In this document: piece after piece, positions 1-64,000 of the stretch | Layout: each line of letters opens with the position of its first letter | How positions within the stretch are numbered: the stretch's first letter is position 1 | Assembly (NCBI GenBank): GCA_018057705.1 | Contig: JAGPDF010000007.1 | Coordinates: 1,125-65,124 of the forward strand | Direction: 5' to 3' | Source: Thermoanaerobaculia bacterium | GTDB lineage: Bacteria > Acidobacteriota > Thermoanaerobaculia > Multivoradales > JAGPDF01 | DNA length: 64,000 bases | The notes under the pieces: generated by a model | What the model saw: the letters and a program-made list of their open reading frames with translations, nothing else | What the model was told of the DNA's origin: nothing | Databases searched by the model: none | Program-made: the position numbers and the translations under genes

Positions 1-208
1 CAACGAGAAAGAGCTCGCGATCGGCCGGCACGACGGCGGAGGTAACCACGTCCCACACGAAGAAGTCGTGGAAGATCTCCCAGAAGGTCGAGCCCCCGTC
101 GCCGAAGCCGGCATCGAGATCGCCCTCGGCGGCGGCCGCCGGCAGGGGCGGCAGGAACATCGCTGCAACGAGCGAGAAAGTCAGCAGAAGGGGCGAAAAG
201 CGGCGCAT
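1..208 (-). CDS. Partial CDS running off the window's 5' edge. Only the N-terminal ~69 aa of a secreted protein are present (MRRFSPLLLTFSLVAAMFLPPLPAAAAEGDLDAGFGDGG...).
   Basis: Reverse-strand ATG at 206-208 preceded by GGAGAGGAG; signal-peptide-like N-terminus; no stop before the window edge. Absent from the ORF track because it is partial. Confidence 0.4.
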   Translation of the reverse strand, partial: MRRFSPLLLTFSLVAAMFLPPLPAAAAEGDLDAGFGDGGSTFWEIFHDFFVWDVVTSAVVPADRELFLV

Positions 209-473
209 GAAGACTCCTCTCCCCTGACAACCGTCAGAATCCGGAACGGGGGGACACGCGGGAGGCGACGCCGGCCGGGAAGGCGCCATCGCTCTGGTCA
301 CCGGAAAGTCGGGATACTTCATGAACTGGTACGCCGAGGCAGGGCGCGGCGAAGGGTTCGAGCTCCACGTCCTGGTGCTCGGCATGGTGCTCGCGATCGC
401 CTGGCGCGGCGGCGGGAGCGGATCGGTCGATCGGTGGCTCCTCGCGCGGCTGGACCGGCGCCGACCAGGAGGA

Positions 474-2003
474 CTAGGGACTCTGCACGGATGACCAGGC
501 GGAGGTCGTTCCCGACGCGAAGCCGTCGCTCCACAGGCCGTCGGGCACGAGGGCGTCGGCCACTCCGTTGATGTACTCCTCGATCGCCGTCCAGCCGGAC
601 GGCATCACCGTCGAGTGGTCGGCTCCGTTCGCCGGGTTCAGACCGTGGGTGAGCTCCCAGGCGTCGGCCATGCCATCGGCGTCGTTGTCGACCGGCGGCG
701 TGCCGGGGGTCAGGCCGTCGAGCCAGTTCGCGGGGCGGCGATTACCCCACGCGCCGGTGCGGGTGGCGACGTCCTCCACCGCCCACCGGTTGACGATGTC
801 GCGCGGGAAACTGCCCACCTTTTCCAGCAGGCCGCTCACCAAAGGGCTCCCGGAGCCGACGCCGATCGGCACGTAGCCGGCGAACGAAGAGAAGTCGAAG
901 GGGCCCGGCGAGGTGAACTGGCTGGCGGCGACGCCGCAGCAGTAGAAGCCGTAGGCGGCTTCGAAGCCCGGCGTGGTGAACGGATTGTCGAAGCGGCCGT
1001 TGAAGTCGCCCGGATCCTCCACCCAGTTGTCCCACGAGTAGTAGCGCGTGGGGATCGGCGGCGACGGGTTTTCGGGGTCGATCCAGAGCGGGACGAGCGC
1101 CGCCGAGGGCCCGTCGATGTACCAGTTCCCGATCAGGTTGAAATCGCCGATCGCGGTCGCGCTGGTGCTGGCCGCGCCCACGAGGTTGTGGTGCACGAAG
1201 CCCTCTCGCCCGTTGTAGACCACGTTGTTGACGACGTCCGCCGGACCGGTCGAGAGCGCCGGCGTGCGGTTGCGGGCGTGGGCGAAGAGATTGTGGTGGA
1301 TCGAAATCCGGCCGCCGAGAGGGTCGGAGGCTCCGCAGCTCGCGTCGTCGATGCAGGCGCGGTGGTTGATGATCCCGCAGTTGTGGGTCCAGCCGTTGCC
1401 CGGGTCGTAGATCGGATAGGTGATCGCCGACCACTGCAGCGTGACGTCGTAGGCGCCGCCCCAGGCGTCGATCGTCTCGTCGGCGCCGTGCGAGGCGTCG
1501 ACGTGGTCGAGGATGAAGGTATGGGCGGTCGAGAACTGGATCGAGTCGTGCTGCGACGCAGGCCAGTCGCCGCCCGGGTCCGGCGGTCGGACGCGCAGGT
1601 GCCGGAGGATCATGTTGTTCGTCGGGTCGCCAAAGTCGGTGTAGAGGTGCCCGAGGATCGTGATCCCGGCGCCGGTCGCCGTCTGACCGGCGATCGTGAC
1701 GTCGCCGTGGGGAATGCGGACGTCGCCCTGGATCAGGCCGGAGACCCGGAAGACGATGATTCGCGGCCCCGCCTGGTCGAGCGCCCACTGCAGGCTGCCG
1801 GAACCCGAGGTGTTGAGGTTCGTGACCCGCAACACCTGGCCACCGCGACCGCCGGTCGCTTTGGCGCCGAATCCCTGGGCGCCGGGGAAGGCCTGAAGGT
1901 CGCCCGCGTGCGCCGGGGCCGCCGGAGCCACCGGAGCCACCGGAGCCACGCCCAACGCCAGCGATGCGATGACGGCTCCGAGTGATGAGGTGATCTTTTT
2001 CAT
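474..2003 (-). CDS. Secreted pectate lyase-like right-handed beta-helix enzyme (PL1 / Pec_lyase_C-like). It carries a C-terminal Ca-binding TSP3-like motif (DNDADGMADAWE) and the conserved C-terminal tail ...LWSDGFASGTTSAWSSVQSP.
   Basis: Signal peptide MKKITSSLGAVIASLALG; N-terminal AFPGAQGFGAKATGGRGGQVLRVTNLNTSGSGSLQWALDQAGPRIIVF matches the pectate lyase / Amb allergen signature; HHN...RNRTP...VVNNVVYN core motifs. Confidence 0.75.
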   Translation of the reverse strand: MKKITSSLGAVIASLALGVAPVAPVAPAAPAHAGDLQAFPGAQGFGAKATGGRGGQVLRVTNLNTSGSGSLQWALDQAGPRIIVFRVSGLIQGDVRIPHGDVTIAGQTATGAGITILGHLYTDFGDPTNNMILRHLRVRPPDPGGDWPASQHDSIQFSTAHTFILDHVDASHGADETIDAWGGAYDVTLQWSAITYPIYDPGNGWTHNCGIINHRACIDDASCGASDPLGGRISIHHNLFAHARNRTPALSTGPADVVNNVVYNGREGFVHHNLVGAASTSATAIGDFNLIGNWYIDGPSAALVPLWIDPENPSPPIPTRYYSWDNWVEDPGDFNGRFDNPFTTPGFEAAYGFYCCGVAASQFTSPGPFDFSSFAGYVPIGVGSGSPLVSGLLEKVGSFPRDIVNRWAVEDVATRTGAWGNRRPANWLDGLTPGTPPVDNDADGMADAWELTHGLNPANGADHSTVMPSGWTAIEEYINGVADALVPDGLWSDGFASGTTSAWSSVQSP

Positions 2004-2092
2004 GTGCGGCGCGAGGCTAGCACGCGCTCGCGCAGGCGATATTCAGTGCTCCACAGACGAAAGCCGCAGGCGAATCGAGCACGCGGGGCCGG

Positions 2093-3196
2093 TCAGGTGG
2101 CAGCGACCTGTTCCGACTCGTCTTCGGCCTCGAGCGTCGGCGGCAGTCCGAAGGCGGCGAAGAGGTCGGGTCCGAAGGTGAGGATCTCTGCGATCGCCCC
2201 CTCCTCGATCCGCAGCACGTCCATCGCCAGCGCGTTCCAGGCGGGGTCGCCGGCGCGCCGGACGAAGGCCGCCACCGCCGGCAGTCCGTTGGCGCGCGTC
2301 GTCACGCAGCGCAGACGCCCGAACGCCTCCGTGCCGAATCCGGCGTCGACGAACATGCGGAGGATCGCGTCGCGGCCGGCGACGACCCCCACGTCCGGAT
2401 CCGGCGGCATCCGGAACAGCGCGTCCTCGCGGATCAGCGAGACGAGCATCGAAACGTCGGGCCGCTCGGCGGCCTCGACGTAGCGTCGCACCAGCTCGCG
2501 CTCGCCGTCCCCGGCGTCGACACCGGCCGGCCACGCCGGCCGGCGCGGTGGGAGCTCCTTCCGCAGCGTCGCGCGCGCCCGCTGCAGCGCGCTGTTCGCG
2601 GCGGCGACGGAGAGCTCGAGCAGATCGGCCGACTCCTTCGCGGACCAGCCGAGGACGTCGCGCAGGATCAGCGTCGCCCGTTGCAACGGAGGGAGCCGTT
2701 GGATCACGGTGAGGAAGGCGATCTCGATCGTCTCGCGGGTGAGTGCGAGGGCTTCGGGCTCCGAGTCGCGCGGCGCTATCGGATCGAGCGGTTCGAGAAG
2801 TGCGTCCGGGAACGGCTGGAGCCAGGCGATATCGGCAAGCGGGCCGGCGCCAGAAGCTCCGACTTCGGAGGAGGCCGCCAGCGCGGTTCTCCGGGGATCG
2901 CGTGCGATCGCGTCGAGGCAGGCGTTCGTGGCGATCCGGTAGAGCCAGGGGCGGAGCGGCAGGCCCTCCTTGACGCTCTCCCGATAACGCCAGGCGCGCA
3001 GGAACGTCTCCTGCACCGCGTCCTCGGCGTCAGAGAGAGAGCCGAGCATCCGATAGCAATGGACGAGCAGCTCGCGGCGGCGGCGCTCGACGAGCGCCGT
3101 GAAGGCCGTGGCGTCGCCGCTGCGGACGGCGCCCCCCAGCGCCGCGGTTTCGTCCGTCTCGTTCGGGGTCGTCTTTTCGTTCATTGCGCTTCCCAT
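2093..3196 (-). CDS. ECF-type RNA polymerase sigma factor with a ~170-aa C-terminal SnoaL/NTF2-like extension (ECF41/ECF56-like architecture).
   Basis: Region 2 ([17 protein letters not shown]...[17 protein letters not shown]) and region 4 ([39 protein letters not shown]); GGGAGGA RBS 5 nt upstream of the ATG at 3196; no adjacent anti-sigma gene. Confidence 0.85.
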
Positions 3197-3326
3197 TCTG
3201 TCCTCCCACGGCCCGGTGATCTACCTACGAGAGCTGATACCGCGAAAACCCTCGAAACTCATCGCCCGCACCGGGGAGCCGAAACTCCCGGTAGGCTCCG
3301 TCGCAGACAGGAAGGAGATCTCTCCG

Positions 3327-4028
3327 ATGACCGTTACCGAAGTCCTCGCGCTGCTCCACGCCGAACGAGACGAACGGGGCATGACGCACTGGGAGAAGCT
3401 GGGCTCGAGAACCGCGGGGATGAAGAGCTACGGCATCGGGCTCTCCCGGCTGCGCAAGCTGGCCAAGAAGATCGGACGCGATCGCGAGCTCGCGAAGGCG
3501 CTCTGGAGATCCGACGCCTACGACGCCAGGGTGATCGCGCTTCTGGTCGACGATCCCGCGCGCATCACACGGGAGCAGGCCGAGGAACAGGTCGAAGAGC
3601 TGGCCGGCGGCATGCTGGCGCACGTGTTCGCTTCGTGCGACGCGACGCTCGCGAAGTCGCCGTTCGCCGTCGAACTGGCCGACCAGTGGGTTCGGAGCGA
3701 AGACCCCGTGCGTCGCGATTGCGGCTATGGGCTGCTCTACGAGGCGTCCAAGCTCACCGGCAAGAAGGCGCCGACCGAGGCGTTCTTCCTCGCCCATGTC
3801 GAGCGCATCTCGATGCGGATCGCGACCGAACCGGAGAGTGTCCGCCTGGCTATGGGAGCGGCGCTGATGGGGATCGGCAAGCGGAGTGCCGTGTTGAACG
3901 CGGCGGCGCTTGCGGTCGCGCGCGCCGTGGGCCCGATCGAGTTCAGCTCCGCGAGCGGCGACTGCGAGCCGTTCGACGTTGTCAAGCATCTGACCAGCGA
4001 CCGGCTCAAAGAGAAGCTGGGGGTGTAG
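3327..4028 (+). CDS. alkD: DNA alkylation repair glycosylase (AlkD/AlkC-like HEAT-repeat protein).
   Basis: [72 protein letters not shown] is typical of the DNA_alkylation family; ATG at 3327 follows AGGAAGGAG; divergent from the sigma gene. Confidence 0.7.
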
Positions 4029-4288
4029 GGTCTGTTCGCCAACCTCACTGCGAGCGACGAGCTCCGCGGCTGGACGAACGCCGCGAGCAGGCGAGCCGCC
4101 ATGACCGCCGGGGGCGTCATGCACCTGGCGACGTCCCGGGCCTCGAGGGCGGCGAGCCGGTGGTCCGGCTCCTCCAGCTGCGAGGAATTTTCTCCAGGCA
4201 TAGAATCGCGTCGCCAGATCGGGGGCCCGTCGCGCTGCAAGTGGCGTCTGCGACCGAAGGGCCGCCCACAACTGAGCGAGGTGAGGCG

Positions 4289-4681
4289 ATGAAGCTGGAC
4301 CGGGTCTTCGCAATCAGGTTCGGCAGCGTCTACCCGCACTACGTTCAGAAGGCGGAGAAGAAGGACCGGACGAAGGAGGAGCTCGATCAGGTCCTCCGGT
4401 GGCTGACCGGCTACAGCCAGAAGCAGCTCGAAGAGCAGATCGAGCGCGGCGCAAGCCTCGAGATCTTCTTCGCCGAGGCTCCGGCCTTGCACCCGAACAG
4501 CTCGCTCATCCGCGGCGTCGTCTGCGGCATCCGCGTGGAGGATATCGAGGATCCCCTGATGCGGAAGATCCGCTACATGGACAAGCTGGTCGACGAGCTC
4601 GCCAAGGGAAAGGCGATGGAGAAGATCCTGCGGACGACCGGCGTGGGAGAGAGCGCGACGAAGGAGGTCACGACCCCATGA
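4289..4681 (+). CDS. Small conserved hypothetical protein (DUF2200-like), 130 aa.
   Basis: In-frame ATG at 4289 after GAGGTGAGG; well-conserved-looking globular sequence ([42 protein letters not shown]...); it is the tail of the artefactual 666-aa ORF 2681..4681. Confidence 0.5.
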
Positions 4682-4691
4682 GAGGAAGGAG

Positions 4692-6065
4692 ATGAGAGGT
4701 GGTTCGACTCGGGGGCGGCGATCCGCTACGACTCGCCTCGTACGGTGGGCCCTGGGGCTGCTGAGCGGCCTCTCTCCAGCGACCGCCCAGGTCTCGCCCG
4801 CTGACGAGCAGTTCCAGGTCAACCTCTTCACTACCAGCTACCAGGCGGTTCCCGAAGTCGCCAGCGACGGCTCGGGAAGGTTCGTCGTCGTCTGGGACAG
4901 CTACGGCTCGACTGGAGGGGATTCGAGCTCCTTCAGCATCCAGGCTCGGCGATTCGCTGCGGACGGCAGTCCCCTGGGCGGACAGTTCCAGATCAACTTC
5001 CACACCACCCTCGCGCAGGAGCATCCGAGCGTCGCGAGCGACAGCGACGGCAACTTCGTGGTCGTCTGGGACAGCAACAGCTCGACCGGGACCGATACCG
5101 ACGGACGGAGCGTGCACGGGCAGCGCTTCGGCGCGAATGGCGCGACGCTCGGCCCGCAGTTCCAGGTCAACCTCGTCACCTCGGGCACGCAAGCGAGCGC
5201 CGCCGTCGCGCGACACTCCCAGGGCAGCTTCGTCATCGTCTGGGAGAGCGCCAGTTCGTTCGGCACGGATACCACCGGTTACAGCATTCAGGCGCAGCGC
5301 TATTCCACCGCGGGAACGCCGCTCGGCGACCCGTTCCAGGTCAACTCCTACACGGCGGGAGACCAGCTCGCTCCCGACGTCGCGATCGACGGGCTCGGGA
5401 ACTTCGTCATCGCCTGGGCGAGCTATGGATCGGGCGGTGACGACACGAGCGGGGACAGCATCCAGGCGCGGCGCTTCGCCCCGGACGGCACGCCACTCGC
5501 TGAGGATTTCCAGGTCAACTCCTACACCACCGGCGTGCAGGGCCAGGCCGCCGTCAGCAGCGATGGCCTGGGAAACTTCGTGGTCGTCTGGACGAGCTCC
5601 GGCTCCGGCGGCACCGATACGTCGGAGTTCAGTGTTCAGGCGCAGCGTTTTGACGCCGTCGGCGACCCGCTCGGCGAAGAGTTTCAGGTCAACAGCCACA
5701 CTCCGAACAAGCAGCTCACGCCCGCCATCGCGAGCGACGCCGGCGGAAACCTCGTCATCGTCTGGGCGAGCGACAGCTCCGAGGGCGGCGACACGAATCT
5801 CCAGAGCATCCAGGCCCGGCGCTACGCGGCGAACGGCACCGCGCTCGACGATCAGTTCCAGGTCAACACCTACACGACCCAGCGCCAATGGACGCCCGCC
5901 GTCTCGAGCGACCCGCGCGGCAACTGGGTCGTCGCCTGGGACAGCACCGGCTCGAGCGGCACCGACACGGCCGGATCCAGCATCCAGGCGCAGCGCTACG
6001 ACGGGCTATTCCGCGATGACTTCGAAACCGGCGGCACCCTCCGCTGGTCTGCCAGCGCCCCCTAG
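4692..6065 (+). CDS. Secreted tandem-repeat protein: 7 x 58-aa repeats (likely a 7-bladed beta-propeller) followed by the conserved C-terminal tail ...LFRDDFETGGTLRWSASAP.
   Basis: Strong RBS AGAGGAAGGAG before the ATG at 4692. N-terminus has an RR-containing signal. Repeats of consensus [QE]FQVN.YTTG.Q..P.VA.D..GNFVVVW.S.GS.G.DT.G.SIQAQRF.A.G.PLG., exactly 174 nt apart. Confidence 0.75.
   Translation: MRGGSTRGRRSATTRLVRWALGLLSGLSPATAQVSPADEQFQVNLFTTSYQAVPEVASDGSGRFVVVWDSYGSTGGDSSSFSIQARRFAADGSPLGGQFQINFHTTLAQEHPSVASDSDGNFVVVWDSNSSTGTDTDGRSVHGQRFGANGATLGPQFQVNLVTSGTQASAAVARHSQGSFVIVWESASSFGTDTTGYSIQAQRYSTAGTPLGDPFQVNSYTAGDQLAPDVAIDGLGNFVIAWASYGSGGDDTSGDSIQARRFAPDGTPLAEDFQVNSYTTGVQGQAAVSSDGLGNFVVVWTSSGSGGTDTSEFSVQAQRFDAVGDPLGEEFQVNSHTPNKQLTPAIASDAGGNLVIVWASDSSEGGDTNLQSIQARRYAANGTALDDQFQVNTYTTQRQWTPAVSSDPRGNWVVAWDSTGSSGTDTAGSSIQAQRYDGLFRDDFETGGTLRWSASAP
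4809..6026 (+). repeat. Seven in-frame tandem coding repeats of 174 nt (58 aa) inside CDS 4692..6065.
   Basis: QFQVN/QFQIN/PFQVN/DFQVN/EFQVN repeat starts at 4809, 4983, 5157, 5331, 5505, 5679 and 5853. Confidence 0.8.
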
Positions 6066-6234
6066 GAGCCCGCGCGGTCCGGCGAGGCGCGACGCGAGGT
6101 GCTAACGCGAGGTGCCCGACTTCCGTCCCCGATGTCGAATTCTCGTCCGCCCGTTCGTCGAAGGTAGGAAGCCCGAGCGGCTCCCCACCCCCCTTGGGTG
6201 GGCGGCTCCGCCGGAATCCAACCCAGGAGGCACC

Positions 6235-6663
6235 ATGCGAGTGATGGTGATCGTGAAGGCGACGAAGGAGTCCGAGGAAGCGAACAGCCCTGTCGATGCG
6301 GAAGGCGCCGCGGCGATGTTCGAGGCGATGGGGAAGTACAACGAGGAGTTGATCCAGGCGGGGATCCTGCTCACCGGAGACGGGCTTCGACCGAGCAAGT
6401 TCGGGAGGCGGATCCACTTCAGCGGCACGAAGCGGTCGGTGACCGACGGCCCCTTCGCCGAGACCCGGGAGCTCGTGGCCGGGTTCTGGATCTGGCAGGT
6501 GCGCTCGATGGATGAGGCAGTCGAGTGGGCGAAGCGCTGCCCGAACCCGATGCCGGGGCCGAGCGACCTGGAGATCCGGCCCTTCTGGGAGGCCGAGGAC
6601 TTCGGGCCCGAGATCGCCGCAGAGGTCAACGCCCAGCGCGAGAAGCTCGGCAAGCGGAGCTGA
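6235..6663 (+). CDS. YciI-like / DGPF-domain protein (142 aa).
   Basis: Perfect RBS AGGAGG 5 nt before the ATG at 6235; ...YNEELIQAGILLTGDGLRPS...VTDGPFAETRELVAGFWIWQVRSMDEAVEWAKRCP is typical of the YCII-related family. Confidence 0.75.
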   Translation: MRVMVIVKATKESEEANSPVDAEGAAAMFEAMGKYNEELIQAGILLTGDGLRPSKFGRRIHFSGTKRSVTDGPFAETRELVAGFWIWQVRSMDEAVEWAKRCPNPMPGPSDLEIRPFWEAEDFGPEIAAEVNAQREKLGKRS

Positions 6664-6702
6664 CCAGTCGCTCGGCACGAGTGAGTTATACGCTAGGCAT
6701 GC

Positions 6703-7701
6703 TCACCGTGCGTATAAGCGAGTCGAGAGCCGCCGCCAACGAATGCCGGGGGCCCGGTCGAGAGCGTAGTGAAACTCGATCACCTCGCCGCTCCGCGCGG
6801 GCGAGAGTGGCCAGAGGATTTCGGGGACCGTCAGTCCGGAGTCATATTCGCGCAGCGCCAACTGGCCAAATACGTCGATTCGCGTGGTCAGGGCGACCCA
6901 GCGTGGGCGCTCCCCCGCCTGCTCGGGAAGGGTCACCGCAAGAGGTTCGGAACAGCCGTCCAGGTCGAGAGGCGGGAGCTCGCCGTGTGCGGTGACCTCG
7001 AACAGCTTCCCGAGACTCCAGTGCTCTTGCGCTGATACCCGGCCACTCCAGCGCGCCCGCTCGACGGGCGCGTCGATCAGCACGACCTCCACGGTCACGC
7101 GTTCGGGCACCAGGAGACCGCCGGGCGCCAGTTGACGTCGGAGGTTCCGAACAATCCCGACGAAGGGCTCGACAGCGAGGGAACGCTGCAGCGTCTCCGT
7201 CACCACCAGGTGAATCGGCGCCGGATGGCTGTAGCTCGAGGCGTCGCTGCACGCGACTCGCCGGGTTCGCGGTCCGAGGTCGAGGCGTTCTGTCAGTGAG
7301 ACCACGGAGTCGACCGCTACCTGGTGCACGTCGAGGAAGGTAAAGAGAACATCGCCAAGCGGTCGCGTCGTCATCAGCGGCAGCGCGAGGGGGGCGAACG
7401 GCCCCGTGCCGGCGTAGAGCACCTCGAGCACGCCTTGCGGGAAGCGTCGCCTCGCAGCGTCCAGCGCCAGAGCCACGCCGCGAACGAACGCCACCGTGCG
7501 ATGCGTGTCGAGAATGCACCGCGCTGCGGCCTCCGGTGGGAGCGCGAGGCCGGTCGGCAGTTGAATGGCCTCGCCCCGGGTCGCATCCAGTCGCACTGTG
7601 GTTGCAAACCAGTTGTAGAGGTCGGCACAGGTCTGCACGAGACCGTCCGCCGGGGTCGACTCGTCGAGGAGGCGCTGCGTCAGTCGCCGGAGTGCTTGCA
7701 C
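6703..7701 (-). CDS. Predicted class I SAM-dependent methyltransferase-like protein (PRMT-like fold); function unknown.
   Basis: Motif I-like VLEVLYAGTGPFAPLALP and post-II-like LAPGGLLVP; no other recognisable signature. Confidence 0.4.
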   Translation of the reverse strand: MQALRRLTQRLLDESTPADGLVQTCADLYNWFATTVRLDATRGEAIQLPTGLALPPEAAARCILDTHRTVAFVRGVALALDAARRRFPQGVLEVLYAGTGPFAPLALPLMTTRPLGDVLFTFLDVHQVAVDSVVSLTERLDLGPRTRRVACSDASSYSHPAPIHLVVTETLQRSLAVEPFVGIVRNLRRQLAPGGLLVPERVTVEVVLIDAPVERARWSGRVSAQEHWSLGKLFEVTAHGELPPLDLDGCSEPLAVTLPEQAGERPRWVALTTRIDVFGQLALREYDSGLTVPEILWPLSPARSGEVIEFHYALDRAPGIRWRRLSTRLYAR

Positions 7702-7788
7702 GCGGAGAGATCAGCGTAACATGCGGCTGGCAGCCACCTGCTGGTCTGCCCAATCGGCCTCGGAACTCTCCCCGGGAGGACGGACTTC

Positions 7789-8160
7789 ATGCCTCATTGC
7801 ATCCTCGAATACTCCGGCAACGCGCTCGACGAGCCCGATTGGGCAGCGACTCTGACGGCCCTTCACGAGGTGCTGGCGGCGACGGGCCTTTTCGTCCTCG
7901 ACGACATCAAGAGCCGGGTCGTAAGACACGACGACTTCCGGGTGGGGGAGGGTCGAGGCGATCGCGCTTTCGTGGCGCTGGAGATCCAGATTCTCTCCGG
8001 CCGGCCGGACGAGGTGAAGGGGGGGATCTGCGATGCCGCGCTGCAGGTGCTCGTCCGCGCCTTTCCCCGAACGGTGGAGCGCCTGACCACCAGCGTCACG
8101 GTGCAGATCAGCGACATCCATCGACCGAGCTATCGCCGCGAGATCCGCTCCCGGGGCTGA
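7789..8160 (+). CDS. 5-carboxymethyl-2-hydroxymuconate isomerase family protein (CHMI).
   Basis: Characteristic N-terminus MPHCILEYS; ~120 aa; GGGAGGA RBS 8 nt upstream. Confidence 0.7.
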   Translation: MPHCILEYSGNALDEPDWAATLTALHEVLAATGLFVLDDIKSRVVRHDDFRVGEGRGDRAFVALEIQILSGRPDEVKGGICDAALQVLVRAFPRTVERLTTSVTVQISDIHRPSYRREIRSRG

Positions 8161-8216
8161 CTGCGCCACTCGACCGCCACCGGCCAGCCCGCCCGCCGCC
8201 TGAAGAACGCGCTGGA

Positions 8217-9290
8217 TCAGCGGGTCGTGCTGCCGAGCTCCTCGGCGAGGAGCGAGCAGCCCCGCAGGTCGGCTTCCGGGGCGCGGCCGGCGAGACGGAA
8301 GCCGGGGCCGGCGAGGGAGCCGAGGTCTTCGGTGAGCAGGTGCAGCGCCGAGCCGACGTTGGCGAGGTCGAAGAAGGCGAGGAGACCGGTCGCACCGGGC
8401 GGGAGCTCGCGGAGGGTGACTGGATCGAGGACGCGGACCTTCATCCAGTGCGGCGGAACGAAGATTCCCGGGTCGCCGCCGGTGAGCGTGGCGGTGTAGC
8501 ACTGGCTGGTGAGCTCGGTCATGCCGTACTCGCCGACGATCGACTCCGGCGCGATGAACAGCTGCTCTTCGAGCTGGCGGTGGAGCTCTTCGCGTGCGAG
8601 CTCGCGCGCCCGGCCCTTGAAGCCGCCGGTCTCGAAGACCGCCGAGCCCGAAGGCAGGCGAAACCTGAGACCGATACGGCCGAGGAAGTCGAGGAGGTCG
8701 GCGAGCGCGAACGACGTCGTGAGAATCAGCACCGGCCGCCCCTCGCGCTGGCGGGCGCCGAACCAGGAGCGCGTCTTCGCCCCCTCGACGCCGCGCTCAC
8801 CGAAGGCCGAATCGCTCCCGGGTCCGCCGAAGCGCTGCAGCAGGTGGTCGACCATGAAGCCCAAGCTCGAGTCGGGCGCGACAGCGCGCGGCGGCACGAG
8901 TGCGAGCATCGCCGGAAGGTCCTGGGGCCGATCGCCGCGCGGCAGGCAGAAGCGCGGGAAGGACGCATCGATCGCGGCGCGGTAGAGCTCGGGGAAGGGG
9001 TGGGTGTGCACGCTCCGCGTCTCGCCCAGCGTGCCGCTCGAGCGAAACGTCTCCTGCGGCGGATCGGTGGCGAGCTCGACGGTCGCGAACGCCGTCGCGG
9101 GAATCATCGGCACGTCGCGCCACGAGGCCACCGTCGCCGGCGTCCGGCCGGCGCGTTCGCACATCGCGCGATAGGCGGGAAGGCGGTCGAACTGGTAGGC
9201 GAAGCCGTCCAGCGCCAGGCCTTCGAAGTCGGCCGCGGACGAAGCGTGCGGGGGCAGGCGAAGAAGACTGGAGATCCGTTCGACGATCAC
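8217..9290 (-). CDS. Acyl-protein synthetase (LuxE-like) / adenylate-forming enzyme family protein.
   Basis: GTG start; sequence resembles LuxE/PaaK-like acyl-adenylate ligases (…ESIVGEYGMTELTSQCY…GATGLLAFFDLANVGS…). Confidence 0.55.
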   Translation of the reverse strand: MIVERISSLLRLPPHASSAADFEGLALDGFAYQFDRLPAYRAMCERAGRTPATVASWRDVPMIPATAFATVELATDPPQETFRSSGTLGETRSVHTHPFPELYRAAIDASFPRFCLPRGDRPQDLPAMLALVPPRAVAPDSSLGFMVDHLLQRFGGPGSDSAFGERGVEGAKTRSWFGARQREGRPVLILTTSFALADLLDFLGRIGLRFRLPSGSAVFETGGFKGRARELAREELHRQLEEQLFIAPESIVGEYGMTELTSQCYTATLTGGDPGIFVPPHWMKVRVLDPVTLRELPPGATGLLAFFDLANVGSALHLLTEDLGSLAGPGFRLAGRAPEADLRGCSLLAEELGSTTR

Positions 9291-9447
9291 CGGAGGATTC
9301 TCTCACGGCGCCCCGGCCCGGAGCTTCCTGCAGAGCGCGCCGATGCGAGCCGTGGGGAGCCACACGGCGAGAGCGGGAAAGCCGGCGGCGCCGGCGCGAT
9401 GCCGACGCCGCCGAACTGGAGAGCCGGGCTCCCGGCCCCGCCCCGTC

Positions 9448-10749
9448 TCAGGGGAAGGTCTGACTCCAGGCGGTGCTGTCGCCCGTGCCGAAGCCGTCCA
9501 CGAAGATCAGGTTCGTGTTGGTGAGGAACTCGACCTCGCCGGGCGTGCCGGCCTCGAAGAGCCCCAGGACATGGGTTTCGATCTCGGCCGGCGGCCGGTC
9601 GGCGTCGAACCAGAAGTTGTACATGTTGGCCCAGCGGATCGCATTGGCGTTCTCCGCCGGAGAGAACGCGGGCGAATCCCAGCTCACTTCGTCGACGGTG
9701 ACGGTGTTCCCCCAGTCAGCCGTGTCGTAGGGCTCGTTCGAGTGCGCGTTGACATCGTGGAAGCCGATGTTCTCGAAGGTCGTGGCCCCGAAGAAGCGGA
9801 TTGCCAGCCGATCCGCCGCGCGGGCGGAGTTCATGTTGTGGACGGCATACTCGTAGTGCCAGACACCGGCCGAAGGGTTGGTGACCTTGCGGGCGACATG
9901 GAAGCGCTCGACCGGCACCGACGGGACGTCGACGTTGAGCAGTTCCACCGTCGCATCGATCACCGGCCAGACTTCGATCGCCGACTTCTGACGCACCGTG
10001 CTGCCGACATTCTGCAGGTTGAAGCTGACGGCCTCGACGGAGACCTCACGGTACGAGGCGTTGTTGAGGCCGTTGCCGGACTGGGCGTCGTCGGGGGCGA
10101 TGTACTGACCCTCGATGAAATAGCGCGCCCCCGGGTTGAGCGCAGCGTCGAGGTCGGCCTCGGCGACGGCGGCGCGCTGGTTCCAGATCGTAGCCGTGCT
10201 GCCGCCGCCGCCCTCTGGGAAGGGGAAGACTCCGGTCGTCGGGTTGACTTCGGACTTCCGTCCCATCGGGCGGCCGCCGTTGAGGCTCGACGAGTAGGGG
10301 TCGGTGCAACCGACGCCCAGCTGATTGCCGCCCAGCGGTGGAGCGGCGCAACTGCCGTCGCCGCAGCCGCCGGCGCTCTGGTTGAGCGAAATGAAGCCGT
10401 GCTTCAGCCAGCTGGCGCCGATCTGGTCGAAGCGTCCGTTCTTCAGCCGGTAGATGTTCTGACCGATCACCGGGTGATCGGAGCTGGTGGTCCCGCTGCC
10501 GCAACCGCCATTGACGTCGCACCAGTTGAGCGGCGTGTCGCCGATGTTGCAGGAGGTCGTGCCTACCGAATAGCCGCGGATGCCTCCGGACGCGCCCCAG
10601 TTGGTCGTTCCAGGCAGTTCGTAGACGGTGACGTCCGCCCCGGTGGAGCCGGCCGCTGCGGCTTCGACCCCGAGGAGGGCCAACGTGCAAACCGCGAAGA
10701 GCGCAAGAGTGGTACGAACAGGCAGGTTGCGAACGATTCGATTGTGCAT
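9448..10749 (-). CDS. Secreted protein of unknown function (433 aa), Cys/Gly-rich N-terminal region, ending in the conserved C-terminal tail ...IFVDGFGTGDSTAWSQTFP.
   Basis: Signal peptide MHNRIVRNLPVRTTLALFAVCTLALLGVEAAAAG; GGAGAC RBS; no family recognised. Confidence 0.7.
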   Translation of the reverse strand: MHNRIVRNLPVRTTLALFAVCTLALLGVEAAAAGSTGADVTVYELPGTTNWGASGGIRGYSVGTTSCNIGDTPLNWCDVNGGCGSGTTSSDHPVIGQNIYRLKNGRFDQIGASWLKHGFISLNQSAGGCGDGSCAAPPLGGNQLGVGCTDPYSSSLNGGRPMGRKSEVNPTTGVFPFPEGGGGSTATIWNQRAAVAEADLDAALNPGARYFIEGQYIAPDDAQSGNGLNNASYREVSVEAVSFNLQNVGSTVRQKSAIEVWPVIDATVELLNVDVPSVPVERFHVARKVTNPSAGVWHYEYAVHNMNSARAADRLAIRFFGATTFENIGFHDVNAHSNEPYDTADWGNTVTVDEVSWDSPAFSPAENANAIRWANMYNFWFDADRPPAEIETHVLGLFEAGTPGEVEFLTNTNLIFVDGFGTGDSTAWSQTFP

Positions 10750-10946
10750 CGGAGTCTCCGTACGTCGGCGAAGGGGTGGAGAGAGGACTCGGGACCGGGA
10801 AGAAGATGACGAGTGACGTAGCCCTTGCGGGATCTTCGCCCTCGGATTGACAATCGATACCCTGATTGACGCGGGAGTCTAGTACACCTCGGGAGAAATT
10901 CAATCCCCGATCCGGCGCGCGGCCGGAAGATCTCTACCGGCAGCTC

Positions 10947-13784
<2,838 letters not shown>

Positions 13785-13788
<4 letters not shown>

Positions 13789-14756
13789 GCTGGCGGGTGC
13801 TCAAGTTCGGTGGCACCTCGGTCGGCTCGCCCGAGGCCCTGCAGGCGGCGTGCGGGATCGTGCGCCGCGCGGCGGCGGAGACGCGCGTGCTCGTCGTGGT
13901 CTCGGCGCTCGCCGGCGTCACTTCGGGAATCGCGCGTCAGCTCGAGACGGCGCTGGCGCGTGACCCCTCCTGGCGCGACCCGTTTCGCGCCCTGCGCGCG
14001 CGCCATCGCGAGCAGCTTCAGGCGGTGGCACGCGGCCGGCCGGCGGTGGCGGCGGCCGATGCGCTCGATCGCGGACTCGAGCGCCTGCGCGATCTGCTGC
14101 GGGCGGTGGAGCTCCTGGGCGAGGCGACCCCGCGCACCCGCGCCCGGGTGATGGCGGCAGGGGAGCGACTCTCGGCGCCGATCTTCGCGGCGGCGCTGGC
14201 GGCGGATGGCGAGGCCGCGGCGCCGCTCGACGGAACCGAGGCGCTGGTCGCGAGGGGTCCGTACGACGAGGCCTTCCCTGACGTCGGCGCCAGCCGGCCG
14301 AAGCTGGCGGCGCGCCTGGCGACTTTGGGAGATGTCCTGCCGGTCGTGACCGGGTTTTTCGGCGCCGACGCGGCGGGCGACGTGCGGCTCTTCGGGCGCG
14401 GTGGCTCCGACACCTCGGCGACGGCGATCGGGGCGGCGATCGGCGCGGCCAGAGTCGAGATCTGGACCGACGTCGACGGCGTCGCGACCGCCGATCCGCG
14501 GCGCGATCCGGCGGCCGAGCTCCTGCCGCGGCTCTCCTACGACGAAGCCTTTCGCCTCGCCCGAGATGGAGCCAAGGTGCTGCACTGGAAGGCGGTGGCG
14601 CCGGCCCGCGCCGCCGAAGTCCCGATCGTCGTCCGCAACACCTTCCGTCCCGAAGCGGCTGGCACCTGGATCGGCCCCGATGCGGCTGGCACCTCGTCCG
14701 GCACAACGATCGGAGGGCTCGGGAGAACGGGGGGTGAATCCGCTCTGCTATGCTGA
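13785..14756 (+). CDS. Aspartate kinase, catalytic domain only (323 aa; no C-terminal ACT regulatory domains).
   Basis: GTG start overlapping the metX stop; KFGGTSVGS...VVVSALAGVT...RGGSDTSATAIGAAIGAARVEIWTDVDGVATADPR match the LysC/aspartokinase catalytic core; the protein ends ~35 aa after the kinase domain. Confidence 0.7.
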
Positions 14757-14766
14757 CCGGAGCCCC

Positions 14767-15444
14767 ATGCGCGCGCAGGCTCGACCCTTCACGGCGATCG
14801 TCGCCGCTGCCTTGCTGGGCGTCTGGCCGGGCGCCGCCGCCGATTTCTCGGGCCGCGTCGAGCTGCTCGAGAAGGGCAAGCCGTCGACCGACAAGACGCT
14901 CGCCGTCGATGCCACGGTCGTGGTCTTCACTCCCGCCCGGGCGGTGCCGGCCCCGAAGCCGGTGACGGTCGAGATGGTGACGGTGCGCAAGGCCTTCCTG
15001 CCGCGGATTCTCGTCGTACCGGTCGGTTCGACGGTGCGTTTTCCGAACCAGGACCCGATTCTTCACAACGTCTTCTCGATCTCCGGACGGAACTCGTTCG
15101 ACCTGGGGTTGCTGGGCAAGGGCGCGGGCAAGAGCGCGCTCTTTCGCGAGACCGGGATCGTGCGCGTCTTCTGCAACGTGCACCATGGGATGTTCGGTTA
15201 CGTCTTCGTCGTCTCCTCGCCCTACTGGGCGCGCGTCGGCGCCGACGGGACCTTCCGCATTCCCGACGTTCCGGCCGGGCCCGGCCAGCTGACGGTGTGG
15301 AACGAGCGCAGCTCGCCGACCACCAGGGAGCTCACGCTGCCGGTTGCGCCGCCCTACAGGATCGGCATCGAGATCACCATGCCGCGCATTCCGCCGCACA
15401 AGAACAAACTCGGAAAACCGTATTCAGGAGGGGGCTATGGCTGA
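14767..15444 (+). CDS. Secreted cupredoxin-like (type-1 copper) protein.
   Basis: Signal peptide MRAQARPFTAIVAAALLGVWPGAAA; candidate Cu ligands H (ILHNVFS) and C-x2-H-x2-M (FCNVHHGMFGYV); overlaps the downstream sensor gene by 8 nt. Confidence 0.55.
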   Translation: MRAQARPFTAIVAAALLGVWPGAAADFSGRVELLEKGKPSTDKTLAVDATVVVFTPARAVPAPKPVTVEMVTVRKAFLPRILVVPVGSTVRFPNQDPILHNVFSISGRNSFDLGLLGKGAGKSALFRETGIVRVFCNVHHGMFGYVFVVSSPYWARVGADGTFRIPDVPAGPGQLTVWNERSSPTTRELTLPVAPPYRIGIEITMPRIPPHKNKLGKPYSGGGYG

Positions 15445-18079
15445 GCGACGCCGCGGGCTGTCGCTCGGGACGCGCATCTTTCTGGTGACCGGACTCTTGC
15501 TGGTGCTGGCGCTCGGAGTGGCGATCATCGTCACCTCCTACCTCGGCAACCGCATCGGCCTCGCCACCGCGACGGAGCGCATCCTGGCAGGGAACTCGGT
15601 GCAGTCCGTTTCGCAGCAGCAGCGCTACCAGCAGCTCTCGCTCCTGACGCAGATCCTGACCGCGGATCCCGAGCTCAAGGCCTATCTCCTGCGGGCGATC
15701 GACGAGCGCGACCAGCTCTCGCTGCTCGACCAGCTCGACGAGCGCCAGGCGGACCTCGGCTACGACTTCGCCCTCATGGTCGATCCCCAGGGGCAGCTCC
15801 TGGTGCGCACCGACCAGCCGGACGCGCCGCCGGTCGACCTCTCGGCCCGGCCGCTGGTCCGCAAGGTGCTGGCCGACTTCGAGGCGAGCGGCGTCTGGCA
15901 GGAGGGCAACAAGATCTACGAGGCGGTCGCCGTGCCGCTCGCGCTCAGTCAGAACGTCTTCGCCTATCTGGTGGTCGGTTTCGCCATCAACGACGTGCGG
16001 GCGCTCGAGGTCAAGCGGATCACCGGCACCGAAGTCGCCTACCTGACCGGTACCTCGACCGGAGTCGCCGTCGTCGCATCGACTTTGGCGCCGGCGCAGC
16101 AGGACCGGCTGCTCGCGGCGCTGCGCACCCGCGGCGACCTGCTGTCGCGGGTGACCGAGCGCGGCCAGGCCGTGGACCAGGTGGAGATCGCGCTCGAAGG
16201 CGGGCGTTGGCTGGCGCTCCTCGCGCCGCTCAAGGACGCGACCGGCGCCTCGGCGGGCGCCTCGGTGGCGCTCGCCTCGCTCGACAAGGAGCTGGTCGGC
16301 TACATCCGGATCCGCAACATCCTCGTGGGGCTCGGGTTCGCGACGATTGCCGCCGCGTTGCTCATCTCGTATCTGCTCTCGCGCCGTGTCTTCCGGCCGG
16401 TGCGCCAGCTGGTCGAGGCCGCGACCGCCGCGCGGTCGGGCAACTACGAGGTGCCGATGCCGACCGGCGGCCCGGGTGAGGTCGCGGACCTCGCGACCGC
16501 CTTCAACACCCTGCTCGTCGACCTCCGGGAGCGCCGTGACATGGCGGCCTACGTCTCGGCGCTGTCGCGCAGCCTTCCCGAGCCGGTGGCGCGCGGCGAG
16601 GCACCGTCGAAGGCGGAGCGCTCCCGCCTGACGCTCCTCGGCGTCGACCTGCGCCGTTTCGCCAGCCCGCGGCAAAGCGCCGACCCCGAGGCGCTCATGC
16701 AACGGCTGTCGCGCGATCTCAAGCGGGTTCTCAACGCCGTGGAGGCGCACGGTGGCCACCTCGAGGCGGTCTTCGGGCATCGGGCGATCGCGAGCTTCTC
16801 CGGCGCCATGCAGTCGGACCGCGCGTTGGCCGCGGGCGCCGAGATCCTCGGCGCGGTTTCGGTCCCCGAGAATGCGTTCGAAGAGCCACAACCGGCGGCG
16901 ATCGCCATCACAGCGGGCGAGGCGGTGACCGGCGCCGTGAACTTCACCGACAATGCCGAGCGCACCGTGATCGGCCTGCCGTTGCAGCAGGTCGAGGGGC
17001 TGCTGCGCGAAGCGAATCCGGGCGACATCCTCATGGCGCCGGCGGTTCATGCGGAGGTCGCGGAAGGCCTGGCACGCACCGGCATCGAGCTCAGTCCGCA
17101 GCGTGGGCTGCTCTCGACCCAGGCGATCTTCATTCTCGGCGGCGAAGAGGCGACGCGGATTGCGGGCCGGTCGGTCGCCGCGGCGGTGACCGCGGTCACC
17201 CATGCCGCCGATGCGGCCGGACCCGGCGGAGCTTCGTTCGACACCCTCTCCGGGGTCGGCCCGGGCACGCTCCTCGGATCGCGCTTCGAGATTCTCTCGA
17301 CGCTCGGCGCCGGCGGCATGGGTGTCGTCTTCAAGGCCCGCGATCGCGAGCTCGACGATCTGGTGGCGCTCAAGATGCTGAAGCGCGAGGTGGCCGGCGA
17401 CGGCGCCCTGGTCGAGCGACTGAAGAGCGAGCTCAAGCTGGCGCGCAAGATCACCCATCCGAACATCCTGCGCACCTTCGATTTCGGCGAGATCGACGGC
17501 AACCCGTTCATCTCGATGGAGTACGTGCGCGGCCTGACGCTGCGCGCCATGCTGGAGCGCTCGGGCCGGCTGCCCTATTCGGCGGGGCTGCGGCTCGCCC
17601 GGCAGCTCACGTCGGGTCTCGCGGCGGCGCACGCGCAGGCGATCCTCCACCGCGACATCAAGCCCGAGAACATCATTCTCGACTCGCAGGGCAATGCCAA
17701 GCTGATGGACTTCGGCCTGGCGCGCCCGGTGACCCGCCTCACCCCCGGGCAGACCCAGGCCGGCTTCATCGTCGGGACGCCGCACTATCTCGCCCCGGAG
17801 CAGCTCGAGGGCAAGGAGCCCGACCAGCGCGCCGACGTCTACGCCTGCGGCGTGGTGCTGTTCGAAGTCTTCACCGGCCGCCTGCCGTTCGGCGGCGACA
17901 ACCTCATGGAGATCATCTCCAAGCACATGCGCGAGGCGCCGGCCGCGCCGCACGAGTTCTGGCCGGAGATCCCGCCGGCGCTCGAACGGCTCCTGCTGCG
18001 GTGCCTGGAGAAGGATCCGGCGGCGCGCTACGCCGACGCCGCCGCGCTCGTGGTCGAGCTCGACAAGCTGACTGCCTGA
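15437..18079 (+). CDS. Membrane sensor protein: periplasmic sensor domain, TM, HAMP, a degenerate cyclase-homology-like domain, and a C-terminal Ser/Thr protein kinase.
   Basis: CAGGAGGGGG RBS. TM segments flank a ~270-aa periplasmic region, and HAMP follows the second TM. The kinase catalytic motifs are GAGGMGVVFKA, HRDIKPENIIL, DFGLAR and GTPHYLAPE. Confidence 0.8.
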   Translation: MAERRRGLSLGTRIFLVTGLLLVLALGVAIIVTSYLGNRIGLATATERILAGNSVQSVSQQQRYQQLSLLTQILTADPELKAYLLRAIDERDQLSLLDQLDERQADLGYDFALMVDPQGQLLVRTDQPDAPPVDLSARPLVRKVLADFEASGVWQEGNKIYEAVAVPLALSQNVFAYLVVGFAINDVRALEVKRITGTEVAYLTGTSTGVAVVASTLAPAQQDRLLAALRTRGDLLSRVTERGQAVDQVEIALEGGRWLALLAPLKDATGASAGASVALASLDKELVGYIRIRNILVGLGFATIAAALLISYLLSRRVFRPVRQLVEAATAARSGNYEVPMPTGGPGEVADLATAFNTLLVDLRERRDMAAYVSALSRSLPEPVARGEAPSKAERSRLTLLGVDLRRFASPRQSADPEALMQRLSRDLKRVLNAVEAHGGHLEAVFGHRAIASFSGAMQSDRALAAGAEILGAVSVPENAFEEPQPAAIAITAGEAVTGAVNFTDNAERTVIGLPLQQVEGLLREANPGDILMAPAVHAEVAEGLARTGIELSPQRGLLSTQAIFILGGEEATRIAGRSVAAAVTAVTHAADAAGPGGASFDTLSGVGPGTLLGSRFEILSTLGAGGMGVVFKARDRELDDLVALKMLKREVAGDGALVERLKSELKLARKITHPNILRTFDFGEIDGNPFISMEYVRGLTLRAMLERSGRLPYSAGLRLARQLTSGLAAAHAQAILHRDIKPENIILDSQGNAKLMDFGLARPVTRLTPGQTQAGFIVGTPHYLAPEQLEGKEPDQRADVYACGVVLFEVFTGRLPFGGDNLMEIISKHMREAPAAPHEFWPEIPPALERLLLRCLEKDPAARYADAAALVVELDKLTA

Positions 18080-18171
18080 TCGGGCACTTGCGCCCGGCAC
18101 TTGCCGCGCGCAGTTCGGGCAACCCGGCCGGCAGCGCAGGGAAGCGGCGTTCTCCGGGTTCAAGAGGTGGA

Positions 18172-18825
18172 GTGGCGGCGAAGATTCCCCCGGCGGGAGC
18201 AGGAGACGCGGACTGGAACCTCCTGGCGCTCGTCGCCGGCGGGGACTCTGATGCCTTCACGACGCTCGTCGAACACCATCAGGATCGTCTCGTGGGCCTG
18301 TGTACGCGTTGGCTCGGAGACCGCGAAGAGGCCCGCGATGCGGCGCAGGAGGTCTTTCTCAAGGTCTACCGCCACGCCGCGAAGGCTCTGCCGCGCGGCC
18401 AGTTCTTCACCTGGCTCTACCGCATCGCCATCAACCATTGCCTGAACCAGCTCCGCCGGCGCAAGATCGCCCGCTTCTTCTCGTTGCAGGGGATGAGCGC
18501 CGGCCGGGGCGCCCGGGCGACCGGGGACGCCGGGGGGAGCGAGGTCGCATACGATCCGCCCGGCGTCGGGCCGGACGCCGAGGCCGAGCTGCTGGCGCGC
18601 GAGCGCTGGCGCGAAACGCGGCGACGCCTCGAGCAGCTGCCGGAGAACCAGCGAGTCGTCGTCATGCTGGCCCGGTTCGAAGGGCTTTCTGGGCGCGAGA
18701 TCGCCGAGACGCTCGGCATCACGGAGGGGGCGGTCGAGAGCCGTCTGGTGCGGGCGATGCGGCGGCTCACGCCGCAGGAAGAGCCGGCAAGGCGGGTTCC
18801 AGTGAAGGAAGGGGGAGTCGGATGA
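18172..18825 (+). CDS. ECF-type RNA polymerase sigma factor.
   Basis: Regions 2 and 4 (EEARDAAQEVFLKVYRH...WLYRIAINHCLNQLRRRK; QRVVVMLARFEGLSGREIAETLGITEGAVESRLVRAMRRL). Start placed at the GTG at 18172 after GAGGTGGA; the upstream ATG at 18001 would overlap the kinase gene. Confidence 0.7.
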   Translation: MAAKIPPAGAGDADWNLLALVAGGDSDAFTTLVEHHQDRLVGLCTRWLGDREEARDAAQEVFLKVYRHAAKALPRGQFFTWLYRIAINHCLNQLRRRKIARFFSLQGMSAGRGARATGDAGGSEVAYDPPGVGPDAEAELLARERWRETRRRLEQLPENQRVVVMLARFEGLSGREIAETLGITEGAVESRLVRAMRRLTPQEEPARRVPVKEGGVG

Positions 18826-19331
18826 ATCGGCGGCGGTCGGGGCAATCGGACGACGAAGGGGCTCGCTGGGCGCGTACCGTGCTCGGCCGGGGTGCGCACG
18901 CGCCGGCTTCGCAGCTGCCGGTTTCGGGCCGGCCGGGTTCTGCCGACGAGACGTGGCGGGAGACCTGGGACGGTCTCGAGTTGCCCGCCGCGCCGGCGGC
19001 TCCAGCGGGTTTCGCCCGCCGGGTCGCCCGCGCCGCGGCGGCGGAGCGCGAGCTTGCTTCCGCCTCGATCCTCGGCGCTGCCTGGATGCGCGCGGCGGCG
19101 GCGGCGGCGCTGCTCGCCGGCATCGCGCTGGGCAGCACGCTCGCGCTCTCGAGCGGCCTGGGTGGCGGGCTCGACGAGCTCCCGTCGGTCGACGCGATCG
19201 CCGCCGAGGAGAGTGGGCTCGACGACGAGTCGTGGGCGGCGACGCTCTCCGAGGAGTATCTGGTGGCGCTCGCGGCGGACGAAGCGACTTCGCAGACTTC
19301 CGCCGCGGGCCCGGGTGAGGCTTCCGAGTGA
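18822..19331 (+). CDS. Putative anti-sigma factor / single-pass membrane protein cotranscribed with the ECF sigma.
   Basis: ATGA overlap with the sigma stop; central TM (AAWMRAAAAAALLAGIALGSTLAL); no recognisable zf-HC2. Confidence 0.4.
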   Translation: MNRRRSGQSDDEGARWARTVLGRGAHAPASQLPVSGRPGSADETWRETWDGLELPAAPAAPAGFARRVARAAAAERELASASILGAAWMRAAAAAALLAGIALGSTLALSSGLGGGLDELPSVDAIAAEESGLDDESWAATLSEEYLVALAADEATSQTSAAGPGEASE

Positions 19332-19981
19332 GGCGCAACTGGCTCTTTCTCGCGCTCTTGCTCTCGGTGGGCGTCAACTGCGGCCTCCTCGGCATGGGCA
19401 TCATGCGGCATCGCATGCTCTCCGTTCCCTCTGGAATGCCCTCCGGCGGCGCTCCCGGAGATCACCGCGCTCCCGGCGATCCCGGCGAACGTCCCCCCGG
19501 CCGCCAGGGCGCCCGCCTCGCCGATCGCCTCGGACTCCTTGGGGAGGAGCGCGAGCGCTTCCTCGGGCTGCAGCGCCAGCTCGCCGAGCGGGTGCACGCG
19601 GGCCGGCGCCGCATCGACGACGGGCGCCGCGAGCTGCGCCGCGAGCTGACTTCAACCGACCTCGATCGCGGCCGGGTCGAAGAGCTGCTGGCCGGAATCG
19701 GCAGCGAGCAGAACGCCCTTGACCGGGCTCTGGTCGAGAACGTCCTCGCGGCCCGCGAGCTCCTCGACGGTGACGCCGAGCGCGAATATCTGCACTTCGT
19801 CGAGCGCTTCGGCGGCGCCTTCGCCGGCGGGCGCCCCCCGGGGCCCCCTGGTTTCGAGGCTCCTGCCGGCGGACCGCGGCCCCGCTTCGGCGACCGCCGG
19901 ATGCGCCGGCAGGGTGGTCCACCCGGACAGGAGAATTCAGACGATGGCGATCGCCGGGGTGCTCCCGACGGTCCCCCGTAA
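19328..19981 (+). CDS. Periplasmic Spy/CpxP-like (LTxxQ-type) stress protein; third gene of the ECF sigma operon.
   Basis: GTGA overlap with the upstream gene; signal/TM MRRNWLFLALLLSVGVNCGLLGMG; repeated helical E/R-rich segments. Confidence 0.4.
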   Translation: MRRNWLFLALLLSVGVNCGLLGMGIMRHRMLSVPSGMPSGGAPGDHRAPGDPGERPPGRQGARLADRLGLLGEERERFLGLQRQLAERVHAGRRRIDDGRRELRRELTSTDLDRGRVEELLAGIGSEQNALDRALVENVLAARELLDGDAEREYLHFVERFGGAFAGGRPPGPPGFEAPAGGPRPRFGDRRMRRQGGPPGQENSDDGDRRGAPDGPP

Positions 19982-20041
19982 GGCGTCCGTAAGCCGACTG
20001 GCGAGAAGTCGCGGCCGCCGGCGCGTGATAATTTCCCGGCG

Positions 20042-21007
20042 ATGATCCGGATCCTGCTCTTTGGTGCCGAAGGCTCGGTGCGCAGCGGTGGCGCCGAGCT
20101 GTTGAAGGAGGCCCTGGACCCCGGGGTCGCTGGATGGATCGACCTCGTGGCCGAAACCGAGGTCGCCGAGAAGCTCCTCCAGGATCAGGGGTTCCACCCG
20201 CTGGCGATCGAAGACACCTTCACCCTGCACCATCAGCCGAGGGTCGAGGAGTATGCCGACCACCTCTTCGTGATCGTGCGCGGCATCGACTTCAACTCCG
20301 ACAAGGCGGTCGACCAGCTACAGACCTTGAAGCTCGCCGCCTTCCTGCGCTCGAATCTCCTCATCACGGTCCACCGCGCGGAGCTGAAGAGCGTGAAGCT
20401 GGTGCGCAGCCGCGTCGAAGAGAGTGCGAGGGCGCTGCCCGGAGGGGTCGTCCAGCTCCTCTGGAGCATTTGCGACGAGATGATCGACCTCTACTTTCCG
20501 ATCGTCGACGACATCGGGGCGCGGATCGAGAGCCTCGAACAGGAGGTGCTGAACAACGCCGAGCGCGAGCATCTCCAGTCCATTCTCGACCTGCGGAGGA
20601 AGCTCGGCGTCCTCCGGCGCACCATGCTGCCGCACCGCGCGGTCTTCAATCACCTCGCGAACTCGCGCGATGCACTCTTCGACGCCACCGCGTCGCTCAA
20701 CTTCCGCGACACCCTGGAGAATGTCCTGCGACTGACCGATGCCATCGACCAGCAGCGCGACCAGCTCCTGAACGTGAAGGACACCTATCTCTCGGTGATC
20801 TCGCAGCGCACCAACGAGATCATGAAGGTGCTCACTCTCTTCTCGGCGATCATGCTGCCGCTCACCTTCATCGCCGGGGTCTACGGGATGAACTTCGAGC
20901 ACATGCCCGAGCTCTCCTCCCGGCACGGCTACTTCGTGGTCCTGGGCGCCATGGGAGCCGTCGCCGCCGCCATGGTGGTCTGGTTTCGACGCCGCAAGTG
21001 GTTTTAG
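20042..21007 (+). CDS. corA: Magnesium/cobalt transporter CorA.
   Basis: YGMNFEHMPEL (GMN motif) and two C-terminal TM helices ending ...WFRRRKWF. Confidence 0.9.
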   Translation: MIRILLFGAEGSVRSGGAELLKEALDPGVAGWIDLVAETEVAEKLLQDQGFHPLAIEDTFTLHHQPRVEEYADHLFVIVRGIDFNSDKAVDQLQTLKLAAFLRSNLLITVHRAELKSVKLVRSRVEESARALPGGVVQLLWSICDEMIDLYFPIVDDIGARIESLEQEVLNNAEREHLQSILDLRRKLGVLRRTMLPHRAVFNHLANSRDALFDATASLNFRDTLENVLRLTDAIDQQRDQLLNVKDTYLSVISQRTNEIMKVLTLFSAIMLPLTFIAGVYGMNFEHMPELSSRHGYFVVLGAMGAVAAAMVVWFRRRKWF

Positions 21008-21016
21008 AATCAATTA

Positions 21017-21048
21017 GATAAAAAGAAGGCCCCGCGACGCGCGGGGCC
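21017..21048. terminator. Candidate bidirectional Rho-independent terminator between convergent corA and the helicase gene.
   Basis: A-tract (ataaaaagaa) followed by a GC hairpin ggccccgcg-acg-cgcggggcc. It reads as hairpin plus U-tract for the minus-strand transcript. Confidence 0.5.
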
Positions 21049-21094
21049 CGAAGGAGGGTTGAAGAGGTAGGAGGCTGTGCCGTGCTCCCTGCTC

Positions 21095-23608
21095 TCATTC
21101 ACTCTTACGGGCGGCCGGGCGGCGCCGTCTAGGCGCGACCGGCTGGCCGGCGCCGGCCGGAGGGGTTGCACCGGGCGCGGCCAGAGCTGCGGCCGCCGCT
21201 TCCGGCCCGGCGAAGAACTCCCGCGCCGCGCCGACCAGATCGCCCCCCAGGGCGGCTGCCTCCCCCCCGGAGAGCCAGTCGGCGGGTAGCCGATCGACGT
21301 AGGGGCGGTCGAGGAACCGGCGGTCGAGGAGGGCGATGACCCCGACGTCCTCGGCCGAGCGGATGAGCCGTCCGGCCGCCTGTACGACCCGGGTCATTCC
21401 CGGGACGACGAAGGCGAACTCGAAGCCGCGTTCGAAGCGCTCCTCGTAGTAGCTCTGCAGGAGCCGCGTCTCGATCGTCGGCACCGGCAGGCAGGGGCCG
21501 ACGATCGCGACCGCCTTGAGCATGTCGCCGGGGTAGTCGACACCCTCGGCGAAAACCCCGCCGGCCACCGCGAGCAGCATGACGTCGCCGAGGAGCGCGT
21601 TGCGCAGCGTTTCGAGCAGCGCCTCACGGTCGCGCTCGCTGTCGGAGCGTTGCTGCACGTAGATCCGCTTCTTTCGGGCGTTCATCCGCGAAGCGACGTC
21701 GGACAGGAACTGGAAGCTCGGAAAGAGCACCAGGCAGTTGCCCGGAACGACGTCGCCGAAGGCGCTCAGGCGGTCGGCGATCGGCTGGCAGTTTCCCGCC
21801 CGCTCTTTCCACAGCGTGGTCACCGAGCGGTCGACGACGACCCGGCGATGGGCGGCGGGAAACGGGCTCGGCAGGGCGAGCGCGACCGTCCGGCCGGGAT
21901 CGAAGCCCAGGAGGTCGCGGTAGAACTCCGGCGGACTCAAGGTCGCCGACAGGCCGATGGCCGAATGCACGCGGCCGAACACCTGGCCGAGGAAGGCCCC
22001 CGGGTCCTTGCAGAAGATCCGCAGCTTGCGCTCGTCGCCGCGGCGCTCGCAGAGGTGACTGGAGATGCCGCCTTCGATCGCGATGCCGTTCAGAAAGCGC
22101 AGGAGCTCGAAGTAGAGCGCCACGAAGGCGTCGTCGGCCTGGAAGCTCTTGGTCTCGCGGCGGTGTTCGAGATAGTCGACGAAGGCGGCGTCGAAGTCGG
22201 GCCGCAGTCGCCAGAGGCGTTCCTCGGGCAGCGCCGCCTCGACGGCGCCTTCGCGCTCGCCGATCTCCGCGAGCGCGGCGTCCGAGGTGTCCTCGATGAG
22301 CGTCGCCAGGGCGACCGAGAGTCGCTCGAGCTCGCGATGCACCGGCGAGCCTCCGTGGGCGGCGGCTTCGGCCGAGCGGCGGGCGCTCGCGGAGGAGAGC
22401 TCGGGCGAGAGATAGCCGCGCCCGCGTTCGACCAGGTTGTGAATCTCGTCGATCACCAGCACGACGTTCGAGAGGTCGTGCTCGACGGAGAAGTCGGCCA
22501 GCGCGACGTACGGGTCGAAGGCGTAGTTGTAGTCGCAGACCACCACCTGGGCCTTGCCGGCGAGGTCCAGACTGACCTCGAAAGGGCAGACCTCGGCCTG
22601 GGTCGCGGCCGAGAAGACGAGGTCGGGATCGAGCACCGCCTGTTCCCGCAGAAGCCGCGGCACCACTCCGGACGACGCCAGCTTCGCGTAGTAGTCGCGC
22701 GCGAACGGACAGTAGTCCTCGTGACAGATGACCTCGCCGTTGGCGCACATGCGCGCCTTGGCGCGCAGCCGCAGCGCGTGGAGCGCCGGACCGGCGTCGA
22801 CCTGGCGGAGGACCTTGAGCGCCATCTCCTGCTGCAGGTTCTTGGCGGTGAGGACGAAGAGGCGCTTGTCGTGGGCGAGGGCGTAGCGGATCGCCGGAAA
22901 GAGCGCGGCAGCGGTCTTGCCGAGGCCGGTCGGGGCCTCGAGGAGGAGGTGCTCGCGATGGTCGAGGGCGTGCTCGACGGCTGCGACGATCTCCTCCTGC
23001 CCCGGGCGGAGGTCCGCGTGAGGAAAGCGGATGCCCAGAGCCGCGCGGTGGCGGTCGCCCGCCGCCTCGCGCTCGTGCCGGAAGTCGCGCAGCAGCGCGT
23101 TCAGACGCTGGCGGATCGCGAGCTCGAGCGCTTCGAAATCGGCCTTCAACGGCTCGCGCTCGACGGCGTCGCTGCCGATCGCGATCAGGATCAGCTCGGC
23201 GCGGACCGGACGCCCTTCGATCTGCGACAGCATCCAGGCGTAGAGGAGGGCCTGGCGCTCGTAGATCTGACGCGTCATCGGCGCGAGCTGGCCCTCGCGC
23301 CGGACCGACTTGATCTCCTCGACGACCAGCGCGCCGCCCTCCTCCTTGCGGATGCCGTCGGCCCGGCCCGAGAGGGTCACCGTCCAGCCGCGGTGGACGA
23401 ACTCGTGGCGCAGGGCGACTTCACGGCGATAGGTGCCGTCGCCGGCCAGCGCCTCCTCCTGATAGCGGCCGTGGATCGCCTGCCCCAGCCACATGCGCTC
23501 GAACCCGCCGCGGTTGGCGAAGCCGATCGAGCGCAGAAGGTGAGGCTCGAGGAGGTCGGCGACCGCGAGCTCGATCCGCAGAGCGGTTTCGTCGAAGCGC
23601 GGCGCCAT
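21095..23608 (-). CDS. dinG: PD-(D/E)xK nuclease fused to an XPD/DinG-family Fe-S ATP-dependent DNA helicase (837 aa).
   Basis: N-terminal ~190 aa with GRADGI...VVEEIKSV (D...E.K nuclease motif). The helicase motifs are EAPTGLGKT (motif I) and VIDEIHNL (DEAH), with a Cys cluster CANGEVICHEDYCPF consistent with the XPD Fe-S domain. Confidence 0.8.
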   Translation of the reverse strand: MAPRFDETALRIELAVADLLEPHLLRSIGFANRGGFERMWLGQAIHGRYQEEALAGDGTYRREVALRHEFVHRGWTVTLSGRADGIRKEEGGALVVEEIKSVRREGQLAPMTRQIYERQALLYAWMLSQIEGRPVRAELILIAIGSDAVEREPLKADFEALELAIRQRLNALLRDFRHEREAAGDRHRAALGIRFPHADLRPGQEEIVAAVEHALDHREHLLLEAPTGLGKTAAALFPAIRYALAHDKRLFVLTAKNLQQEMALKVLRQVDAGPALHALRLRAKARMCANGEVICHEDYCPFARDYYAKLASSGVVPRLLREQAVLDPDLVFSAATQAEVCPFEVSLDLAGKAQVVVCDYNYAFDPYVALADFSVEHDLSNVVLVIDEIHNLVERGRGYLSPELSSASARRSAEAAAHGGSPVHRELERLSVALATLIEDTSDAALAEIGEREGAVEAALPEERLWRLRPDFDAAFVDYLEHRRETKSFQADDAFVALYFELLRFLNGIAIEGGISSHLCERRGDERKLRIFCKDPGAFLGQVFGRVHSAIGLSATLSPPEFYRDLLGFDPGRTVALALPSPFPAAHRRVVVDRSVTTLWKERAGNCQPIADRLSAFGDVVPGNCLVLFPSFQFLSDVASRMNARKKRIYVQQRSDSERDREALLETLRNALLGDVMLLAVAGGVFAEGVDYPGDMLKAVAIVGPCLPVPTIETRLLQSYYEERFERGFEFAFVVPGMTRVVQAAGRLIRSAEDVGVIALLDRRFLDRPYVDRLPADWLSGGEAAALGGDLVGAAREFFAGPEAAAAALAAPGATPPAGAGQPVAPRRRRPAARKSE

Positions 23609-23741
23609 GCCGGGAGTCTACGACGCCAGGCAGCGGCAGCCGCGGCCGCGGCCGCGACGGCGTCCCTGCTTGCCGGTGCGGAGGGCGTCGGATACGCTGC
23701 GCGGCGATCTCACCCGCTTTCGCCCGGCACGAGGAGGCTTC

Positions 23742-24950
23742 ATGCAGCAGTTGATACCGGTTCTCGGTCTGTTCGTGATGCTGGGCATCGCCTGGGCGCT
23801 GTCGTCGAACCGCTCGGCGATCCGCTGGCGGCCGGTGGCAATGGGTACGGCGCTGCAGATCCTCTTCGCGCTGATCATCCTCAAGACCGAAGTCGGCAGG
23901 AGCGTTTTCGATTTCGTCGGCGCCGGGATCACCCGCTTTCTCGACTTCACCGACGCCGGCGCGACCTTCGTCTTCGGCGAGAGATTCAAGGAGTTCTACT
24001 TCGCCTTCAAGGTGCTGCCGACGATCATCTTCTTCTCGAGCTTCATCACCGTCCTCTACTACTTCGGCATCCTGCAGAAGATCGTCAGCGTCTTCGCCAA
24101 GGTGATGATGAAGACGATGGGTACGTCCGGCGCCGAGTCGCTCTCGGCCTCGGCCAACATCTTCGTCGGCCAGACGGAAGCGCCGCTGCTCATCAAGCCC
24201 TATGTCGCGCTCATGACGAAGTCGGAGCTCATGGCGGTGATGACCGGCGGCTTCGCGACCGTCGCGGGCGGCGTCATGGCGGCCTACGTCGGGATGGGCG
24301 TCTCCGCGAAGCATCTGCTCGCGGCGAGCGTCATGTCGGCGCCGGCCGCTCTGGTGATGGCGAAGCTGATGTTCCCCGAGACCGAGAAGAGCGTCACCGC
24401 GGGCAAGGTGGAGATCGAGGTCGAACGCCCCTGGGCGAACTCGATCGACGCTGCGGCCTCCGGCGCGGCCGACGGCCTGAAGCTCGCGCTCAACGTCGGC
24501 GCGATGCTGATCGCCTTCGTCGCGCTCATCGCCATGATCGACTTTCCGATCACCAAGCTGGGTCAGCTCTTCGGCTACGACACCTGGAGCCTGCGCGCCC
24601 TCCTCGGAATCGTCTTCCAACCTCTCGCCTGGGTGATGGGAGTTCCGTGGAGCGAGGCGCCGCAGGTGGGGACGCTCATCGGCATCAAGACGGCGGTGAA
24701 CGAGTTCGTCGGCTACATCGAGATGCAGAAGATGATCGGCGACGGCCAGCTCTCGGAGCGCGCCCAGATCATCGCCACTTATGCCCTGTGCGGATTCTCG
24801 AACTTCTCCTCGATCGCCATCCAGATCGGCGGCATCGGCTCGATCGCCCCCGAGCGCAAGAGCGATCTCGCCCGCCTCGGCCTGCGCGCCATGGTCGCGG
24901 GCTCCCTCGCCTGCTTCCAGACCGCGACCATCGCCGGCTTCCTGATCTAG
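23742..24950 (+). CDS. nupC: NupC/CNT-family concentrative nucleoside transporter.
   Basis: GAGGAGG RBS; ~402 aa multi-TM protein with CNT signatures (GFATVAGGVMAAYVGMG..., ...ALCGFSNFSSIAIQIGGIGSIAP). Confidence 0.85.
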   Translation: MQQLIPVLGLFVMLGIAWALSSNRSAIRWRPVAMGTALQILFALIILKTEVGRSVFDFVGAGITRFLDFTDAGATFVFGERFKEFYFAFKVLPTIIFFSSFITVLYYFGILQKIVSVFAKVMMKTMGTSGAESLSASANIFVGQTEAPLLIKPYVALMTKSELMAVMTGGFATVAGGVMAAYVGMGVSAKHLLAASVMSAPAALVMAKLMFPETEKSVTAGKVEIEVERPWANSIDAAASGAADGLKLALNVGAMLIAFVALIAMIDFPITKLGQLFGYDTWSLRALLGIVFQPLAWVMGVPWSEAPQVGTLIGIKTAVNEFVGYIEMQKMIGDGQLSERAQIIATYALCGFSNFSSIAIQIGGIGSIAPERKSDLARLGLRAMVAGSLACFQTATIAGFLI

Positions 24951-25022
24951 GGCGCGCAGCTCCGTAGGATGCGGTGCGCTTCGCTCAACACATCCTGCGA
25001 AGTCAGAGAATCGTAGCTCGGG

Positions 25023-25973
25023 CTAGGGCGCGCCCGCGCTTCCCAGGGCGGGCTGCTCCTCGAGCAGGAATGGCAGCGCCGCGGCGAGGAAGGCCTGCGG
25101 ACACTCTTCCATCGGGGTGTGGCCGCAGGCGGGAAGGCTGACGAAGGTCGAATTGGGGAGCTCACTCGAGCTCTTGCGGGCGGCTTCGGCCTCGATCAGC
25201 TCGTCCTCCGCACCCCAGACCACCAGCGCCGGTGTCTGGATCGCCGCGAGGTCGATCCGGAAGGGCGCCTCGGAGGAGGGGCCGACGAGGCCGTGAAAGG
25301 CGTCCGTGACGCCCTCGATGCGCAGGCGCTCGGCGTAGCTCCGCACCAGCTCCGGGGTGACTCTGGAATCGTCGAAGTAGGCTCTTTCGAGACCGGCTTC
25401 GATGACGCGGTCGGAGAGCGCGAAGGTGTGCGCCGCCATCCGGGCGACCCAACGCCAGGCGAAGAGCGGGTTGCGGCGCAGGCTGGCATAGAGCGGCAGA
25501 GTGTTGTCGATGAGCAGCAGCCGGTCGATCCGCTCCGGATGCTCTGCCGCGAGGTAGAGGGCGATGCCCCCGCCGTACGAGTGCCCGGCGAGGCGCACGC
25601 GGTCGAGCCCCAGCCGGTCGAGAACGCCCAGCACGAGGCGCGCTTGCCCGGCCAGGGTGTAGCTCGCGCGATCGCGCGGGCGCTCGGTGTAGCCGAAGCC
25701 GTTCAAGTCGATCGCCACCACCGCGAACCGCTGCGCGAGCTCCGGCAGGACGGCGGCGTAGGAGAGGGTCGATTCGCCGAAACCGTGCAGCAGGACGAGG
25801 GGCTCGCCCTCGCCGGCCCGCTCGACCGAGACCTGCTGGCCACCGATCTCGATCAGCCGTCCGGCAGGAAGATCACGCACGGCCGCGGAGTAGGGCTGCA
25901 TGGTGACGCAGGCCGACAGCGTGGGGAGCAGAGCGAGAAGCAGGATTCGTCGGGCGTGCGAGCGCAGGCACAT
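25023..25973 (-). CDS. alpha/beta-hydrolase lipoprotein.
   Basis: Lipobox LSAC after the signal peptide; nucleophile elbow GHSYGG; HGFGES motif. Confidence 0.75.
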   Translation of the reverse strand: MCLRSHARRILLLALLPTLSACVTMQPYSAAVRDLPAGRLIEIGGQQVSVERAGEGEPLVLLHGFGESTLSYAAVLPELAQRFAVVAIDLNGFGYTERPRDRASYTLAGQARLVLGVLDRLGLDRVRLAGHSYGGGIALYLAAEHPERIDRLLLIDNTLPLYASLRRNPLFAWRWVARMAAHTFALSDRVIEAGLERAYFDDSRVTPELVRSYAERLRIEGVTDAFHGLVGPSSEAPFRIDLAAIQTPALVVWGAEDELIEAEAARKSSSELPNSTFVSLPACGHTPMEECPQAFLAAALPFLLEEQPALGSAGAP

Positions 25974-26132
25974 CCATTCAGTTTACGTCTCTTCGCGCTC
26001 GTTGCACGGGTTGCCGTGCACTCCTGCGCGGACCCTCTGTGGCGCGCTCCCTGTCCGCCAGACGGCCGACCCGGTATGATTCCATTTTGGCAGCATCCAG
26101 GGATCGCCTGGAACATGGAGGCCGCACCCGGA

Positions 26133-27689
26133 ATGAGGCAGCGTTCGACATTGCAGCAGCCCTGCCTCGCAGCCGCGAGAAAGCGGCGAATCCGTCCCTT
26201 GCCTTCCGTTCTTTTCGGGACGGTGGCGCTTCTCGCGGCACTGCTTCCGGCCCCGTCGGTCGCGGCTGCCTCCGCTCCGGCGCCGAAAGCACGAACCGCG
26301 GCGGCCAAGCCGGCGCCGACGCTGCAGCAGGCCCTGGCTGTCGAGATCGAAGCGGCGCGCAAGAGCTCACGCGCCTTCGGCGTGCACATAGTCGACCTTT
26401 CGTCGCGCCAGAGCGCTTTCGCCGTGGATGCCGACCAGCCGCGGATCCTCGCCTCCAACACCAAGCTCCTGACCACTGCCGCGGCGCTCGAGACGCTCGG
26501 CGCCGACTTCGTTTTCGAGACTCGCGTCATGGTGCGCGGCGCTGCGAAAGAGGGCGTGCTGGCGGGCGACCTCGCTGTTTTTGGCAGCGGCGACCCGAAT
26601 CTCTCGGGGCGATTCCACGACGGCGACTCGTACGCGATCTTCCGCGAGTGGGCGGCCGCCCTCAAAGCGCGCGGAATCACCCGGGTCACCGGCAGCCTCT
26701 ACCTGGTCAACGGGCTCTTCAATCCGCCGAACGTCCACCCCGACTGGCCGCGCGATCAGCTCACCAGCTGGTACGAGGCGCCGGTCGAAGCGCTCTCCTT
26801 CAACGACAACTGTGTCCTCGTGCGGGTCTGGCCGGCCTCGCGGGCGGGCCTTCCGGCGCGCGTCGAGACGGTGCCGAAGCTCGACTATTTCGAGATCCGC
26901 AACAGCGCCACGACCACCGGCACGCGCAACAAGAACCGGCTGCATGTCGGCCGGCTCGGCGACAGCGACACGATCGTCGTCTCGGGCACGATCGGTCTGC
27001 GCACCGGCCCCGGCGAGTCGTGGGTCGCGGTGCAGAATCCGACGGCCTACTTCGGCGCCTCGCTCAAGGCGGCGCTCGCGGAAGAGGGCGTCCAGGTGGA
27101 AGGCGGGATCGTTCCCGCTCACGGCTCGCCGGGCGGCGCCTGGGAGCTGGTGGCGACTCACCAGAGCGACCTGGCGCGTACCCTCGAGGTGACCAACAAG
27201 CGCAGCCAGAACTTCTACGCCGAGTCGCTGGCGAAGCTTCTCGGCTGGAAGGTCCGCGGCGAGGGCAGCTGGGCGGCCGGGGTCGGTGTCGTCGGGGAGT
27301 TCCTCGCCGGGCTCGGGATCGCACCCGCCTCGTTCTCGCTCGTCGACGGCTCGGGGCTCTCGCGCGGCAACCTCATGAGCCCGCGGTCGATGACCGGGCT
27401 GCTCGAGCAGATGTACTTTCACGCCCTCGGACGCGACTTCCTGCGCTCGCTGCCGTTCTCCGGCGAACAGGGCCTCAAGTGGCAGCGCCGGCTCGCCCGC
27501 GCCCCCTACGCCGGAAACGTCTTCGCCAAGACCGGGACGATCAACGGCGTCTCGACCCTGTCGGGCTACGCCAAGGCGGTGTCCGGGCGGGTCTATGCCT
27601 TTTCCATACTCTTCAATCAGGTGCGCAGCAACTCCGGCGCTCACGCCGCGCAGGACCGCATCGTCGCCGCCCTGATCGATCGCGGCTAG
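26133..27689 (+). CDS. dacB: D-alanyl-D-alanine carboxypeptidase/endopeptidase (PBP4, peptidase S13).
   Basis: Signal peptide; ILASNTKLLTTAAALETLG (SxxK region), FGSGDP, ...KTGTINGVSTLSGY (KTG). Start at the ATG at 26133 (GGAGG upstream); the alternative ATG at 26115 cannot be excluded. Confidence 0.8.
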   Translation: MRQRSTLQQPCLAAARKRRIRPLPSVLFGTVALLAALLPAPSVAAASAPAPKARTAAAKPAPTLQQALAVEIEAARKSSRAFGVHIVDLSSRQSAFAVDADQPRILASNTKLLTTAAALETLGADFVFETRVMVRGAAKEGVLAGDLAVFGSGDPNLSGRFHDGDSYAIFREWAAALKARGITRVTGSLYLVNGLFNPPNVHPDWPRDQLTSWYEAPVEALSFNDNCVLVRVWPASRAGLPARVETVPKLDYFEIRNSATTTGTRNKNRLHVGRLGDSDTIVVSGTIGLRTGPGESWVAVQNPTAYFGASLKAALAEEGVQVEGGIVPAHGSPGGAWELVATHQSDLARTLEVTNKRSQNFYAESLAKLLGWKVRGEGSWAAGVGVVGEFLAGLGIAPASFSLVDGSGLSRGNLMSPRSMTGLLEQMYFHALGRDFLRSLPFSGEQGLKWQRRLARAPYAGNVFAKTGTINGVSTLSGYAKAVSGRVYAFSILFNQVRSNSGAHAAQDRIVAALIDRG

Positions 27690-27736
27690 CCCCGCGCGCT
27701 TCGACCCGGGGGCGAAGTCACCCCAGAAAGCCACCC

Positions 27737-28969
27737 ATGACGGACACACGCCAGGCGGATCTCCGCAATCTGATGAAGCGCGTCGAGCAGCTGGTGCGCG
27801 AGATTCAGTCGGCCGACGAAGTCGGCATCACGATCTACAACCTCGCCGATGCGATCATCTCGCGCTTCCGCGACGCGTTGGGCTTCTACGGCGGCCGGCT
27901 CTACCAGTGGGACGGCGAGGCCTACGAGCTCAAGGCGATCTTCCCCGACGCCCGCCCGGCGGAGCGCGAGATCCGCGTGCCCGCGACTTATGCGCCGATC
28001 GAGATTGCGCTCGCCGAGGGCGTGGTCTACATGGACTCGGGCGATCCGCGCTTCGACCACAAGCTCGAGGACCAGCTCGGGGTCGACCGCTTTGCGGCGA
28101 TCGAGGTCGGCGACGAGGAGTTCATCCTGTCGTTCGACGTCGCGCCCGGCGTGCATCGCGACGAGGTGCTGTTCTCGCTCGGCGTCCTGCGCCACGGCAT
28201 CAACCAGAAGCTCCGGCAGGAGCGCATGCAGGAGGTCTTCGATCAGGCGAGGAAGATCCAGGCGTCGATTCTCCCGCGCCGCGTGCCGGTCTACGGCGGC
28301 TTCGAGCTCTACGGACGGATCCAGCCGATGGAGTCGGTCGGCGGCGACTTCTACGACTACATCCCGATCACCGACAAGATCCTGGGCCTCGCGATCGCCG
28401 ACGTCTCGGGGCACGGATTGCCGGCGGCCCTCCAGGTGCGCGACATCTACATGGGCCTGCGCATGGGGATGGCGCGCGACTTCAAGATCGTGCGCACGGT
28501 CGAACGCCTGAACCAGATCATCCACAAGTCGACGCTCACCAGCCGTTTCGTCTCGATGTTCTACGGCGAGCTCGAACCGAACGGCGTCTTCATCTACGTC
28601 AACGCCGGCCATCCGCCGCCGTTCCATCTCTCGGCCGCGGGCGAAGTGCGCTACCTCGACGAAGGCGGCGCGGTCCTGGGCCCGCTCGCCGACGCCACCT
28701 ACGAGCGCGGCTTCGTGCGCCTCGCCCCCGGCGACATGGTCGTGCTCTACACCGACGGCATGATCGAGGCGACGCCCCCCGAGGGCGACGGCGAGGAGTT
28801 CGGTATCGAGCGCCTGGTCGAGATCGCCCGCAAGTCGACCGGCAAGAGCTCGAAAGAGATCGGCGAGGCGATGATGAAAGCCGTCGAAACCTACCGCGGC
28901 GAAGGCGAAGCCCAAGACGACCGCACCGTCGTCGTCGTCACCTACCCGCAGCCAGCGCCGGGCGCCTGA
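27737..28969 (+). CDS. PP2C-type serine phosphatase (RsbU/SpoIIE family) with an N-terminal sensory (GAF-like) domain.
   Basis: PP2C metal-binding motifs (GGDFYDY, DVSGHG, ...YTDGMIEA..., DDRTVVVV). It is the tail of the artefactual 976-aa ORF. Confidence 0.8.
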   Translation: MTDTRQADLRNLMKRVEQLVREIQSADEVGITIYNLADAIISRFRDALGFYGGRLYQWDGEAYELKAIFPDARPAEREIRVPATYAPIEIALAEGVVYMDSGDPRFDHKLEDQLGVDRFAAIEVGDEEFILSFDVAPGVHRDEVLFSLGVLRHGINQKLRQERMQEVFDQARKIQASILPRRVPVYGGFELYGRIQPMESVGGDFYDYIPITDKILGLAIADVSGHGLPAALQVRDIYMGLRMGMARDFKIVRTVERLNQIIHKSTLTSRFVSMFYGELEPNGVFIYVNAGHPPPFHLSAAGEVRYLDEGGAVLGPLADATYERGFVRLAPGDMVVLYTDGMIEATPPEGDGEEFGIERLVEIARKSTGKSSKEIGEAMMKAVETYRGEGEAQDDRTVVVVTYPQPAPGA

Positions 28970-29138
28970 CGCCCTAGCAAAACGCCTTTCCGCACGGCAG
29001 TTCGTCAGCGAGAGGACTCGCTTGAAGGGGAGCGGCGGCGATTCTCGCCTTGAGCTTCTGCTACCTTGGAAGCAGCGAGTCCGGAGACCTGGTCGGGAAC
29101 GGCTCAGCTTCGGTGATGCAGCGTCCTGTTCTCAGCGT

Positions 29139-29594
29139 TCACCCGTAAGCATCGATCTCGAGCTTGATTCCGAGGTCTCCCAATGCCTTCATGGTTTCGC
29201 TGGCGATAGAAAAGCCGTGGTTGCCGTCTTCAATACCGAAGACACCAAGAAACAGATCCATCTTGTACCCCTGCGCACTCAGCTCCTTCAGCGCTTCTCC
29301 TCGGTTCTGGAGGCGAGCCAGCAATCCGGTGATGTGATCGTCAGGAGCCGCGCTCCGGTGGAGCAACGATCTGATCGACCACATGCCTACCGAAAAGTCA
29401 GCGTACCTGCGACCAGATTGGCCGAGGAGTGGATCGCCAGCGCGATGCGACTCATCGGGAGTAAGCCCCAATCTCTTGGAGACGGTGTCCGGGTCGAGGC
29501 TCTTGTCGAAGATTCGAAGTGACGCGGAATAGGTGACGTTCACTTCAATCGAAGCCACGGAACAGGCGGTCGCGTACTTTGGACCACGGGACAC
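29139..29594 (-). CDS. DUF4279-domain protein. The 5' end probably starts at an internal GTG near 29543, downstream of and adjacent to the antitoxin gene.
   Basis: Strong match to the DUF4279 pattern (LRIFDKSLDPDTVSKRLGLTPDESHRAGD...LLARLQNRGEALKEL...DLFLGVFG...EIDAYG). The gene body has markedly lower GC than its surroundings. Confidence 0.55.
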   Translation of the reverse strand: MSRGPKYATACSVASIEVNVTYSASLRIFDKSLDPDTVSKRLGLTPDESHRAGDPLLGQSGRRYADFSVGMWSIRSLLHRSAAPDDHITGLLARLQNRGEALKELSAQGYKMDLFLGVFGIEDGNHGFSIASETMKALGDLGIKLEIDAYG

Positions 29595-29775
29595 TGGTGA
29601 TCGATCGGGCTTCGAGCTCTCTCACGCGGCGTTCGATCTCGTTCGACCAGGCGACTTCGACATCGGCGTCGGCGCGCACTTCGAGGCTCTCGATCAGCGC
29701 GCCGGCGACGGATGCGCGATCCTGCTCATCGAGCGAAAGCGCTTGCTTGAGGACTTCAGAAGCCGTCGGGCTCAT
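29545..29775 (-). CDS. Putative addiction-module antitoxin (Unstab_antitox / TIGR02574-like), 76 aa.
   Basis: MSPTASEVLKQALSLDEQDRASVAGALIESLE...WSNEIERRVRELE is the typical 'putative addiction module component' signature. Confidence 0.6.
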   Translation of the reverse strand: MSPTASEVLKQALSLDEQDRASVAGALIESLEVRADADVEVAWSNEIERRVRELEARSITSVPWSKVRDRLFRGFD

Positions 29776-29803
29776 GGCTGGGAAAGCATACGCCCCGACG
29801 CAG

Positions 29804-30499
29804 CTAGAGGCGGCGCGTCACGTTCTCGACGATCGAGATCTCCTGGCGGAGCTTGATCAGGCTGTCTGCGGGATAGAGCCCGCTGCGCAGTTGGACGCCG
29901 GTGTAGATCTGGGTGCGGGCGCCGACGATCGTTCCCGGATTGAGGACCGAGTTGCAGCCGACGGCGACCTGGTCGCCGAGGATGGCGCCGAGTTTGCGCT
30001 TGCCGGTCGGCAGGCGCTCGCCGTTTCCGGTGGGGATCTCGATGAGTCTGCCGTCGTGGCGGAAGTTGGAGAGGATGACGCCGGCGCCGAGGTTCGCGTT
30101 GCAGCCGACGATCGAGTCGCCGACGTAGTTCAAGTGCGCGGCGTGGGCGCCGGGGAAGAGGATCGCGCGTTTCATCTCGACGTTGGCGCCGACGACGCAG
30201 CCGTCGCCCACCCAGCAGCCGCCGCGCAGGTAGGCGCCGACGCGGATCTCGACGTCCTCGCCGATCCAGACCGGGCCTTCGACGACGGCGCCCGGCGCGA
30301 TGCGCGAGCCCTTGCCGAGGACGATCCGGTCGCCGACGAGATGGGCGCCGGGATGCACCCGGCCGAGGATCTCCGCCGAGGGCAGCGCCGCGAGCAGCTC
30401 ATCCATCGGAGCGTCGAGGAGCGCCCAGGGGCGCAGGGGATCGTAGCTCCCTGCGAAGGCCGCCGGGAGCTGGGCGAAGAGCTCGGGGAGGCGGGTCAT
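29804..30499 (-). CDS. Left-handed beta-helix (hexapeptide-repeat) acyltransferase-like protein, GlmU C-terminal-like; cotranscribed with galE.
   Basis: Multiple [LIV]-G-x-x-x-x hexapeptide repeats (IGEDVEIRVGAYL, VGDGCVVGANVEM, IVGCNANLGAGVIL); 4-nt overlap with the upstream epimerase gene. Confidence 0.6.
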   Translation of the reverse strand: MTRLPELFAQLPAAFAGSYDPLRPWALLDAPMDELLAALPSAEILGRVHPGAHLVGDRIVLGKGSRIAPGAVVEGPVWIGEDVEIRVGAYLRGGCWVGDGCVVGANVEMKRAILFPGAHAAHLNYVGDSIVGCNANLGAGVILSNFRHDGRLIEIPTGNGERLPTGKRKLGAILGDQVAVGCNSVLNPGTIVGARTQIYTGVQLRSGLYPADSLIKLRQEISIVENVTRRL

Positions 30500-31440
30500 C
30501 GCGCTTTCGAGGCGGCCGCCCGGCGCTCGTAGTAGGGGAGCGTGAGCGCCAAGCCCTCGGCGATCCGGGTCTTCGGCGCGGCACCGAGGGCGCGCTCGAG
30601 CCGCCCGGCGTCGAGGCTGTTGCGACGCAGCTCCGCCGAGACCGGCGGCTCGTGGCGCGGACGGATCGTCGAGGCGAGCTGCTTCGAGACCATTTCATAG
30701 AGCGCGTTGACCGAGGTCTCGATCCCCGTGCCGATGTTGTAGATGCCCGGCGTCCAGCGATCGAGCGCGGCGCGATGCGCCTTCACCAGATCGCCGACGA
30801 AGACGTAGTCGCGGGTCTGCGCGCCGTCGTCGAAGATGCGCGGCTGCTCGCCGGCGAGGAGCTTCTCGGCGAGGATCGCGACGATGCCGGCCTCGCCCTT
30901 GGGCTCCTGGCGCGGGCCGTAGATGTTGGCGTAGCGGAAGACGATCGGGTCGAGGTCGCCCATGACGCGGAAGGCATCGAGGTAGAGCTCGACCGCGAGC
31001 TTGGCGCAGCCGTAGGGCGAGGTCGGATGGCGGGAGTGCTCCTCGTCGCACGGGTAGACCTTCTGTTCGCCGTAGACCGTGCCGCCGCTCGAGGCGAAGA
31101 GCAGGCGGCGGACGCCGGACTTCTTGCAGGCCGAGATGAGGTCGAGAGTGGCGAGGATGTTGGTGCGCGCGTCGGCGGTCGGGTCGGCGATCGAGATGCG
31201 GACGTTGACCTGCGCGGCGTGGTGGCTGACGACGTCGATCTTCTCGTCGGCCACGAGCTCGTCGAGGCCGGGGTCGGAGATGTCGCGCTGGTAGAAGGTC
31301 GCGCCGGCCGGAATGTTCTCGCGCTTGCCGGTCGAGAGGTTGTCGAGCACGACGACGCGGTCGCCGTGCGCCAGGGCATCCTCCGCCAGGTGACTGCCGA
31401 TGAAACCGGCACCGCCGGTGATGAGAAGGGTGTGGGCCAT
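30496..31440 (-). CDS. galE: NAD-dependent sugar epimerase (UDP-glucose 4-epimerase family).
   Basis: TGGAGFIGSH Rossmann motif; YGCAK catalytic Y-x3-K; 314 aa. Confidence 0.85.
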   Translation of the reverse strand: MAHTLLITGGAGFIGSHLAEDALAHGDRVVVLDNLSTGKRENIPAGATFYQRDISDPGLDELVADEKIDVVSHHAAQVNVRISIADPTADARTNILATLDLISACKKSGVRRLLFASSGGTVYGEQKVYPCDEEHSRHPTSPYGCAKLAVELYLDAFRVMGDLDPIVFRYANIYGPRQEPKGEAGIVAILAEKLLAGEQPRIFDDGAQTRDYVFVGDLVKAHRAALDRWTPGIYNIGTGIETSVNALYEMVSKQLASTIRPRHEPPVSAELRRNSLDAGRLERALGAAPKTRIAEGLALTLPYYERRAAASKAR

Positions 31441-31499
31441 GGGCGGATTATCCCGCGAATCGCCGGCGGCGCGATGGATAGGCCCTGGCCTGGCATCCT

Positions 31500-31950
31500 C
31501 GTGCTCGGGGTCCTGTCCGGCCCGTCAACGTACGCCGGGGACACGTATCCGCCCTGGGGCGTTGCCGGTCCTACTGCGCGCTCGCTTGGGGCGGCTACCC
31601 GTCCCCAGCTGCGGGTCCGGCCACCCCTCGTCGGCAGGGTGGTGACGAAATTGCCTTCAACAGTGGTTCACCGCGACGCGAGAGGCGCTCGGGATCCAAA
31701 GTGGGCGACCACGCTTCAAATAGGAGCCCGCTTTGGATCCCGAGTGCCCGAGCACGCGACCACCGACGGTACGCCGGGGACACGTATCTGCCCTGAGGCG
31801 GCAAGGGGTTTCCGAACGGTTCGCCTGGGGCAGCTACATGTCCCCGGCTGCGGGTCCGAAAGATCGGTGACAGCTACCTGATTTCCCTCCCCGGCGAACG
31901 CCGGGCTCTCGGACTCTTCTGCAGGGAAATCAGGAAACTGTCACCAATTT
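31500..31950. repeat. Non-coding region with imperfect direct repeats and nested inverted repeats (possible MITE-like element or structured RNA).
   Basis: Direct repeats tacgccggggacacgtatc[c/t]gccctg (31531.. and 31771..) and gcta[cc/ca]tgtcccc[a/g]gctgcgggtccg (31594.. and 31831..). A 14-bp inverted repeat ctcgggatccaaag / ctttggatcccgag (~31690/31740). A ~22-bp inverted repeat ggtgacagctacctgatttccct / agggaaatcaggaaactgtcacc (~31866/31926). Confidence 0.4.
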
Positions 31951-31965
31951 CTCTATAGTGCCCCG

Positions 31966-32589
31966 GTGCGCTCGCTCGCTCCGCTACCCGACTCCTTCTA
32001 CTTTCGCCCCGCCGAGGAGGTAGCCCGGGATCTACTCGGGCGTCTCCTGGTGCGCGAGCTGCCGGAGGGGCGGATCGTCGTCCGGCTGGTGGAGACCGAG
32101 GCGTACGCGGGGCCGCACGATCGCGCGAGCCACGCTTTCGGCGGACGGCGGACGGCGCGCAACGAGTCGATGTATCTCGCCGGGGGGCACGCCTACGTGT
32201 ATCGCATCTACGGCGTGCACTTCTGCCTGAACGTGGTCACCGGCCCGCGCGACGCCGGCATCGCGGTCCTGCTGCGGGCGGCCGAGATCGTGGAGGGGGA
32301 GGAGCTGGTCCGGCGCGGGCGTCCCGAAGTGATCGCCGCTCATCGGCTCCTCGCCGGCCCGGGCAACCTCACGAAGGGCCTGGCGATCGATCTGGCGCTC
32401 GACACCGTGGCGCTCGATCGCGGCACGCTGCGTCTGGCCGCCGGGAAACCGGTCGCGGAGTCTGCGATCCTCACCGGACCCCGAGTCGGCTGCGAATCGG
32501 CCGGCGAGGCGGCCGCCTGGCCGTTGCGCTTCGCCGTGGACGGCAGTCGTGCGGTCTCGTCGCCCAGGCCGCGTCTGCGCTTCCGGTAG
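31966..32589 (+). CDS. mpg: DNA-3-methyladenine glycosylase (Mpg/AAG family).
   Basis: GTG start; ...FYFRPAEEVARDLLG..LV......RLVETEAY.G..D.ASHA..G.T.RN..M...GG.AYVY..YG.H.C.N is characteristic of AAG-family glycosylases. Confidence 0.75.
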   Translation: MRSLAPLPDSFYFRPAEEVARDLLGRLLVRELPEGRIVVRLVETEAYAGPHDRASHAFGGRRTARNESMYLAGGHAYVYRIYGVHFCLNVVTGPRDAGIAVLLRAAEIVEGEELVRRGRPEVIAAHRLLAGPGNLTKGLAIDLALDTVALDRGTLRLAAGKPVAESAILTGPRVGCESAGEAAAWPLRFAVDGSRAVSSPRPRLRFR

Positions 32590-32718
32590 CGGCCGTCCCG
32601 ACCCTTCCACGGCCTTTCCGATGGTGTCGTTCTCCGGAAGGAAACTCCGGGCCCTGGATTCCGAACGCGCACTCACGGGATCGGGACCGCCGGGTGGAGA
32701 ACGGCGGCGAAGGGCCCC

Positions 32719-34134
32719 CTATTGCGGCACGAAGCGGACGACGCCGCGCTCAAAGTCGAGTTCGACGGCGGCGAAGCGGCCGAGGAAGTCGTTGCCGAGG
32801 ATGCCACCGCGTTGCTCGATTCCCCACGCGGTGAGAACGGGAAGATCGGTTACATGGACGCCGACACCGGCGAAGCGCGCTCCGCCAAGATAGAGCTCGG
32901 CGATCTCCGCCCGCGGCGCGCGTACGGCCTTGCCGTCGAGGCCGCGCAACTCGATCGATCGCTCCGGATCCGGTGCCAACGCCAGACCTCGCGCCAGCTC
33001 CGGCCCGAGCAGAGAGACCTTTGCCCCCGTGTCGAGCACCCAATCGACCGCGCGACCAGCGATCGTTCCGGCGAGGAAGATATGCCGGTCGGCGAGGGTG
33101 AACGGGATCTCCGCGGCGTTCGTCGCGGCCGCTTTCCCGGCAATGGCGCCGCCGAAGCGGAGCTCGGGCTCCGGTCCGTAGACGAAGGTCACGCGCGGCG
33201 CCCGGCGGAGAAGATCGAAACCGAGGATGCCGGAGATCTCCCGTTCGCCGATCCGTGGCAGCGACCGCATCACCTGCACTGCCGACTGCTCGAAGCGCAG
33301 CGTGCCGAACGCGAGCGCAGGAAGCTCGGCGATTCCAAGGTGAGCTTCGACCTCGCCCGAGAGGGCGACGACTGCCGCTCCCGCCGTCCGTTCCCCGGCG
33401 GCGGAGTACTCGGTGCTCTCCAGCGGCGCAATCGCGACCTCCCGCGGTAGCGCGTCGCGGGCGACGACGCTCCGCCCTGCCGCGAGATCGACGACGAACC
33501 AGCCCTCAGCGCCGCCCTCCACGCGGCCGCGCGCGAACAGATGCTCGCCGTCGAATTCGAGCGCGACGTCGCCGGCGACCGCGGCCTCGGCGCGCGCCAA
33601 CGACGTCTCGAGCGTCAGCGAGAGATCGCCCGGGTTGAGCGGGATTCGGCCGCCGAACAGATCGAGCACCGGCCCGCGGCCCGGCGCGATCGCACTGCCG
33701 GCGCGGACCTCGAATACCTGGCCGGGGCCACTCGCCGTGCGCAGATGAACGCGCAGGTCATAACTCTCGACGACCGCGAGCGGTACGGCCGGAAGGGCGC
33801 GCGCCGGCGCCCCCGGTCGCTCGACGGTCGCCTCGAGCCCGGAACCGGTGCAGCGCGCCACGAGCCGCGCTCCAGCGGAAGCCATCTGCACGAGGTCGGC
33901 TGATTTGCCGGGTGAGAGTGGCAGCACGAACGTCATTGCCTCTCCACCCGCTCCGACAAGGAACCGCCGCTCTTCGCCCGGCGCGAGATCCACCCGCTCC
34001 AGTGCGTAGGGCTCCCGCTCGCCCGTCACGAGAAAGAGGCGGCAGCCCGCCGCCTCCGCTGCACACCCTGGAACTCCCGAGAGCAGCGCGGCACACCCGA
34101 TCGAACCCAGCCCGGCCCAGAAAGCACGCTGCAT
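32719..34134 (-). CDS. Secreted protein with a C-terminal retropepsin-like (clan AA) aspartic protease domain.
   Basis: ATG at 34134 preceded by GGAGGA (the upstream 280 aa of the 750-aa ORF is a high-GC artefact); signal peptide MQRAFWAGLGSIGCAALLSGVPGCAA; D-T-G active-site motif in DWVLDTGAKVSLLG. Confidence 0.6.
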   Translation of the reverse strand: MQRAFWAGLGSIGCAALLSGVPGCAAEAAGCRLFLVTGEREPYALERVDLAPGEERRFLVGAGGEAMTFVLPLSPGKSADLVQMASAGARLVARCTGSGLEATVERPGAPARALPAVPLAVVESYDLRVHLRTASGPGQVFEVRAGSAIAPGRGPVLDLFGGRIPLNPGDLSLTLETSLARAEAAVAGDVALEFDGEHLFARGRVEGGAEGWFVVDLAAGRSVVARDALPREVAIAPLESTEYSAAGERTAGAAVVALSGEVEAHLGIAELPALAFGTLRFEQSAVQVMRSLPRIGEREISGILGFDLLRRAPRVTFVYGPEPELRFGGAIAGKAAATNAAEIPFTLADRHIFLAGTIAGRAVDWVLDTGAKVSLLGPELARGLALAPDPERSIELRGLDGKAVRAPRAEIAELYLGGARFAGVGVHVTDLPVLTAWGIEQRGGILGNDFLGRFAAVELDFERGVVRFVPQ

Positions 34135-34292
34135 TGTCACTCCTCCGAGAACTGCTCCCGGCGGCGAGAACGCAAACGAAGTGCCAGATGCTCTACGCCG
34201 GCGGGAGCGCACTCCGCCCGAGGCCGGTACGCGTGCGAGCTGCCGATATCGGGAAGAGTTTCCCGAAATGAGCACGCGCCAGCGGCCCTCGG

Positions 34293-35441
34293 CTAGTTGG
34301 CCGGCTTCTCCAGCCGGACGTGGCCGGCCTTGAGGAGCTTCCAGACCGCGAGTTGGACGTCGAGCGGGTTCATCGAGCTGATGTTGACGATCGACTTGAG
34401 ATCGTAGGAGCCGTTCAGGCGGGTGAGGAGGAAGCCCTCTTGCGACGTGATCTTGAGCTGGGTGAGCTCTTCCATCGTGCGCGCGAGGACCGGAATCGAG
34501 GTCGGGAGCACGCCGGACTTCTCGATCGCGGCGCGGATCAGCTCCTCGATCTTCTGCGCCTCCGTGGCGAGCTTGCGGCTGTCGGGGTCGAGCGCTCTGG
34601 CGGCGCGCATGTGTCGAAGCGTCGTTTCGAACTCGTTCTTCTGCAGCGCCTGCTGGGCGATGACCATGAGTGTTTCGGGCGTGATGGCCTGCGGCGCCGC
34701 GAGCGCGGCGGCGGTCGCCGCGGTTTCCGCCGCCGGCGTGTCGCGCGGCCGGACGATCTTCAGCCGCTTCGATTGCACCTGGCGGAAGAGAATCCGGCAG
34801 ACGTGGAACTCGCTCGAGTGGGTGAGTTTGCAGATCTCGGCGACGGTGCGGTCGTCGTCGATGAGCGAGAGGATCTGCGGCGCTCCCTCGGTGAGGACCT
34901 TCTCGTCGAACTCGGCCACCGCGACCGGAATGGAATCCGGCGAGGGAACGATCCCGCGGATCCGCTTCCACTCATCGAAGCGCTGCATGCCTTCGAGGAC
35001 GAGACCGGTGACGTCGATCGAGATCGGCACCATGTTGGCCGTCGGCAGCTTCTGATCGAGAAAGCGGAAGTCTCCCTCCGGCCAGCTGAAGACGTCGTAG
35101 ATCGACTCCTCGGCCTTGAGCCGGAGCATGCGATGCACGTCCTGCTCGGAAATCGCCCCGATCGTCGAGAGGATCTTTCCGAGCAGCATCTTGTTGCTCT
35201 CCTGCATCCGGATCGCCTGCCCGAGCTCGGCGTCGGTGATGAAGCCGTGGCTGACGAGGAAGGCCCCGAGATGCTCCTTGGGGTCGGTCGAGGCCGACGA
35301 GACGATCATGCCGTCGCGGAAGAAGATCTGCTTCGTGACCTTGCCGTTCTCGACCACGAGCGTGCCGGTCTTCTGGGCTCCGGAGAGCCACTGAAGGAGC
35401 TCGGCGAGCTCCATGGTTTTGAGATTTCCCGTAATACTCAT
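34293..35441 (-). CDS. DUF4388-domain protein (PATAN-like N-terminal domain) with a C-terminal helical region.
   Basis: N-terminal LKTMELAELLQWLSGAQKTGTLVVENGKVTKQIFFRDG is the DUF4388 signature; noticeably more AT-rich than its neighbours. Confidence 0.65.
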   Translation of the reverse strand: MSITGNLKTMELAELLQWLSGAQKTGTLVVENGKVTKQIFFRDGMIVSSASTDPKEHLGAFLVSHGFITDAELGQAIRMQESNKMLLGKILSTIGAISEQDVHRMLRLKAEESIYDVFSWPEGDFRFLDQKLPTANMVPISIDVTGLVLEGMQRFDEWKRIRGIVPSPDSIPVAVAEFDEKVLTEGAPQILSLIDDDRTVAEICKLTHSSEFHVCRILFRQVQSKRLKIVRPRDTPAAETAATAAALAAPQAITPETLMVIAQQALQKNEFETTLRHMRAARALDPDSRKLATEAQKIEELIRAAIEKSGVLPTSIPVLARTMEELTQLKITSQEGFLLTRLNGSYDLKSIVNISSMNPLDVQLAVWKLLKAGHVRLEKPAN

Positions 35442-35553
35442 CGCGATCGTCGCAGCTCTCGATTATAGCCGCGAAGGATGAGGCCGCCGTGCGGTGCCTG
35501 GACGAGCTCGGGACGGTCGCGCATCTCCGGCGGCGGGGGAGCGCGAGGCGGGG

Positions 35554-36042
35554 CTACTTGCGGGCGATCGTCGTGCCGCGCTGGCCCTGGTAGTGCGACG
35601 ACGAGCCGGGCTCGCCATAGGCCACGTCGGGTTCCGACTCCATCGCGATGAAGATCAGCTGCGCGATCCGCCGGTTTGCTTCGAGCACGAATGGCGTGGG
35701 CCCCAGGTTCTGGAGCTCGAGGGTGATGTTGCCCTGGAAGCCGGGGTCGCACCAGCCGGCGAGCGAGTGGTTGATCCACAGTCTGCCGAGGGTCGACTTG
35801 AGCTTGAGGTCGCAGGCCACGGTGCGCGGAATGCGCACGTATTCGAGCGTCGAAGCGAGGACGACCTCTCCCGGGAAGAGCTTGATGTGCGGCGCCCGGA
35901 ACTCTTCCGGGTCCCGCGTCGGGCAGATCCAGTGATCCGAGAGGCGCAGGTCGAACGAGGCCGAGTTGATCTGCGAAGGCTCGTAGGGATCGACGCCGCC
36001 CTCTTCTGCCCAGGCGCGAATCCAGCGGTCGGGTTTGATCAT
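35554..36042 (-). CDS. dcd: dCTP deaminase.
   Basis: MIKPDRWIRAWAEEGG...PSQINSASFDLRL... matches the Dcd N-terminus. The ATG at 36042 avoids overlap with glpX; the ORF-track start at 36108 is the alternative. Confidence 0.7.
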   Translation of the reverse strand: MIKPDRWIRAWAEEGGVDPYEPSQINSASFDLRLSDHWICPTRDPEEFRAPHIKLFPGEVVLASTLEYVRIPRTVACDLKLKSTLGRLWINHSLAGWCDPGFQGNITLELQNLGPTPFVLEANRRIAQLIFIAMESEPDVAYGEPGSSSHYQGQRGTTIARK

Positions 36043-36070
36043 CGGATGCTCGCGGATCTCACGGAAAGGA

Positions 36071-37057
36071 TCAGACGTCGAAGTAGGCGGGCGTCGAAAG
36101 ATCCTCACGGTGGATCGTGTCCACGAAGCGGATCATCTTGCGCGTGAGCGACATGAAGAGCGTGTGGGAGCGCGAGCCGCCGCCGAAGAAGCGGACGCCG
36201 CGCAGCAGCTCGCCGTCGGTGACGCCGCTGCACGAGAACAGGATCTGCTCGCCCGGCGCGAGGTCCTCCGTCTGGTAGATCTTCGAGAGGTCGTGATAGC
36301 CGAGCGCCGCGAGTCGGGACTTCTGCCCCTCGTCGGTGGCCACGAGCCGCGCCTGGATCTCGCCGCCCAGGCAGCGCATGGCGGCGGCGGTGATCACCCC
36401 CTCGGGGGCGCCGCCCGTTCCGAGCACCGCGTGCACGCCGGTACCGCGAACCGCGGCGGCGATGCCGGCCGAGAGGTCACCGTCGCCGATCAGGCGGATG
36501 CGGGCGCCGGCCGTCCGGATGTCGGCGATCAGTTGCTCGTGGCGCGGGCGGTCGAGAACGACGATCGTCAGGTCCTCGATGTCGCGCGCGAACGCCTTCG
36601 CCAGAGCCCGCAGGTTCTCGATGACCGGGGCGTCGATGTGAAGCCGGCCCTTGGCGGTCGGCCCGACGACGAGCTTCTGCATGTAGCTGTCCGGGGCGTG
36701 GAGGAGTCCGCCGCGCTCCGCGGCCGCGAGCACCGCCGTGGCGTTGGAGGCGCCGGTGGCGCAGAGGTTGGTGCCCTCGAGCGGGTCGACGGCGATGTCC
36801 ACGCCGACGCCGTCCGGGTTGCCCTTGAGCGCTCCGACCTCCTCGCCGATGAACAGCATCGGCGCCTCGTCGCGCTCGCCCTCGCCGATGACGATGCGGC
36901 CGGCGATCGCGAGACTGTCGAGCTCCTCGCGCATCGCCTCGACGGCGACCTTGTCCGACTTGTGACGGTCGCCGAGTCCCATGGTACGCGCCGCGGCGAT
37001 CGCCGCCCGCTCGGTGACGCGGATGAAGTCCTGTTCGAGGATGCGATCGAGGGTCAT
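36071..37057 (-). CDS. glpX: Class II fructose-1,6-bisphosphatase (GlpX).
   Basis: 328-aa protein, [24 protein letters not shown]...[15 protein letters not shown]...DPLEGT..., typical of GlpX. It is the C-terminal part of the 695-aa artefactual ORF; ATGA overlap with the upstream gene. Confidence 0.85.
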
Positions 37058-38280
37058 CGGCTTGTCGCTCCCGCCTTGGGCTTGCGTTCGGTGACCATCG
37101 GGGGGTTGTAGGCGGGAATTCCGGTCACCGCCTCGCCGATCACCAGGCCGTGGATGTCGTGCGTGCCCTCGTAGGTGAAGACCGACTCGATGTTCAGCAT
37201 GTGCCGGATGACCGGATAGTCGTCCACGATGCCGTTGGCGCCCAGAATCTCGCGCGCCATGCGGGCGCATTCGCGCGCCACCCAGACGTTGTTGCGCTTG
37301 CCCATCGAGACGTGGTGCGGCTTGAGCTTGCCGGCGTCCTTGAGTCTGCCCATCTGCAGCGCGAGAAGCTGGCCCTTGGTGATCTCGGTGACCATCCAGG
37401 CGAGCTTCTCCTGCACGAGCTGGTGGCTGGCGATCGGCTGGCCCATGAACTGGATGCGCTGCTTCGCGTACTCGAGCGCCGTGTGGTAGCACTCCATGGC
37501 GGCGCCCAGGCCTCCCCAGGCGATGCCGTAGCGCGCCTGCGTGAGACAGGAGAGCGGTCCGCGGAGGCCCTTGGCGCCGGGCAGGATGGCGTCGTCGGGG
37601 ACATGGCAGTCGTGAAGGCCGAGCTCGGAGGTCGTCGAGGCGCGCAGCGAGAACTTGCCGTGCTGGTCCGAGGAGGTGTAGCCGGGCGTACCCTTTTCGA
37701 CCAGAAATCCGCGAATGCCGGAGGAGGAATCGTCGGTCTGCGCCCAGACGACCGCGACGTCGGCGAGCGTGCCGTTGGTGATCCATTGTTTGGCGCCGTT
37801 CAGCACCCAGCCGTCGGAGGTCTTCTTCGCCGTCGTTCGCATGCCGCCCGGGTTCGAGCCGAAGTCCGGTTCGGTCAGCCCGAAGCAGCCGATCGCCTCG
37901 CCGGTGCCCATCTTCGGGATCCAGCGGTCTTTCTGGGCCTGCGACCCAAAGGTGTAGATCGGGTACATGACGAGCGACGACTGCACCGACACGAAGCTGC
38001 GCAACCCTGAGTCGCCGCGCTCGAGCTCGGTCATGATCAGGCCGTAGGCGACGTTGTCCAGCCCGGGAAGGCCGTATTCGTCGATGGTCGAGCCGAAGAG
38101 GTTCATGCGGCCCATCTCGGGCACCAGCTCGAGCGGCGTGCGGCCGTCGCGGTGGCACTCCTCGATGATCGGCTTGACCTTCTCGTCCACGAAGGCGCGG
38201 ACGGAGTCGCGCACCAGGCGCTGCTCTTCGGTGAGCAGAGCGTCGAAGTCCATGTAATCCACACCGGGAAAGCGGTTCAC
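37054..38280 (-). CDS. gcdH: Acyl-CoA dehydrogenase, glutaryl-CoA dehydrogenase-like.
   Basis: [22 protein letters not shown]... N-terminus and ...[20 protein letters not shown]-terminus are typical of GCDH. GTG at 38280 after GGAGGCCGTC; the ATG at 38253 is the alternative. Confidence 0.8.
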
Positions 38281-38413
38281 GACGGCCTCCTGAGCCTCCA
38301 AATGGGCGGGTGAGACGGGGCCGGATTTGGAACCGGCCGGGTGGCGGAATACTAACACGCGGCTCCGCTATGATCGGGCCGTGGCCAGTTTCTCCGGAGG
38401 CAGCGCATACGCC

Positions 38414-38671
38414 ATGGCGAAGGACATCGCCGATGGCTATCTGATGGTCACCGAGCGCACCTATCAGCGCTTCGAGTCGGCGCAGCTCGACCAGCTGGCG
38501 TTCGAGCTCGAGCGCGCTCAGCGCGACATCCGCGGCGTCCTCTCGGCTGCCGACGACATCGCGACCGTCCAGCAGCGCAACCGCAAGCTCCAGCGGCTGA
38601 CCCAGGCGATCGCCATGCTGCGGGGAGTCCAGGCGCGCACCAAGTCGCGGCTGGTCCGGAAGAAGGACTGA
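38414..38671 (+). CDS. Small hypothetical coiled-coil protein (85 aa).
   Basis: ATG at 38414 with GGAGG ~12 nt upstream; immediately precedes the CPBP protease gene; no family recognised. Confidence 0.3.
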
Positions 38672-38679
38672 CCGCGGCA

Positions 38680-39573
38680 GTGGAGGCTCTGCGAACGATC
38701 GGGCCGGTGGTCGCGGCGCTAGGCGCCGTGCTCCTCTTCGATCACATGACCCGGAGACGCGGGCTCGACCCGCCCGGATTCCGCGAGCCGCTGCGGCGGA
38801 TCGCCGCGACGTCGCTGGTCGCGTTCAGTTTCTACGTCGGCGTCTTCGCCGCCGTCGGCACGATCGGCAGGCAGGGCGAGATCGACCTCTCCCAGTTGAG
38901 CAGCTGGCAGCTCTTCGCCCTGCACGCACTGTTCGCGCTGACGATCGTCGGCTGGTGGATGGCCGGATTCCTGGCGGTGCCGCGACCCGTTCCGGACATG
39001 TCGGCAGTCGCGGCGGAGCCGGTCGGCGAGACAGCCGCGAGCTCGGCCGCCGGGCCTTCGACCGGCTGGAGGAGCTTCGCCGAGCAGCTGGGAATGCGTA
39101 CGCCGAATCTGCGGCGCGAGCTCGCCCTGGGAATGGTCGCCGGGGTCGGCGCCTGGCTCGCCGTGTTGTGCGCGGTCTTCGTTTTCGCCCTGGTGCTCTC
39201 CGCGCTCTCGGGCGAGGAGCTCCTCCCCCAGGCGCCGCCGGCGGTGATCCCGTGGCTCGCCGGGCGCCCGATCCTCCTGCGCCTGGCGATCGCCGCGTCG
39301 GCTGGACTGGTGGAGGAGGCGTTCTTCCGCGGCTTCCTTCAGCCGCGCATCGGTATCGCGCTCTCGACGGTCTTCTTCGCGCTCGCTCACCTCTCCTACG
39401 ACCAGCCGATCATGCTCGTGGGCGTGACCCTGCTGTCGCTGCTCTACGGACTGCTGACCCGCTGGCGTCAGAACATCTGGCCGGCGATCGTCGCGCACTT
39501 TCTCTTCGACGCCATTCAGCTCCTGGTGGTCATACCGGCGGTCCTCGAGCTCTTCCAGCCCTCGGCGCCGTGA
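38680..39573 (+). CDS. CPBP-family intramembrane metalloprotease (CAAX protease / Abi family).
   Basis: Motifs [15 protein letters not shown] and HFLFD in a multi-TM protein; GTG start. Confidence 0.7.
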
Positions 39574-39653
39574 CGTTCCCGCCCGAATGAAATGAAGGAA
39601 ATCCGGTCTTTTCGTCGGTCCCCGTTCTGCTACACTTCGCCCGGTTTCTACCC

Positions 39654-40130
39654 ATGACTTCGACCGCGGGACGGGAGCTCCATCTGACGATCGGCAGCCG
39701 GTTCGAGAATATCGAGCTGGTGCAGGCGGTCGTGGACGATGCGCTGCGCGAAGGTGGCGCGGCCGAGGACGCCCGGCACTGGATCGGTCTGGCGCTGCGC
39801 GAGGCGGTGGCCAACGCCATCAAGCACGGCAACCGCCAGGACCCCGACAAGCAGGTGGAGATCCAGGCCAGTTTCGACCCGGAGCAGGTGGAGATCCGGG
39901 TCGACGACCAGGGGGCCGGCTTCGATCCGGACGAAGTGGTCGATCCCCTGGCGCCGGAGAACCGTTTTCGCGCCAGCGGTCGGGGCATCTTCTATATGCG
40001 AAAGTTCATGGACGAGGTCGAATTCGAATCCGGCCCCTCGGGAGGGACACGGCTCCGGCTGCGCAAGCGGCTGACCCCCGCCCCCGAGGCCGGCAACATC
40101 TCCAGCAACATCCAACATCACGAACAATAG
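39654..40130 (+). CDS. rsbW: Anti-sigma regulatory factor serine kinase (RsbW/SpoIIAB-like, HATPase_c).
   Basis: ...ALREAVANAIKHGN...VDDQGAGFDP...GRGIFYMRKFMDEV. Confidence 0.75.
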   Translation: MTSTAGRELHLTIGSRFENIELVQAVVDDALREGGAAEDARHWIGLALREAVANAIKHGNRQDPDKQVEIQASFDPEQVEIRVDDQGAGFDPDEVVDPLAPENRFRASGRGIFYMRKFMDEVEFESGPSGGTRLRLRKRLTPAPEAGNISSNIQHHEQ

Positions 40131-40147
40131 ACAGGAGGAGTGGAGTC

Positions 40148-40483
40148 ATGAAAATCACCAAGCGGGAACGGGATGGCGTGATCATTCTCGAAGTCGAGGG
40201 CAAGGTCACGATCGGCAAAGGTGACGTCGTCCTGCGCGAGACGGTGCACGAGGCGATCGGCGACCGGGCGGTCAAGATGCTGATCAACCTCGGCCAGGTC
40301 AGCACCATCGATTCATCGGGCGTGGGCGAACTGGTGAGCGCCTTCACGACGGTCACGAATCGCGGCGGCAAGCTGAAGCTCGTCAATCTGCCGCCGAAGG
40401 TCAACGACATCCTGCAGATCACCCAGCTGATCACGGTGTTCGAGGTGTTCGAGAGCGAAGACGAAGCCGTCCGATCCTTCTGA
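40148..40483 (+). CDS. rsbV: Anti-sigma factor antagonist (STAS domain, RsbV/SpoIIAA-like).
   Basis: 111 aa; ...LINLGQVSTIDSSGVGELVSAF...GGKLKLVNLPPKVNDILQITQL...; phosphorylatable Ser in DSSG. Confidence 0.8.
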   Translation: MKITKRERDGVIILEVEGKVTIGKGDVVLRETVHEAIGDRAVKMLINLGQVSTIDSSGVGELVSAFTTVTNRGGKLKLVNLPPKVNDILQITQLITVFEVFESEDEAVRSF

Positions 40484-40550
40484 CCTGACGAAAACCACGA
40501 GCCAGCTTTCCTCGCGCCTCGATCCGCGCCTCGCTGCATTCGCGGCGCGA

Positions 40551-41456
40551 GTGGAAGCTCGCCTTCCTGCCCTACTGCCGGCGGAGGACTCGCGCCCCGC
40601 GCACGTTCATCGTGCCATGCGCGCTGCCGTTCTCTCGCCAGGCAAGCGTGTCCGCCCCATGCTGACCCTGGCGGTCGCCGAGATGCTCGGCGGCGCCTCC
40701 GACGACGCACTCGACCTGGCCTGCGCGGTGGAGCTCGTGCACTGCTGCTCCCTCGTGCTCGACGACCTGCCCGCGATGGACGACGCCCACCTCCGGCGCG
40801 GTCGGCCGACGCTGCATCGCGAGCACGGCGAAGACGTCGCGCTGCTCGCCGCGTTCGCCTTGCTCAACCGCGGCTATGCGCTCGTCGCCGAGTCTTCGCA
40901 GCGGCTCCATCTGTCGCGCTACAGCCCGGAAGAGCTCCTGCACCACCTCGCCCAGGCGATCGGCACCGACGGGCTCATCGGTGGTCAGGCGATGGACCTG
41001 GCGAACGGCGGCGCCCCTCCGACGCTCGCCGACCTCGAGTACATCCACAGCCACAAGACGGGCGCCCTCTTTCTCGCCGCGGCGGAGCTCGGCGCGATGG
41101 CGGTCGACGCGCGGCGGCGGGATCTGGCGGCGATCGGTGCTTTCGCGAAGAACCTCGGGCTCGCCTTCCAGATCGAGGACGATCTCCTCGACGTCCTCGC
41201 GACGAGCGCGGAGACCGGCAAGGACGAGGGTCAGGATGCCTCGAAGGTGACCTTCGTGAAGCTGCTCGGCGTCGCTGGGGCGCGCTCTCTCGCCGACGAG
41301 CTGCTCGCGTTCGCCCTCGCGTCGGTAGCGCCGTTCGGACGCAAGGCCGAGGTGCTGTGCAGACTGGTCGAGTTCGTGGCCGGCTACGGCAACCTGGGGA
41401 GTCGGCAGGTGACGTTGACGGGTGCGGGCGGAGGGGGCCGGACGGGCGATGAGTGA
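40551..41456 (+). CDS. Polyprenyl diphosphate synthase (FPP/GGPP synthase family).
   Basis: First and second Asp-rich motifs LVLDDLPAMDD and FQIEDDLLD; GTG start; 8-nt overlap with the downstream gene. Confidence 0.8.
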   Translation: MEARLPALLPAEDSRPAHVHRAMRAAVLSPGKRVRPMLTLAVAEMLGGASDDALDLACAVELVHCCSLVLDDLPAMDDAHLRRGRPTLHREHGEDVALLAAFALLNRGYALVAESSQRLHLSRYSPEELLHHLAQAIGTDGLIGGQAMDLANGGAPPTLADLEYIHSHKTGALFLAAAELGAMAVDARRRDLAAIGAFAKNLGLAFQIEDDLLDVLATSAETGKDEGQDASKVTFVKLLGVAGARSLADELLAFALASVAPFGRKAEVLCRLVEFVAGYGNLGSRQVTLTGAGGGGRTGDE

Positions 41457-43287
41457 TCCGCGCGAGCTCGAGATCGCGCGGCGCGAGCTGCAGCGGCTCG
41501 GCTACCTGTCGCACCGCGTGGAGCGCTTCCTCTTGCGCGATGCCCTCGCTCCCGTGGGCGATCCGCGCGCGCTGGCGCACCTGGCGTGGAAGGTCGGACT
41601 ACTCGCCGGTATGCTTCTGGCGCTCGCCAACACCCTGGCCCTGGCGGCGGCCAACGGGCTCTTCGCCGCTGCGCCAGCCGATCTCCTGCCGCTGTTCCTT
41701 CACCTCCTGCCGCCGCTGGTCATCGCATCCGCCGCCGGATTCGTCGCCGTCGTCGCCGGCTTCCTCTTCGCGCTCAAGCTCTTCCCGCGGCGCAGTCTCG
41801 AATGGCTGATTCTCGGCGTGACGTTCGTCGCCACCGCGCTGCTCTTCGGCTGGGCCGTCCTGCGGGCCTGGGATCTCCTGCTCGGGTTGCCGCGCTGGCA
41901 GCGCGTCGTCGCCGGCATCGCCCTGCCGCTGGTCGCGGCGGCGGTGGCGAAGCTCCTGGCGAACGGGCTGCTCTCGATCGCCATCCGCATGACCCGCATG
42001 ACGCCGAGAGAGCGCCTGGTCTCGCGCCGCACCATCCTCGCCGTGACCGGCTCGATCCTGGCAATCGTCGCCACGGTCGCCTTCGTCGTGCCGCAGCGGG
42101 CTCCGGCCGCAGCGCCCGCCTCCCTGCCGAAGGCGGCCGGCGAGCGTGTCCTGTTGGTGGGGCTCGACGGCATTCTCGCCGAGGAGTTCGACTATCTGGT
42201 GGCGCGGGGCGCTCTGCCGGCCATCTCGGGACTGATGCGCGACGGGGCGGTCGTGGCGAGCTACGCGCGCGCCGCGGAGCTCGAACCGGCGGAGTTCTGG
42301 ACGACCGTGGCGACGGGCGTCGGCGGCGAGCTCCATGGGGTGCGATCGCTGGACAGTTTCCGGCCGACCGGACTAGAGACGGCTCTCGCGCGGAGCGGGC
42401 CCTGGCGATTCTGGTGGTCCGGGGTGGCCGTGCCGCTGGGCCTTGCCGAGCATCGACCGCTGCTCGCCAACCGCCGGGCAGCTTTTACCTTCTGGGAGCT
42501 CTCGGCGCGCGGCGGAGCGCCGGCCGCGGCGGTCGACTGGTGGGCGACCTTCCCGCCCGAGCCGCTCGCCGGGCTGGTGGTCGCGCACGGCGCTTTCCAG
42601 CTTCTGCTGGATGGGCACCTGAGTGCCGTGGCGCCGGCCGATCGCGCGCCGGATCTCGCCCGGTTGGCCCGGGCGACCGAGCCCGGGCCTTCGGGCTCGA
42701 CCCTGGAGGCAGCGCTGCCGGCCAAGCTCGCCGAAGAGCTGCTCCGGCGCGCGGTTCTCCCCGATCGCTTCTACCGCGAGGTCGCGCGCCGCGAGGCCGC
42801 TGACCGACCCGAGGCCATGGCGCTCTACCTTCCGGCCATCGATCTGCTCGCCGAGGGCTGGATCGGAGGGGACGTTGCCCTGGCCGACCTGGTGCGCGCC
42901 GAGCTCGAAGAGGCCGACCGCCTGATCGGCGGGCTGATGGAGGGCGTCGGCACCCTTGTGGTCGTGCTCGATCCCGGCCGCAGGAAAGGCGGCATGGGGA
43001 GGATGGGCAGGGTGGGGCGGGTTCTCTTCGCTCATCCGGCGCCGGATCCGCGCGCGATCTGCCGGGGTGGAGCCGATCTGCAGGTGGCTCCCGAGGCGGT
43101 CGCTGCCGCCCTGATCCGCGCCCTGGGCCTGCCGCAGAGTGCGGAGCTTCCCGAACCGCCCGGCTTTTGCTCCTGGCCGGAGCCGCCGGCGCGGGTCTCC
43201 GGCTTCGGCGAACGCTCGCCGGGCGGGGAACGACCCGGTGACAGCCGGGACTATCTCGAAAACCTGCGCTCGCTGGGATACCTCTAG
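41448..43287 (+). CDS. Polytopic membrane protein with a C-terminal alkaline-phosphatase-superfamily (type I phosphodiesterase/nucleotide pyrophosphatase-like) domain.
   Basis: Six hydrophobic segments in the first ~200 aa; RVLLVGLDG...LP...PAEFWTTVATGVGGELHGV matches the Phosphodiest/AlkP core; translationally coupled to the polyprenyl synthase. Confidence 0.6.
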
Positions 43288-43385
43288 CCCGGGCGCTGAC
43301 CCGGGCACGACGCGACCGTCTGCCGGGCAGCGCCTCCAGTCCGTGAGGCCGGTGGGGCTGTTTTGGGGGCGTCGAAAGCGGGTGT

Positions 43386-43943
43386 TCAGTTCGACCAGCT
43401 GTCGGTCGTGCCGCCTTCGAAACTGTCGGCGAACAGCGGCTCGGCCGGGCGTTGCACGGTGCTCATACGGTCGGCGGCTGCGACACCGGCAGACCCGGCG
43501 GGAAGCGGCGCCGTCCGGCCGAGATCCAGTCGCAAGCCGACACTGGCGGCGATCAGCAGCATCGCTGCCGCGGCGAAACCCAGCCAGCGGCGACTGGAGA
43601 ACGCGGCGAGCGCGGCGGACGCCGCCGGGGCGACCCGGCGCTCGGCGGGCACGACCTTCAACCGGTCGCGCAAGGCCACCAATTCGTCGAATTCACGCTG
43701 CAGCAGCGGATCGCCGGCGAGCCGGCTGGAGAAAAGCTCCGCTTCGACAGGGTCGAGTGTACCGTCCACCGCCGCCTCGAGCTGCTCGTACTCCGGCGAT
43801 TCCTCGTCGCGTTCGCCGCGCACCAGCAGGCCCTCGAACGCGACGGCCAGGTCGGCCTCGGCGCGAAGCGTCTCGTCCACCGGGGTCACCGGGCTGGACG
43901 GGAGGGCGGGAGTGGGCAGGAGTCGCAGGTTCGGACGGTTCAT
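43386..43943 (-). CDS. Anti-sigma factor (single TM) whose extracytoplasmic tail ends in the conserved C-terminal tag ...LFADSFEGGTTDSWSN.
   Basis: N-terminal anti-sigma-like helix (EYEQLEAAVDGTLDPVEAELFSSRLAGDPLLQREFDEL); TM WLGFAAAAMLLIAASVGL; sits 63 nt downstream of the ECF-like sigma gene. Confidence 0.55.
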   Translation of the reverse strand: MNRPNLRLLPTPALPSSPVTPVDETLRAEADLAVAFEGLLVRGERDEESPEYEQLEAAVDGTLDPVEAELFSSRLAGDPLLQREFDELVALRDRLKVVPAERRVAPAASAALAAFSSRRWLGFAAAAMLLIAASVGLRLDLGRTAPLPAGSAGVAAADRMSTVQRPAEPLFADSFEGGTTDSWSN

Positions 43944-44006
43944 ATCGGCTCTCGTGAACGGAGATGCGGAAAAAGACTCCCGGTTACCGGCCTGGTGGAA
44001 TCTCTC

Positions 44007-45125
44007 TCAGCCCTCCCATTCCGAGGCGCCTTCCGAAGGACGCGGACGCAGCCGCCGGGCGAGCCGCGCGCGGGCGCTCTTCCTCAGGTTGATGACCTGC
44101 CGGGCGGTGAGGTCGAAGCGCTGGGCGATGGTCCGGTCGTCGAGCGGCAGCTCATCCCAGAGCTCCCGGAGCTCCGGCTCGGGCAGGTCGAGGAGTCGGG
44201 CGAGGTCCGCGCGGGAGGCAAGTCCCGTGAGCGTCAGGAGGGTCAGCCGGTCCCGCCCCTGCTCGTCCCGCAGATTGAGCAGCAGGGCCCGCCGCTGTCC
44301 CAGGGGCAGCTCGCGGACCTCGCTCCAGAGGGCCGCCAGGAACTGGCGCCCTTCGAGCTCCCGGTGAGCCCCGGCGCGCGTTTCGGGCAAATCGAGGCCA
44401 GGCTGCGGATCGGCGCCCTCGGTGCCCGCGCTCGCCGCGCTCTCGCCAGAGAGGGAGAGCGGCGGGCGGTCCTGCACATCGAGCAGGTCGGCGGCAGCTT
44501 TCTGCAGATCGCGGAAGCCCCAGGGTCCTCCGCGCCAGAGCAGCAGGCGCCGCACGAGCTCCGGCAGCGGCAGCGCGCGGGCCGGGCCCGAGAGCGCCAG
44601 GTCGCGCGCCTGGGGAGCGTCGGACTTCGCGCCGGCTCGGGCCGTCCCCTCGGAGGTGGCTCCGGAGGCCGCAGCGCCGCCGGACGAGCCGTCTCGCCAG
44701 GCGGCGAAGCCGCAGAGGAGCGCTCCATCCCTGCCTTCCCAGAGCGCCAGCTCCTCGTCGTGGCGCAGGAGGTAGCGCAGCTGGTTCTGCAACCGGGTGC
44801 GTTCCGGGTGGCGGGCGCGCAGCCAGGCCCGGCAACCGTTGGCGCCCGTCGCCGCGACATAGGCGCGAAAGCTCTCGATCTCGACTTCCGGATCTCCCGA
44901 CAACCACTGCTGGAGCCGCTCTGTCAGCCGAAGAAGGGCGGCGGCATGGACCTCCTCCTGATCGGCCGCCGGCACGCCGCCCAGCTGGCTTCGGATCGTT
45001 CGCCAGAGCAGCGGCGCGGCCTCGCCGAGCAGCAGCCGGCCCAGAGCCTCGCTGGCGGCTGCCGGCCCACGTTCGGCCGCCGACCGCAGCGTGGCGAGCA
45101 GGGGATCGATGGCGAGCGCCTTCAC
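44007..45125 (-). CDS. Divergent ECF-like sigma-70 family factor (372 aa) with an extended linker/insert between regions 2 and 4.
   Basis: GTG start overlapping the MFS stop (GTGA). The region-2-like segment is EEVHAAALLRLTERLQQW...FRAYVAATGANGCRAWLRARHPER. The region-4.2 HTH is RTIAQRFDLTARQVINLRKSARARLARRL. The remainder of the 812-aa ORF is artefact. Confidence 0.55.
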   Translation of the reverse strand: MKALAIDPLLATLRSAAERGPAAASEALGRLLLGEAAPLLWRTIRSQLGGVPAADQEEVHAAALLRLTERLQQWLSGDPEVEIESFRAYVAATGANGCRAWLRARHPERTRLQNQLRYLLRHDEELALWEGRDGALLCGFAAWRDGSSGGAAASGATSEGTARAGAKSDAPQARDLALSGPARALPLPELVRRLLLWRGGPWGFRDLQKAAADLLDVQDRPPLSLSGESAASAGTEGADPQPGLDLPETRAGAHRELEGRQFLAALWSEVRELPLGQRRALLLNLRDEQGRDRLTLLTLTGLASRADLARLLDLPEPELRELWDELPLDDRTIAQRFDLTARQVINLRKSARARLARRLRPRPSEGASEWEG

Positions 45126-46387
45126 CCTGGCACTGCCGGCCCGCCGGCCGCGAAGAGCAACACCGTCGCGGCGCACGCGGCGAGGGCGGCGCCGGCGAGA
45201 AAGGCCGCTGAAGGCCCGAAGAGCTGCCAGACGACTCCAAACCAGAGACTGGCGAGGAACGTTCCGACGCCTGCGGCGAGGTGGAACGCGCCGAGTGCAC
45301 TGCCGGCGCCCGGTGGGCTGGCTCCGGCGGCGCCGGGGCCAGCTGAGCCACCCGCACCGGCGAGCTCGACCACCAGCGCCCGTTCGGCGCCTTCGGTGAG
45401 ACCGTAGAAGGCGGCATAGAGCGCGAGCAGGGCGGCGAGCGCCGCGGGCTGTGCCGTGACCGCGAAGCCCGTGTAGGCGATGGCGTACAAGGTCCAGCCG
45501 AGCAGGATGGCGGGCCGGCGGCCGATACGGTCGGCGAGTTTGCCGCCGGGAGCCGAAGCGAGCCACTTCACGACATGGAATGCCGACCAGAGGAGAGTGA
45601 GGCCGACCGCTCCGATGCCGATTTCGGCGGCCCGCAGCAGGAGAAAGGCGTCGCTCGCATTGCCCAGCGCGAAACAGAAGAAAGCGGCCAGAGCCCCGCG
45701 CAGTGGCCCGGGGAGAGGCTCGGACCGCGCCCCGAGCGAAGGGGCGGCGCCCCGGCCGCCGACCGCCGGCGGGGAGCGCCGGGTGGTCTCGCGCGGCAGG
45801 CCGAAAGCGACAGTCAGGAAGCCGGCGAGGGCCGGGAGCGTCGCGACCAGGAAAACCGTCCGCAAGGCGCCGGGCGAGAAGAGCAGGAGGACCGCCGCGA
45901 GGAGGGGGCCGCAGGCGGCGCCCAGGTGGTCGAGGCCGCGGTGATAGGAGAAGGCATAGGCGCGCTCGCCGGGTGCGACCGCCTCGGCGATCAGGGCGTC
46001 GCGCGGCGCCGTGCGCAGGCCCTTGGCGAGCCGGTCCCAGAGCCGCAACGAAATGACCTGGGCGGCGGTGGTGGCGAGCGCGAGCAGGGGTCGCGCCAGC
46101 GCCGACGCGCCGTAGCCGGCGACGACGAAGGGCTTGCGCCGCCCGAGTCGATCGCTCGCCCGGCCGGCCCAACCCTTGACCAGCGCCAGGACGCCCTCGG
46201 CGGCTGACTCCATCGCGCCGAGCACTGCCGCGCCGCCTCCCAGCGCCGCCAGGAAGCCCGGGAGCAGGGGGTACACCATCTCGCTCGCGACGTCCTGGAA
46301 GAACGAACCGGCTCCGAGCCGTCGCACGGTCGGCGGCAGGTCTCGCCCGCGATAGGCGCGCAGGAGGGCCGGGGAGGAGGGGCTCAC
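45122..46387 (-). CDS. MFS transporter.
   Basis: 12-TM profile, G(R/K)xxDRxGRR motif (GRASDRLGRRKP); GTG start overlapping the upstream SBP stop. Confidence 0.7.
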   Translation of the reverse strand: MSPSSPALLRAYRGRDLPPTVRRLGAGSFFQDVASEMVYPLLPGFLAALGGGAAVLGAMESAAEGVLALVKGWAGRASDRLGRRKPFVVAGYGASALARPLLALATTAAQVISLRLWDRLAKGLRTAPRDALIAEAVAPGERAYAFSYHRGLDHLGAACGPLLAAVLLLFSPGALRTVFLVATLPALAGFLTVAFGLPRETTRRSPPAVGGRGAAPSLGARSEPLPGPLRGALAAFFCFALGNASDAFLLLRAAEIGIGAVGLTLLWSAFHVVKWLASAPGGKLADRIGRRPAILLGWTLYAIAYTGFAVTAQPAALAALLALYAAFYGLTEGAERALVVELAGAGGSAGPGAAGASPPGAGSALGAFHLAAGVGTFLASLWFGVVWQLFGPSAAFLAGAALAACAATVLLFAAGGPAVPG

Positions 46388-47985
46388 GGCGGGTCGATTC
46401 TCTCCCGCTCGGTGCCTTCGCGCTCGCCTCTTTCGCGGTCGGCATTTTCCCGCCCCGCCCAGTACATCGTGCGCAGGCTGTGGAGTTCGCCGCTCGGATA
46501 GTGGCGATAGCCCACGAGGCCGGCCGGGTGGACGGCGACGTTGACCTTCGTGAACAGTGAGAGATAGGGCAAGTCGTGCGCCACGATCTGCTGCGCTTCG
46601 ACGTAGAGCGGCCGACGCGCAGCGCGGTCGGGGAGGCGCGCGCCCTGCTCGACGAGCTCGTCGAAGCGCGGATTGGAGTAGCGCCCGCGGTTGGACCCGG
46701 CCGGCGGTACGCGCTGCGAGTGCAGAATGAGCATGTAGATGTCGGGGTCGGCGATCCCCGTCCACGTCAGGCTGAAGAGCTGGAAGTTGCCGCGCTTGAT
46801 GTCGGCGTAGAACGTCGCGAACTCGTAGGAGCGGATTTCGACATCGACGCCGATCTCGCGCCACATCGACTGGAGGATCTGTGCCTGCAGGACGGCGGTT
46901 TCGTCGGTCGACGTCTTGTAGGTGAGGCGCAGGCGCGGCTCCGGCCCGCTCCCGTCCGGGTCGGGGAAGCCGGCCTCGTCGAGCTGGGCGCGGGCCGCCG
47001 CCGGGTCGAAGGGCGTCGCGGGGAGATCGTCGTTCCTCGCCCAGTTCCCGGGTGGGAGGAGGGTCTCGGTGACGACGCCGAGGCCTCGCCAGAGCGTGCG
47101 CACCAGCTTCTCCCGGTCGAGCGCCAGGGCGAGGGCGCGCCGCACGCGGCGATCGGCGAGCAGCGGATCGGTCAGGTTCAGGCCGAGGTAGACGTAGTTC
47201 GCGCCGCTCGCGGCCGGCACGCTGAAGCGCGGGTCGGCGCGAAAGAGCGGCACGACGTCGGGCGGCAGGGCGTTCACCACCAGCTGAACGCTGCCTTTGC
47301 GCAGCTCGAGCACGCGCACCGTGGCCTCCGGGATCTCGCGCAGCACGACGCGGTCGAGCCGCGGCCGGCCGCGGTAGTGGGCGTCGAACGCCGCGAGCTC
47401 GATGGTGTCGGCGGTGCGCGAGACGAAGCGGAACGGGCCGGTGCCGACCGGCTGCCGGTTCATCGCTTCGGGCGTCGAGCCCGACGGTACGATACCCAGA
47501 TACGAAGTGAGGTTCGGCAGCAGAGCTCCGAACGGCTCCGAGAGCACGAAGTCGACGGTGGTCGCGTCGATCGCGACGACCCGCTGCAGGAAGGCGAAGG
47601 CGCCGCGCTTCGAGCTGGCGACCGTGCCGTCGAGCAGGGTCTCGAAGGTCCACGCGACATCCTCGGCCCCGAAGGTCGAACCGTCGTGGAAGAGAATGCC
47701 GGGGCGCAGGTGAAAGCGCCAGCGCGCTCCGAGATCGAGCACTTCCCACGACTCCGCGAGATCGGGCAGGAAGTCGCCGCTCTCGTCCTTCGTCACCAGC
47801 CCGTCGAGGATGAGCTCGAAGACGCGGCTCGAGGCCTGGTCGGTCGCGACCCGTGGATCGAGATGGATCGGTGCGCTTTCGAGCGCGACGGTGAGGGAGT
47901 TGTCTGCCGGCGGGCGGGGGGGCGGTGCCGGGCCGCAGGCCGCGACGAGAAGCGCCAGCGGGAGGAGGCCGGCCCTCAGTACCAT
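46384..47985 (-). CDS. ABC-transporter family-5 substrate-binding lipoprotein (OppA/DppA-like).
   Basis: Lipobox LLVAACG; SBP_bac_5-like sequence throughout. No cognate permease or ATPase genes adjacent; an MFS gene follows instead. Confidence 0.75.
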   Translation of the reverse strand: MVLRAGLLPLALLVAACGPAPPPRPPADNSLTVALESAPIHLDPRVATDQASSRVFELILDGLVTKDESGDFLPDLAESWEVLDLGARWRFHLRPGILFHDGSTFGAEDVAWTFETLLDGTVASSKRGAFAFLQRVVAIDATTVDFVLSEPFGALLPNLTSYLGIVPSGSTPEAMNRQPVGTGPFRFVSRTADTIELAAFDAHYRGRPRLDRVVLREIPEATVRVLELRKGSVQLVVNALPPDVVPLFRADPRFSVPAASGANYVYLGLNLTDPLLADRRVRRALALALDREKLVRTLWRGLGVVTETLLPPGNWARNDDLPATPFDPAAARAQLDEAGFPDPDGSGPEPRLRLTYKTSTDETAVLQAQILQSMWREIGVDVEIRSYEFATFYADIKRGNFQLFSLTWTGIADPDIYMLILHSQRVPPAGSNRGRYSNPRFDELVEQGARLPDRAARRPLYVEAQQIVAHDLPYLSLFTKVNVAVHPAGLVGYRHYPSGELHSLRTMYWAGRENADRERGEREGTERERIDPP

Positions 47986-49136
47986 TCGAGCAGCGAGATG
48001 CCGAGTCCGATCCGGGTCGAGCTCTGGTTGTAGTCGATCAGGCTCTCGGCATAGCCGTGGAAGATCTGCAGGTAGCCCTTGAGGTCGCGATGGATCGGAA
48101 AGACCCAGCCGAGCTCGACGGCGCCGTGCGAGCTCGCGCCACCGCGCAGCGAGTGGCGGGCCATGAGGCTGATCTCGTGCTCGCGCAGGCGGCGCACGAG
48201 CAGGAGGTCGCCCCGGCCGGCATAGTCCTCGAGATCGGGGTTGTCTTCGCCGCCCGCGACCTCGGGAAGCCGCCACCAGGGCCGGGCGACGAGCGTCCAG
48301 GCGTCGCGCTCGAAGCCGATCATGCCGATGACGCGGTTCCAGCTCCGGGAGTAGGGCAGATCCGTGCCGTTCGACTGGTGGTTGAGGGAAACGCCGAGAA
48401 GGCGCCCGTCGAGTCCGAGAAGCTCGTAGCTCGTGTGGAAGACGAGCATCAACTCCGGCTCGTAGTTGGTCTCGCGGAAGGGGCGCGACAACTCACTGTT
48501 GTAGACCTGCCATCGGGACGACTGCGTGTAGCCGAACCAGAGATCGCCCCGGTGGCCGAAGAGCTCCTGGGCGATCTTGGTCTTGAAGCTGATCTGGAAC
48601 TTCGCCTCCACCTCGTCCAGATTCTCGGACTCGGTCACCGAGTGACCGGGCTCCGGGCTCGAGGGGAACTGATTGGGAGAATCGGTGTAGAAGGCCGGCA
48701 GGAGATAGACCGGCTTGAAGGCGCGCATCCCGAATGTGCCGAGCTTGGCGTTCCGGGTGAGCTCCCAACGGCTGTCGAGGAGTGAGCTCGCGACCGGCGG
48801 GCCCGCCTCTGCGAGTCCGCCGGCGACGGCCGGCCGCGCCATCATCTCGGCCGGCGGCGGCGGTCCGACGAAGGGCTCGCGCTGCGGCGTCGTCGGCGAA
48901 GACTCGGGAGCGGAGTCCGGGGAGGTCGCCTGCGGCGCCTCCTCGATGCCGCCGGGCCGCCTGTGGCGGCCGACGGCGCGGTCATAGCAGGCCAGCCGCT
49001 CGAAGTCCGAATCGATGCCGACGCAGCCCTCGGGGGAGATCGTCTCCACCTGGGCGAGCGCGGAAGTGGCGGCAAGCGGGGCGAGGCTGTGGATGAGGAC
49101 GAGAGCCAGGCCCCGCAGGGCCTTTGGTAAGATCAT
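47976..49136 (-). CDS. pldA: Outer-membrane phospholipase A (OMPLA).
   Basis: Signal peptide MILPKALRGLALVLIHSLAPLAATSALA; FKPVYLLP, YNSELSRPFRETNYEPEL, and an HQSNG catalytic His/Ser region. Confidence 0.8.
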   Translation of the reverse strand: MILPKALRGLALVLIHSLAPLAATSALAQVETISPEGCVGIDSDFERLACYDRAVGRHRRPGGIEEAPQATSPDSAPESSPTTPQREPFVGPPPPAEMMARPAVAGGLAEAGPPVASSLLDSRWELTRNAKLGTFGMRAFKPVYLLPAFYTDSPNQFPSSPEPGHSVTESENLDEVEAKFQISFKTKIAQELFGHRGDLWFGYTQSSRWQVYNSELSRPFRETNYEPELMLVFHTSYELLGLDGRLLGVSLNHQSNGTDLPYSRSWNRVIGMIGFERDAWTLVARPWWRLPEVAGGEDNPDLEDYAGRGDLLLVRRLREHEISLMARHSLRGGASSHGAVELGWVFPIHRDLKGYLQIFHGYAESLIDYNQSSTRIGLGISLLEWY

Positions 49137-49227
49137 CGGATTCGCGCTCACCGGGCGCCTTGATGCTAGCACTGCGATGTTCGGCCGCCGGCCTCGAACG
49201 GTGGCGATTTCCAAAGGAGCTTCCGAA

Positions 49228-51414
49228 GTGACTCGATTCCGCTCGCGCCGCGCGCTGCAGGCTGCTGCCGCCCTCCCGCTCCTCCTGACACTCGGTGTCT
49301 CGATGCTCCGGGCCCTCCCTGCCGACAGTGCCGGCGGCCCGCGGGCGGTCGTGCTCGGATTCGACGGCGCCGACGCCAAGCTCACCGAACAGTGGATGAA
49401 CGAAGGGAAGCTCCCCAACCTCGCGCGCCTGCGTGAACAGGGGACCTTCTCGCCGCTGCGCTCGACGATCCCCTCGCAGACGCCGGTCTCCTGGTCCACC
49501 TTTTCGACGGGTCTGAATCCCGGCCGGACGTCGATCTTCGATTTCCTGAAGCGCGACACCACGACCTACCGCCCGAGTTTCGCGGCGTTCGACGAGTCGT
49601 CGAAGCCGTTCCTGTTCGGCGCCAGCAACGGCCCGGCGGTCGGCGCTCTGGCGGCGGCCGCGATCTTCCTCGTCCTGCTGCTGCTCCTCAAGCTGTTTCG
49701 CGTCCGCCTGAAAGCCGCAGCTCTCGTCGCGGCGCTGTTCGCGGTCGCCGCTGGCGCCGGCGGATTCTGGGTGGGCAGCACGCTCCTGCCCGAGAAGGTT
49801 CCGTCGGTCATCAACCGGCGCCAGGGAGATCCGTTCTGGAAGGTCCTGGGCGACGCCGGCAAGCACGTGCGCGTGATGCGCATGCCGGTGACCTTTCCGC
49901 CGGAGCCGTTCCCGCACGGCGAGATGCTCTCCGGCCTCGGCACGCCCGACCTTTCGGGCCGGATCGGGAAGCCCTTTTACTTCACCTCCGAGCTTTTCTT
50001 TCAGCCGCGCGGCGGCAACGAGGTGTCGATCGAGATCGTCGAGCTCGAGGACAACAAGGGGACGCTCGCGACCGAGATCAAGGGCCCGCCGAACAAGCTC
50101 TTCCCCAAGCAGTCGGACTACATCCGGATTCCGATGACGATCGATGTCGCGGCCGACAAGTCGAAGGTCGACATCGCGGTATCGAACGCCCGGCTCGCGC
50201 TCAAGCCGGGAGAGTGGAGTCCGTGGGTGCGCTTCGTCTTTCCCTTCAACTCGCTGATCAAGGTCTCCGGGATCGGTCGCTTCCGGGTGCTTGCGATCGA
50301 GCCCGAAGTGCGGATCTACCTCTCGCCGATCCAGTTCGACCCCTCCGACCTGCCGGCGATCTTCGACGTCACGGCGCCGCGCGCTTTCGCGGGCGAGCTC
50401 GCGTCGCGCTTCGGGCTGTTCAAGACGATCGGCTGGATGATCGACACCTGGTCGATCAAGGGCGGCACCATCGACGACAAGGTCTTCCACGAGGATACGG
50501 ATTTCACCGTCGTCGAGGAGGAGAAGATCCTCGCCGGGCTGCTCGAGGACGATTGGGACGTCTACTTCCACTACTTCGAGTTCACCGACCGGGTGCAGCA
50601 CGTCATGTGGCACCACACCGATCCGCAGCATCCGCTCTACACGGCGGAGGGCAATGCGAGGTACGGTGATTCGATCCTCAAGTCCTACCAGCAGATGGAC
50701 CGAATCGTGGGCAAAGTGATGGAGAAGGTCGCGACGATGCCGGCCGGGACGACGCTTCTCATCGCTTCGGACCACGGTTTCGCCCCCTGGCGACGGACGA
50801 TGAACTACAACACCTGGCTCGCCACCGAGGGCTATCTCGTGCTCAAGGGCTCGACCGGCCAGCAGGCGAATCTCGAGGATCTGTTCGACCAGGGCCAGTT
50901 CTTCCAGGACGTCGACTGGTCGAAGACGCGCGCCTATGCCATGGGGCTCGGCAACGTCTACATCAACCTGAAGGGCCGGGAAGGCCAAGGCATCGTCAAT
51001 CCGGGTGCCGAGTACGAGGCGCTCACCGCCGAGATCCGCGCCAAGCTCCCACAGTACGTCGACCCGCAGAACGGCGAGCATCCGGTGGCCTACGTCTTCA
51101 CCCGCGACGAGGCCTACGGCACCTACGACCCGGCGCTCATTCCGGACCTCTTCCCGTCGAACGCCTCGGGCTACCGGGTCGGCTGGCAGGACTCCCTCGG
51201 CATCGTCGCCAAGTCGATCGTCGAGCCGAATCTCGACGTCTGGAGCGCCGATCACTGCTCGGTCTACCCGCCGCTGGTGGACGGCATCCTGTTCGCGAAC
51301 CGCAAGCTCGACCTGTCGCAGAAGCCGTACATGGCCGACATCATGCCGACCCTGCTCGCGATCTACGACGTGCCGCCAACAGTGGAGCTCGACGGCAGGA
51401 GTCTCGTCCCCTGA
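49228..51414 (+). CDS. Membrane-anchored alkaline-phosphatase-superfamily (type I phosphodiesterase/nucleotide pyrophosphatase-like) protein with two TM helices inserted inside the catalytic domain.
   Basis: AVVLGFDGADAK...TPVSWSTFSTGLNPGRTSIFDF core; internal hydrophobic pair AAAIFLVLLLLLKLF...AALVAALFAVAAG. Start chosen at the GTG at 49228 after AAAGGAG; the ATG at 49177 is the alternative. Confidence 0.65.
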   Translation: MTRFRSRRALQAAAALPLLLTLGVSMLRALPADSAGGPRAVVLGFDGADAKLTEQWMNEGKLPNLARLREQGTFSPLRSTIPSQTPVSWSTFSTGLNPGRTSIFDFLKRDTTTYRPSFAAFDESSKPFLFGASNGPAVGALAAAAIFLVLLLLLKLFRVRLKAAALVAALFAVAAGAGGFWVGSTLLPEKVPSVINRRQGDPFWKVLGDAGKHVRVMRMPVTFPPEPFPHGEMLSGLGTPDLSGRIGKPFYFTSELFFQPRGGNEVSIEIVELEDNKGTLATEIKGPPNKLFPKQSDYIRIPMTIDVAADKSKVDIAVSNARLALKPGEWSPWVRFVFPFNSLIKVSGIGRFRVLAIEPEVRIYLSPIQFDPSDLPAIFDVTAPRAFAGELASRFGLFKTIGWMIDTWSIKGGTIDDKVFHEDTDFTVVEEEKILAGLLEDDWDVYFHYFEFTDRVQHVMWHHTDPQHPLYTAEGNARYGDSILKSYQQMDRIVGKVMEKVATMPAGTTLLIASDHGFAPWRRTMNYNTWLATEGYLVLKGSTGQQANLEDLFDQGQFFQDVDWSKTRAYAMGLGNVYINLKGREGQGIVNPGAEYEALTAEIRAKLPQYVDPQNGEHPVAYVFTRDEAYGTYDPALIPDLFPSNASGYRVGWQDSLGIVAKSIVEPNLDVWSADHCSVYPPLVDGILFANRKLDLSQKPYMADIMPTLLAIYDVPPTVELDGRSLVP

Positions 51415-51455
51415 GAGAGCCAGGCCGGCCAGGGTCGCTGGAGCCCCCGAGGTAG

Positions 51456-52577
51456 ATGAGGAGGCTCACCGCGCTTCTCGCCCTGGCGCTGCTCTCGGCC
51501 GGTGTGGTGGAACTGGCGGCCCAGACCTCGCCTTCGTCACGTGAGCAGGAGCTGGAGGCGATCCGCGGCGAGATCGCCCGGCTGACCGCCCGGCTCGAGT
51601 CGGTGAAACAATCGGCGGCGGGCATCGCCGGTGAGCTCGACCGGCTCGAGCTCGAGCTCGAGCTGCAGTCGCAGAAAGTGGCCGAGGCGGAGTCGGCGAA
51701 GGCGATCGCCGAGGAGCGCGCCGCCGCTTCCGAGGTGGCGATCGCCGACCTCGAACGCCGCCTGGCCGAGGAGCGCCAGCGGCTGCGCCAGCGGCTCACC
51801 GGTCTCTACCGGATGGGTCGCCATGGATATATCCGGATGCTGCTCTCCCTCGCTCCCGGCGAGGCACTCCTGCCGGCGGTCCGGGCGCTGCGCTTTCTAG
51901 CGCGCCGGGATGCGGCGACGGTAGCGAGCTTCGAGGAGATCGCGGCGCGGCTCGCGGTCGAGAATCGCGAGCTCGAGGCCGAGCGAGAAGTGGCCCGAGG
52001 CTGGTTCGCGCGCGAGAACGACCGCCGCAACCAGTTGGTCGCGCTCGAGCGCCGCAAGGAGCAGATGCTCGCCGGGACGCGCCGGGAGAGCGAGCAGATC
52101 ACGAGCGCCGCGCTCGAGCTGGGCGAGCGCGCGCGCAAGCTCTCGGCCCTCCTCGACGCCCTCTACGGCCGCAGCGACCCGGGGCTCGGAGGGCTGCCGA
52201 TCCGGGATTTCCGCGGCCTGCTCGACTGGCCGGTCGAAGGCCGGGTGTCGGCGGAGTTCGGGCCTCGGGTCGACCCCCGGTACGGTACCCGCGTGCCGCA
52301 CAACGGCCTCGACCTCGAGACCGTCCCGGGCAGCGAAGTCCGTGCCGTCTATCCCGGGAAGGTCCTCTTCGCGGCGCCGTTCGAGGGCCTCGGGCAGATG
52401 GTCGTCGTGCAGCACGCGGGCCGCGTCTTCACGCTCTACGCCGGCCTCTCCGAGCTCCGGGTGCGCAAGGACGATGTCCTGCCCCTGCATTCGATCGTCG
52501 GCCGCGCCGGCAGCTCGCTCTACTTCGAGATCCGCGTCGACAAGAACCCGGAGAATCCGCGGGGCTGGCTGCGCTAG
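51456..52577 (+). CDS. envC: Murein hydrolase activator EnvC-like (coiled coil plus M23/LytM domain).
   Basis: Signal peptide; long coiled coil (LEAIRGEIARLTARLESVKQ...); C-terminal LytM fold (GLDLETVPGSEVRAVYPGKVLFA...LYFEIRVDKNPENPRGWL). Confidence 0.75.
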   Translation: MRRLTALLALALLSAGVVELAAQTSPSSREQELEAIRGEIARLTARLESVKQSAAGIAGELDRLELELELQSQKVAEAESAKAIAEERAAASEVAIADLERRLAEERQRLRQRLTGLYRMGRHGYIRMLLSLAPGEALLPAVRALRFLARRDAATVASFEEIAARLAVENRELEAEREVARGWFARENDRRNQLVALERRKEQMLAGTRRESEQITSAALELGERARKLSALLDALYGRSDPGLGGLPIRDFRGLLDWPVEGRVSAEFGPRVDPRYGTRVPHNGLDLETVPGSEVRAVYPGKVLFAAPFEGLGQMVVVQHAGRVFTLYAGLSELRVRKDDVLPLHSIVGRAGSSLYFEIRVDKNPENPRGWLR

Positions 52578-52635
52578 TGGCGCCACGGCAGCCCCCTGTT
52601 CGCCGCCGCTGCATCCGAACCCGCCGCCGGATAAG

Positions 52636-53880
52636 ATGTCCCCGATGAATCGTTCCGTTCCGCCCTCGCCCTCCGACCCGCCGGCTCGCGATCCGAACCG
52701 TTCGCGGCGGCGCTTCCTCGCCCTTTCGCTCATCGTGATGCTGCCGCTCGTCGGCGGTGTGCTGTGGAGCGCCGGCGATACCGGCGACAAGGAGCCGGAT
52801 CCCGACTCCCTCTATCGTTATCTCGCGATCTTCTCCGAGACGCTCAATCTGGTGCGCCAGACCTACGTCGAGCCGACCGACATCTCCACCCTCCTGGCCG
52901 GCGCGATGGAGGGTTCGACCGACGCGCTCGATCCCTTCTCGATCTACCTGCCGTCAGCTGTGCCGGCCGCCGGGGAGGGCGACCTCCTGCCCGGAGCCCG
53001 TCATGCAGGCCTCGTGGTCCTGAAGGACCGTGGGGTCGCCTACGTCGCCGGCGTGGAGGAAGGCAGCCCCGCGGTCGCTGCCGGAGTCGAGGGCGGCGAC
53101 ATCCTGTCGCGCATCGGCGGTCGGCCGACGCGGCAGATGCCGGTCTGGGAGATCAACCGCGAGCTCGTTCCCAAAGACGGCCGCGACCTCGAGCTCGAAG
53201 TCGTGCGGCGCGGCGAGACCAAGACGCTCCAGCTGAAGCTCGCGGAGTCCGTCCCGCCGGCGCCCTCGCTCGCTCCGGTCCAGGGGTATCCGCTGCTGCG
53301 GATTCCGCGCATCGACGGCGCTGCTGTCGATGCGGTGCGGGCTCTGCTTCAGCGGGCCAGCGCCGAAGGCACGACGAAGCTCATGCTCGACCTGCGCGGC
53401 ATCTCGGGCGGCGAACCGGAAGCCGCCTACGCGCTCGCCGGACTCCTCGCGGAGGGCGAGCTGGGAACGCTGCGCGTCAAGGAGAAGGTCGGCCGGAGCT
53501 TCACCGGAACCGCCGCTGCGGGCTGGGCGGGCGAGGTGATCCTGCTCGTCGACGGCTACTCGTCGGGTGCTGCCGAGATTCTCGCCGCCGTCCTGCAGCA
53601 GAAAAAGGGCGCCAAGCTGGTCGGCGTGCCGACTTTCGGCTGGGCCGGCGAACGCTCGCGGATCGAGCTCGAAGGCGGAGCGCGCCTGTATCTGACCACC
53701 GCCTTCTTTGCCGGACCGGATGGCAAGCCGCTCTCGGAGCGTCTGACGCCCGACCTGCTGGTCGACGACATCATCCGCCGATTCGAGGAGCGCGAGCGGC
53801 CGCTCTCGGAACTGATCCTCGAGCGCGCGATCCGCTATCTGAACGGTGAGCCGGAGCTTGTCGAGAAGAAAGCCGCCTAA
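52636..53880 (+). CDS. ctpA: Carboxyl-terminal processing protease (S41, CtpA/Prc family) with a PDZ domain.
   Basis: N-terminal TM/signal; PDZ (GLVVLKDRGVAYVAGVEEGSPAVAAGVEGGDILSRIGG); S41 core (...ILLVDGYSSGAAEILAAVLQ...). Confidence 0.8.
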   Translation: MSPMNRSVPPSPSDPPARDPNRSRRRFLALSLIVMLPLVGGVLWSAGDTGDKEPDPDSLYRYLAIFSETLNLVRQTYVEPTDISTLLAGAMEGSTDALDPFSIYLPSAVPAAGEGDLLPGARHAGLVVLKDRGVAYVAGVEEGSPAVAAGVEGGDILSRIGGRPTRQMPVWEINRELVPKDGRDLELEVVRRGETKTLQLKLAESVPPAPSLAPVQGYPLLRIPRIDGAAVDAVRALLQRASAEGTTKLMLDLRGISGGEPEAAYALAGLLAEGELGTLRVKEKVGRSFTGTAAAGWAGEVILLVDGYSSGAAEILAAVLQQKKGAKLVGVPTFGWAGERSRIELEGGARLYLTTAFFAGPDGKPLSERLTPDLLVDDIIRRFEERERPLSELILERAIRYLNGEPELVEKKAA

Positions 53881-54979
53881 GGGCGGCCGCAGCGCCGCAC
53901 CTTCCTCCAGAAAGAGTCCGGGTTCCCGGCGCCGCAAGGGCGGTCGCGGCTTCCGGGTCCTTTCGTGGCTCGTTCTGGGAGTCGTCCTGTTCGCTCTGGG
54001 CGTCTACTTCGGCGAACGGGTGGTACAGAGGTTCGCCGCCTGGAGGACTCCAAAGCCCTATTCGGCAGCGGCCGCCCGCAAGCCGACTCCGGCGAGCCCT
54101 GCCGCACGGTCGCGTGTCGAGGCCAAAGCGCCACGCGGCGCGGACCCCCGACCGACCGCGGCCGCCCCGACTGCCTCTGGAGCCACGGGCGACGGTGCCG
54201 GGTTGCCCGCTGTCACCGGACAGCGGGATCCAACGGCGTCAACGACTCCGACGGACCCGACGGCTGCGCTCGCTCCGATCGCTCCGCCGCCGCCGAAAGC
54301 CCGGGTGGCGATCGTCATCGACGACCTCGGGCGCGACGTCGCGGTGATCGAGAGGCTGGCGACGATGGCGCCAGGCGCGGAGCTCTCGTACGCGGTGCTG
54401 CCGTTCGAATCGCGCACTTCGGAGGTCGTCGAGGCGCTACGCCGCCACGGCGCCGAGGTGCTGCTGCATCTGCCGATGGACCCGGAGGGCGAAGCCGATC
54501 CCGGACCCGGAGCGCTCTCCACGGCGATGTCGAAGCGCGAGCTCGCCGCGGCGACCGCGGCGGCGCTCGCCGCCGTGCCTGGAGCGGTCGGCGTCAACAA
54601 TCACATGGGATCGAAGCTCACCGCCGATCGCGCGGCGATGGCCGCCATCCTGGGTGAGCTCCGGCGCGAGAACCGCTACTTCCTCGACTCGCGGACGGCG
54701 GCCGGGAGCGTCGGCTTCGAAGTCGCGCGCGAGCTCGGCCTGCCGGCTGCGAACCGCGACCTCTTCCTCGACGACGATCCCGAACCGGGAGCTATCGCAG
54801 CGCAGTTCGCGCTGCTTCTCGCCCGCGCTCGCGAGCAGGGCGCGGCGATCGCGCTCGCGCATCCGCGGCCGTCGACGCTCGAGGTGCTGGCGGAGCAGAT
54901 CCCGCAGGCCATCGCTGCGGGCATCGAGTTCGTGCCGGTCTCCTACCTGCTCGAACGGAGCGAGGAGCTTCCGGAGTAG
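53846..54979 (+). CDS. yibQ: Divergent polysaccharide deacetylase family protein (YibQ-like).
   Basis: N-terminal TM then ...VAIVIDDLG...ELSYAVLPF...LLHLPMD...VGVNNHMGSKLT, the YibQ/DUF610 signature. GTG start overlapping the ctpA 3' end; exact start uncertain. Confidence 0.65.
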   Translation: MSRSLSRRKPPKGGRSAAPSSRKSPGSRRRKGGRGFRVLSWLVLGVVLFALGVYFGERVVQRFAAWRTPKPYSAAAARKPTPASPAARSRVEAKAPRGADPRPTAAAPTASGATGDGAGLPAVTGQRDPTASTTPTDPTAALAPIAPPPPKARVAIVIDDLGRDVAVIERLATMAPGAELSYAVLPFESRTSEVVEALRRHGAEVLLHLPMDPEGEADPGPGALSTAMSKRELAAATAAALAAVPGAVGVNNHMGSKLTADRAAMAAILGELRRENRYFLDSRTAAGSVGFEVARELGLPAANRDLFLDDDPEPGAIAAQFALLLARAREQGAAIALAHPRPSTLEVLAEQIPQAIAAGIEFVPVSYLLERSEELPE

Positions 54980-55008
54980 CGAAGGCGCGCGCAGCGCGGT
55001 AGCCGATC

Positions 55009-57603
55009 TCAAGAGGCGCGCAGCGCCTCTATGGGCCTCTGCGCAAGCGGGCGGGCGCTGGCGGCGAGGCCGGCGGCGGCGGCGAAGAGGCCGGCGAGGG
55101 CGATCGCCACGAGCGGCGGTACGACGTCGAGGTGGAACGCAATCTCCATCCCTTTTTCGAGCACGACGGCGGCGAGGATCGTTCCGGCGACGGCGCCGAT
55201 GGTGCCGGCGAGGAGGCCGACGATCGCCGACTCGGTAGCGAAGAGCGCCGCGACCTGCAGCCGGGTCATGCCCAGCGCCTTGCCGAGGGCGGCCTCGCGC
55301 CCGCGCTGCGCGGCACCGGCCGCAACCGCCCCGGCGAGGATCGCGAGGCCGGCGAGCAACGTGAAGCCGCCGAGAAAACGCACACCCAGAGCGATGCGCT
55401 CGAGCACCGCGCCGACTTTCTCGAGCACCTCGCGGATCGCGAAGACGGTGACGTTCGGCGTCGTCGCGGCGAGGGCGTCCTGCAGGCGCTGCTCGCCTCC
55501 GGCCGGCAGCCGGACCGAGGCGATGCGCATCTGCGGCGCCCGGTCGAGCACGCCGGGCTCGACCACCCAGAAGAAGTTGATGCCGAAGCTCTCCCAGTGC
55601 ACCTTGCGAAGGCTCGTCACGGTCAGCGATACGGGCACTCCCTGGACGTCGAAGACGACTTTGGAACCGATCCGGAGTCCCAGGTCGCGCGCGTACTCCT
55701 CCTCGACGCTCAACTCGTCCACGCCCGGCGTCCCCCAGAGCGTGCCTTCGAGCAGCGTATTGTCGGCCGGCAGCCGCTCGAGGAAGGTGAGACGCTGCTC
55801 GCGGGTGAGAGCCCAGCGCCCGCGCTGCCCGCGCTCTTCATCGCCGTCGTCGGCCGCCTTGGCGGCGTCCGCGCGCTTCTGCTCGCGGGCAGCGGCGAGG
55901 GCGGCGACGGGCTCGCCGTCGATCTCCGCGAGGCGCGCCATGACCAACGGCACGGAGTCGACCGAGGTGGCGCCCGCGCGGTCGATCTCGGCGCGCACTC
56001 CCGCCCATTGGTCGGGCTGGATGTCGATCAGGAAGGCGGTCGGCGCGTTCGTCGGGAGATCCCCCCGCAAACGGGTCGTGAGACCGGTTTCGACGGTGCG
56101 CATTCCGACCACGACCATCGCCCCCAGCCCGAGGGCCACGACGCTCGCGACGGTCGGTGCCCCTGGGCGGCCGAGCGCGGCGAGACCGTAGCGCAGCGGC
56201 AGCGGCAGAGCGAGGCGCGGCAGCCGGTGCACGAGGAGAATGAGCCCGCGCGCGCCCAGCGCCAGGACGAGGGCGGTGGCCGCGAGGCCGCCGGCGAAGG
56301 CCGCACCCAGGGCGAGAGACCGGGCCTGCACCGCGGCGACTGCGGTCAGCCCGGCGAGCAGGAGAACGCCGGTCGCCGCCAGCACCAGGCGTGACGGCGG
56401 CAAGGGCTCGACCTCGCGGCGGAGCACGCGGGCCGCGGGCACTGCGAGGGCAGCGAGCAGCGGTGGCAGCGCGAAGAGCAGCGCGATACCCAACCCCAGA
56501 CCGAGGCCGCGCAGCGCGGCGAGCGGCTGGAACTCGATCTGCGGCAGCACCGGCAGGAGCGACCCCGCGAGGCTGGGCACGAGGCGCTCGAGTCCGAGTC
56601 CGAGGAGAACGCCAGCAAGGCTTCCGGCGGTCGCGAGCAGCACGGTCTGGCCGAGGTAGATCGCCAGGATCTCCAGCGGCCGCGCGCCCAGGGCCTTGAA
56701 GACCGCAATCGAATCGAGGCGGCTGGCGAGCCAGGCGCGGACGGTCTGCGCGACGCCGACGCCGCCCACCACCAGCGAGAGCAGGGCGACGAGCCCGAGG
56801 AAGCGCTCGGTCCGGTCGACGCCGCGGCGCATTTCGGGCTGGCCTTCGGCGGAGGTCTCGATGCGATAGAAGGCTGGGTCCCCCAGCGCGCTGCGCAACT
56901 CGGCGGCGTAGGTTTCGACCCCTGTGGCCGGCGTGCCCTCGGGCAGTTTCAGCAGCAGCCGGTGGGTGACCCGGCTGCCCAGGGCGACGAGGCCGGTCGA
57001 GCGCAGGCTTTCGCCGGAGAGAAAGAGGCGCGGCCCGAGAGTGAAGGCGTTGCCGAGCCGGTCGGGCTCGCCGAGCACCGTGCCGCGCAGTGTGAAGCGC
57101 TTGCCGCCGATCGCGATCGGGTCGCCGATCCGCAGGCCGAGCCGCGCCAGCGCCTCGGGCGCGATGACGACCCCGCCGTCGGCCAGGAGCTCCGAGAGTG
57201 GGCGTTCGGGAGAGAGGGTGAGCTTGCCGTAGAAAGGGAACTCGCCGTCCACCGCCTTGAGCTCGACGAGTTGGCTTCGGCCCGCGCCGGCACTGCCCGC
57301 GGGTGCCGCGGCGACGGTGACCATCTCGGTGATCCGGGTCGAACGCACCGCCCGCCAGGCCGGGCCGGCGGCCAGGAGCTCGTCCACTGCCGACGGCACA
57401 GGCTTCTGGCCGCGGACACGCAGGTCGGCGGCGAGCAGCTGTCGCGCTTCGCGCGCCAGGGTCGCGCGCAGGCTGGAGGAGAAGCCGGCGACCGCGACGA
57501 CCGCGCCGACCCCGACGGCGAGGCAGAGGATGAAGAACGTCACCCGGCCGCGGGCGCCGCGCGCTTCGCGCCCGATCTGGCGGAGGAGGGTTCCGGCGGT
57601 CAT
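55009..57603 (-). CDS. ybbP: ABC transporter permease with two FtsX domains (YbbP-like).
   Basis: 864 aa; two 4-TM FtsX-like modules separated by large periplasmic domains. Confidence 0.8.
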   Translation of the reverse strand: MTAGTLLRQIGREARGARGRVTFFILCLAVGVGAVVAVAGFSSSLRATLAREARQLLAADLRVRGQKPVPSAVDELLAAGPAWRAVRSTRITEMVTVAAAPAGSAGAGRSQLVELKAVDGEFPFYGKLTLSPERPLSELLADGGVVIAPEALARLGLRIGDPIAIGGKRFTLRGTVLGEPDRLGNAFTLGPRLFLSGESLRSTGLVALGSRVTHRLLLKLPEGTPATGVETYAAELRSALGDPAFYRIETSAEGQPEMRRGVDRTERFLGLVALLSLVVGGVGVAQTVRAWLASRLDSIAVFKALGARPLEILAIYLGQTVLLATAGSLAGVLLGLGLERLVPSLAGSLLPVLPQIEFQPLAALRGLGLGLGIALLFALPPLLAALAVPAARVLRREVEPLPPSRLVLAATGVLLLAGLTAVAAVQARSLALGAAFAGGLAATALVLALGARGLILLVHRLPRLALPLPLRYGLAALGRPGAPTVASVVALGLGAMVVVGMRTVETGLTTRLRGDLPTNAPTAFLIDIQPDQWAGVRAEIDRAGATSVDSVPLVMARLAEIDGEPVAALAAAREQKRADAAKAADDGDEERGQRGRWALTREQRLTFLERLPADNTLLEGTLWGTPGVDELSVEEEYARDLGLRIGSKVVFDVQGVPVSLTVTSLRKVHWESFGINFFWVVEPGVLDRAPQMRIASVRLPAGGEQRLQDALAATTPNVTVFAIREVLEKVGAVLERIALGVRFLGGFTLLAGLAILAGAVAAGAAQRGREAALGKALGMTRLQVAALFATESAIVGLLAGTIGAVAGTILAAVVLEKGMEIAFHLDVVPPLVAIALAGLFAAAAGLAASARPLAQRPIEALRAS

Positions 57604-57644
57604 TGAGACGAGCTCGGCGCTCTCATCCGAAGGTCATCCGGCGG

Positions 57645-58397
57645 TCAGCCGACACCGGCGGCGTCCGGCCGCGCGTCGATCCGCGGCTCGGGGCGCGACT
57701 CGACGCGCTCGACACGGCCGTCGCGCAGGTAGATCCGCCTGTCGGCGCGCTCGGCGATCGAGGCGTCGTGGGTCACCAGCACGAGTGTGGCGTGAACGTC
57801 GGCGCGCAGCTCGTCGAGCACATCGAGAATGCGGTCGCCGGTGGCGCCGTCGAGGTTGCCGGTCGGCTCGTCGGCGAACAGGATCTGCGGACGCGGCGCG
57901 AAGGCGCGAGCCAGGGCGACGCGCTGCTGCTCGCCGCCGGAAAGCTGGGCGGGATAGTGATGGCCGCGCTCGCCGAGGCCGACGCGATCGAGGAGGGCGC
58001 GCGCGCGGTCGAGCGGCCGCTTCTCGCCTCCGAGCTCGAGCGGCAGGAGGACGTTCTCGAGCGCCGTCATGTTCGACAGCAGCTGGAACGACTGGAAGAC
58101 GAAGCCGATCTTGCGCCGCCGCAGGCGCGCGAGGGCGTCCTCGGAGAGATCCTGGATCGCCGCGCCGTCGATCCAGACTTCGCCGCTCGTCGGCCGGTCG
58201 AGGCCGGCGGCGAGACCGAGGAGCGTCGACTTCCCGCTGCCGGAGGGCCCCAGGATGGCGACGAATTCGCCCGGCGCGACCGCGAGGTCGATGGCGTCCA
58301 GGATGGTCAGCAGCCGGTCGCCCGAGGGCAGCCGCTTGGTCAGTTGGCGGAGCTCGATCGCCGGCGGCATCGGGCTGGTGGGTGTCGTTGGGGTCAT
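57645..58397 (-). CDS. ybbA: ABC transporter ATP-binding protein (YbbA/LolD-like).
   Basis: Walker [10 protein letters not shown], signature [14 protein letters not shown], Walker [13 protein letters not shown]. Confidence 0.85.
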
Positions 58398-58447
58398 GTC
58401 CTGGCAACGGAGCAGGTTAGCATGTGGGTGTGGAGACTCCTCCCCTC

Positions 58448-59281
58448 ATGACTACGACGGCGCGGCGCGAAAAGATCTTTCTGGACGAGAAGCTGGGAGC
58501 CGGCAGGAACGACCCGGAGACCGGTCGAAGGAGTGGAGGGTTCGGACGCCATCGCCGGCTCGTGCGAGTGGCGCTGGGGTTGGGGTGGCTCGCGCTCGCC
58601 TCCGGGGTGAGCGGCTGCCGGAACGAGGCCGGGTCCGCTCCGGAGCCCTCCCCGGTGCCGGCGGCGAGCGTCACGGCGGCGCCGGCGCCGGTCGCTGCGG
58701 ATGCCGCCGGTCCGACGGTGGTCTTTCTCGGCGACAGTCTGACGGCGGGGCTGGGACTCGGTGAGGAGGCAGCCTACCCGGCGCTCGTGGGGAAGCTCCT
58801 CGCGGAGCGCGGCCGGCCGGTGCGGATCGTCAACGCAGGAGTCTCGGGGGACACGAGCGCCGGTGGTCTCGCCCGCCTCGACTGGCTGCTGTCGCTGCAA
58901 CCGGATTTTCTCGTGGTCGCGCTCGGTGCCAACGACGGACTGCGCGGCCAGCCGGTGGCATCGATCGAGGCCAACCTGCGGGAGATCGTGCGCCGGGGGA
59001 GCGCCGCCGGGGCGCAGGTGGTGCTCGCCGGCATGAAAATGCCGCCCAACTACGGCCCGGAGTACACGCGCGACTTCGAAGCCGTCTATACGCGCCTGGC
59101 GCGCGAGCTCGACTTGCCGTTCCTCCCTTTCCTGCTCGAGGGCGTCGCGGCCGATCCGCAGCTCAATCAGGAGGACGGCATCCACCCCACGGCCGAGGGG
59201 CAGCGCAGGATCTCGCTGCTCGTCGCCGAGCTTCTGCAGCCACTCGTCGAAAGCCCGTCAGGAGCCGCGACGGCCCCCTGA
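58448..59281 (+). CDS. tesA: SGNH/GDSL hydrolase lipoprotein (TesA-like arylesterase / thioesterase I), divergent from ybbA-ybbP.
   Basis: VVFLGDSLTAG (GDSL block I), GANDGL, and a DGIHPT catalytic-His block. Lipobox SGVSGC. The ATG at 58448 is chosen; the in-frame GTG at 58562 is the alternative. Confidence 0.7.
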   Translation: MTTTARREKIFLDEKLGAGRNDPETGRRSGGFGRHRRLVRVALGLGWLALASGVSGCRNEAGSAPEPSPVPAASVTAAPAPVAADAAGPTVVFLGDSLTAGLGLGEEAAYPALVGKLLAERGRPVRIVNAGVSGDTSAGGLARLDWLLSLQPDFLVVALGANDGLRGQPVASIEANLREIVRRGSAAGAQVVLAGMKMPPNYGPEYTRDFEAVYTRLARELDLPFLPFLLEGVAADPQLNQEDGIHPTAEGQRRISLLVAELLQPLVESPSGAATAP

Positions 59282-59345
59282 GTCCGCGCACGGTGCCGGC
59301 CGCGCGTCGGGTCGAACGTCCCGTCCGCTGCTAGTCTGCGCCGGC

Positions 59346-61262
59346 ATGAGGCCGCTTCCCGAGATCGTCCTGCTCTTCTCGCCGCACCTCTATGCGGCGG
59401 CGCTCGTCCTGCTGGCGTTCGCCGCCGGAAGCGCAGTCGCGGCGCGCTTTATCGACCACGGTGCGGAGGACGGCGCCGTTGCCTCGCGCGACCAGGGCGC
59501 CTGGGCACTCTCGCTGGCGCTCGCGCTGCCCCTCGGGCTGGGTCTGCTTGGACAGGTGCTCTTCCTCTGCGGCCTCGCCGGCCGGTTCGGCGTGGGCGCG
59601 CTAGCCGTCGTCGCCGGGCTGGCGCTCGCGGTCGGGTGGCGGGGCCGGGTCTGGGAGTGGGTGGGAGCGCGCGGACGTCTGGCGGGTAGCCGTCTGGCGG
59701 GCAGTCCGGCGTCGCGTGGGCCGGGCCTGCGAACGCTCGCCGTCCTGGGCGCGATCGCCTTTGCCGGGCCGGCCTGGCTGGCGCTCTACCCGCCTGTCGC
59801 GTGGGACGACACGATCTATCACCTGCCGCTCGCCCGGAGTCTGGTCGAGCACGGCGGGTATCTGCCCGTCGAGAACCTGCGGGTGCCGGTCTTCCCCTTG
59901 CTCGCGGAGACGATCTTCGCGCCGGCGATCCTCCTGGGTCGCGCCTCGACCGCGCACGGCGTCTCGCTCGTCGCGACCCTTGCCACCGCGATTCTCCTGG
60001 TGGCCTGGGGGCGCGACCGGTTGAGCGGTCCGGGCCGCTCCGCCGCAGTGGCGGCCTGGGCCCTCGCGCCGGCTGCGGTCTGGATCGGACAGCCGATCGT
60101 CGTTCTTTACGCCGGCTCGGCCTACATCGAGCCGCTCCTCACCCTGTTCGCGACCGCGTCGATCGTCGCCTTCGACTCCTGGCGACGCGAACGCCGGTTC
60201 GCCTGGCTGCTCGCGGCCGGCGCATTCGCCGGCTGGGCGGCAGCGACGAAGTACCTGGCTCTCTATCTGGTCGCCGCGCTCTTCGTCGCAGCCGCCTGCG
60301 AGGCCGGACGCGGCCTCCGGTTCCGCGCCCTCGCCGGTTTCGCTGGCGCCGCCGCGCTCGCCGGTGCGCCCTGGTACCTTCTCATCTGGGGCCTCACCGG
60401 GAATCCTCTCTTCCCTTTTCTCGCGAGCCTCTTCGGTGGCGGCGCCTGGAGTGGAGCGGAGGCGGTCTCCTACAGCCGTGTCGATTCCGGGTGGGTCCGG
60501 CAGGCGGCGGACGTCGTTCGCCTCGGATGGGACCTGGTGGTCGAGCGTTCGCGCGTCAACCTGCAGCCGCCGGCGTCGCCGCTCGTCATCGCTGCGATTC
60601 CGCTGCTGCTCTACCTCGGATGGCGCCGGAGGTGGGCGCGCGTCTGGGTGGCGATTCTGGCCGGGTTCGTCCTCGTGTTCCTCGCGCTGCCGCGGGATGC
60701 GCGCTACCTCATGCCCTACTCGCCGCTGCTCTCTCTGCTGCTCGTCGTAGCGCTCCGCGATCTGGCGCGATTCGCGGGCCGACGCCTGCCGCGTTCAAGG
60801 TCCTGGCGCAGCGTCGCGGCCGGCGCCCTCGTCGGGCTTGGACTCGCGACCGGACCCGCCTATGCCGTCTGGCGCACCTGGATCTCGGGGCCACCGCCCG
60901 TCGCGGCGACGGCGATCGACGCCTTCCTGGCGCAACGGGTGCCGCTCTATCGGGCGCTTCTCTTCCGGCGCGAGCAGGGGCTGGAAGTGGTCCCGGTCTA
61001 TGCCCTCCACGGCGAGCGGCTGCACGATTTCGCCGGCGCGGCGCTCCTCGGAGACTGGATCGGCCCGTACCGCTTCCAGCTCGTTCTGCCGCTGCTCGAA
61101 CGCCCCGAGGCGCTCGCGGGAAAGCTGCGCGAGCTCGGCGCGCGCCAGCTCCTGCTGCCGCTTGCCCAGGTGGCGCCTCAAGCCGTCGCGGGACTCGTCG
61201 CCTCGCCGCGATTTCGCGAGCTCTATCGCGACGCCGAGAGCGTGTTGTTCGCCCTGGATTAG
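59346..61262 (+). CDS. GT-C fold membrane glycosyltransferase (family 39/83-like; ArnT/PMT-type).
   Basis: ~12 TM segments; conserved first-loop acidic motif WDDTIYHLPLARSL. Confidence 0.6.
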   Translation: MRPLPEIVLLFSPHLYAAALVLLAFAAGSAVAARFIDHGAEDGAVASRDQGAWALSLALALPLGLGLLGQVLFLCGLAGRFGVGALAVVAGLALAVGWRGRVWEWVGARGRLAGSRLAGSPASRGPGLRTLAVLGAIAFAGPAWLALYPPVAWDDTIYHLPLARSLVEHGGYLPVENLRVPVFPLLAETIFAPAILLGRASTAHGVSLVATLATAILLVAWGRDRLSGPGRSAAVAAWALAPAAVWIGQPIVVLYAGSAYIEPLLTLFATASIVAFDSWRRERRFAWLLAAGAFAGWAAATKYLALYLVAALFVAAACEAGRGLRFRALAGFAGAAALAGAPWYLLIWGLTGNPLFPFLASLFGGGAWSGAEAVSYSRVDSGWVRQAADVVRLGWDLVVERSRVNLQPPASPLVIAAIPLLLYLGWRRRWARVWVAILAGFVLVFLALPRDARYLMPYSPLLSLLLVVALRDLARFAGRRLPRSRSWRSVAAGALVGLGLATGPAYAVWRTWISGPPPVAATAIDAFLAQRVPLYRALLFRREQGLEVVPVYALHGERLHDFAGAALLGDWIGPYRFQLVLPLLERPEALAGKLRELGARQLLLPLAQVAPQAVAGLVASPRFRELYRDAESVLFALD

Positions 61263-62419
61263 CCCGCGAGGGTTTCGAGGAGGGTGCGAGCGACCGCCAC
61301 GGGCGAGAAGCGCGCGCGACCCTGGCGTGCGATCTCGCTGGCGTCGCGGTGTCCGGCGTCCCATTCTGCGAGCTCGGCGGCGAGCGCACCGGCCAGCGCC
61401 TTCGGGCTGCGGCTCGCGGCGAGAGTGCCGAATCTCCCGCCGTCGATCATCCCCTCGAGATTGGGCATCGGCACGGAGATCAGCGTCGTGCCGAGCGCCA
61501 GCGCTTCGGTCGCGACGTGCGGGCCGGTCTCCCAGCGCGAGGAGAAGAGCGCAGCGCGGCTCTGCGCCAGAGTCTCGGCGACTACGTGGGGTTCCTGGAT
61601 CCCGGCGAGGCGCAACCGTGGCTCCCGGCGGGCGAGCTCGCCGAAAGCGCGCTCTGGTTCGGCGCCGAAAAGGACGACCTCGGTCGTCTCTCGGCGCAGG
61701 AAGAACCGGGCCAGTGCGGCGGCGAGCAGGGACGCGTCCTTCTGCGGATCGCTCCAGCGGCCGATGGCGACGACCCGGTCGGCCCTGGCTGCGTTCTCCG
61801 CCAGTGGCCGGGTGCAGAACGACTCCGGGACTGCGAACGGCGCCTCGCGCAAGCGCTCCGCGAGGTCGCCGGCCCGCTGCTGGCGCAGGAAACGGCTGAA
61901 GCAGACGATCGCCGGCGCGCTGCCCAGCACGACGCGGTCCGAGGCGCGGGTGCTGGCGAGGAAGTCGAGCTCTTCCGGATCTCGGCGCGCCGCGCTGGCG
62001 GCGAAGCGGCGGCAGAAATACCGCAGGGCACGCAGGCGACCGGAGAGCGTCGTTTGATAGGCGCCGATGCGCAACCAGGAGATGCGCGGATGGGCCGCGA
62101 ACCCGACCTGGCCGTCGGAGTCGGCGATCGCCACGACTTGCGTTCCGGCTGCTCGAATCGCCGCGAGCATGCCGGACATGCGGTGCCAGGTCACACCAAC
62201 GGCGACGTCGGCGGCAAGCTCGCGCCAGGTTTCGACCCGTTCCAGCTCCGCGCGGGCGGCGACGAGGTGGGTACGGCCGGCGAAGCTCCCCACCAGGTCC
62301 CGCGCGGTCACCAGCACGGCGTCGTGCCCGAGGGCCTCCCAGCCCGCCTGGTAGTTCTCGTGGCGGAAGGAGATGCGATCGAGCGCGACGGGGCCGTTCC
62401 AGACGAGAGCGATCTTCAT
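61259..62419 (-). CDS. Group-1 (GT-B, GT4-like) glycosyltransferase.
   Basis: C-terminal E-x7-E-like region ...SRWETGPHVATEALALGTTLIS...; convergent with the GT-C gene (4-nt overlap). Confidence 0.65.
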   Translation of the reverse strand: MKIALVWNGPVALDRISFRHENYQAGWEALGHDAVLVTARDLVGSFAGRTHLVAARAELERVETWRELAADVAVGVTWHRMSGMLAAIRAAGTQVVAIADSDGQVGFAAHPRISWLRIGAYQTTLSGRLRALRYFCRRFAASAARRDPEELDFLASTRASDRVVLGSAPAIVCFSRFLRQQRAGDLAERLREAPFAVPESFCTRPLAENAARADRVVAIGRWSDPQKDASLLAAALARFFLRRETTEVVLFGAEPERAFGELARREPRLRLAGIQEPHVVAETLAQSRAALFSSRWETGPHVATEALALGTTLISVPMPNLEGMIDGGRFGTLAASRSPKALAGALAAELAEWDAGHRDASEIARQGRARFSPVAVARTLLETLAG

Positions 62420-62450
62420 GCGGTTGGCGATACGGGAGGCGGCCGGCAGG

Positions 62451-63320
62451 TCAGCCGGGCGATCGCCTGGAAAGGTCTTCGTCGCGCTTCGCCGCCTGCC
62501 ACTGCTCTTCCATCTCGTCGAGCGAGGCTTCGGCGACGCTCCTGCCGACGCGGGCGAGGCCGGCTTCGACCGCCGCGAAGCGCCGCCGGAACTTGAGGTT
62601 GGCGGCGGCGAGCGCCCCCTCCGGGTCGATCTCGAGATGCCGGGCGAGGTTGGCGACAGTGAAGAGGAGGTCTCCCACCTCCTCGGTCCGCCGCTGCTTG
62701 AGGGTTGCCGCGTCGGTCCTCTCCACGCCCTCGGGCGTCGACAGGAGCTCCTTGAGCTCGACGATCTCCTCGTCGAGCTTGGTGACGACCTCGCCCGCCT
62801 CGCGCCAGTCGAACCCGACTCCGGCGGCTTTCTGCGTCAGGCGATAGGCGGCGACGAGCGCGGGCAGCGACGCGGCGGTGGCGCCGTCGAGGAGCGAGCG
62901 GCGTTCGCCTTGCAGGCTACGCACCTTGCGGCGCTCCCAGGCCTCGCGCACCTCCCTGGCCGAAGCCAGGGACTCGCCGCCGAAGACGTGCGGGTGGCGG
63001 GCGATCATCTTGGCCTCGACGGCGTCGAGCGCCGTGCCGAGGCGGAATCCTCCGGCCTCTTCGACGAGCCGGGCGATGAAGACGATCTGGAAGAGCAGGT
63101 CACCGAGCTCGCCGGCGAGCTCGGCGGGATCGCCGCTGTCGAGCGCCGCTGCGACTTCATGCGCCTCTTCGAGCAGATAGGCCCGCAAATCGGGTAGGGT
63201 CTGTTCCCGATCCCAGGGGCAGCCGTCGGGGGCGCGCAGGCGCGCGACCAGGGCGGTCAAGCGGGCGAGGTCCGTCGGCGAGAGGGGGGCGGTTACGTCG
63301 ATTGAGGTCGGATCTGACAT
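62451..63320 (-). CDS. mazG: Nucleoside triphosphate pyrophosphohydrolase MazG.
   Basis: Two MazG-like EExxE repeats (LLEEAHEVAAAL...; EEVGDLLFTVANLARHL). Confidence 0.85.
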   Translation of the reverse strand: MSDPTSIDVTAPLSPTDLARLTALVARLRAPDGCPWDREQTLPDLRAYLLEEAHEVAAALDSGDPAELAGELGDLLFQIVFIARLVEEAGGFRLGTALDAVEAKMIARHPHVFGGESLASAREVREAWERRKVRSLQGERRSLLDGATAASLPALVAAYRLTQKAAGVGFDWREAGEVVTKLDEEIVELKELLSTPEGVERTDAATLKQRRTEEVGDLLFTVANLARHLEIDPEGALAAANLKFRRRFAAVEAGLARVGRSVAEASLDEMEEQWQAAKRDEDLSRRSPG

Positions 63321-63422
63321 CGTAGGGGCAGGGGCGCCGCCGCCGAGCGTCCCCGCAGAAGAGCTGCCGGTTGCCGATGCGAAAGCGCGCTTGCTAGCAT
63401 AGTCGAAAAGAAATCACTGCCC

Positions 63423-63896
63423 GTGGGCGACATCAAGGTCACAGATCGGCGCATGTTCACTCCCGACGGGCGAGTGCGGGAGGACTACGCCGCGCAGGAC
63501 GAGACCTCGTCGGAGGCAACAGCCCCGACGCCCGTTCCACCCGAGCCGCCCGTTCCGCTCGGTCCGGAGACGCCGGAGCCCACCGTCGCGCTCGAGTCGC
63601 CGTCCGAGCCCGCGGCCTCTGGCGCTCGCCTCGAGCTCCCGGGCAGTCCCGCCGGGCTCGGTCCGGGCTTCCTCGACCTCGTCGAGTTGCTGGCCCAGCC
63701 GGTGCCTTTCTACCTCGGCGACGCGGCGCTGCCCGACGGCCAGTCGGTGGAGAACCTGGAAATGGCGCGGCTCCACATCGACATGCTCGACGTGCTGCGC
63801 CAACGCACGGCCGGCAACCTCACAGCCGACGAGCTGGCAGTGCTCGAGGATCTGCTCTATCAACTGCGGATGCGCTATGTCCAGAAGCGCGGCTGA
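63423..63896 (+). CDS. DUF1844-like small acidic protein.
   Basis: C-terminal ...GFLDLVELLAQPVPFYLGDAALPDGQSVENLEMARLHIDMLDVLRQRT... resembles DUF1844. Confidence 0.45.
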   Translation: MGDIKVTDRRMFTPDGRVREDYAAQDETSSEATAPTPVPPEPPVPLGPETPEPTVALESPSEPAASGARLELPGSPAGLGPGFLDLVELLAQPVPFYLGDAALPDGQSVENLEMARLHIDMLDVLRQRTAGNLTADELAVLEDLLYQLRMRYVQKRG

Positions 63897-64000
63897 GGTC
63901 GGCGGGCGGTCACTCCGTCGCCGGCACGGGTACCTCCTCGGAATTCTCCTGTCGCTCGCCGCGATCGCGCCGCCGGTTGCGGGCCAGGGCGCCGGCCCGA

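Follow-up and report, generated by a model that had tools for sequence, protein, structure and literature searches.

Four otherwise unrelated proteins encoded in the window (the whole 64-kb stretch of DNA analysed here) close with the same short C-terminal tail. We take this tail, about 19 residues long, for an extracytoplasmic address or docking tag that is specific to Thermoanaerobaculia, Holophagae and related Acidobacteriota and recognised in trans, a reading to which we give a probability of roughly 45%. Judged by its sequence, the tag is the first beta-strand and turn of a jelly roll of the CBM4_9 type, with the remainder of the domain absent.

The first carrier is a secreted polysaccharide (pectate-like) lyase, a PL1-type right-handed beta-helix of 509 residues with a signal peptide (474-2003, minus strand), which ends in LWSDGFASGTTSAWSSVQSP (477-536) followed by a TAG stop at 474-476. 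An exported protein made of seven 58-residue repeats (4692-6065, plus strand) terminates with LFRDDFETGGTLRWSASAP (6006-6062; TAG stop at 6063-6065), and an exported 433-residue protein with no family match (9448-10749, minus strand) with IFVDGFGTGDSTAWSQTFP (9451-9507; TGA stop at 9448-9450). The last is a single-pass anti-sigma factor of 185 residues (43386-43943, minus strand), whose tail is LFADSFEGGTTDSWSN (43389-43436; TGA stop at 43386-43388). An earlier note on this DNA had claimed these four tails, and all four are present at the positions it gave, with the motif 1-6 residues ahead of the stop; three of them have a final Pro, again as claimed. The four open reading frames are long and have a high GC3. 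The N-termini of the lyase, the repeat protein and the protein without a family match resemble signal peptides, and the anti-sigma factor has one internal transmembrane helix that places its tail on the non-cytoplasmic side.

Could such a set of tails arise by chance, or from a repeated DNA element? When the entire window was scanned with a regex in all six frames, the four tails, all C-terminal, were the only matches and no internal copy appeared, and residue shuffles of the six frames (n=300) gave 0.0 motif matches against the 4 observed. For motifs placed randomly in the six-frame translation, the chance of ending no more than 6 residues from a stop is 6.8%, which gives a chance probability of about 2e-5 for four tails out of four. 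Once the tails are removed, no carrier resembles another (best BLASTP E = 2.5), which bears out the view that the bodies upstream are unrelated. The 42-nucleotide tail cores are only 52-64% identical in DNA and share no sequence downstream; a DNA-level repeat or mobile cassette is therefore rejected, and the likeness sits at the protein level. Carriers with the same tails recur in GCA_020054605.1, GCA_018062225.1, ENA wastewater metagenomes and Logan runs, and since these are independent assemblies the tails are no assembly artefact. Truncation of a domain in this assembly, or read-through into a downstream domain, was likewise rejected: neither the other reading frames nor the genes downstream contain a continuation.

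The lyase matches the NCBIfam family PelZ (E 8.8e-28, below the family cut-off), and its AF2 model (pLDDT 86.5) has 9buj PfPL1 as its best Foldseek match (E 3.2e-18), followed by many pectate lyases. The 58-residue repeats follow the consensus FQVN..T...Q..P.VA.D..G.FVVVW.S..S.G.D....SIQAQRY, and this repeat family bears the tail in other Acidobacteriota metagenome-assembled genomes (MAGs) too (L040, L094). Orthologue fragments of the protein without a family match retain the tail as well (IFLDGFGSGDSTAWSLAFP); two of them were the only matches to a profile of the four window tails in an index of 5.8 billion proteins, a word index that needs commoner 5-mers than the tail profile offers. More generally, close orthologues of the carriers keep the tail.

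A scan of 185,579 species genomes gave at least 120 loci with the motif. Among the matches listed, the hosts are nearly all MAGs of Thermoanaerobaculia, Holophagae and other Acidobacteriota, and in 89 of the 124 with a downstream stop that stop comes within 8 residues. The motif is not common at random positions. The consensus tail reads [ILV]-F-x-D-G-F-E-S-G-D-T-S-A-W-S-x-T-V-P-stop. Several of its conserved positions had been left free by the search pattern: I/L/V before the first Phe (83 of 91 tails), S/T at +6 (77/91), D/N at +8 (68/91) and Pro at +17 (52/91). The earlier note's motif is confirmed, but the tail is tighter and longer than it stated: it has 19 residues, and in 59 of the 91 the stop comes exactly 5 past the Trp. 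The final Pro holds in this wider sample (64/91). Seven more C-terminal tails in the fetched loci lie outside the search pattern and are therefore independent finds. The tag exists, and it is common in the sampled MAGs.

The carriers are exported and diverse. An N-terminus resembling a signal peptide, called by a simple heuristic rather than a trained predictor, is present in 58 of 65 complete carriers, and the 65 together match 68 Pfam families, among them Peptidase_S8, Beta_helix, InhA-like_MAM, FG-GAP, BNR, C25, M14, M28 and cadherin. This agrees with the idea of a modular tag on unrelated extracytoplasmic proteins. No second anti-sigma-like protein was found among the small carriers in the loci, of which the short ones are contig-edge fragments. 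A synthetic query of three consensus copies gave a similar picture: among its best 120 proteins, which are all short fragments and make no census, 98 of 118 motifs are at most 8 residues away from the C-terminus. The notion of a C-terminal tag holds for most modules, but a minority follow the signal peptide or sit between domains. As these keep the 'WSxTVP' ending, a free C-terminus is probably not what gets recognised.

The earlier note's likeness of the tail to the first strand of CBM4_9 domains holds, because in other phyla the motif opens complete jelly rolls. Where the motif is distant from any stop, as it is in Chloroflexota, Actinomycetota, Armatimonadota and archaea, it forms the first strand of concanavalin-like jelly-roll domains of about 170-220 residues; these motif-led domains match the PF14099 profile from its position 1 and the CBM_4_9 profile over positions 1-50. 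Between the tail and the first strand of CBM4_9, PF14099 or LamG-type domains the motif [ILV]F.DGFE[SG]G[DN].S.W[ST] is common, including positions that the search left free, and the tail has the (hydrophobic)-x-[ND]-G-x-F-E-x-G-...-W pattern of such strands; at the level of residues it equals strand 1. Unlike these domains, the tail lacks the remaining 130-200 or so residues of the beta-sandwich: in all 91 cases the stop comes 0-11 residues past Trp. The tail alone, by contrast with strand 1, has T-S-A before the Trp and x-T-V-P after it. We take the invariant residues (two Phe, one Trp, an Asp, a Glu and two Gly) to be buried or metal-bound in a folded jelly roll of the CBM4_9 type. In one carrier (L067) the tail directly follows a full jelly roll that has a first strand of its own. 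Two full motif-led jelly-roll domains had no sequence-detectable relative among solved structures in the PDB.

In the AF2 model of the lyase, residues 493-508 have a pLDDT below 50 (about 35-46 in the tail) and are undocked on the body, in an alignment where few rows carry the tail. In the anti-sigma factor, where every alignment row carries it, the tail is modelled as coil with a pLDDT of about 50-57. The predictions thus leave the tail undocked in cis in two carriers, although the low pLDDT of a short terminal peptide is weak evidence.

The tag is conserved on the anti-sigma factor. According to the AF2 topology, this protein comprises a helical cytoplasmic domain, a transmembrane helix at about residues 112-142, a variable periplasmic linker and the tail. 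It matches NCBIfam anti-sigma models weakly, and source records label it 'anti-sigma factor RsiW'. All 39 intact orthologues, down to 45% identity, retain the tail, ending in F.DSFE.G.T..WSN-stop; the anti-sigma version of the tag is FADSFEGGTTDSWSN. In an alignment of 29 orthologues, the nine columns of this tail motif are invariant and make up 9 of the 28 invariant columns, and the linker between the membrane helix and the tail is hypervariable in length and sequence. Directly upstream lies a putative divergent ECF-type sigma factor (44007-45107, minus strand) with a long insert between regions 2 and 4: TIGR02937 (sigma70-ECF) matches it with E 3.4e-4, below cut-off, profile positions 10-165 being spread over residues 30-353. 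The order MFS, sigma, anti-sigma is conserved in three other loci (L127, L128, L129), but it tells us nothing about a partner because housekeeping neighbours are equally conserved.

We clustered the neighbours of carriers in 120 loci and the window (606 ORFs). No dedicated recurrent neighbour or partner gene emerged from about 900 kb of carrier loci; the recurrent tail-free neighbours (Ser/Thr kinases, two-component proteins, ECF sigma factors and glycosyltransferases) all belong to common families. Nor did HMMs built without the first strand, which do recover the motif-led jelly-roll domains, find a jelly roll lacking that strand in the window or the loci. Of the earlier note's proposals, the modular tag is supported; sorting, anchoring and strand donation may each be its role, but no partner was identified in the carrier loci. 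The window also encodes a generic CPBP/Rce1-like protease (38680-39573), far below the cut-offs of the Mrt families.

How might such a tag work? Four parts of the following account are inferred: that a partner recognises the tag in trans, how it binds, what becomes of the cargo, and a role in sensing. Joined, almost always at the C-terminus, to many unrelated Sec-exported proteins, the tag would be unstructured by itself and would not pack on its carrier. A common envelope partner would recognise it in trans, the likeliest binding being insertion of the tag as a strand into the partner's beta-sheet or against its edge. Binding would route cargo to the cell envelope or retain it there, the job that MYXO-CTERM or GlyGly-CTERM do in homologues from other phyla. 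Because the ECF-type anti-sigma factor presents the same tag, as its sole conserved periplasmic element, the transcriptional response appears to be coupled to the state of the tag-handling partner. A more specific version is speculative: the orphan strand could complete or extend a strand-deficient jelly-roll receptor in the envelope of Thermoanaerobaculia and Holophagae, giving a surface coat of enzymes without membrane anchor or sortase, with the anti-sigma factor as a decoy cargo that would report receptor occupancy and tune expression. The principle would resemble donor-strand complementation (chaperone-usher and type V pili) and the cohesin-dockerin pair of cellulosomes, in which a short terminal module on many subunits or enzymes plugs into a receptor fold and thereby gathers them on a scaffold; the tail differs from these in having no sequence relationship with them, and no receptor with an incomplete fold was found in the window or loci.

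Is the tail instead a signal for transport across the outer membrane, similar to that of type IX secretion? A translocon or peptidase would then recognise the tail, move the cargo across and cleave the tail, perhaps attaching the cargo covalently to a surface glycolipid. The type IX C-terminal domain of Bacteroidota is, like the tail, a non-hydrophobic, beta-structured signal on Sec-exported hydrolases and adhesins, and its cargo list is similar in kind: proteases, lyases and adhesin-like repeats with Sec signal peptides, a set that also recalls PEP-CTERM cargo. The overwhelmingly C-terminal location of a non-hydrophobic module in the slot of known sorting domains fits as well, and we consider this explanation unlikely. 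However, the type IX domain folds into an Ig-like structure of 70-100 residues and comes from a different phylum, whereas the tail is a module of 16-20 residues, typically 19, that AF2 predicts as unstructured coil; no Pfam or NCBIfam model, Por_Secre_tail included, covers it. N-terminal and internal copies are not predicted by a signal that threads from the C-terminus, export as the only role is hard to square with an inner-membrane anti-sigma carrier, and no translocon candidate was identified. Recognition by the PDZ domain of a protease (Prc/CtpA or DegS-like), making the tail a signal for degradation or quality control and the anti-sigma factor a substrate of the same enzyme, strikes us as improbable. 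The window does encode a C-terminal processing peptidase of family S41 that has a PDZ domain (52342-53880), but the gene lies between an M23 peptidase and a polysaccharide deacetylase, a grouping probably common in Gram-negative genomes, and relatives share its gene order as part of a general synteny. There is also a precedent in the sigma-E pathway, where DegS senses C-terminal YxF peptides of outer-membrane proteins and a motif of many exported proteins is linked to an inner-membrane anti-sigma factor (RseA); here, by contrast, the anti-sigma factor itself bears the motif, whereas in sigma-E the protease senses it on other proteins. The last residues of the tail are dispensable, some tails stopping at W, WS or WSN, and those that are conserved stand 6-18 positions before the end. 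Since N-terminal and internal modules also occur, what is conserved is not a free carboxyl end.

The jelly-roll origin suggests two further explanations. As a minimal hairpin dependent on calcium, the tail may fasten cargo to a non-protein ligand, such as lipopolysaccharide, exopolysaccharide or some other glycan of the cell surface. It comes from a strand of jelly rolls of the carbohydrate-binding type; in CBM4, CBM22 and CBM6 the Asp and Glu of this strand are often part of a structural calcium site, and the invariant residues of the tail include D, E and D/N three residues apart. Yet one strand by itself cannot make the binding cleft that carbohydrate-binding modules have, the pattern of conserved aromatic residues and glycines is the one expected for burial in a protein core, and solved structures offer no precedent; we give glycan binding little credence. 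It is highly improbable, in our view, that the tail acts in cis by capping or stabilising the preceding domain, or that it is a functionless leftover of a lost C-terminal jelly roll. Tandem jelly-roll arrays do occur in other phyla, a cut after the first strand of a jelly roll would leave exactly this tail, and one Thermoanaerobaculia MAG (L103) has a complete C-terminal jelly roll opening with the motif. But the preceding domains have unrelated folds, AF2 does not dock the tail in the two carriers modelled, and a relic would not be expected to keep a 19-residue consensus over many paralogues and genomes, or to be the sole conserved periplasmic element of an anti-sigma factor in all its intact orthologues. 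An address or docking tag recognised in trans is the explanation we favour.

In its position the tag is equivalent to known sorting domains. Homologues of the pectate lyase carry, in place of the tail, MYXO-CTERM (TIGR03901, above cut-off, in P0005, P0012 and P0024) or GlyGly-CTERM (P0037), and the same '...GYTAIEEYINxLAD' helix precedes the tail in our lyase and the sorting domain in these four homologues. The tail itself matches none of the curated models: PF07589, TIGR03901, TIGR03501 and others found nothing in the four carriers, nor did seven isolated tails match curated HMMs at E up to 10, although the same library detects TIGR03901 and TIGR03501 in the lyase homologues. A hydrophobic run or an Arg/Lys cluster is absent from the tails, whereas the same heuristic finds ends of that kind in the lyase homologues and in L040. 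A search of the PDB with the consensus tail gave a chance-level match, the hemophore HasA (E 0.14). The earlier note was thus right that the tail is not hydrophobic and not of the PEP-CTERM, MYXO-CTERM, LPXTG or GlyGly-CTERM type, and its statement that no described sorting signal has this sequence agrees with Pfam, NCBIfam, the PDB and the searchable literature.

Thermoanaerobaculia and Holophagae, most of which are uncultured, are common inhabitants of wastewater, soils and sediments. A 19-residue tag that marks proteases, lyases and adhesin-like proteins in any MAG provides a handle on their exoproteome, and it deserves an HMM in curated libraries. The presence of this tag at the end of an anti-sigma factor suggests a circuit in which export load and transcription are linked by feedback, and should the tag bind by strand insertion, it might be of use as a small natural tag for affinity or docking. 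It points to a sorting or docking machine not yet described. The tag differs from every curated one in having neither a membrane anchor nor a folded domain, and for this reason a sortase-type enzyme is unlikely to be the machinery behind it. The established pairs (PEP-CTERM/exosortase, MYXO-CTERM/myxosortase, GlyGly-CTERM/rhombosortase, LPXTG/sortase) and IPTL-CTERM are, like the tail, short C-terminal modules found on many unrelated exported proteins and limited to certain lineages, and MYXO-CTERM and GlyGly-CTERM are interchangeable with the tail in homologues of the same enzyme. In contrast to these domains, the tail has no membrane-spanning stretch, basic cluster, signature Cys, PEP or LPXTG, and is occasionally N-terminal or internal. 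In one MAG (L040), IPTL-CTERM-like proteins, recognised by eye, adjoin tail genes; the two systems appear to be separate, since both occur in the same MAG.

The short C-terminal tail shared by four proteins of the window is a real, strongly non-random feature, and both the open reading frames and a six-frame regular-expression scan place its four copies exactly at the coordinates proposed in the earlier note. They close a pectate-like lyase, pel (gene 474-2003, minus strand; tail LWSDGFASGTTSAWSSVQSP, nt 477-536), a repeat protein, rep (4692-6065, plus strand; tail LFRDDFETGGTLRWSASAP, nt 6006-6062), an unknown secreted protein, unk (9448-10749, minus strand; tail IFVDGFGTGDSTAWSQTFP, nt 9451-9507), and an anti-sigma factor, asf (43386-43943, minus strand; tail LFADSFEGGTTDSWSN, nt 43389-43436). 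A long ORF ends in each tail, with the high GC3 expected of real genes in a window of 69.6% G+C. The scan found these four copies only, each 1-6 residues before a stop; none of 300 residue shuffles gave a match, and the chance that four of four randomly placed motifs fall that near a stop is about 2e-5. The carriers are indeed unrelated: stripped of their tails, they show no mutual similarity (best E = 2.5). At the DNA level the tails are only 52-64% identical and share no sequence downstream, which rules out a DNA repeat as the source of their likeness and therefore indicates selection at the protein level. The same proteins with the same tails occur in independent assemblies, including an ENA wastewater metagenome assembly, and the MAG GCA_020054605.1 (contig JAHZTR010000254.1) encodes the window's proteins; cluster members from other samples show small tail variations and retain the motif.

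Outside the window, a scan of one genome per species (185,579 species) for DNA encoding F-x-D-G-F-E-x-G-x4-W yielded at least 120 loci. Among the 124 listed matches with a downstream stop, this stop lies within 8 residues in 89 cases, at 9-30 residues in 5 and farther away in 30. Positions left free by the search pattern are also conserved: in the 91 listed tails with a stop within 11 residues, and counting from the first Phe, we observed I, L or V at -1 (83 tails), S or T at +6 (77), D or N at +8 (68), T at +9 (54), A at +11 (52), S or T at +13 (74) and P at +17 (52), while the last residue is P in 64 and the Trp-to-stop spacing is exactly 5 residues in 59. The resulting consensus is [ILV]-F-x-D-G-F-E-S-G-D-T-S-A-W-S-x-T-V-P-stop. 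The fetched loci contain seven further C-terminal tails that the search pattern does not match; these are therefore independent finds. When a synthetic triple-consensus query was run against 5.8 billion proteins, it returned 820 proteins at E up to 10; among the best 120 of these, all short fragments, the motif lies within 8 residues of the C-terminus in 98 of 118. Hosts of the C-terminal form are all MAGs and, among the matches listed, are labelled almost exclusively as Acidobacteriota (Thermoanaerobaculia, Thermoanaerobaculales, Holophagae, 'Multivoradales', 'Sulfomarinibacteraceae' and unclassified Acidobacteriota), the other labels being two 'Deltaproteobacteria' MAGs, one 2-kb 'Pirellulaceae' contig and a few unclassified bins; this taxonomic spread is indicative, not a census. 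The tag first proposed is thus real, but its consensus and scope need revision, since the module is longer, with 19 residues and a fixed ending, and is widespread in sampled Acidobacteriota MAGs and lineage-wide in part of the Acidobacteriota. Four loci (L066, minus strand; L092, plus; L098, minus; L078, plus) encode perfect tails with an in-frame stop just 5-15 codons upstream, and may represent carrier genes with frameshifts in draft MAGs, or else tiny tail-only peptides.

In the sampled MAGs the tag occurs frequently, and the exported proteins that bear it have unrelated folds. By a simple heuristic of hydrophobicity and charge, 58 of 65 complete carriers have a signal-peptide-like N-terminus, as do pel, rep and unk, and several of the remaining seven resemble start-codon miscalls. 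Carrier domains are highly diverse, with 68 Pfam families over the 65 proteins; Peptidase_S8 (7 carriers), Beta_helix (6), InhA-like MAM (6) and FG-GAP (5) are the commonest, and BNR, C25, M14, M28, glucose/sorbosone dehydrogenase, cadherin-like, PKD and CBM_4_9 domains are also present. In the best 150 cluster representatives from an exhaustive HMMER search for pel homologues, nearly all alignments end at about residue 486, right before the tail, which only about 4 of the 150 possess (for example P0010, ending IFEDGFESGDTSTWQ). After the same '...GYTAIEEYINxLAD' helix, P0005, P0012 and P0024 carry a Gly/Ser/Pro linker and a MYXO-CTERM (TIGR03901, 21-23 bits, cut-off 20), P0037 a GlyGly-CTERM (17.6 bits, cut-off 15.5), and P0003 and P0014 further domains. 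In position the tail thus corresponds to known sorting domains, and alternative C-terminal anchors of this kind within one enzyme family are a classic hallmark of modules for sorting or anchoring.

In role, the tail is like the CTERM and LPXTG sorting domains and the type IX domain. However, it lacks any hydrophobic stretch, basic cluster or model match that would assign it to the PEP-CTERM, MYXO-CTERM, GlyGly-CTERM, IPTL-CTERM or LPXTG types, in agreement with the earlier note. That no signal with this sequence had been described also holds for Pfam, NCBIfam release 20, the PDB sequence set and the open-access full-text literature, and on this coverage the tail is apparently undescribed. We class it among the short tags by which exported proteins are sorted or docked; the earlier interpretation was largely on target, with three corrections, to length and ending, lineage spread and the role of the free C-terminus.

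Among the carriers, pel is a secreted right-handed beta-helix lyase of PL1 type. Its AlphaFold2 (AF2) model has a mean pLDDT of 86.5, and its closest solved structure is PfPL1 (9buj, E 3.2e-18), followed by many pectate lyases; the tail is modelled at pLDDT < 50, with no contact with the beta-helix. Immediately before the tail, residues about 430-486 comprise an acidic loop resembling that of thrombospondin type 3, DNDADGMADAWE, together with a conserved helix, GWTAIEEYINGVADAL; both are retained in homologues with MYXO-CTERM or GlyGly-CTERM, which suggests that this segment may be a common stalk for whichever anchor comes next. The rep protein consists of seven 58-residue repeats (FQVN..T...Q..P.VA.D..G.FVVVW.S..S.G.D....SIQAQRY) and represents an exported family of seven or more repeats, without a Pfam match and probably of beta-propeller fold; all three examples bear the tail, the others being L040:5225-6673 (minus strand) and L094:2-661 (plus strand) from other Acidobacteriota MAGs. 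In L040, from a Thermoanaerobaculia MAG, two adjacent paralogues (969-2931, plus strand) with an IPTL-CTERM-like end recognised by eye, VVEIPTLSRSGLAALALLMAAAGL...R, lie within a few kb of the tail-bearing gene; tail-bearing lineages therefore appear to use classical membrane-anchored tags as well. For unk we found no family match in Pfam or NCBIfam. Directly downstream of it is a gene for a LuxE-like acyl-protein synthetase (8217-9290, minus strand), a pairing retained in every assembly holding both (L001, L002, L004).

The fourth carrier, asf, is a single-pass anti-sigma factor whose tail lies on the non-cytoplasmic side of the membrane helix. Loss of the tail in relatives had been named as evidence against a tag; among the 41 proteins found with asf, all 39 intact orthologues, with identity down to 45%, end in [LV]-F-x-D-S-F-E-x-G-x-T-x-x-W-S-N-stop, and the remaining two (P0346, P0347) have garbled, apparently frameshifted C-termini. 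In a 29-sequence alignment the stretch between membrane helix and tail is hypervariable in sequence and length (roughly 20 to 55 residues) and, of the 28 columns that are invariant over the full protein, 9 fall in the 15-residue tail. Nothing else in the periplasmic part of asf is thus conserved. The tag is under strong constraint on this tethered protein and behaves as a ligand on a flexible tether. AF2, given the asf alignment, predicts a helical cytoplasmic domain, the membrane helix and a tail in coil (pLDDT about 50-57); in neither pel nor asf does structure prediction dock the tag in cis.

The 30 listed matches far from a stop come mostly from lineages other than the hosts of the C-terminal form (Chloroflexia, Ktedonobacterales, Acidimicrobiia, Solirubrobacterales, Armatimonadota, Vicinamibacteria, and also archaea). 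Most of these motifs stand at the start of a domain about 170-220 residues long, which closes with a 'YFDDV'-like strand and is often arrayed in tandem. The domains match Pfam PF14099 (Polysacc_lyase, concanavalin-like fold) from profile position 1 (best E 7.5e-10) and CBM_4_9 weakly at profile positions 1-50 (E from 7e-4 to 0.1), and all are still recovered by HMMs built without the first strand. This identifies the motif as the first strand, with its turn, of a concanavalin-like jelly roll, as had been suspected. The tag equals this strand in sequence and is thereby like CBM_4_9, from which it differs in comprising the first strand only. The two forms stand side by side in L067 (Thermoanaerobaculia MAG), where the tail LFADGFETGDTSLWSSAVTP comes directly after a full CBM4_9-like domain (first strand NCGFETDTSGW, last strand VLIDDVNAV) that is itself preceded by a signal peptide. 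The simplest origin is a tandem jelly-roll array truncated after the first strand of the next unit; T-S-A before the Trp and x-T-V-P after it, then the stop, are a signature of its own that the tail has acquired since.

Does the tag need a free C-terminus? It is mostly C-terminal, as first described, but it does not strictly depend on that position: among the best 120 of the 820 proteins, a minority of modules lie directly after a signal peptide (P0195, P0204, P0286, P0252) or between domains (P0193) and retain 'WSxTVP'. Some tails end at W, WS or WSN. These N-terminal and internal copies, the variable endings, the undocked tail and the asf tether argue against free-carboxyl recognition and point to a self-contained 19-residue module. 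In L089 (minus strand, a 277-residue stretch), P0195, P0204, P0252 and P0286, the complete module, including 'WSxTVP/G', precedes a different domain of 40 to 260 residues; these proteins may be additional cargo that carries its tag at the opposite end, or they may belong to the partner system. The L089 continuation begins '...EVYRLTDLDLRDPHL...' and has no Pfam match.

We propose that a shared envelope partner would recognise the tag in trans. Two Phe, one Trp, Asp, Glu and two Gly are invariant in the tag, and in folded CBM4, CBM22 and CBM6 jelly rolls such residues of this strand form part of the core, coordinate the structural calcium or shape the turn. This correspondence favours strand insertion or edge addition, and our main reading, with a probability of roughly 0.45, is that the tag binds a beta-sandwich partner in this way, as in donor-strand complementation or cohesin-dockerin docking, and that the bound cargo would be kept or routed at the envelope. 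The asf protein would then signal the partner's state; a build-up of untransported cargo might, for example, displace asf. Cargo lists of PEP-CTERM or type IX systems are of the same kind as the carrier domains found here, and would suit a type IX-like signal for outer-membrane export that is cleaved off; the tail is not, however, a folded domain of 70-100 residues like the type IX C-terminal domain, and we consider this alternative improbable, if the strongest rival of the main reading.

The remaining explanations appear weaker. A degradation signal for a PDZ-domain protease fits poorly with the copies that directly follow a signal peptide; a calcium- or glycan-binding hairpin would draw on residues that bind structural calcium in folded domains. 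Either seems quite unlikely. A cis cap or a functionless relic, hard to reconcile with the undocked models and the constraint on asf, is the least credible of all.

A more far-reaching reading, to which we give a low but appreciable probability, is that an orphan strand complements a fold in trans while the anti-sigma factor, as a decoy, monitors the process; if true, it would be a principle not yet seen in protein sorting. Carrier loci contain no recurrent dedicated neighbour as candidate partner, and no jelly roll lacking its first strand was found in the window or the fetched loci.

Immediately upstream of the asf gene is a gene for a divergent ECF-type sigma factor (44007-45107, minus strand; weak match to TIGR02937, E 3.4e-4), an unusual protein in which regions 2 and 4 are about 200 residues apart; an MFS gene (about 45122-46400, minus strand) lies upstream of the sigma gene. 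The order MFS, sigma, anti-sigma is retained in L127, L128 and L129, with anti-sigma factors 51-58% identical. An outer-membrane phospholipase A gene stands ahead of the three genes in L128, and that of the window (47976-49565) is about 1.5 kb past the MFS gene. Taken together, this set looks like a putative envelope or lipid stress unit; the gene order at the sigma/anti-sigma pair is part of a general synteny that includes housekeeping genes, and it singles out no partner for the tag. The pair is flanked by genes for large membrane proteins with an alkaline-phosphatase-type 'Phosphodiest' domain (41422-43287 and 48988-51414, both plus strand), one of which converges on the anti-sigma gene both in the window and at each of the three related loci. 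Proteins of this superfamily attach phospho-groups to targets in the periplasm. A CPBP/Rce1-like intramembrane protease gene (38680-39573, plus strand), of the myxosortase superfamily with a score far under myxosortase cut-offs, adjoins a partner-switching pair, namely an HATPase_c_2 kinase (39591-40130, plus strand) and a 111-aa ORF (40148-40483, plus strand) that is a putative STAS protein by position, as in L127 and L128; this arrangement is syntenic in relatives.

What the first reader, a model, noticed from the sequence alone, without database searches (positions are those of the whole stretch)
4692..6065. Seven perfect-period 58-aa tandem repeats (probable 7-bladed beta-propeller) carrying the C-terminal tag
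Repeats start exactly every 174 nt (4809, 4983, 5157, 5331, 5505, 5679, 5853). The consensus is xFQVN.YTTG.Q..P.VA.D..GNFVVVW.S.GS.G.DTSG.SIQAQRF.A.G.PLG. Each copy has four beta-strand-like segments (FQVN, VA.D, FVVVW, SIQAQRF). Seven copies fit a propeller, with the 'FQVN' strand of the next repeat possibly closing each blade (velcro). The protein has an RR-containing signal peptide and ends in the shared tail. The repeat family is not one I can name with confidence.
Basis: seen in the sequence. Interest (0 to 1): 0.55.

Follow-up and report, generated by a model that had tools for sequence, protein, structure and literature searches.

The report
Secreted seven-bladed propeller with variable face
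The gene encodes a secreted protein of seven 58-residue repeats that almost certainly fold into a seven-bladed beta-propeller; it belongs to a very large family with no curated description and no known function, and its fast-changing upper face suggests a binding role.

Summary
ORF 4692-6065 (+) encodes 457 aa with seven in-register 58-aa repeats at exactly the stated coordinates. Mean pairwise identity is 51% against 7.7% after shuffling, and the DNA copies are only 60-70% identical.

The propeller reading is supported:
- An AlphaFold2 model (pLDDT 87, pTM 0.87) matches the seven-bladed propeller of CylK best (Foldseek E 2.6e-15, TM 0.71).
- 110 of 120 close homologues have exactly seven repeats.
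- Larger relatives mostly carry 14, 21, 28, 35 or 42 repeats.

No Pfam, NCBIfam or PDB sequence match reaches significance, and no paper was found. A single-repeat profile nevertheless finds 33,021 protein clusters.

All seven blades conserve the same framework positions, including a GxxGxD loop. About nine positions per blade on the inferred top face are hypervariable and rich in aromatic residues. Five tandem paralogues in another genome differ mainly at those positions.

The disordered C-terminal tail also ends two unrelated proteins in the window. In homologues it alternates with PEP-CTERM and IPTL-CTERM signals.

My best reading is a Sec-exported, envelope-targeted, non-enzymatic binding module. 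The fold is well supported. The function is inferred.

The parts
4682..4691 (+). Ribosome-binding-site-like GAGGAAGGAG directly before the ATG. The gene starts 11 nt after the stop of the upstream DUF2200 gene.
   Evidence: Sequence read; DUF2200 assignment.
4692..6065 (+). Whole coding sequence, 457 aa plus stop codon.
   Evidence: GC3 is 0.84 in this frame. There are more than 7,262 homologues in this frame.
4692..4787 (+). Signal peptide, residues 1-32 (MRGGSTRGRRSATTRLVRWALGLLSGLSPATA | QV). The cleavage site is inferred from the A-x-A rule.
   Evidence: A helix at residues 13-24 with low pLDDT in the model. Homologues have Sec-type signal peptides in the same place, followed directly by PxGxEFQVN. 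No signal-peptide predictor was available.
4797..4823 (+). N-terminal strand PADEQFQVN (residues 36-44), inferred to be the outer (fourth) strand of blade 7 that closes the ring.
   Evidence: DSSP bridges at residues 36 and 41-42 sit in the same register as in the inter-repeat segments. The hairpin argument comes from E198-204 and E210-216. This is an inference; coordinates were not inspected.
4809..4982 (+). Repeat 1 (58 aa).
4983..5156 (+). Repeat 2 (58 aa).
5157..5330 (+). Repeat 3 (58 aa).
5331..5504 (+). Repeat 4 (58 aa).
5505..5678 (+). Repeat 5 (58 aa).
5679..5852 (+). Repeat 6 (58 aa).
5853..5999 (+). Repeat 7, complete only to ...SIQAQRY (residue 436).
6000..6062 (+). C-terminal tail DGLFRDDFETGGTLRWSASAP, predicted to be disordered.
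   Evidence: pLDDT is 44-50 over the last 20 residues. 62 of 120 homologues end in the same motif.
9448..9510 (-). The same tail motif (LIFVDGFGTGDSTAWSQTFP*) at the end of an unrelated 433-aa secreted protein.
   Evidence: The tail is also disordered in that protein's model.
43386..43439 (-). The same tail motif (PLFADSFEGGTTDSWSN*) at the end of a 185-aa ORF with one hydrophobic stretch.
   Evidence: There is no Pfam match.

Best explanation
Shown here:
- The gene encodes a protein with an N-terminal signal peptide, seven 58-residue repeats and a short disordered C-terminal tail.
- The repeats are predicted with high confidence to form one closed seven-bladed beta-propeller.
- The propeller belongs to a very large family with no curated model. 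The module occurs once, or in multiples of seven blades, in secreted and surface proteins.

Inferred:
- Each blade is made of the strands PxVAxD, NFVVVW and SIQAQRF plus the FQVN strand of the next repeat. The N-terminal FQVN strand closes blade 7.
- One face (the conventional top face, carrying the FQVN-to-PxVA loops and the W-S-x-G-S-x-G-x-D loops) has a conserved polar framework in every blade: N5, T8, T9, Q12, S31 and a GxxGxD turn. This framework probably binds calcium, as in the CylK propeller and RTX turns.
- About nine hypervariable, Tyr/Phe/Arg/Trp-rich positions per blade are interleaved with that framework.
- The protein is therefore most likely a non-enzymatic extracellular binding module whose specificity is set by the variable top face.
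- It is exported by the Sec pathway. The C-terminal tail then directs it to, or holds it at, the cell envelope, taking the place that PEP-CTERM or IPTL-CTERM signals hold in homologues.
- The ligand is unknown.
For: Repeats and significance.

Fold:
- AlphaFold2 gives pLDDT 87.3 and pTM 0.87, with three long strands and one short strand per repeat.
- The best Foldseek match is CylK's seven-bladed propeller (E 2.6e-15, TMq 0.71). All other significant matches are propellers.
- The CylK propeller has long internal loops and a calcium site at each blade junction (PMC8916777).

Repeat number:
- 110 of 120 close homologues have 7 repeats.
- 87 of the 150 best relatives have a multiple of 7.

Secretion and surface location:
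- Homologues have Sec-type signal peptides.
- Partner domains are SdrD_B, DUF11 and RTX.
- C-termini include PEP-CTERM-like and IPTL-CTERM ends, and some that look like T9SS or T1SS ends by eye.

Against a single conserved active site:
- The conserved columns are the same in all seven blades, with no blade-specific invariant residues.
- Same-numbered blades of homologues are no more alike than different-numbered blades (0.503 against 0.500).

Variable face:
- Repeat positions 10, 11, 13, 14, 30, 32, 35, 41 and 42 have entropy above 3 bits.
- Tyr makes up 9.9% of these positions, against 0.2% at the variable positions of the other face.
- Among five tandem paralogues (L004), which have nearly identical signal peptides and tails, these positions carry 3.1-4.4 different residues out of 5, and most framework positions 1.0-1.4.
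- By Nei-Gojobori, dN/dS is 1.28 at these positions and 0.35 at the remaining positions.

Tail: it is disordered in two unrelated models and is shared by unrelated proteins.
Against: - There is no experimental datum for any member. No paper was found.
- I could not inspect model coordinates. Ring closure, blade composition, the assignment of loops to faces and any calcium site are therefore inferred from DSSP and topology rules.
- The dN/dS contrast is biased. The positions were chosen for being variable, pS is also raised at them (0.54 against 0.25), and pN is near saturation.
- Between the window protein and its 88-90% identical relatives, substitutions are only mildly enriched at the variable positions (26-30% against 17% expected).
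- Gene neighbourhoods are not conserved and give no functional hint.
- Nothing shows that the tail is a sorting signal. It has no hydrophobic segment, and no cognate machinery was identified.
Confidence: 0.5

Rival explanations
1. It is an extracellular enzyme, such as a polysaccharide lyase, glycosidase or alkyl-transferase-like catalyst, that uses the top face or central channel of the propeller.
For: The structural neighbours are mostly enzymes: CylK, the PL42 rhamnose-glucuronate lyase 7esn, GH93 arabinofuranosidase, sialidases and GH43. There is a weak PDB sequence hit to a GH43 endo-arabinase (E 0.5).
Against: No blade-specific conserved residues exist. The invariant columns are repeat-framework positions present in all blades, and blades have no positional orthology. 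CylK needs a second, N-terminal domain that supplies Arg105 at the active site, and that domain is absent here. The positions facing the putative active face are the most variable in the family.
Confidence: 0.15
2. It is a structural envelope or surface-layer component with no specific ligand. The variable positions would then simply be unconstrained surface, perhaps varied to escape phages or predators that use the protein as a receptor.
For: The family is very abundant, and the modules are strung into giant proteins of up to 68 blades. There are tandem paralogue arrays and anchoring-type C-termini. Variability without a known ligand also fits antigenic or receptor variation.
Against: The variable positions are enriched in Tyr, Phe, Trp and Arg, and not in small polar residues as on the other face. 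That is more typical of binding surfaces than of unconstrained loops. This is indirect evidence.
Confidence: 0.2
3. It is a Tat-exported, cofactor-bearing periplasmic propeller, as NosZ and quinoprotein dehydrogenases are.
For: The signal peptide contains a twin arginine (GRRSATT).
Against: The residues after RR do not fit the S/T-R-R-x-F-L-K pattern. RR is absent from most homologues' signal peptides. No His or Cys ligand set is conserved: the alignment has almost no Cys or His at conserved columns. No Pfam cofactor-propeller family matches.
Confidence: 0.04
4. It is not a real gene: a chance ORF in GC-rich DNA, or an assembly artefact that creates the repeats.
For: At 69.6% GC the region has long ORFs in several frames, including 4668-5888 (-).
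Against: Thousands of homologues exist in this frame, and an identical protein occurs in an independent assembly (P0001). GC3 is 0.84. A ribosome-binding site is present. The repeats are diverged at the DNA level.
Confidence: 0.01

Closest known systems
C-terminal seven-bladed beta-propeller domain of CylK / BrtB (cyanobacterial alkyl-halide alkylating enzymes; PDB 7RON, 7FH6)
   Same: It is the best structural match (Foldseek E 2.6e-15, TMq 0.71, about 430 aligned columns). Both have seven long blades of about 60 residues. The CylK propeller has long internal top-face loops and a calcium site at each blade junction (PMC8916777). Some relatives of the window protein are fused to RTX calcium-binding repeats (P0069), the same pair of folds as in CylK.
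   Different: Identity in the structural alignment is only 17%, and profile searches find no sequence match. The window protein has no N-terminal beta-roll domain, which in CylK supplies half of the active site. Where RTX repeats occur in relatives they lie C-terminal to the propeller. No blade-specific conserved residues correspond to a catalytic site. CylK and BrtB are annotated with NHL repeats (PMC7081238), and Pfam finds none here.
Multivalent lectin-type propellers with near-identical blades, such as tachylectin-2 and Psathyrella velutina lectin (from my own knowledge, not tested here)
   Same: Internal sequence symmetry is high, and the same framework is conserved in each blade. Both are secreted, non-enzymatic and involve calcium.
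   Different: No sequence or top structural match to these was seen (one search lists none among the first 50). In lectin propellers the binding residues are conserved from blade to blade. Here the face residues are the most variable positions.
RTX nonapeptide calcium-binding turn (GGxGxD / GxxGxD)
   Same: Each blade has G33-S34-x-G36-x-D38 in the loop after the FVVVW strand. D38 is 89-95% conserved in every blade. The motif fits the GxxGxD turn as described in PMC8916777.
   Different: There is one isolated turn per blade inside a propeller loop, not a stacked beta-roll. Pfam HemolysinCabind does not match this protein. Calcium binding was not tested.
PEP-CTERM / IPTL-CTERM (exosortase-type) and other 'choice-of-anchor' surface proteins
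   Same: Homologues of this propeller carry PEP-CTERM-like (9 of 120) or IPTL-CTERM (2 of 120) ends exactly where this protein carries its tail. The module is therefore combined with alternative C-terminal signals.
   Different: The tail here (LFRDDFETGGTLRWSASAP) has no transmembrane stretch and no basic cluster. No NCBIfam model matches it. Many members of a second family end in a short form...LFxNGFE*.
NCBIfam NF053835, PDIAV motif-containing lipoprotein
   Same: It is the only NCBIfam model with any hit (E 3e-4 over residues 326-413). The model is 458 positions long, similar to this protein, and is named after a PDIAV motif that resembles PDVAI/PAVAS here.
   Different: The score is 20.2 bits against a cut-off of 90. 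This signal peptide has no lipobox cysteine.

Membership tests
Beta-propeller fold, seven blades | Four-stranded antiparallel blades arranged in a closed ring | tested here: met
   AlphaFold2 gives pLDDT 87.3 and pTM 0.87, with four strand segments per repeat. All top Foldseek matches are propellers, and the best is seven-bladed CylK at TMq 0.71.
Beta-propeller fold, seven blades | Repeat number fixed by ring closure (7 or multiples of 7) | tested here: met
   110 of 120 close homologues have 7 repeats, and two have 14. 87 of the 150 best relatives have a multiple of 7.
Beta-propeller fold, seven blades | Velcro closure: the last blade is completed by a strand from the other terminus | tested here: inconclusive
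   Inferred from the 5-residue turn between SIQAQRF and PLGxEFQVN (E198-204, E210-216) and from N-terminal bridges at residues 36 and 41-42. Model coordinates could not be read.
CylK / BrtB alkylating enzymes | N-terminal calcium-binding beta-roll domain fused to the propeller (both are needed for catalysis) | tested here: not met
   The propeller starts about 7 residues after the signal peptide. There is no HemolysinCabind match.
CylK / BrtB alkylating enzymes | Detectable sequence similarity to CylK or BrtB (the authors used more than 24% identity) | tested here: not met
   Neither phmmer nor profile searches of the PDB find a CylK hit at E <= 10 or E <= 1. Identity in the structural alignment is 17%.
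CylK / BrtB alkylating enzymes | Catalytic residues Arg105, Tyr473 and Asp440 | not tested
   No residue-level structural alignment was available. Arg105 lies in the domain that is absent here.
Curated propeller repeat families in Pfam (WD40, Kelch, NHL, FG-GAP/VCBS, BNR, PQQ, LVIVD, SBBP and others) | Match to the family HMM at or above the gathering score | tested here: not met
   At E <= 10, hmmscan returns only three sub-threshold unrelated families (bacHORMA_1, DUF1990, CopC). Precomputed Pfam hits on homologues are scattered and faint.
NF053835 PDIAV motif-containing lipoprotein | Score of at least 90 bits, and a lipoprotein signal peptide | tested here: not met
   The score is 20.2 bits. 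There is no Cys in or after the signal peptide.
Tat (twin-arginine) substrates | An S/T-R-R-x-F-L-K motif, conserved among orthologues | tested here: not met
   RR is present but is followed by SATTRL. Most homologues lack RR. No dedicated predictor was available.
PEP-CTERM / exosortase substrates | C-terminal PEP motif, transmembrane helix and basic cluster | tested here: not met
   The tail DGLFRDDFETGGTLRWSASAP has none of these. The feature is met in 9 of 120 homologues.
NCBIfam 'choice-of-anchor' domains | Match to a choice-of-anchor HMM | tested here: not met
   There is no such hit at E <= 10. The behaviour (one module combined with alternative C-terminal signals) is nevertheless observed.

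The most novel reading that the evidence does not exclude
The propeller may be a natural hypervariable binding scaffold. It would have a calcium-stabilised seven-fold framework that displays about 63 fast-evolving, aromatic-rich residues on one face. The scaffold would be multiplied into tandem paralogue arrays and giant multi-propeller proteins. It would be delivered to the cell surface by a previously undescribed short C-terminal signal, [LIV]F-x-[DN]-G-F-E, optionally followed by x-G-D-T-S-x-W-S-x-x-V-P. That signal lacks a membrane anchor, is interchangeable with PEP-CTERM and IPTL-CTERM, and is shared by unrelated secreted proteins and by a small membrane protein in the same genome.
Probability: 0.3. 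Interest if true: 0.65.

Novelty: new variant of a known kind. Interest (0 to 1): 0.42.

Why it matters
- A repeat module found in about 33,000 protein clusters at 50% identity, including proteins of nearly 8,000 residues, has no curated family model, no solved structure and no literature. Naming it and giving it a fold would annotate a large block of 'hypothetical' secreted proteins in Acidobacteriota, Planctomycetota and other environmental phyla.
- The pattern of a conserved framework with a hypervariable top face, seen most clearly in tandem paralogue arrays, points to a diversified recognition surface. If so, these proteins would take part in how such bacteria recognise polymers, surfaces or other cells.
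- The shared C-terminal tail sits where known sorting signals sit in homologues. It is a candidate for an undescribed envelope-targeting signal, which could be tested by proteomics and genetics.

Tried and rejected

Searches that gave little:
- With the single protein, the search for related loci returned only three distant loci in GTDB genomes: one Wenzhouxiangella and two Planctomycetaceae. The source organism itself was not recovered this way.
- Profile searches of the PDB with the whole-protein and the single-repeat alignments found nothing.
- Literature searches for FQVNTYTT, DGFESG, PDIAV, GNFVVVW and choice-of-anchor plus PEP-CTERM found nothing relevant.
- My last homologous-protein search used an artificial 40-aa double-tail query, intended to list all tail-bearing families. 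It returned only 45 short fragments and was uninformative.
- Scanning bare tails against NCBIfam gave no model.
- Gene context in four other genomes shows no conserved neighbour.

Readings considered and dropped:
- I read ORF 43386-43943 (-) and the ORF upstream of it as an anti-sigma/sigma pair. Pfam gives no support, so I do not assert it.
- Tat export, enzyme and artefact readings were considered and marked down. The reasons are given under the rival explanations.

Full report
**1. Observation**

ORF 4692-6065 (+) starts with ATG and encodes 457 aa. It is preceded by GAGGAAGGAG and begins 11 nt after the stop of a DUF2200 gene.

Translating 174-nt units from 4809, 4983, 5157, 5331, 5505, 5679 and 5853 gives seven 58-aa repeats that align without gaps. 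Pairwise identity is 43-60% for protein and 60-70% for DNA. Mean protein identity is 0.506, against 0.077 +/- 0.008 in 2000 shuffles. Self-identity peaks only at lags 58 and 116.

Tandem Repeats Finder finds no DNA-level array. An identical protein exists in an independent assembly (P0001). The repeats are therefore real, old and not an artefact.

The seventh repeat ends at ...SIQAQRY (residue 436). It is followed by the tail DGLFRDDFETGGTLRWSASAP*.

A neighbouring gene is 100% identical to a protein of a Thermoanaerobaculia (Acidobacteriota) metagenome-assembled genome. That sets the likely source. The window has 69.6% GC.

**2. Fold**

An AlphaFold2 model built on 67 homologues has pLDDT 87.3 and pTM 0.87. 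It is all-beta, with strands on PxVAxD, NFVVVW and SIQAQRF and a short strand on FQVN in every repeat.

Foldseek against the PDB returns only propellers. The best matches are the five CylK entries (E 2.6e-15 to 1.8e-14, TMq 0.70-0.72, 17% identity). The next matches drop to TMq about 0.55 or below. CylK's C-terminal domain is a seven-bladed propeller with unusually long internal top-face loops and a calcium site at each blade junction (PMC8916777).

Repeat counts give evidence that does not depend on the model. A profile of the seven window repeats finds exactly seven copies in 110 of the 120 closest homologues and 14 in two; most of the others begin or end inside a repeat and look like fragments.

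The same single-repeat profile, run against 1.84 billion representative proteins, finds 33,021 clusters at E <= 1e-3 and 9,045 at E <= 1e-30. Among the 150 best, 87 have a multiple of seven copies (14, 21, 28, 35, 42, 49, 56). A remainder of six, which is one copy missed, is the next most common class.

The window itself holds no second gene with the repeat.

**3. Blade anatomy (inferred)**

In the model, SIQAQRF (E198-204) and the following PLGDPFQ (E210-216) are joined by a five-residue turn. They should therefore be neighbours in one sheet.

A blade is then PxVAxD (inner strand), NFVVVW, SIQAQRF and the FQVN strand of the next repeat (outer strand). The N-terminal PADEQFQVN (residues 36-44) would complete blade 7. 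I could not read coordinates, so it remains an inference.

With this order, the FQVN-to-PxVA loop and the loop after FVVVW lie on the same face. That is the conventional top face.

**4. What is conserved and what varies**

Across the 67 homologues the conserved columns are the same in all seven blades: F2, Q3, V4, N5, T8, Q12, V17, A18, G23, F25, V26, V27, W29, S31, S34, G36, D38, S43, R48, G53 and G57. No invariant column is specific to one blade.

Same-numbered blades of homologues are no more alike than different-numbered ones (0.503 against 0.500). A query blade finds its best match in the same-numbered blade in only 82 of 448 cases. A family built round one asymmetric active site would not look like this.

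G33-S34-x-G36-x-D38 fits the GxxGxD calcium-binding turn.

Repeat positions 10, 11, 13, 14, 30, 32, 35, 41 and 42 exceed 3 bits of entropy. All lie on the inferred top face. They are rich in Tyr, Phe, Arg, Trp and His: Tyr is 9.9%, against 0.2% at the variable positions of the other face.

On a 1.67-Mb metagenomic contig (L004), five paralogues of about 452 aa sit in tandem. They are 65-76% identical overall. Signal peptides are nearly identical in three of the five, and tails are nearly identical in all five.

At the nine top-face positions these paralogues carry 3.1-4.4 different residues out of five. Most framework positions carry 1.0-1.4. Nei-Gojobori estimates give dN/dS of 1.28 at the top-face positions, 0.68 at the variable positions of the other face and 0.35 elsewhere.

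These ratios have caveats. The positions were chosen for variability, pS is also raised there, and pN is near saturation. Between the window protein and its 88-90% relatives the enrichment is mild.

**5. Location and partners**

Homologues begin with ordinary Sec-type signal peptides followed at once by PxGxEFQVN. The RR of the window protein is not conserved.

Longer relatives add SdrD B-like, DUF11 or RTX domains.

The C-termini of the 120 closest relatives fall into these classes:
- 62 end in the LFxDGFESGDTSxWSxxVP tail.
- 9 are PEP-CTERM-like.
- 2 are IPTL-CTERM.
- 7 end in PVELxxFxVE.
- 13 have an extra domain, most ending in APAPxxCP.

Giant relatives have other ends, some of which look like T9SS or T1SS signals by eye. 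Everything points to an extracellular or surface location.

Gene neighbourhoods are not conserved.

**6. The tail**

The last about 20 residues are disordered in the model.

The same motif ends an unrelated 433-aa secreted protein at 9448-10749 (-). Its model (pLDDT 82.8) is made of beta-sandwich domains with no close PDB relative, and its tail is also disordered. Homologues of that protein end either in the full tail or in a short form...LFxNGFE*.

A 185-aa ORF at 43386-43943 (-) has one hydrophobic stretch and ends in LFADSFEGGTTDSWSN*.

No NCBIfam model or paper covers the motif.

**7. Comparison and verdict**

The protein is not a member of any curated propeller repeat family in Pfam, of NF053835, of the CylK/BrtB enzymes, of Tat substrates or of PEP-CTERM substrates. 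In each case a defining feature was tested and not met.

It works most like a secreted top-face-binding propeller. Structurally it is closest to the CylK propeller.

The function (a binding module with a variable face, probably calcium-stabilised, sorted by the tail) is my inference, at about even odds.

This is a new sequence family within a well-known fold. I rate the interest as moderate.

Noticed in passing
window 9448-10749 (-): A 433-aa secreted protein with no Pfam match ends in the same tail (IFVDGFGTGDSTAWSQTFP*). It is 100% identical to KBF21_08730 of a Thermoanaerobaculia MAG. Its homologues end either in the full tail or in a short form, ...LFxNGFE*, so the core of the motif may be LFx[DN]GFE. 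Its model is beta-sandwich and adhesin-like, with no close PDB fold.
   Followed up: partly
window 43386-43943 (-): A 185-aa ORF has one hydrophobic (membrane-like) stretch and a short C-terminal part ending in LFADSFEGGTTDSWSN*. The ORF upstream of it ends in a sequence that looked sigma-factor-like to me, which would make this an anti-sigma factor carrying the tag. Pfam supports neither reading.
   Followed up: partly
L004 2085-9356 (ENA ERZ25039495 contig_30979): Five tandem paralogues of the propeller gene, plus a 134-aa fragment, are separated by spacers of 96-124 nt. Signal peptides are nearly identical in three of the five and tails in all five, while the cores are 65-76% identical. The differences are concentrated at about nine positions per blade.
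   Followed up: yes
L002 and L003 (Planctomycetaceae MAGs); P0121-P0269: The same repeat is strung into giant proteins of up to 7,923 aa with up to 68 repeat copies, mostly in multiples of seven. Some of their C-termini look like T1SS, T9SS or membrane-anchor ends by eye.
   Followed up: partly
homologues P0019, P0031, P0042, P0063, P0083, P0104, P0111 and P0005, P0009, P0033, P0045 and others: Two further recurrent C-terminal endings match no NCBIfam model that I could find. One is ...PVELxxFxVE* directly after the last blade. The other is an extra domain of about 170 aa ending in ...APAPxxCP*.
   Followed up: no
window 4283-4681 (+) and 6112-6663 (+): The propeller gene lies between a DUF2200 gene, whose stop is 11 nt before the propeller start (possible co-transcription), and a YCII-domain gene. 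A DNA-alkylation-repair-like gene (3099-4028) and an ECF-type sigma factor fused to a SnoaL-like domain (2093-3196, -) lie nearby. None of these recurs next to homologues.
   Followed up: partly
alignment A1 (window protein plus 66 homologues): Blades have no positional orthology. Blade i of one protein is no closer to blade i of a 50%-identical homologue than to any other blade (0.503 against 0.500). All the shared identity is therefore repeat framework.
   Followed up: yes

Follow-up and report, generated by a model that had tools for sequence, protein, structure and literature searches.

What is a DUF4279 gene doing directly behind an antitoxin gene, in the place of a toxin? The question is raised by an islet of unusual composition in the 64-kb stretch of Thermoanaerobaculia DNA that we analysed (the window). 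The original prediction was that DUF4279 might be an uncharacterised toxin partner or, failing that, that the pair might be a decayed remnant. Over positions 29000–29800 the GC content is 0.545–0.64, compared with 0.696 window-wide, and the lowest-GC 575-bp windows of the whole 64 kb start at 28976–29126, with a minimum of 0.576 that lies ∼3.6 standard deviations below the mean for segments of this size (0.696, SD 0.033). The dip is real, if somewhat generously described in advance as 'far below' a background of ∼70%. GC at third codon positions (GC3) reaches 0.92–0.93 in the host genes (hexapeptide transferase, galE and SpoIIE) but only 0.73 in the antitoxin and 0.67 in DUF4279. These values support a compositionally foreign islet, in keeping with the horizontal acquisition proposed from composition.

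The islet is bordered on the left by a hexapeptide-repeat transferase gene (29804..30499, minus strand; Pfam Hexapep, E 1.2e-16; GC3 0.93), which lies 28 nt from the antitoxin start, is syntenic in contigs L001–L012 and L115, and is accompanied on its upstream side by an NAD-epimerase gene, also on the minus strand. The right border is a convergent SpoIIE/PP2C phosphatase gene (27737..28969, plus strand; GC3 0.92), PF07228 being matched by the called 410-aa product in L001–L011. The predicted setting, between a PP2C phosphatase and the galE side, was confirmed by Pfam matches on both flanks. Sequence scans recognised no Shine–Dalgarno sequence, promoter or terminator at the islet, including the 3′ flank at 28970..29138, and repeat, tRNA and Rfam searches found no insertion scars, att-like repeats or RNA elements around it.

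The upstream gene (29545..29775, minus strand; NCBI MBP9143550.1) encodes a 76-aa ParD-type antitoxin of the PF09720 (Unstab_antitox, 'addiction module protein') family, as had been proposed. It matches the full PF09720 profile (1–54 of 54; E 2.9e-9, 37.2 bits, cutoff 23.3), with a weaker match to TIGR02574 (27 bits, under the cutoff of 31.9), and a homologue search returned 217 relatives, many labelled 'addiction module component'. Judged against 44 subfamily members, it retains every one of the 19 invariant residues and all but one of the 14 near-invariant ones, the exception being a conservative Ile at a Val position. Neither tblastn nor HMM searches detected a ParE or RelE toxin gene at the locus or anywhere else in the window, in agreement with the prediction that no such partner is present. 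The antitoxin is thus an orphan whose ParE partner is missing.

The downstream gene (29139..29543, minus strand; NCBI MBP9143549.1) encodes a 134-aa protein of the DUF4279 family (PF14106, 'FdL-Imm5'). The open reading frame is free of stops and frameshifts and contains a single domain that covers the profile from 2 to 116 of 116 (E 2.9e-19, 69.9 bits, cutoff 25). Alignment with 59 homologues places the native start at GTG 29543, 1 nt past the antitoxin stop, and the NCBI protein begins at the same codon. An alternative in-frame GTG at 29558, chosen by some gene callers (P0001, L041), gives a 139-aa product with a 14-nt overlap with the antitoxin. Whether the two genes are 'overlapping' depends on which of these starts is used: that DUF4279 lies directly downstream of the antitoxin stands, and the overlap claimed for it applies only to GTG 29558. 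Prodigal-type callers instead chose ATG 29384, giving an 81-aa product with a truncated DUF4279 domain. These calls are start-codon artefacts, and a disrupted reading frame is ruled out. A 166-aa plus-strand ORF (29022..29522) was also rejected as a gene, being antisense to the full-length Pfam-matching ORF and uncalled in all public contigs.

The origin of this arrangement became apparent from the same chromosomal site in sister lineages. Contig L011 carries an antitoxin 86% identical to that of the window in the same galE–hexapeptide transferase–antitoxin–X–SpoIIE synteny, where X is an intact 98-aa ORF matching PF05016 ParE_toxin (E 3e-11). In L115 the antitoxin is 91% identical, has the same upstream gene with the same 28-nt spacing, and runs on into a ParE N-terminus (VASIELTWHPDAVAEAEGARDWY). 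By blastn, homology between the window and L011 covers 31441..29545 and 28969..27600, with none between; that is, it extends through the final base of the antitoxin's stop codon, breaks off there and restarts at the SpoIIE stop. It follows that a 575-bp segment (28970..29544, GC 0.583) was swapped in. This segment consists of the DUF4279 gene and a 169-bp intergenic 3′ flank that arrived with it (28970..29138, minus strand), which is unlike the corresponding L011 sequence (3251–3406); L011 has in its place parE and a different 3′ flank, showing no homology to the window segment.

What remains of parE in the window is its start codon and four further codons (V-A-S-I-E, from GTG 29558; 29545..29558, minus strand), preserved inside the last 14 nt of the antitoxin coding sequence and in frame into DUF4279. 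In L011, L013, L015 and L016 the 98-aa ParE likewise starts with GTG-GCT-TCG and overlaps the antitoxin by 14 nt; the L011 ParE opens with VASIELTWHP, and the window ORF reads VASIEVNVTYS. parE was thus replaced exactly by the DUF4279 gene, with the antitoxin kept. The fallback reading of a decayed remnant came close: more precisely, a ParDE-type pair has had its parE replaced. The order of antitoxin then second gene on one strand, separated by a 1-nt gap or joined by a 14-nt overlap within a foreign islet, would also be expected of an unconventional type II toxin–antitoxin (TA) pair in which DUF4279 is a new toxin held by the PF09720 antitoxin. However, the tight spacing is an inheritance from the parE slot, and the adjacency of antitoxin and DUF4279 is limited to one lineage (the window, L001–L010, L041 and L042, with antitoxins at least 91% identical), whilst L115 and L011 carry ParE at the same site.

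Presence and absence alone give no direction to this exchange, and four lineages were seen at the site (window, L041, L115 and L011). It could therefore be argued that the antitoxin–DUF4279 pair is the older and that ParE was re-inserted in L011 and L115, but we regard this as scarcely credible. In a tree built from 373 nt, the DUF4279 carriers (window and L041) are sisters and are nested within the ParE carriers (L115, then L011). The ParE of L011 is 60–80% similar to those of distant modules and co-varies with its own antitoxin, and distant antitoxin homologues in unrelated contexts share the 98-aa ParE, the GTG-GCT-TCG start and the 14-nt overlap. Three such homologues (P0016, P0060 and P0074), 64–74% identical to the window antitoxin, each have this arrangement.

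The wider antitoxin subfamily points the same way. Its 63 metagenome loci comprise 31 with a full ParE, 3 with a ParE cut by the contig end, 12 with a partial ParE, 10 with none, 6 that were uninformative and 1 with DUF4279. ParE or its remnants are therefore found in 46 of the 57 informative loci and DUF4279 in one, and that one (L042) belongs to the window's own lineage, its antitoxin being 100% identical. To judge from these neighbourhoods, ParE is the ancestral partner of the antitoxin. Toxin decay is nonetheless common, affecting ∼39% of informative loci, and truncated ParE N-termini persist at L044, L048 and L056.

The converse comparison, of DUF4279 genes found elsewhere, rests on a small sample of ∼12 independent contexts besides the window lineage. 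At E ≤ 1e-3, a search of 1.84 billion representatives gave 1326 relatives; the word-indexed homologue search was insensitive for this family, returning 2 matches with a single sequence and 27 with a profile, and alignments of 60 and 12 sequences contained no conserved stretch of 7–10 columns. Contig loci were found with a degenerate DNA pattern for the motif GRRY[AS]D[FY]xxGxW. This gave 22 loci, of which four clearly carry DUF4279 (L018, L035, L025 and L034); L038 reached only E 3e-4, and the remaining loci matched by chance. L025 and L034 break off at the DUF4279 gene and were not used. The antitoxin was beside DUF4279 in none of the twelve other contexts, and no HMM match to the PF09720 subfamily or to ParE was obtained in the DUF4279-carrying genome loci. 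A DUF4279 copy in L040, 93% identical to that of the window over codons 3–88, has its own ATG and a different upstream sequence, without the antitoxin. At the depth reached, then, the adjacency does not recur from either side (1 of 57 antitoxin loci, 0 of ∼12 DUF4279 contexts), which is one of the outcomes named beforehand as refuting the proposed pair.

What DUF4279 does accompany is Rhs genes, in four of the twelve other contexts, drawn from Thermoanaerobaculia, Holophagales and other metagenomic contigs. In L018 it lies directly 3′ of an Rhs gene with an 11-nt overlap; in L111 it adjoins an Rhs gene beside a type VI secretion (T6SS) IcmF/TssM-like gene; and in L035 and L109 it sits inside Rhs arrays, directly 3′ of Rhs genes. 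L018, L111 and L109 share homology with one another in the C-terminal domains of their Rhs proteins (31–42% identity over 76–206 residues, E 1e-13 to 1e-27), the L018–L109 link being a 68% match over 22 residues, and a Pfam search at E ≤ 1 gave no family for the L018 and L111 domains. On a Rhizobium plasmid DUF4279 belongs to an immunity-gene array, alongside Imm53, Imm8 and ankyrin genes, and the gene is solitary in L106, L107 and L112–L114. Some family members have two to four tandem DUF4279 domains; tandem domains are often seen in immunity proteins. The family's conserved residues in the 59-homologue alignment (W, G, P, R and Y) do not form a catalytic set, and PADLOC returned no match for either the antitoxin or the DUF4279 protein. 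An AlphaFold2 model of the window protein (pLDDT 97.3) has the order β-α-β-β-α-α-β followed by a C-terminal α-β, which would fit one ferredoxin-like domain with a C-terminal extension.

Comparative genomics places DUF4279 in FdL-Imm5, a ferredoxin-like immunity family for which a single such domain with a C-terminal extension is described (PMC9424270), and in Salmonella SPI-19 it is predicted to act as immunity partner to an Rhs-Ntox33 effector (PMC13304343). With homologues that follow Rhs toxins or sit among immunity genes, and with ParE at the same site in the sister lineages, the toxin reading of DUF4279 fails. It is very improbable that the pair is a new TA system, even though it has been kept in two sub-lineages ∼7% diverged (window and L041) and the antitoxin is still under purifying selection. 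The window protein is instead probably an orphan immunity protein against an Rhs-type toxin, as its homology and the context of its relatives suggest. The 64 kb contain no Rhs/YD motif and no homologue of the L018 or L111 toxin domains, nor any other polymorphic toxin or further immunity gene.

An account in which both genes are functionless, an orphan antitoxin with a hitch-hiking DUF4279 fragment of mobile DNA, both drifting toward loss, would be in keeping with the frequency of toxin loss in the subfamily, with the truncation of the L040 copy at ∼codon 88, with the lack of recognised expression signals and with the absence from the window of a cognate toxin of either kind. Furthermore, the four differences between the window and L041 DUF4279 genes are all nonsynonymous (none synonymous), a pattern unlike that of simple purifying selection. 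We nevertheless think this account unlikely, although it deserves to be kept in mind. Neither ORF is truncated or interrupted in any of the 12 lineage contigs, and an identical antitoxin sequence is carried by 11 independent contigs. The antitoxin, which keeps every invariant family residue, has a pN/pS of 0.35–0.39 against L041 and L011, similar to the 0.34 of the neighbouring hexapeptide transferase, and DUF4279, intact over its Pfam profile and confidently modelled, has a pN/pS of 0.33 against L040. Between the window and L041, moreover, the DUF4279 tract is 1.0% diverged whereas its flanks are 6.5–13% diverged, a contrast more in keeping with a recent spread driven by selection than with neglect.

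Taken together, the account that we consider quite likely is that parE was swapped for a DUF4279 gene of the Rhs-immunity type, leaving an orphan antitoxin and an orphan immunity gene in the old toxin slot. A ParD/ParE-type type II TA operon, with a PF09720 antitoxin and a 98-aa ParE, would have been acquired horizontally by this Thermoanaerobaculia lineage and would have sat between the hexapeptide-transferase and SpoIIE genes; in a recent ancestor of the window strain, parE and its 3′ flank were then exchanged for the 575-bp DUF4279 segment. The new gene opens 1 nt past the antitoxin stop and keeps the reading frame set by the former parE start. Like the toxin gene before it, it is therefore probably transcribed together with the antitoxin gene and coupled to it in translation. 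The DUF4279 product would be a small binding protein of ferredoxin-like fold, able to neutralise the toxin domain at the C-terminus of Rhs-type effectors that neighbouring cells deliver. ParD2 of Mycobacterium tuberculosis, of the Unstab_antitox superfamily, pairs with ParE2 and binds its own promoter (PMC4906023). Since the window antitoxin is still conserved, it may likewise repress the operon promoter, and it could neutralise incoming ParE toxins in an anti-addiction role.

A bolder version holds that the swap was adaptive and no accident: the toxin slot took up an Rhs-immunity gene, with the antitoxin serving as its transcriptional regulator and translational coupler in a 'double antidote' operon, and recombination then carried the segment from strain to strain among co-existing Thermoanaerobaculia. 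The spread is suggested by the low-divergence tract within its more divergent flanks, but as a whole we hold this version to be a long shot. If true, the locus would record, as it happens, how warfare between bacteria selects for orphan immunity in wastewater communities.

Comparison with known systems shows a locus of an ordinary kind, though one whose history is neat. It resembles PF09720 (TIGR02574) ParD/ParE modules such as M. tuberculosis ParDE2 (PMC4906023) in antitoxin family and size, in a second gene that starts inside or just past the antitoxin 3′ end, in its small islet of foreign composition and in the complete pair still present at the same site in sister lineages; it differs in lacking a toxin gene and in having a second gene unrelated to ParE or RelE. 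In its full-length PF14106 match, its length of ∼134 aa and its single domain, the DUF4279 protein resembles FdL-Imm5 immunity proteins (PMC9424270). Homologues 30–42% identical to it, the nearest that are Rhs-linked, fill the immunity slot after Rhs genes, whereas the window copy has no adjacent toxin gene and sits in a TA operon, in the toxin's place, its own immunity role being predicted. An anti-addiction role for orphan antitoxins is a known concept in the TA and T6SS/CDI fields, as are orphan immunity genes and arrays. As with these, antidote genes are kept here without their poison, echoing ParE loss across the subfamily and the solitary or arrayed DUF4279 genes elsewhere. Unlike them, two kinds of orphan antidote have been joined in one operon by a precise swap, a configuration of which we found no description in the literature.

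Several points follow. This locus gives no ground for pursuing DUF4279 as a new TA toxin, which removes a false lead, and it documents, to the base, the replacement of a TA toxin gene with retention of its antitoxin. The contexts in Acidobacteriota also lend genomic support to DUF4279 as the predicted immunity partner of one family of Rhs C-terminal toxins not described in Pfam, and this pairing of DUF4279 with the Rhs C-terminal domain is directly testable.

A minor observation concerns the left junction, where there is a possible 4-nt TGAA repeat (TGAAGTGAAC in the window, CTTGAAGTCACC in L040). It is too short to claim, but may mark microhomology-mediated joining.

The islet comprises two minus-strand genes. 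The first (29775..29545) encodes a 76-aa antitoxin that matches the whole PF09720 (Unstab_antitox) profile (E 2.9e-9; the match to TIGR02574 is weak) and ends with a TGA at 29547..29545. The second runs from a GTG at 29543, one base past this stop, to 29139 and matches PF14106 (DUF4279) over positions 2–116 of 116 (E 2.9e-19). The stop codon of a hexapeptide-repeat transferase gene (29804..30499, minus strand) lies 28 nt ahead of the antitoxin ORF, and a convergent SpoIIE/PP2C gene ends at 28969. The GC content of the islet is 0.545–0.64, compared with 0.696 for the window, and the lowest 575-bp GC in the whole 64 kb is found for starts at 28976–29126 (minimum 0.576, ∼3.6 sd under the mean). 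GC3 is likewise low in DUF4279 (0.67) and in the antitoxin (0.73), compared with 0.92–0.93 in the three flanking genes. No ParE/RelE, second antitoxin, second DUF4279 or Rhs-like gene was found within the 64-kb window. Thus the profile matches, the GC dip and the window-wide search bear out the original prediction of a low-GC antitoxin–DUF4279 pair lacking ParE/RelE. No promoter, Shine–Dalgarno sequence or terminator was recognised at the islet.

When 59 diverse homologues are aligned, the native DUF4279 N-terminus falls at GTG 29543, giving 134 aa. The same product is annotated by NCBI in a Thermoanaerobaculia MAG (MBP9143549.1, ‘DUF4279 domain-containing protein’), adjoining MBP9143550.1 (‘addiction module protein’). 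With GTG 29558 as the start instead, also in frame, the product would have 139 aa and its gene would overlap the antitoxin by 14 nt. Public calls for the 29139–29594 (minus-strand) ORF differ, at 81 aa (Prodigal-type), 134 aa (PGAP) and 139, 144 or 146 aa (other callers); the 81-aa call, from ATG 29384, is an artefact that cuts the domain. A 166-aa ORF antisense to DUF4279 (29022–29522, plus strand), uncalled in every public contig, is probably a by-product of GC-rich sequence. On a 76-kb ENA contig, a 40-aa member of the cluster (P0309) may be a disrupted DUF4279 copy in one strain.

The antitoxin's exact sequence is present on 22 public contigs, with identical neighbours in all. The sister lineage L011 has an antitoxin 86% identical to that of the window and shares its gene order (Pur_DNA_glyco, galE-like, hexapeptide transferase, antitoxin, X, SpoIIE). 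Its slot X holds an intact 98-aa ORF (2954..3250; PF05016 ParE_toxin, E 3e-11), whose GTG start lies 14 nt within the antitoxin gene. In a second sister lineage, L115, the upstream gene and 28-nt spacer are as in the window, and an antitoxin 91% identical is followed by the ParE N-terminus (VASIELTWHPDAVAEAEGARDWY) up to the contig end. L041, a contig of the window's own lineage, also has a 91% identical antitoxin and, like the window, carries DUF4279. Because blastn identity between the window and L011 (84–86%) extends from 31441 to the final base of the antitoxin stop codon at 29545 and restarts only at 28969, the SpoIIE stop, with no blastn homology in between, 575 bp of the window (28970..29544, comprising DUF4279 and a 169-bp 3′ flank) stand in place of 439 bp of L011 (parE plus a different flank). 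The parE start, GTG-GCT-TCG-ATT-GA, is still present in the window, since the same bases form the antitoxin's last codons, and the DUF4279 frame runs on from it (VASIE/VNVTYS across the junction, versus VASIE/LTWHP in L011). The left junction (29541–29550, minus strand) reads GAT-TGA-A-GTG-AAC, with the direct repeat TGAA-G-TGAA-C; L040, a contig with an independent DUF4279 copy, reads CTTGAAGTCACC at this point. The TGAA repeat may mark microhomology at the joining event, though it is too short for certainty. Over 373 nt of upstream region and antitoxin, the window and L041 group together (7.0% divergence), with L115 next (10.5%) and L011 outside (11.5–14%); a single replacement in the ancestor of the window and L041 would suffice.

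Antitoxins 64–74% identical to the window's occur in unrelated genomic contexts (L013, L015 and L016/L017), each with a 98-aa PF05016 ParE overlapping the antitoxin by 14 nt. Judged from these homologues, the ancestral partner of the window's antitoxin is ParE. The reverse history, in which ParE was re-inserted, is contradicted by this distribution of ParE among distant antitoxin homologues and by the nested position of the DUF4279 carriers. Scanning metagenomes with 44 aligned members of the subfamily yielded 63 loci, and custom HMMs of ParE, DUF4279 and the antitoxin were used to score what lies downstream. A full ParE followed in 31 loci, a ParE cut by the contig end in three and DUF4279 in only one (L042, with an antitoxin 100% identical to the window's), whilst six were too short to judge. 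A further 10 had no ParE despite enough sequence and 12 a partial or fragmented one, although the ParE HMM is narrow (four sequences) and some ‘partial’ calls may reflect this or sequencing frameshifts. In several of the ‘no ParE’ loci, a truncated ParE N-terminus survives (‘VASSNLNWHPEPLDS*’ in L044; also L048 and L056). In total, ParE is fragmented, truncated or missing beside an apparently intact antitoxin in ∼39% of informative loci (22/57; L043–L104). Since such stubs, partial genes and absences recur, toxin decay with retention of the antitoxin looks frequent in the subfamily. The window is one case of toxin loss; here DUF4279 happens to be what the incoming DNA encodes. In L043 (1357–2545), an antitoxin 79% identical to the window's, with an altered and extended C-terminus, is followed by a second PF09720-like ORF (1766–1996) and further on by a RelE/ParE-like ORF (∼2129–2545), a stacked or rearranged TA cluster.

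An exhaustive phmmer search returned 1326 DUF4279 relatives at E ≤ 1e-3, the nearest full-length one being 47% identical. Most are stand-alone proteins of 130–145 aa; a few, among them P0124, P0199, P0204, P0178 and P0183, have two to four tandem domains. In P0210 the N-terminus weakly matches HicB_lk_antitox (25.1 bits, under the cutoff of 27), and P0251 has DUF2947 at its N-terminus. In L018 (Thermoanaerobaculia), there is an 11-nt overlap between DUF4279 and the 3′ end of an Rhs/YD-repeat gene whose product has a C-terminal extension past the DPxGR motif. In L111 it starts right behind an Rhs stop codon, with an IcmF/TssM-like T6SS gene adjoining, and in L109 and L035 (Holophagales) it lies inside arrays of Rhs fragments and small ORFs. 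It sits amid Imm53, Imm8 and ankyrin genes on a Rhizobium plasmid, and is solitary in Diaphorobacter, Sphingomonas, Ralstonia and L112–L114. The Rhs C-terminal domains of L018 (3821–5446, minus) and L111 (2–1018, plus) and the orphan fragment of L109 (2625–2927, plus) are mutually homologous (31–42% identity over 76–206 residues, E 1e-13 to 1e-27; L018 and L109 are linked by a 68% match over 22 residues). All three contain the motif ...AAVPxxxxGxxAxRxLTKNxxxxxKKLxxDxxxAxxxxHxxK...LFDxxxGxIIxPExGxxxGxLLxxY, and none has a Pfam hit, even at E ≤ 1. DUF4279 is thus repeatedly found with one particular toxin-domain family, the pattern expected of a cognate immunity protein. This C-terminus is a candidate uncharacterised toxin domain, with DUF4279 as its putative immunity partner. 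Consistent with this, DUF4279 has been described as ‘FdL-Imm5’, which belongs to a set of six ferredoxin-like immunity families in polymorphic toxin systems, and likened structurally to CdiI of B. pseudomallei 1026b (PMC9424270). In Salmonella SPI-19 it is predicted to act as immunity partner to a PAAR-Rhs-Ntox33 effector (PMC13304343). In the confident AlphaFold2 model of the window protein (pLDDT 97.3), the order of elements is consistent with a ferredoxin-like core followed by an alpha-beta extension at the C-terminus, and Foldseek against the PDB gave weak, generic ferredoxin-like matches only. The residues conserved in the family alignment (W55; R10, P18, P29, G36, G53, G100 and Y133) look structural rather than catalytic.

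The proposal that DUF4279 is a toxin neutralised by the antitoxin is very hard to reconcile with these immunity contexts and literature, and with the ParE genes of the sister lineages. Moreover, PF09720 was not found upstream of DUF4279 in any other context recovered, and the antitoxin and ParE HMMs had no match in the DUF4279 genome loci. In L040 (1–558), DNA 93% identical to window codons 3–88 has its own ATG (M-L-E-V-T-Y-S...), lies behind unrelated low-GC DNA lacking the antitoxin, and breaks off where a GC-rich panE/ketopantoate-reductase-like ORF abuts it. In this second, independent and decayed context, DUF4279 is seen to move independently of the antitoxin. The pairing is lineage-restricted, and recurrent adjacency, the sole testable criterion for a new PF09720–DUF4279 TA family, was not observed among the loci recovered.

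The islet would then be a ParDE-type addiction module minus its poison. The DUF4279 gene, now in the toxin slot, probably inherits operon transcription and is translationally coupled with the antitoxin. The most likely role of its product is to bind, and so block, the C-terminal toxin domain of L018/L111-type Rhs effectors delivered by neighbouring Acidobacteriota; it would act as an orphan immunity protein, there being no cognate toxin within 64 kb. The antitoxin keeps all invariant subfamily residues, with a pN/pS of 0.35–0.39 like that of the adjacent housekeeping gene. It may still autoregulate its promoter, in the way that ParD2 of M. tuberculosis, of the Unstab_antitox superfamily, has been shown to do (PMC4906023), and could neutralise ParE toxins arriving on mobile elements. 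By class, the antitoxin belongs to the ParD-like PF09720 family, but having no toxin the locus is not a TA module. The second gene is DUF4279/FdL-Imm5 by sequence and is best called an orphan immunity gene, because the toxin neighbour of its homologues is absent here. We therefore regard the locus as of known kinds, an orphan antitoxin and an orphan immunity gene brought together by an unusually clean toxin-for-immunity gene swap.

That both genes are dead relics is unlikely, although less so than a toxin role for DUF4279. Decay is common in the antitoxin subfamily, and all four differences between the DUF4279 coding sequences of the window and L041 (4/406 positions, 1.0%) are nonsynonymous. 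On the other hand, 12 contigs carry the two ORFs intact, conserved residues remain in place and the pN/pS of DUF4279 against L040 is 0.33. Flanking divergence from L041 is 6.5–13% (11/142, 15/231, 14/169 and 6/46 for the hexapeptide-transferase 3′ end, antitoxin, 3′ intergenic region and SpoIIE 3′ end). Were DUF4279 as diverged at synonymous sites as the antitoxin (0.12), it should show ∼11 such differences, against none observed. The low-divergence tract (∼29574..29065) reflects either recent exchange between strains or a chimera of co-occurring strains in L041, a 994-nt metagenomic contig. Exchange, if true, would suggest selection for the DUF4279 tract; that the swap created an adaptive ‘double antidote’ operon, spread by recombination, seems to us quite unlikely.
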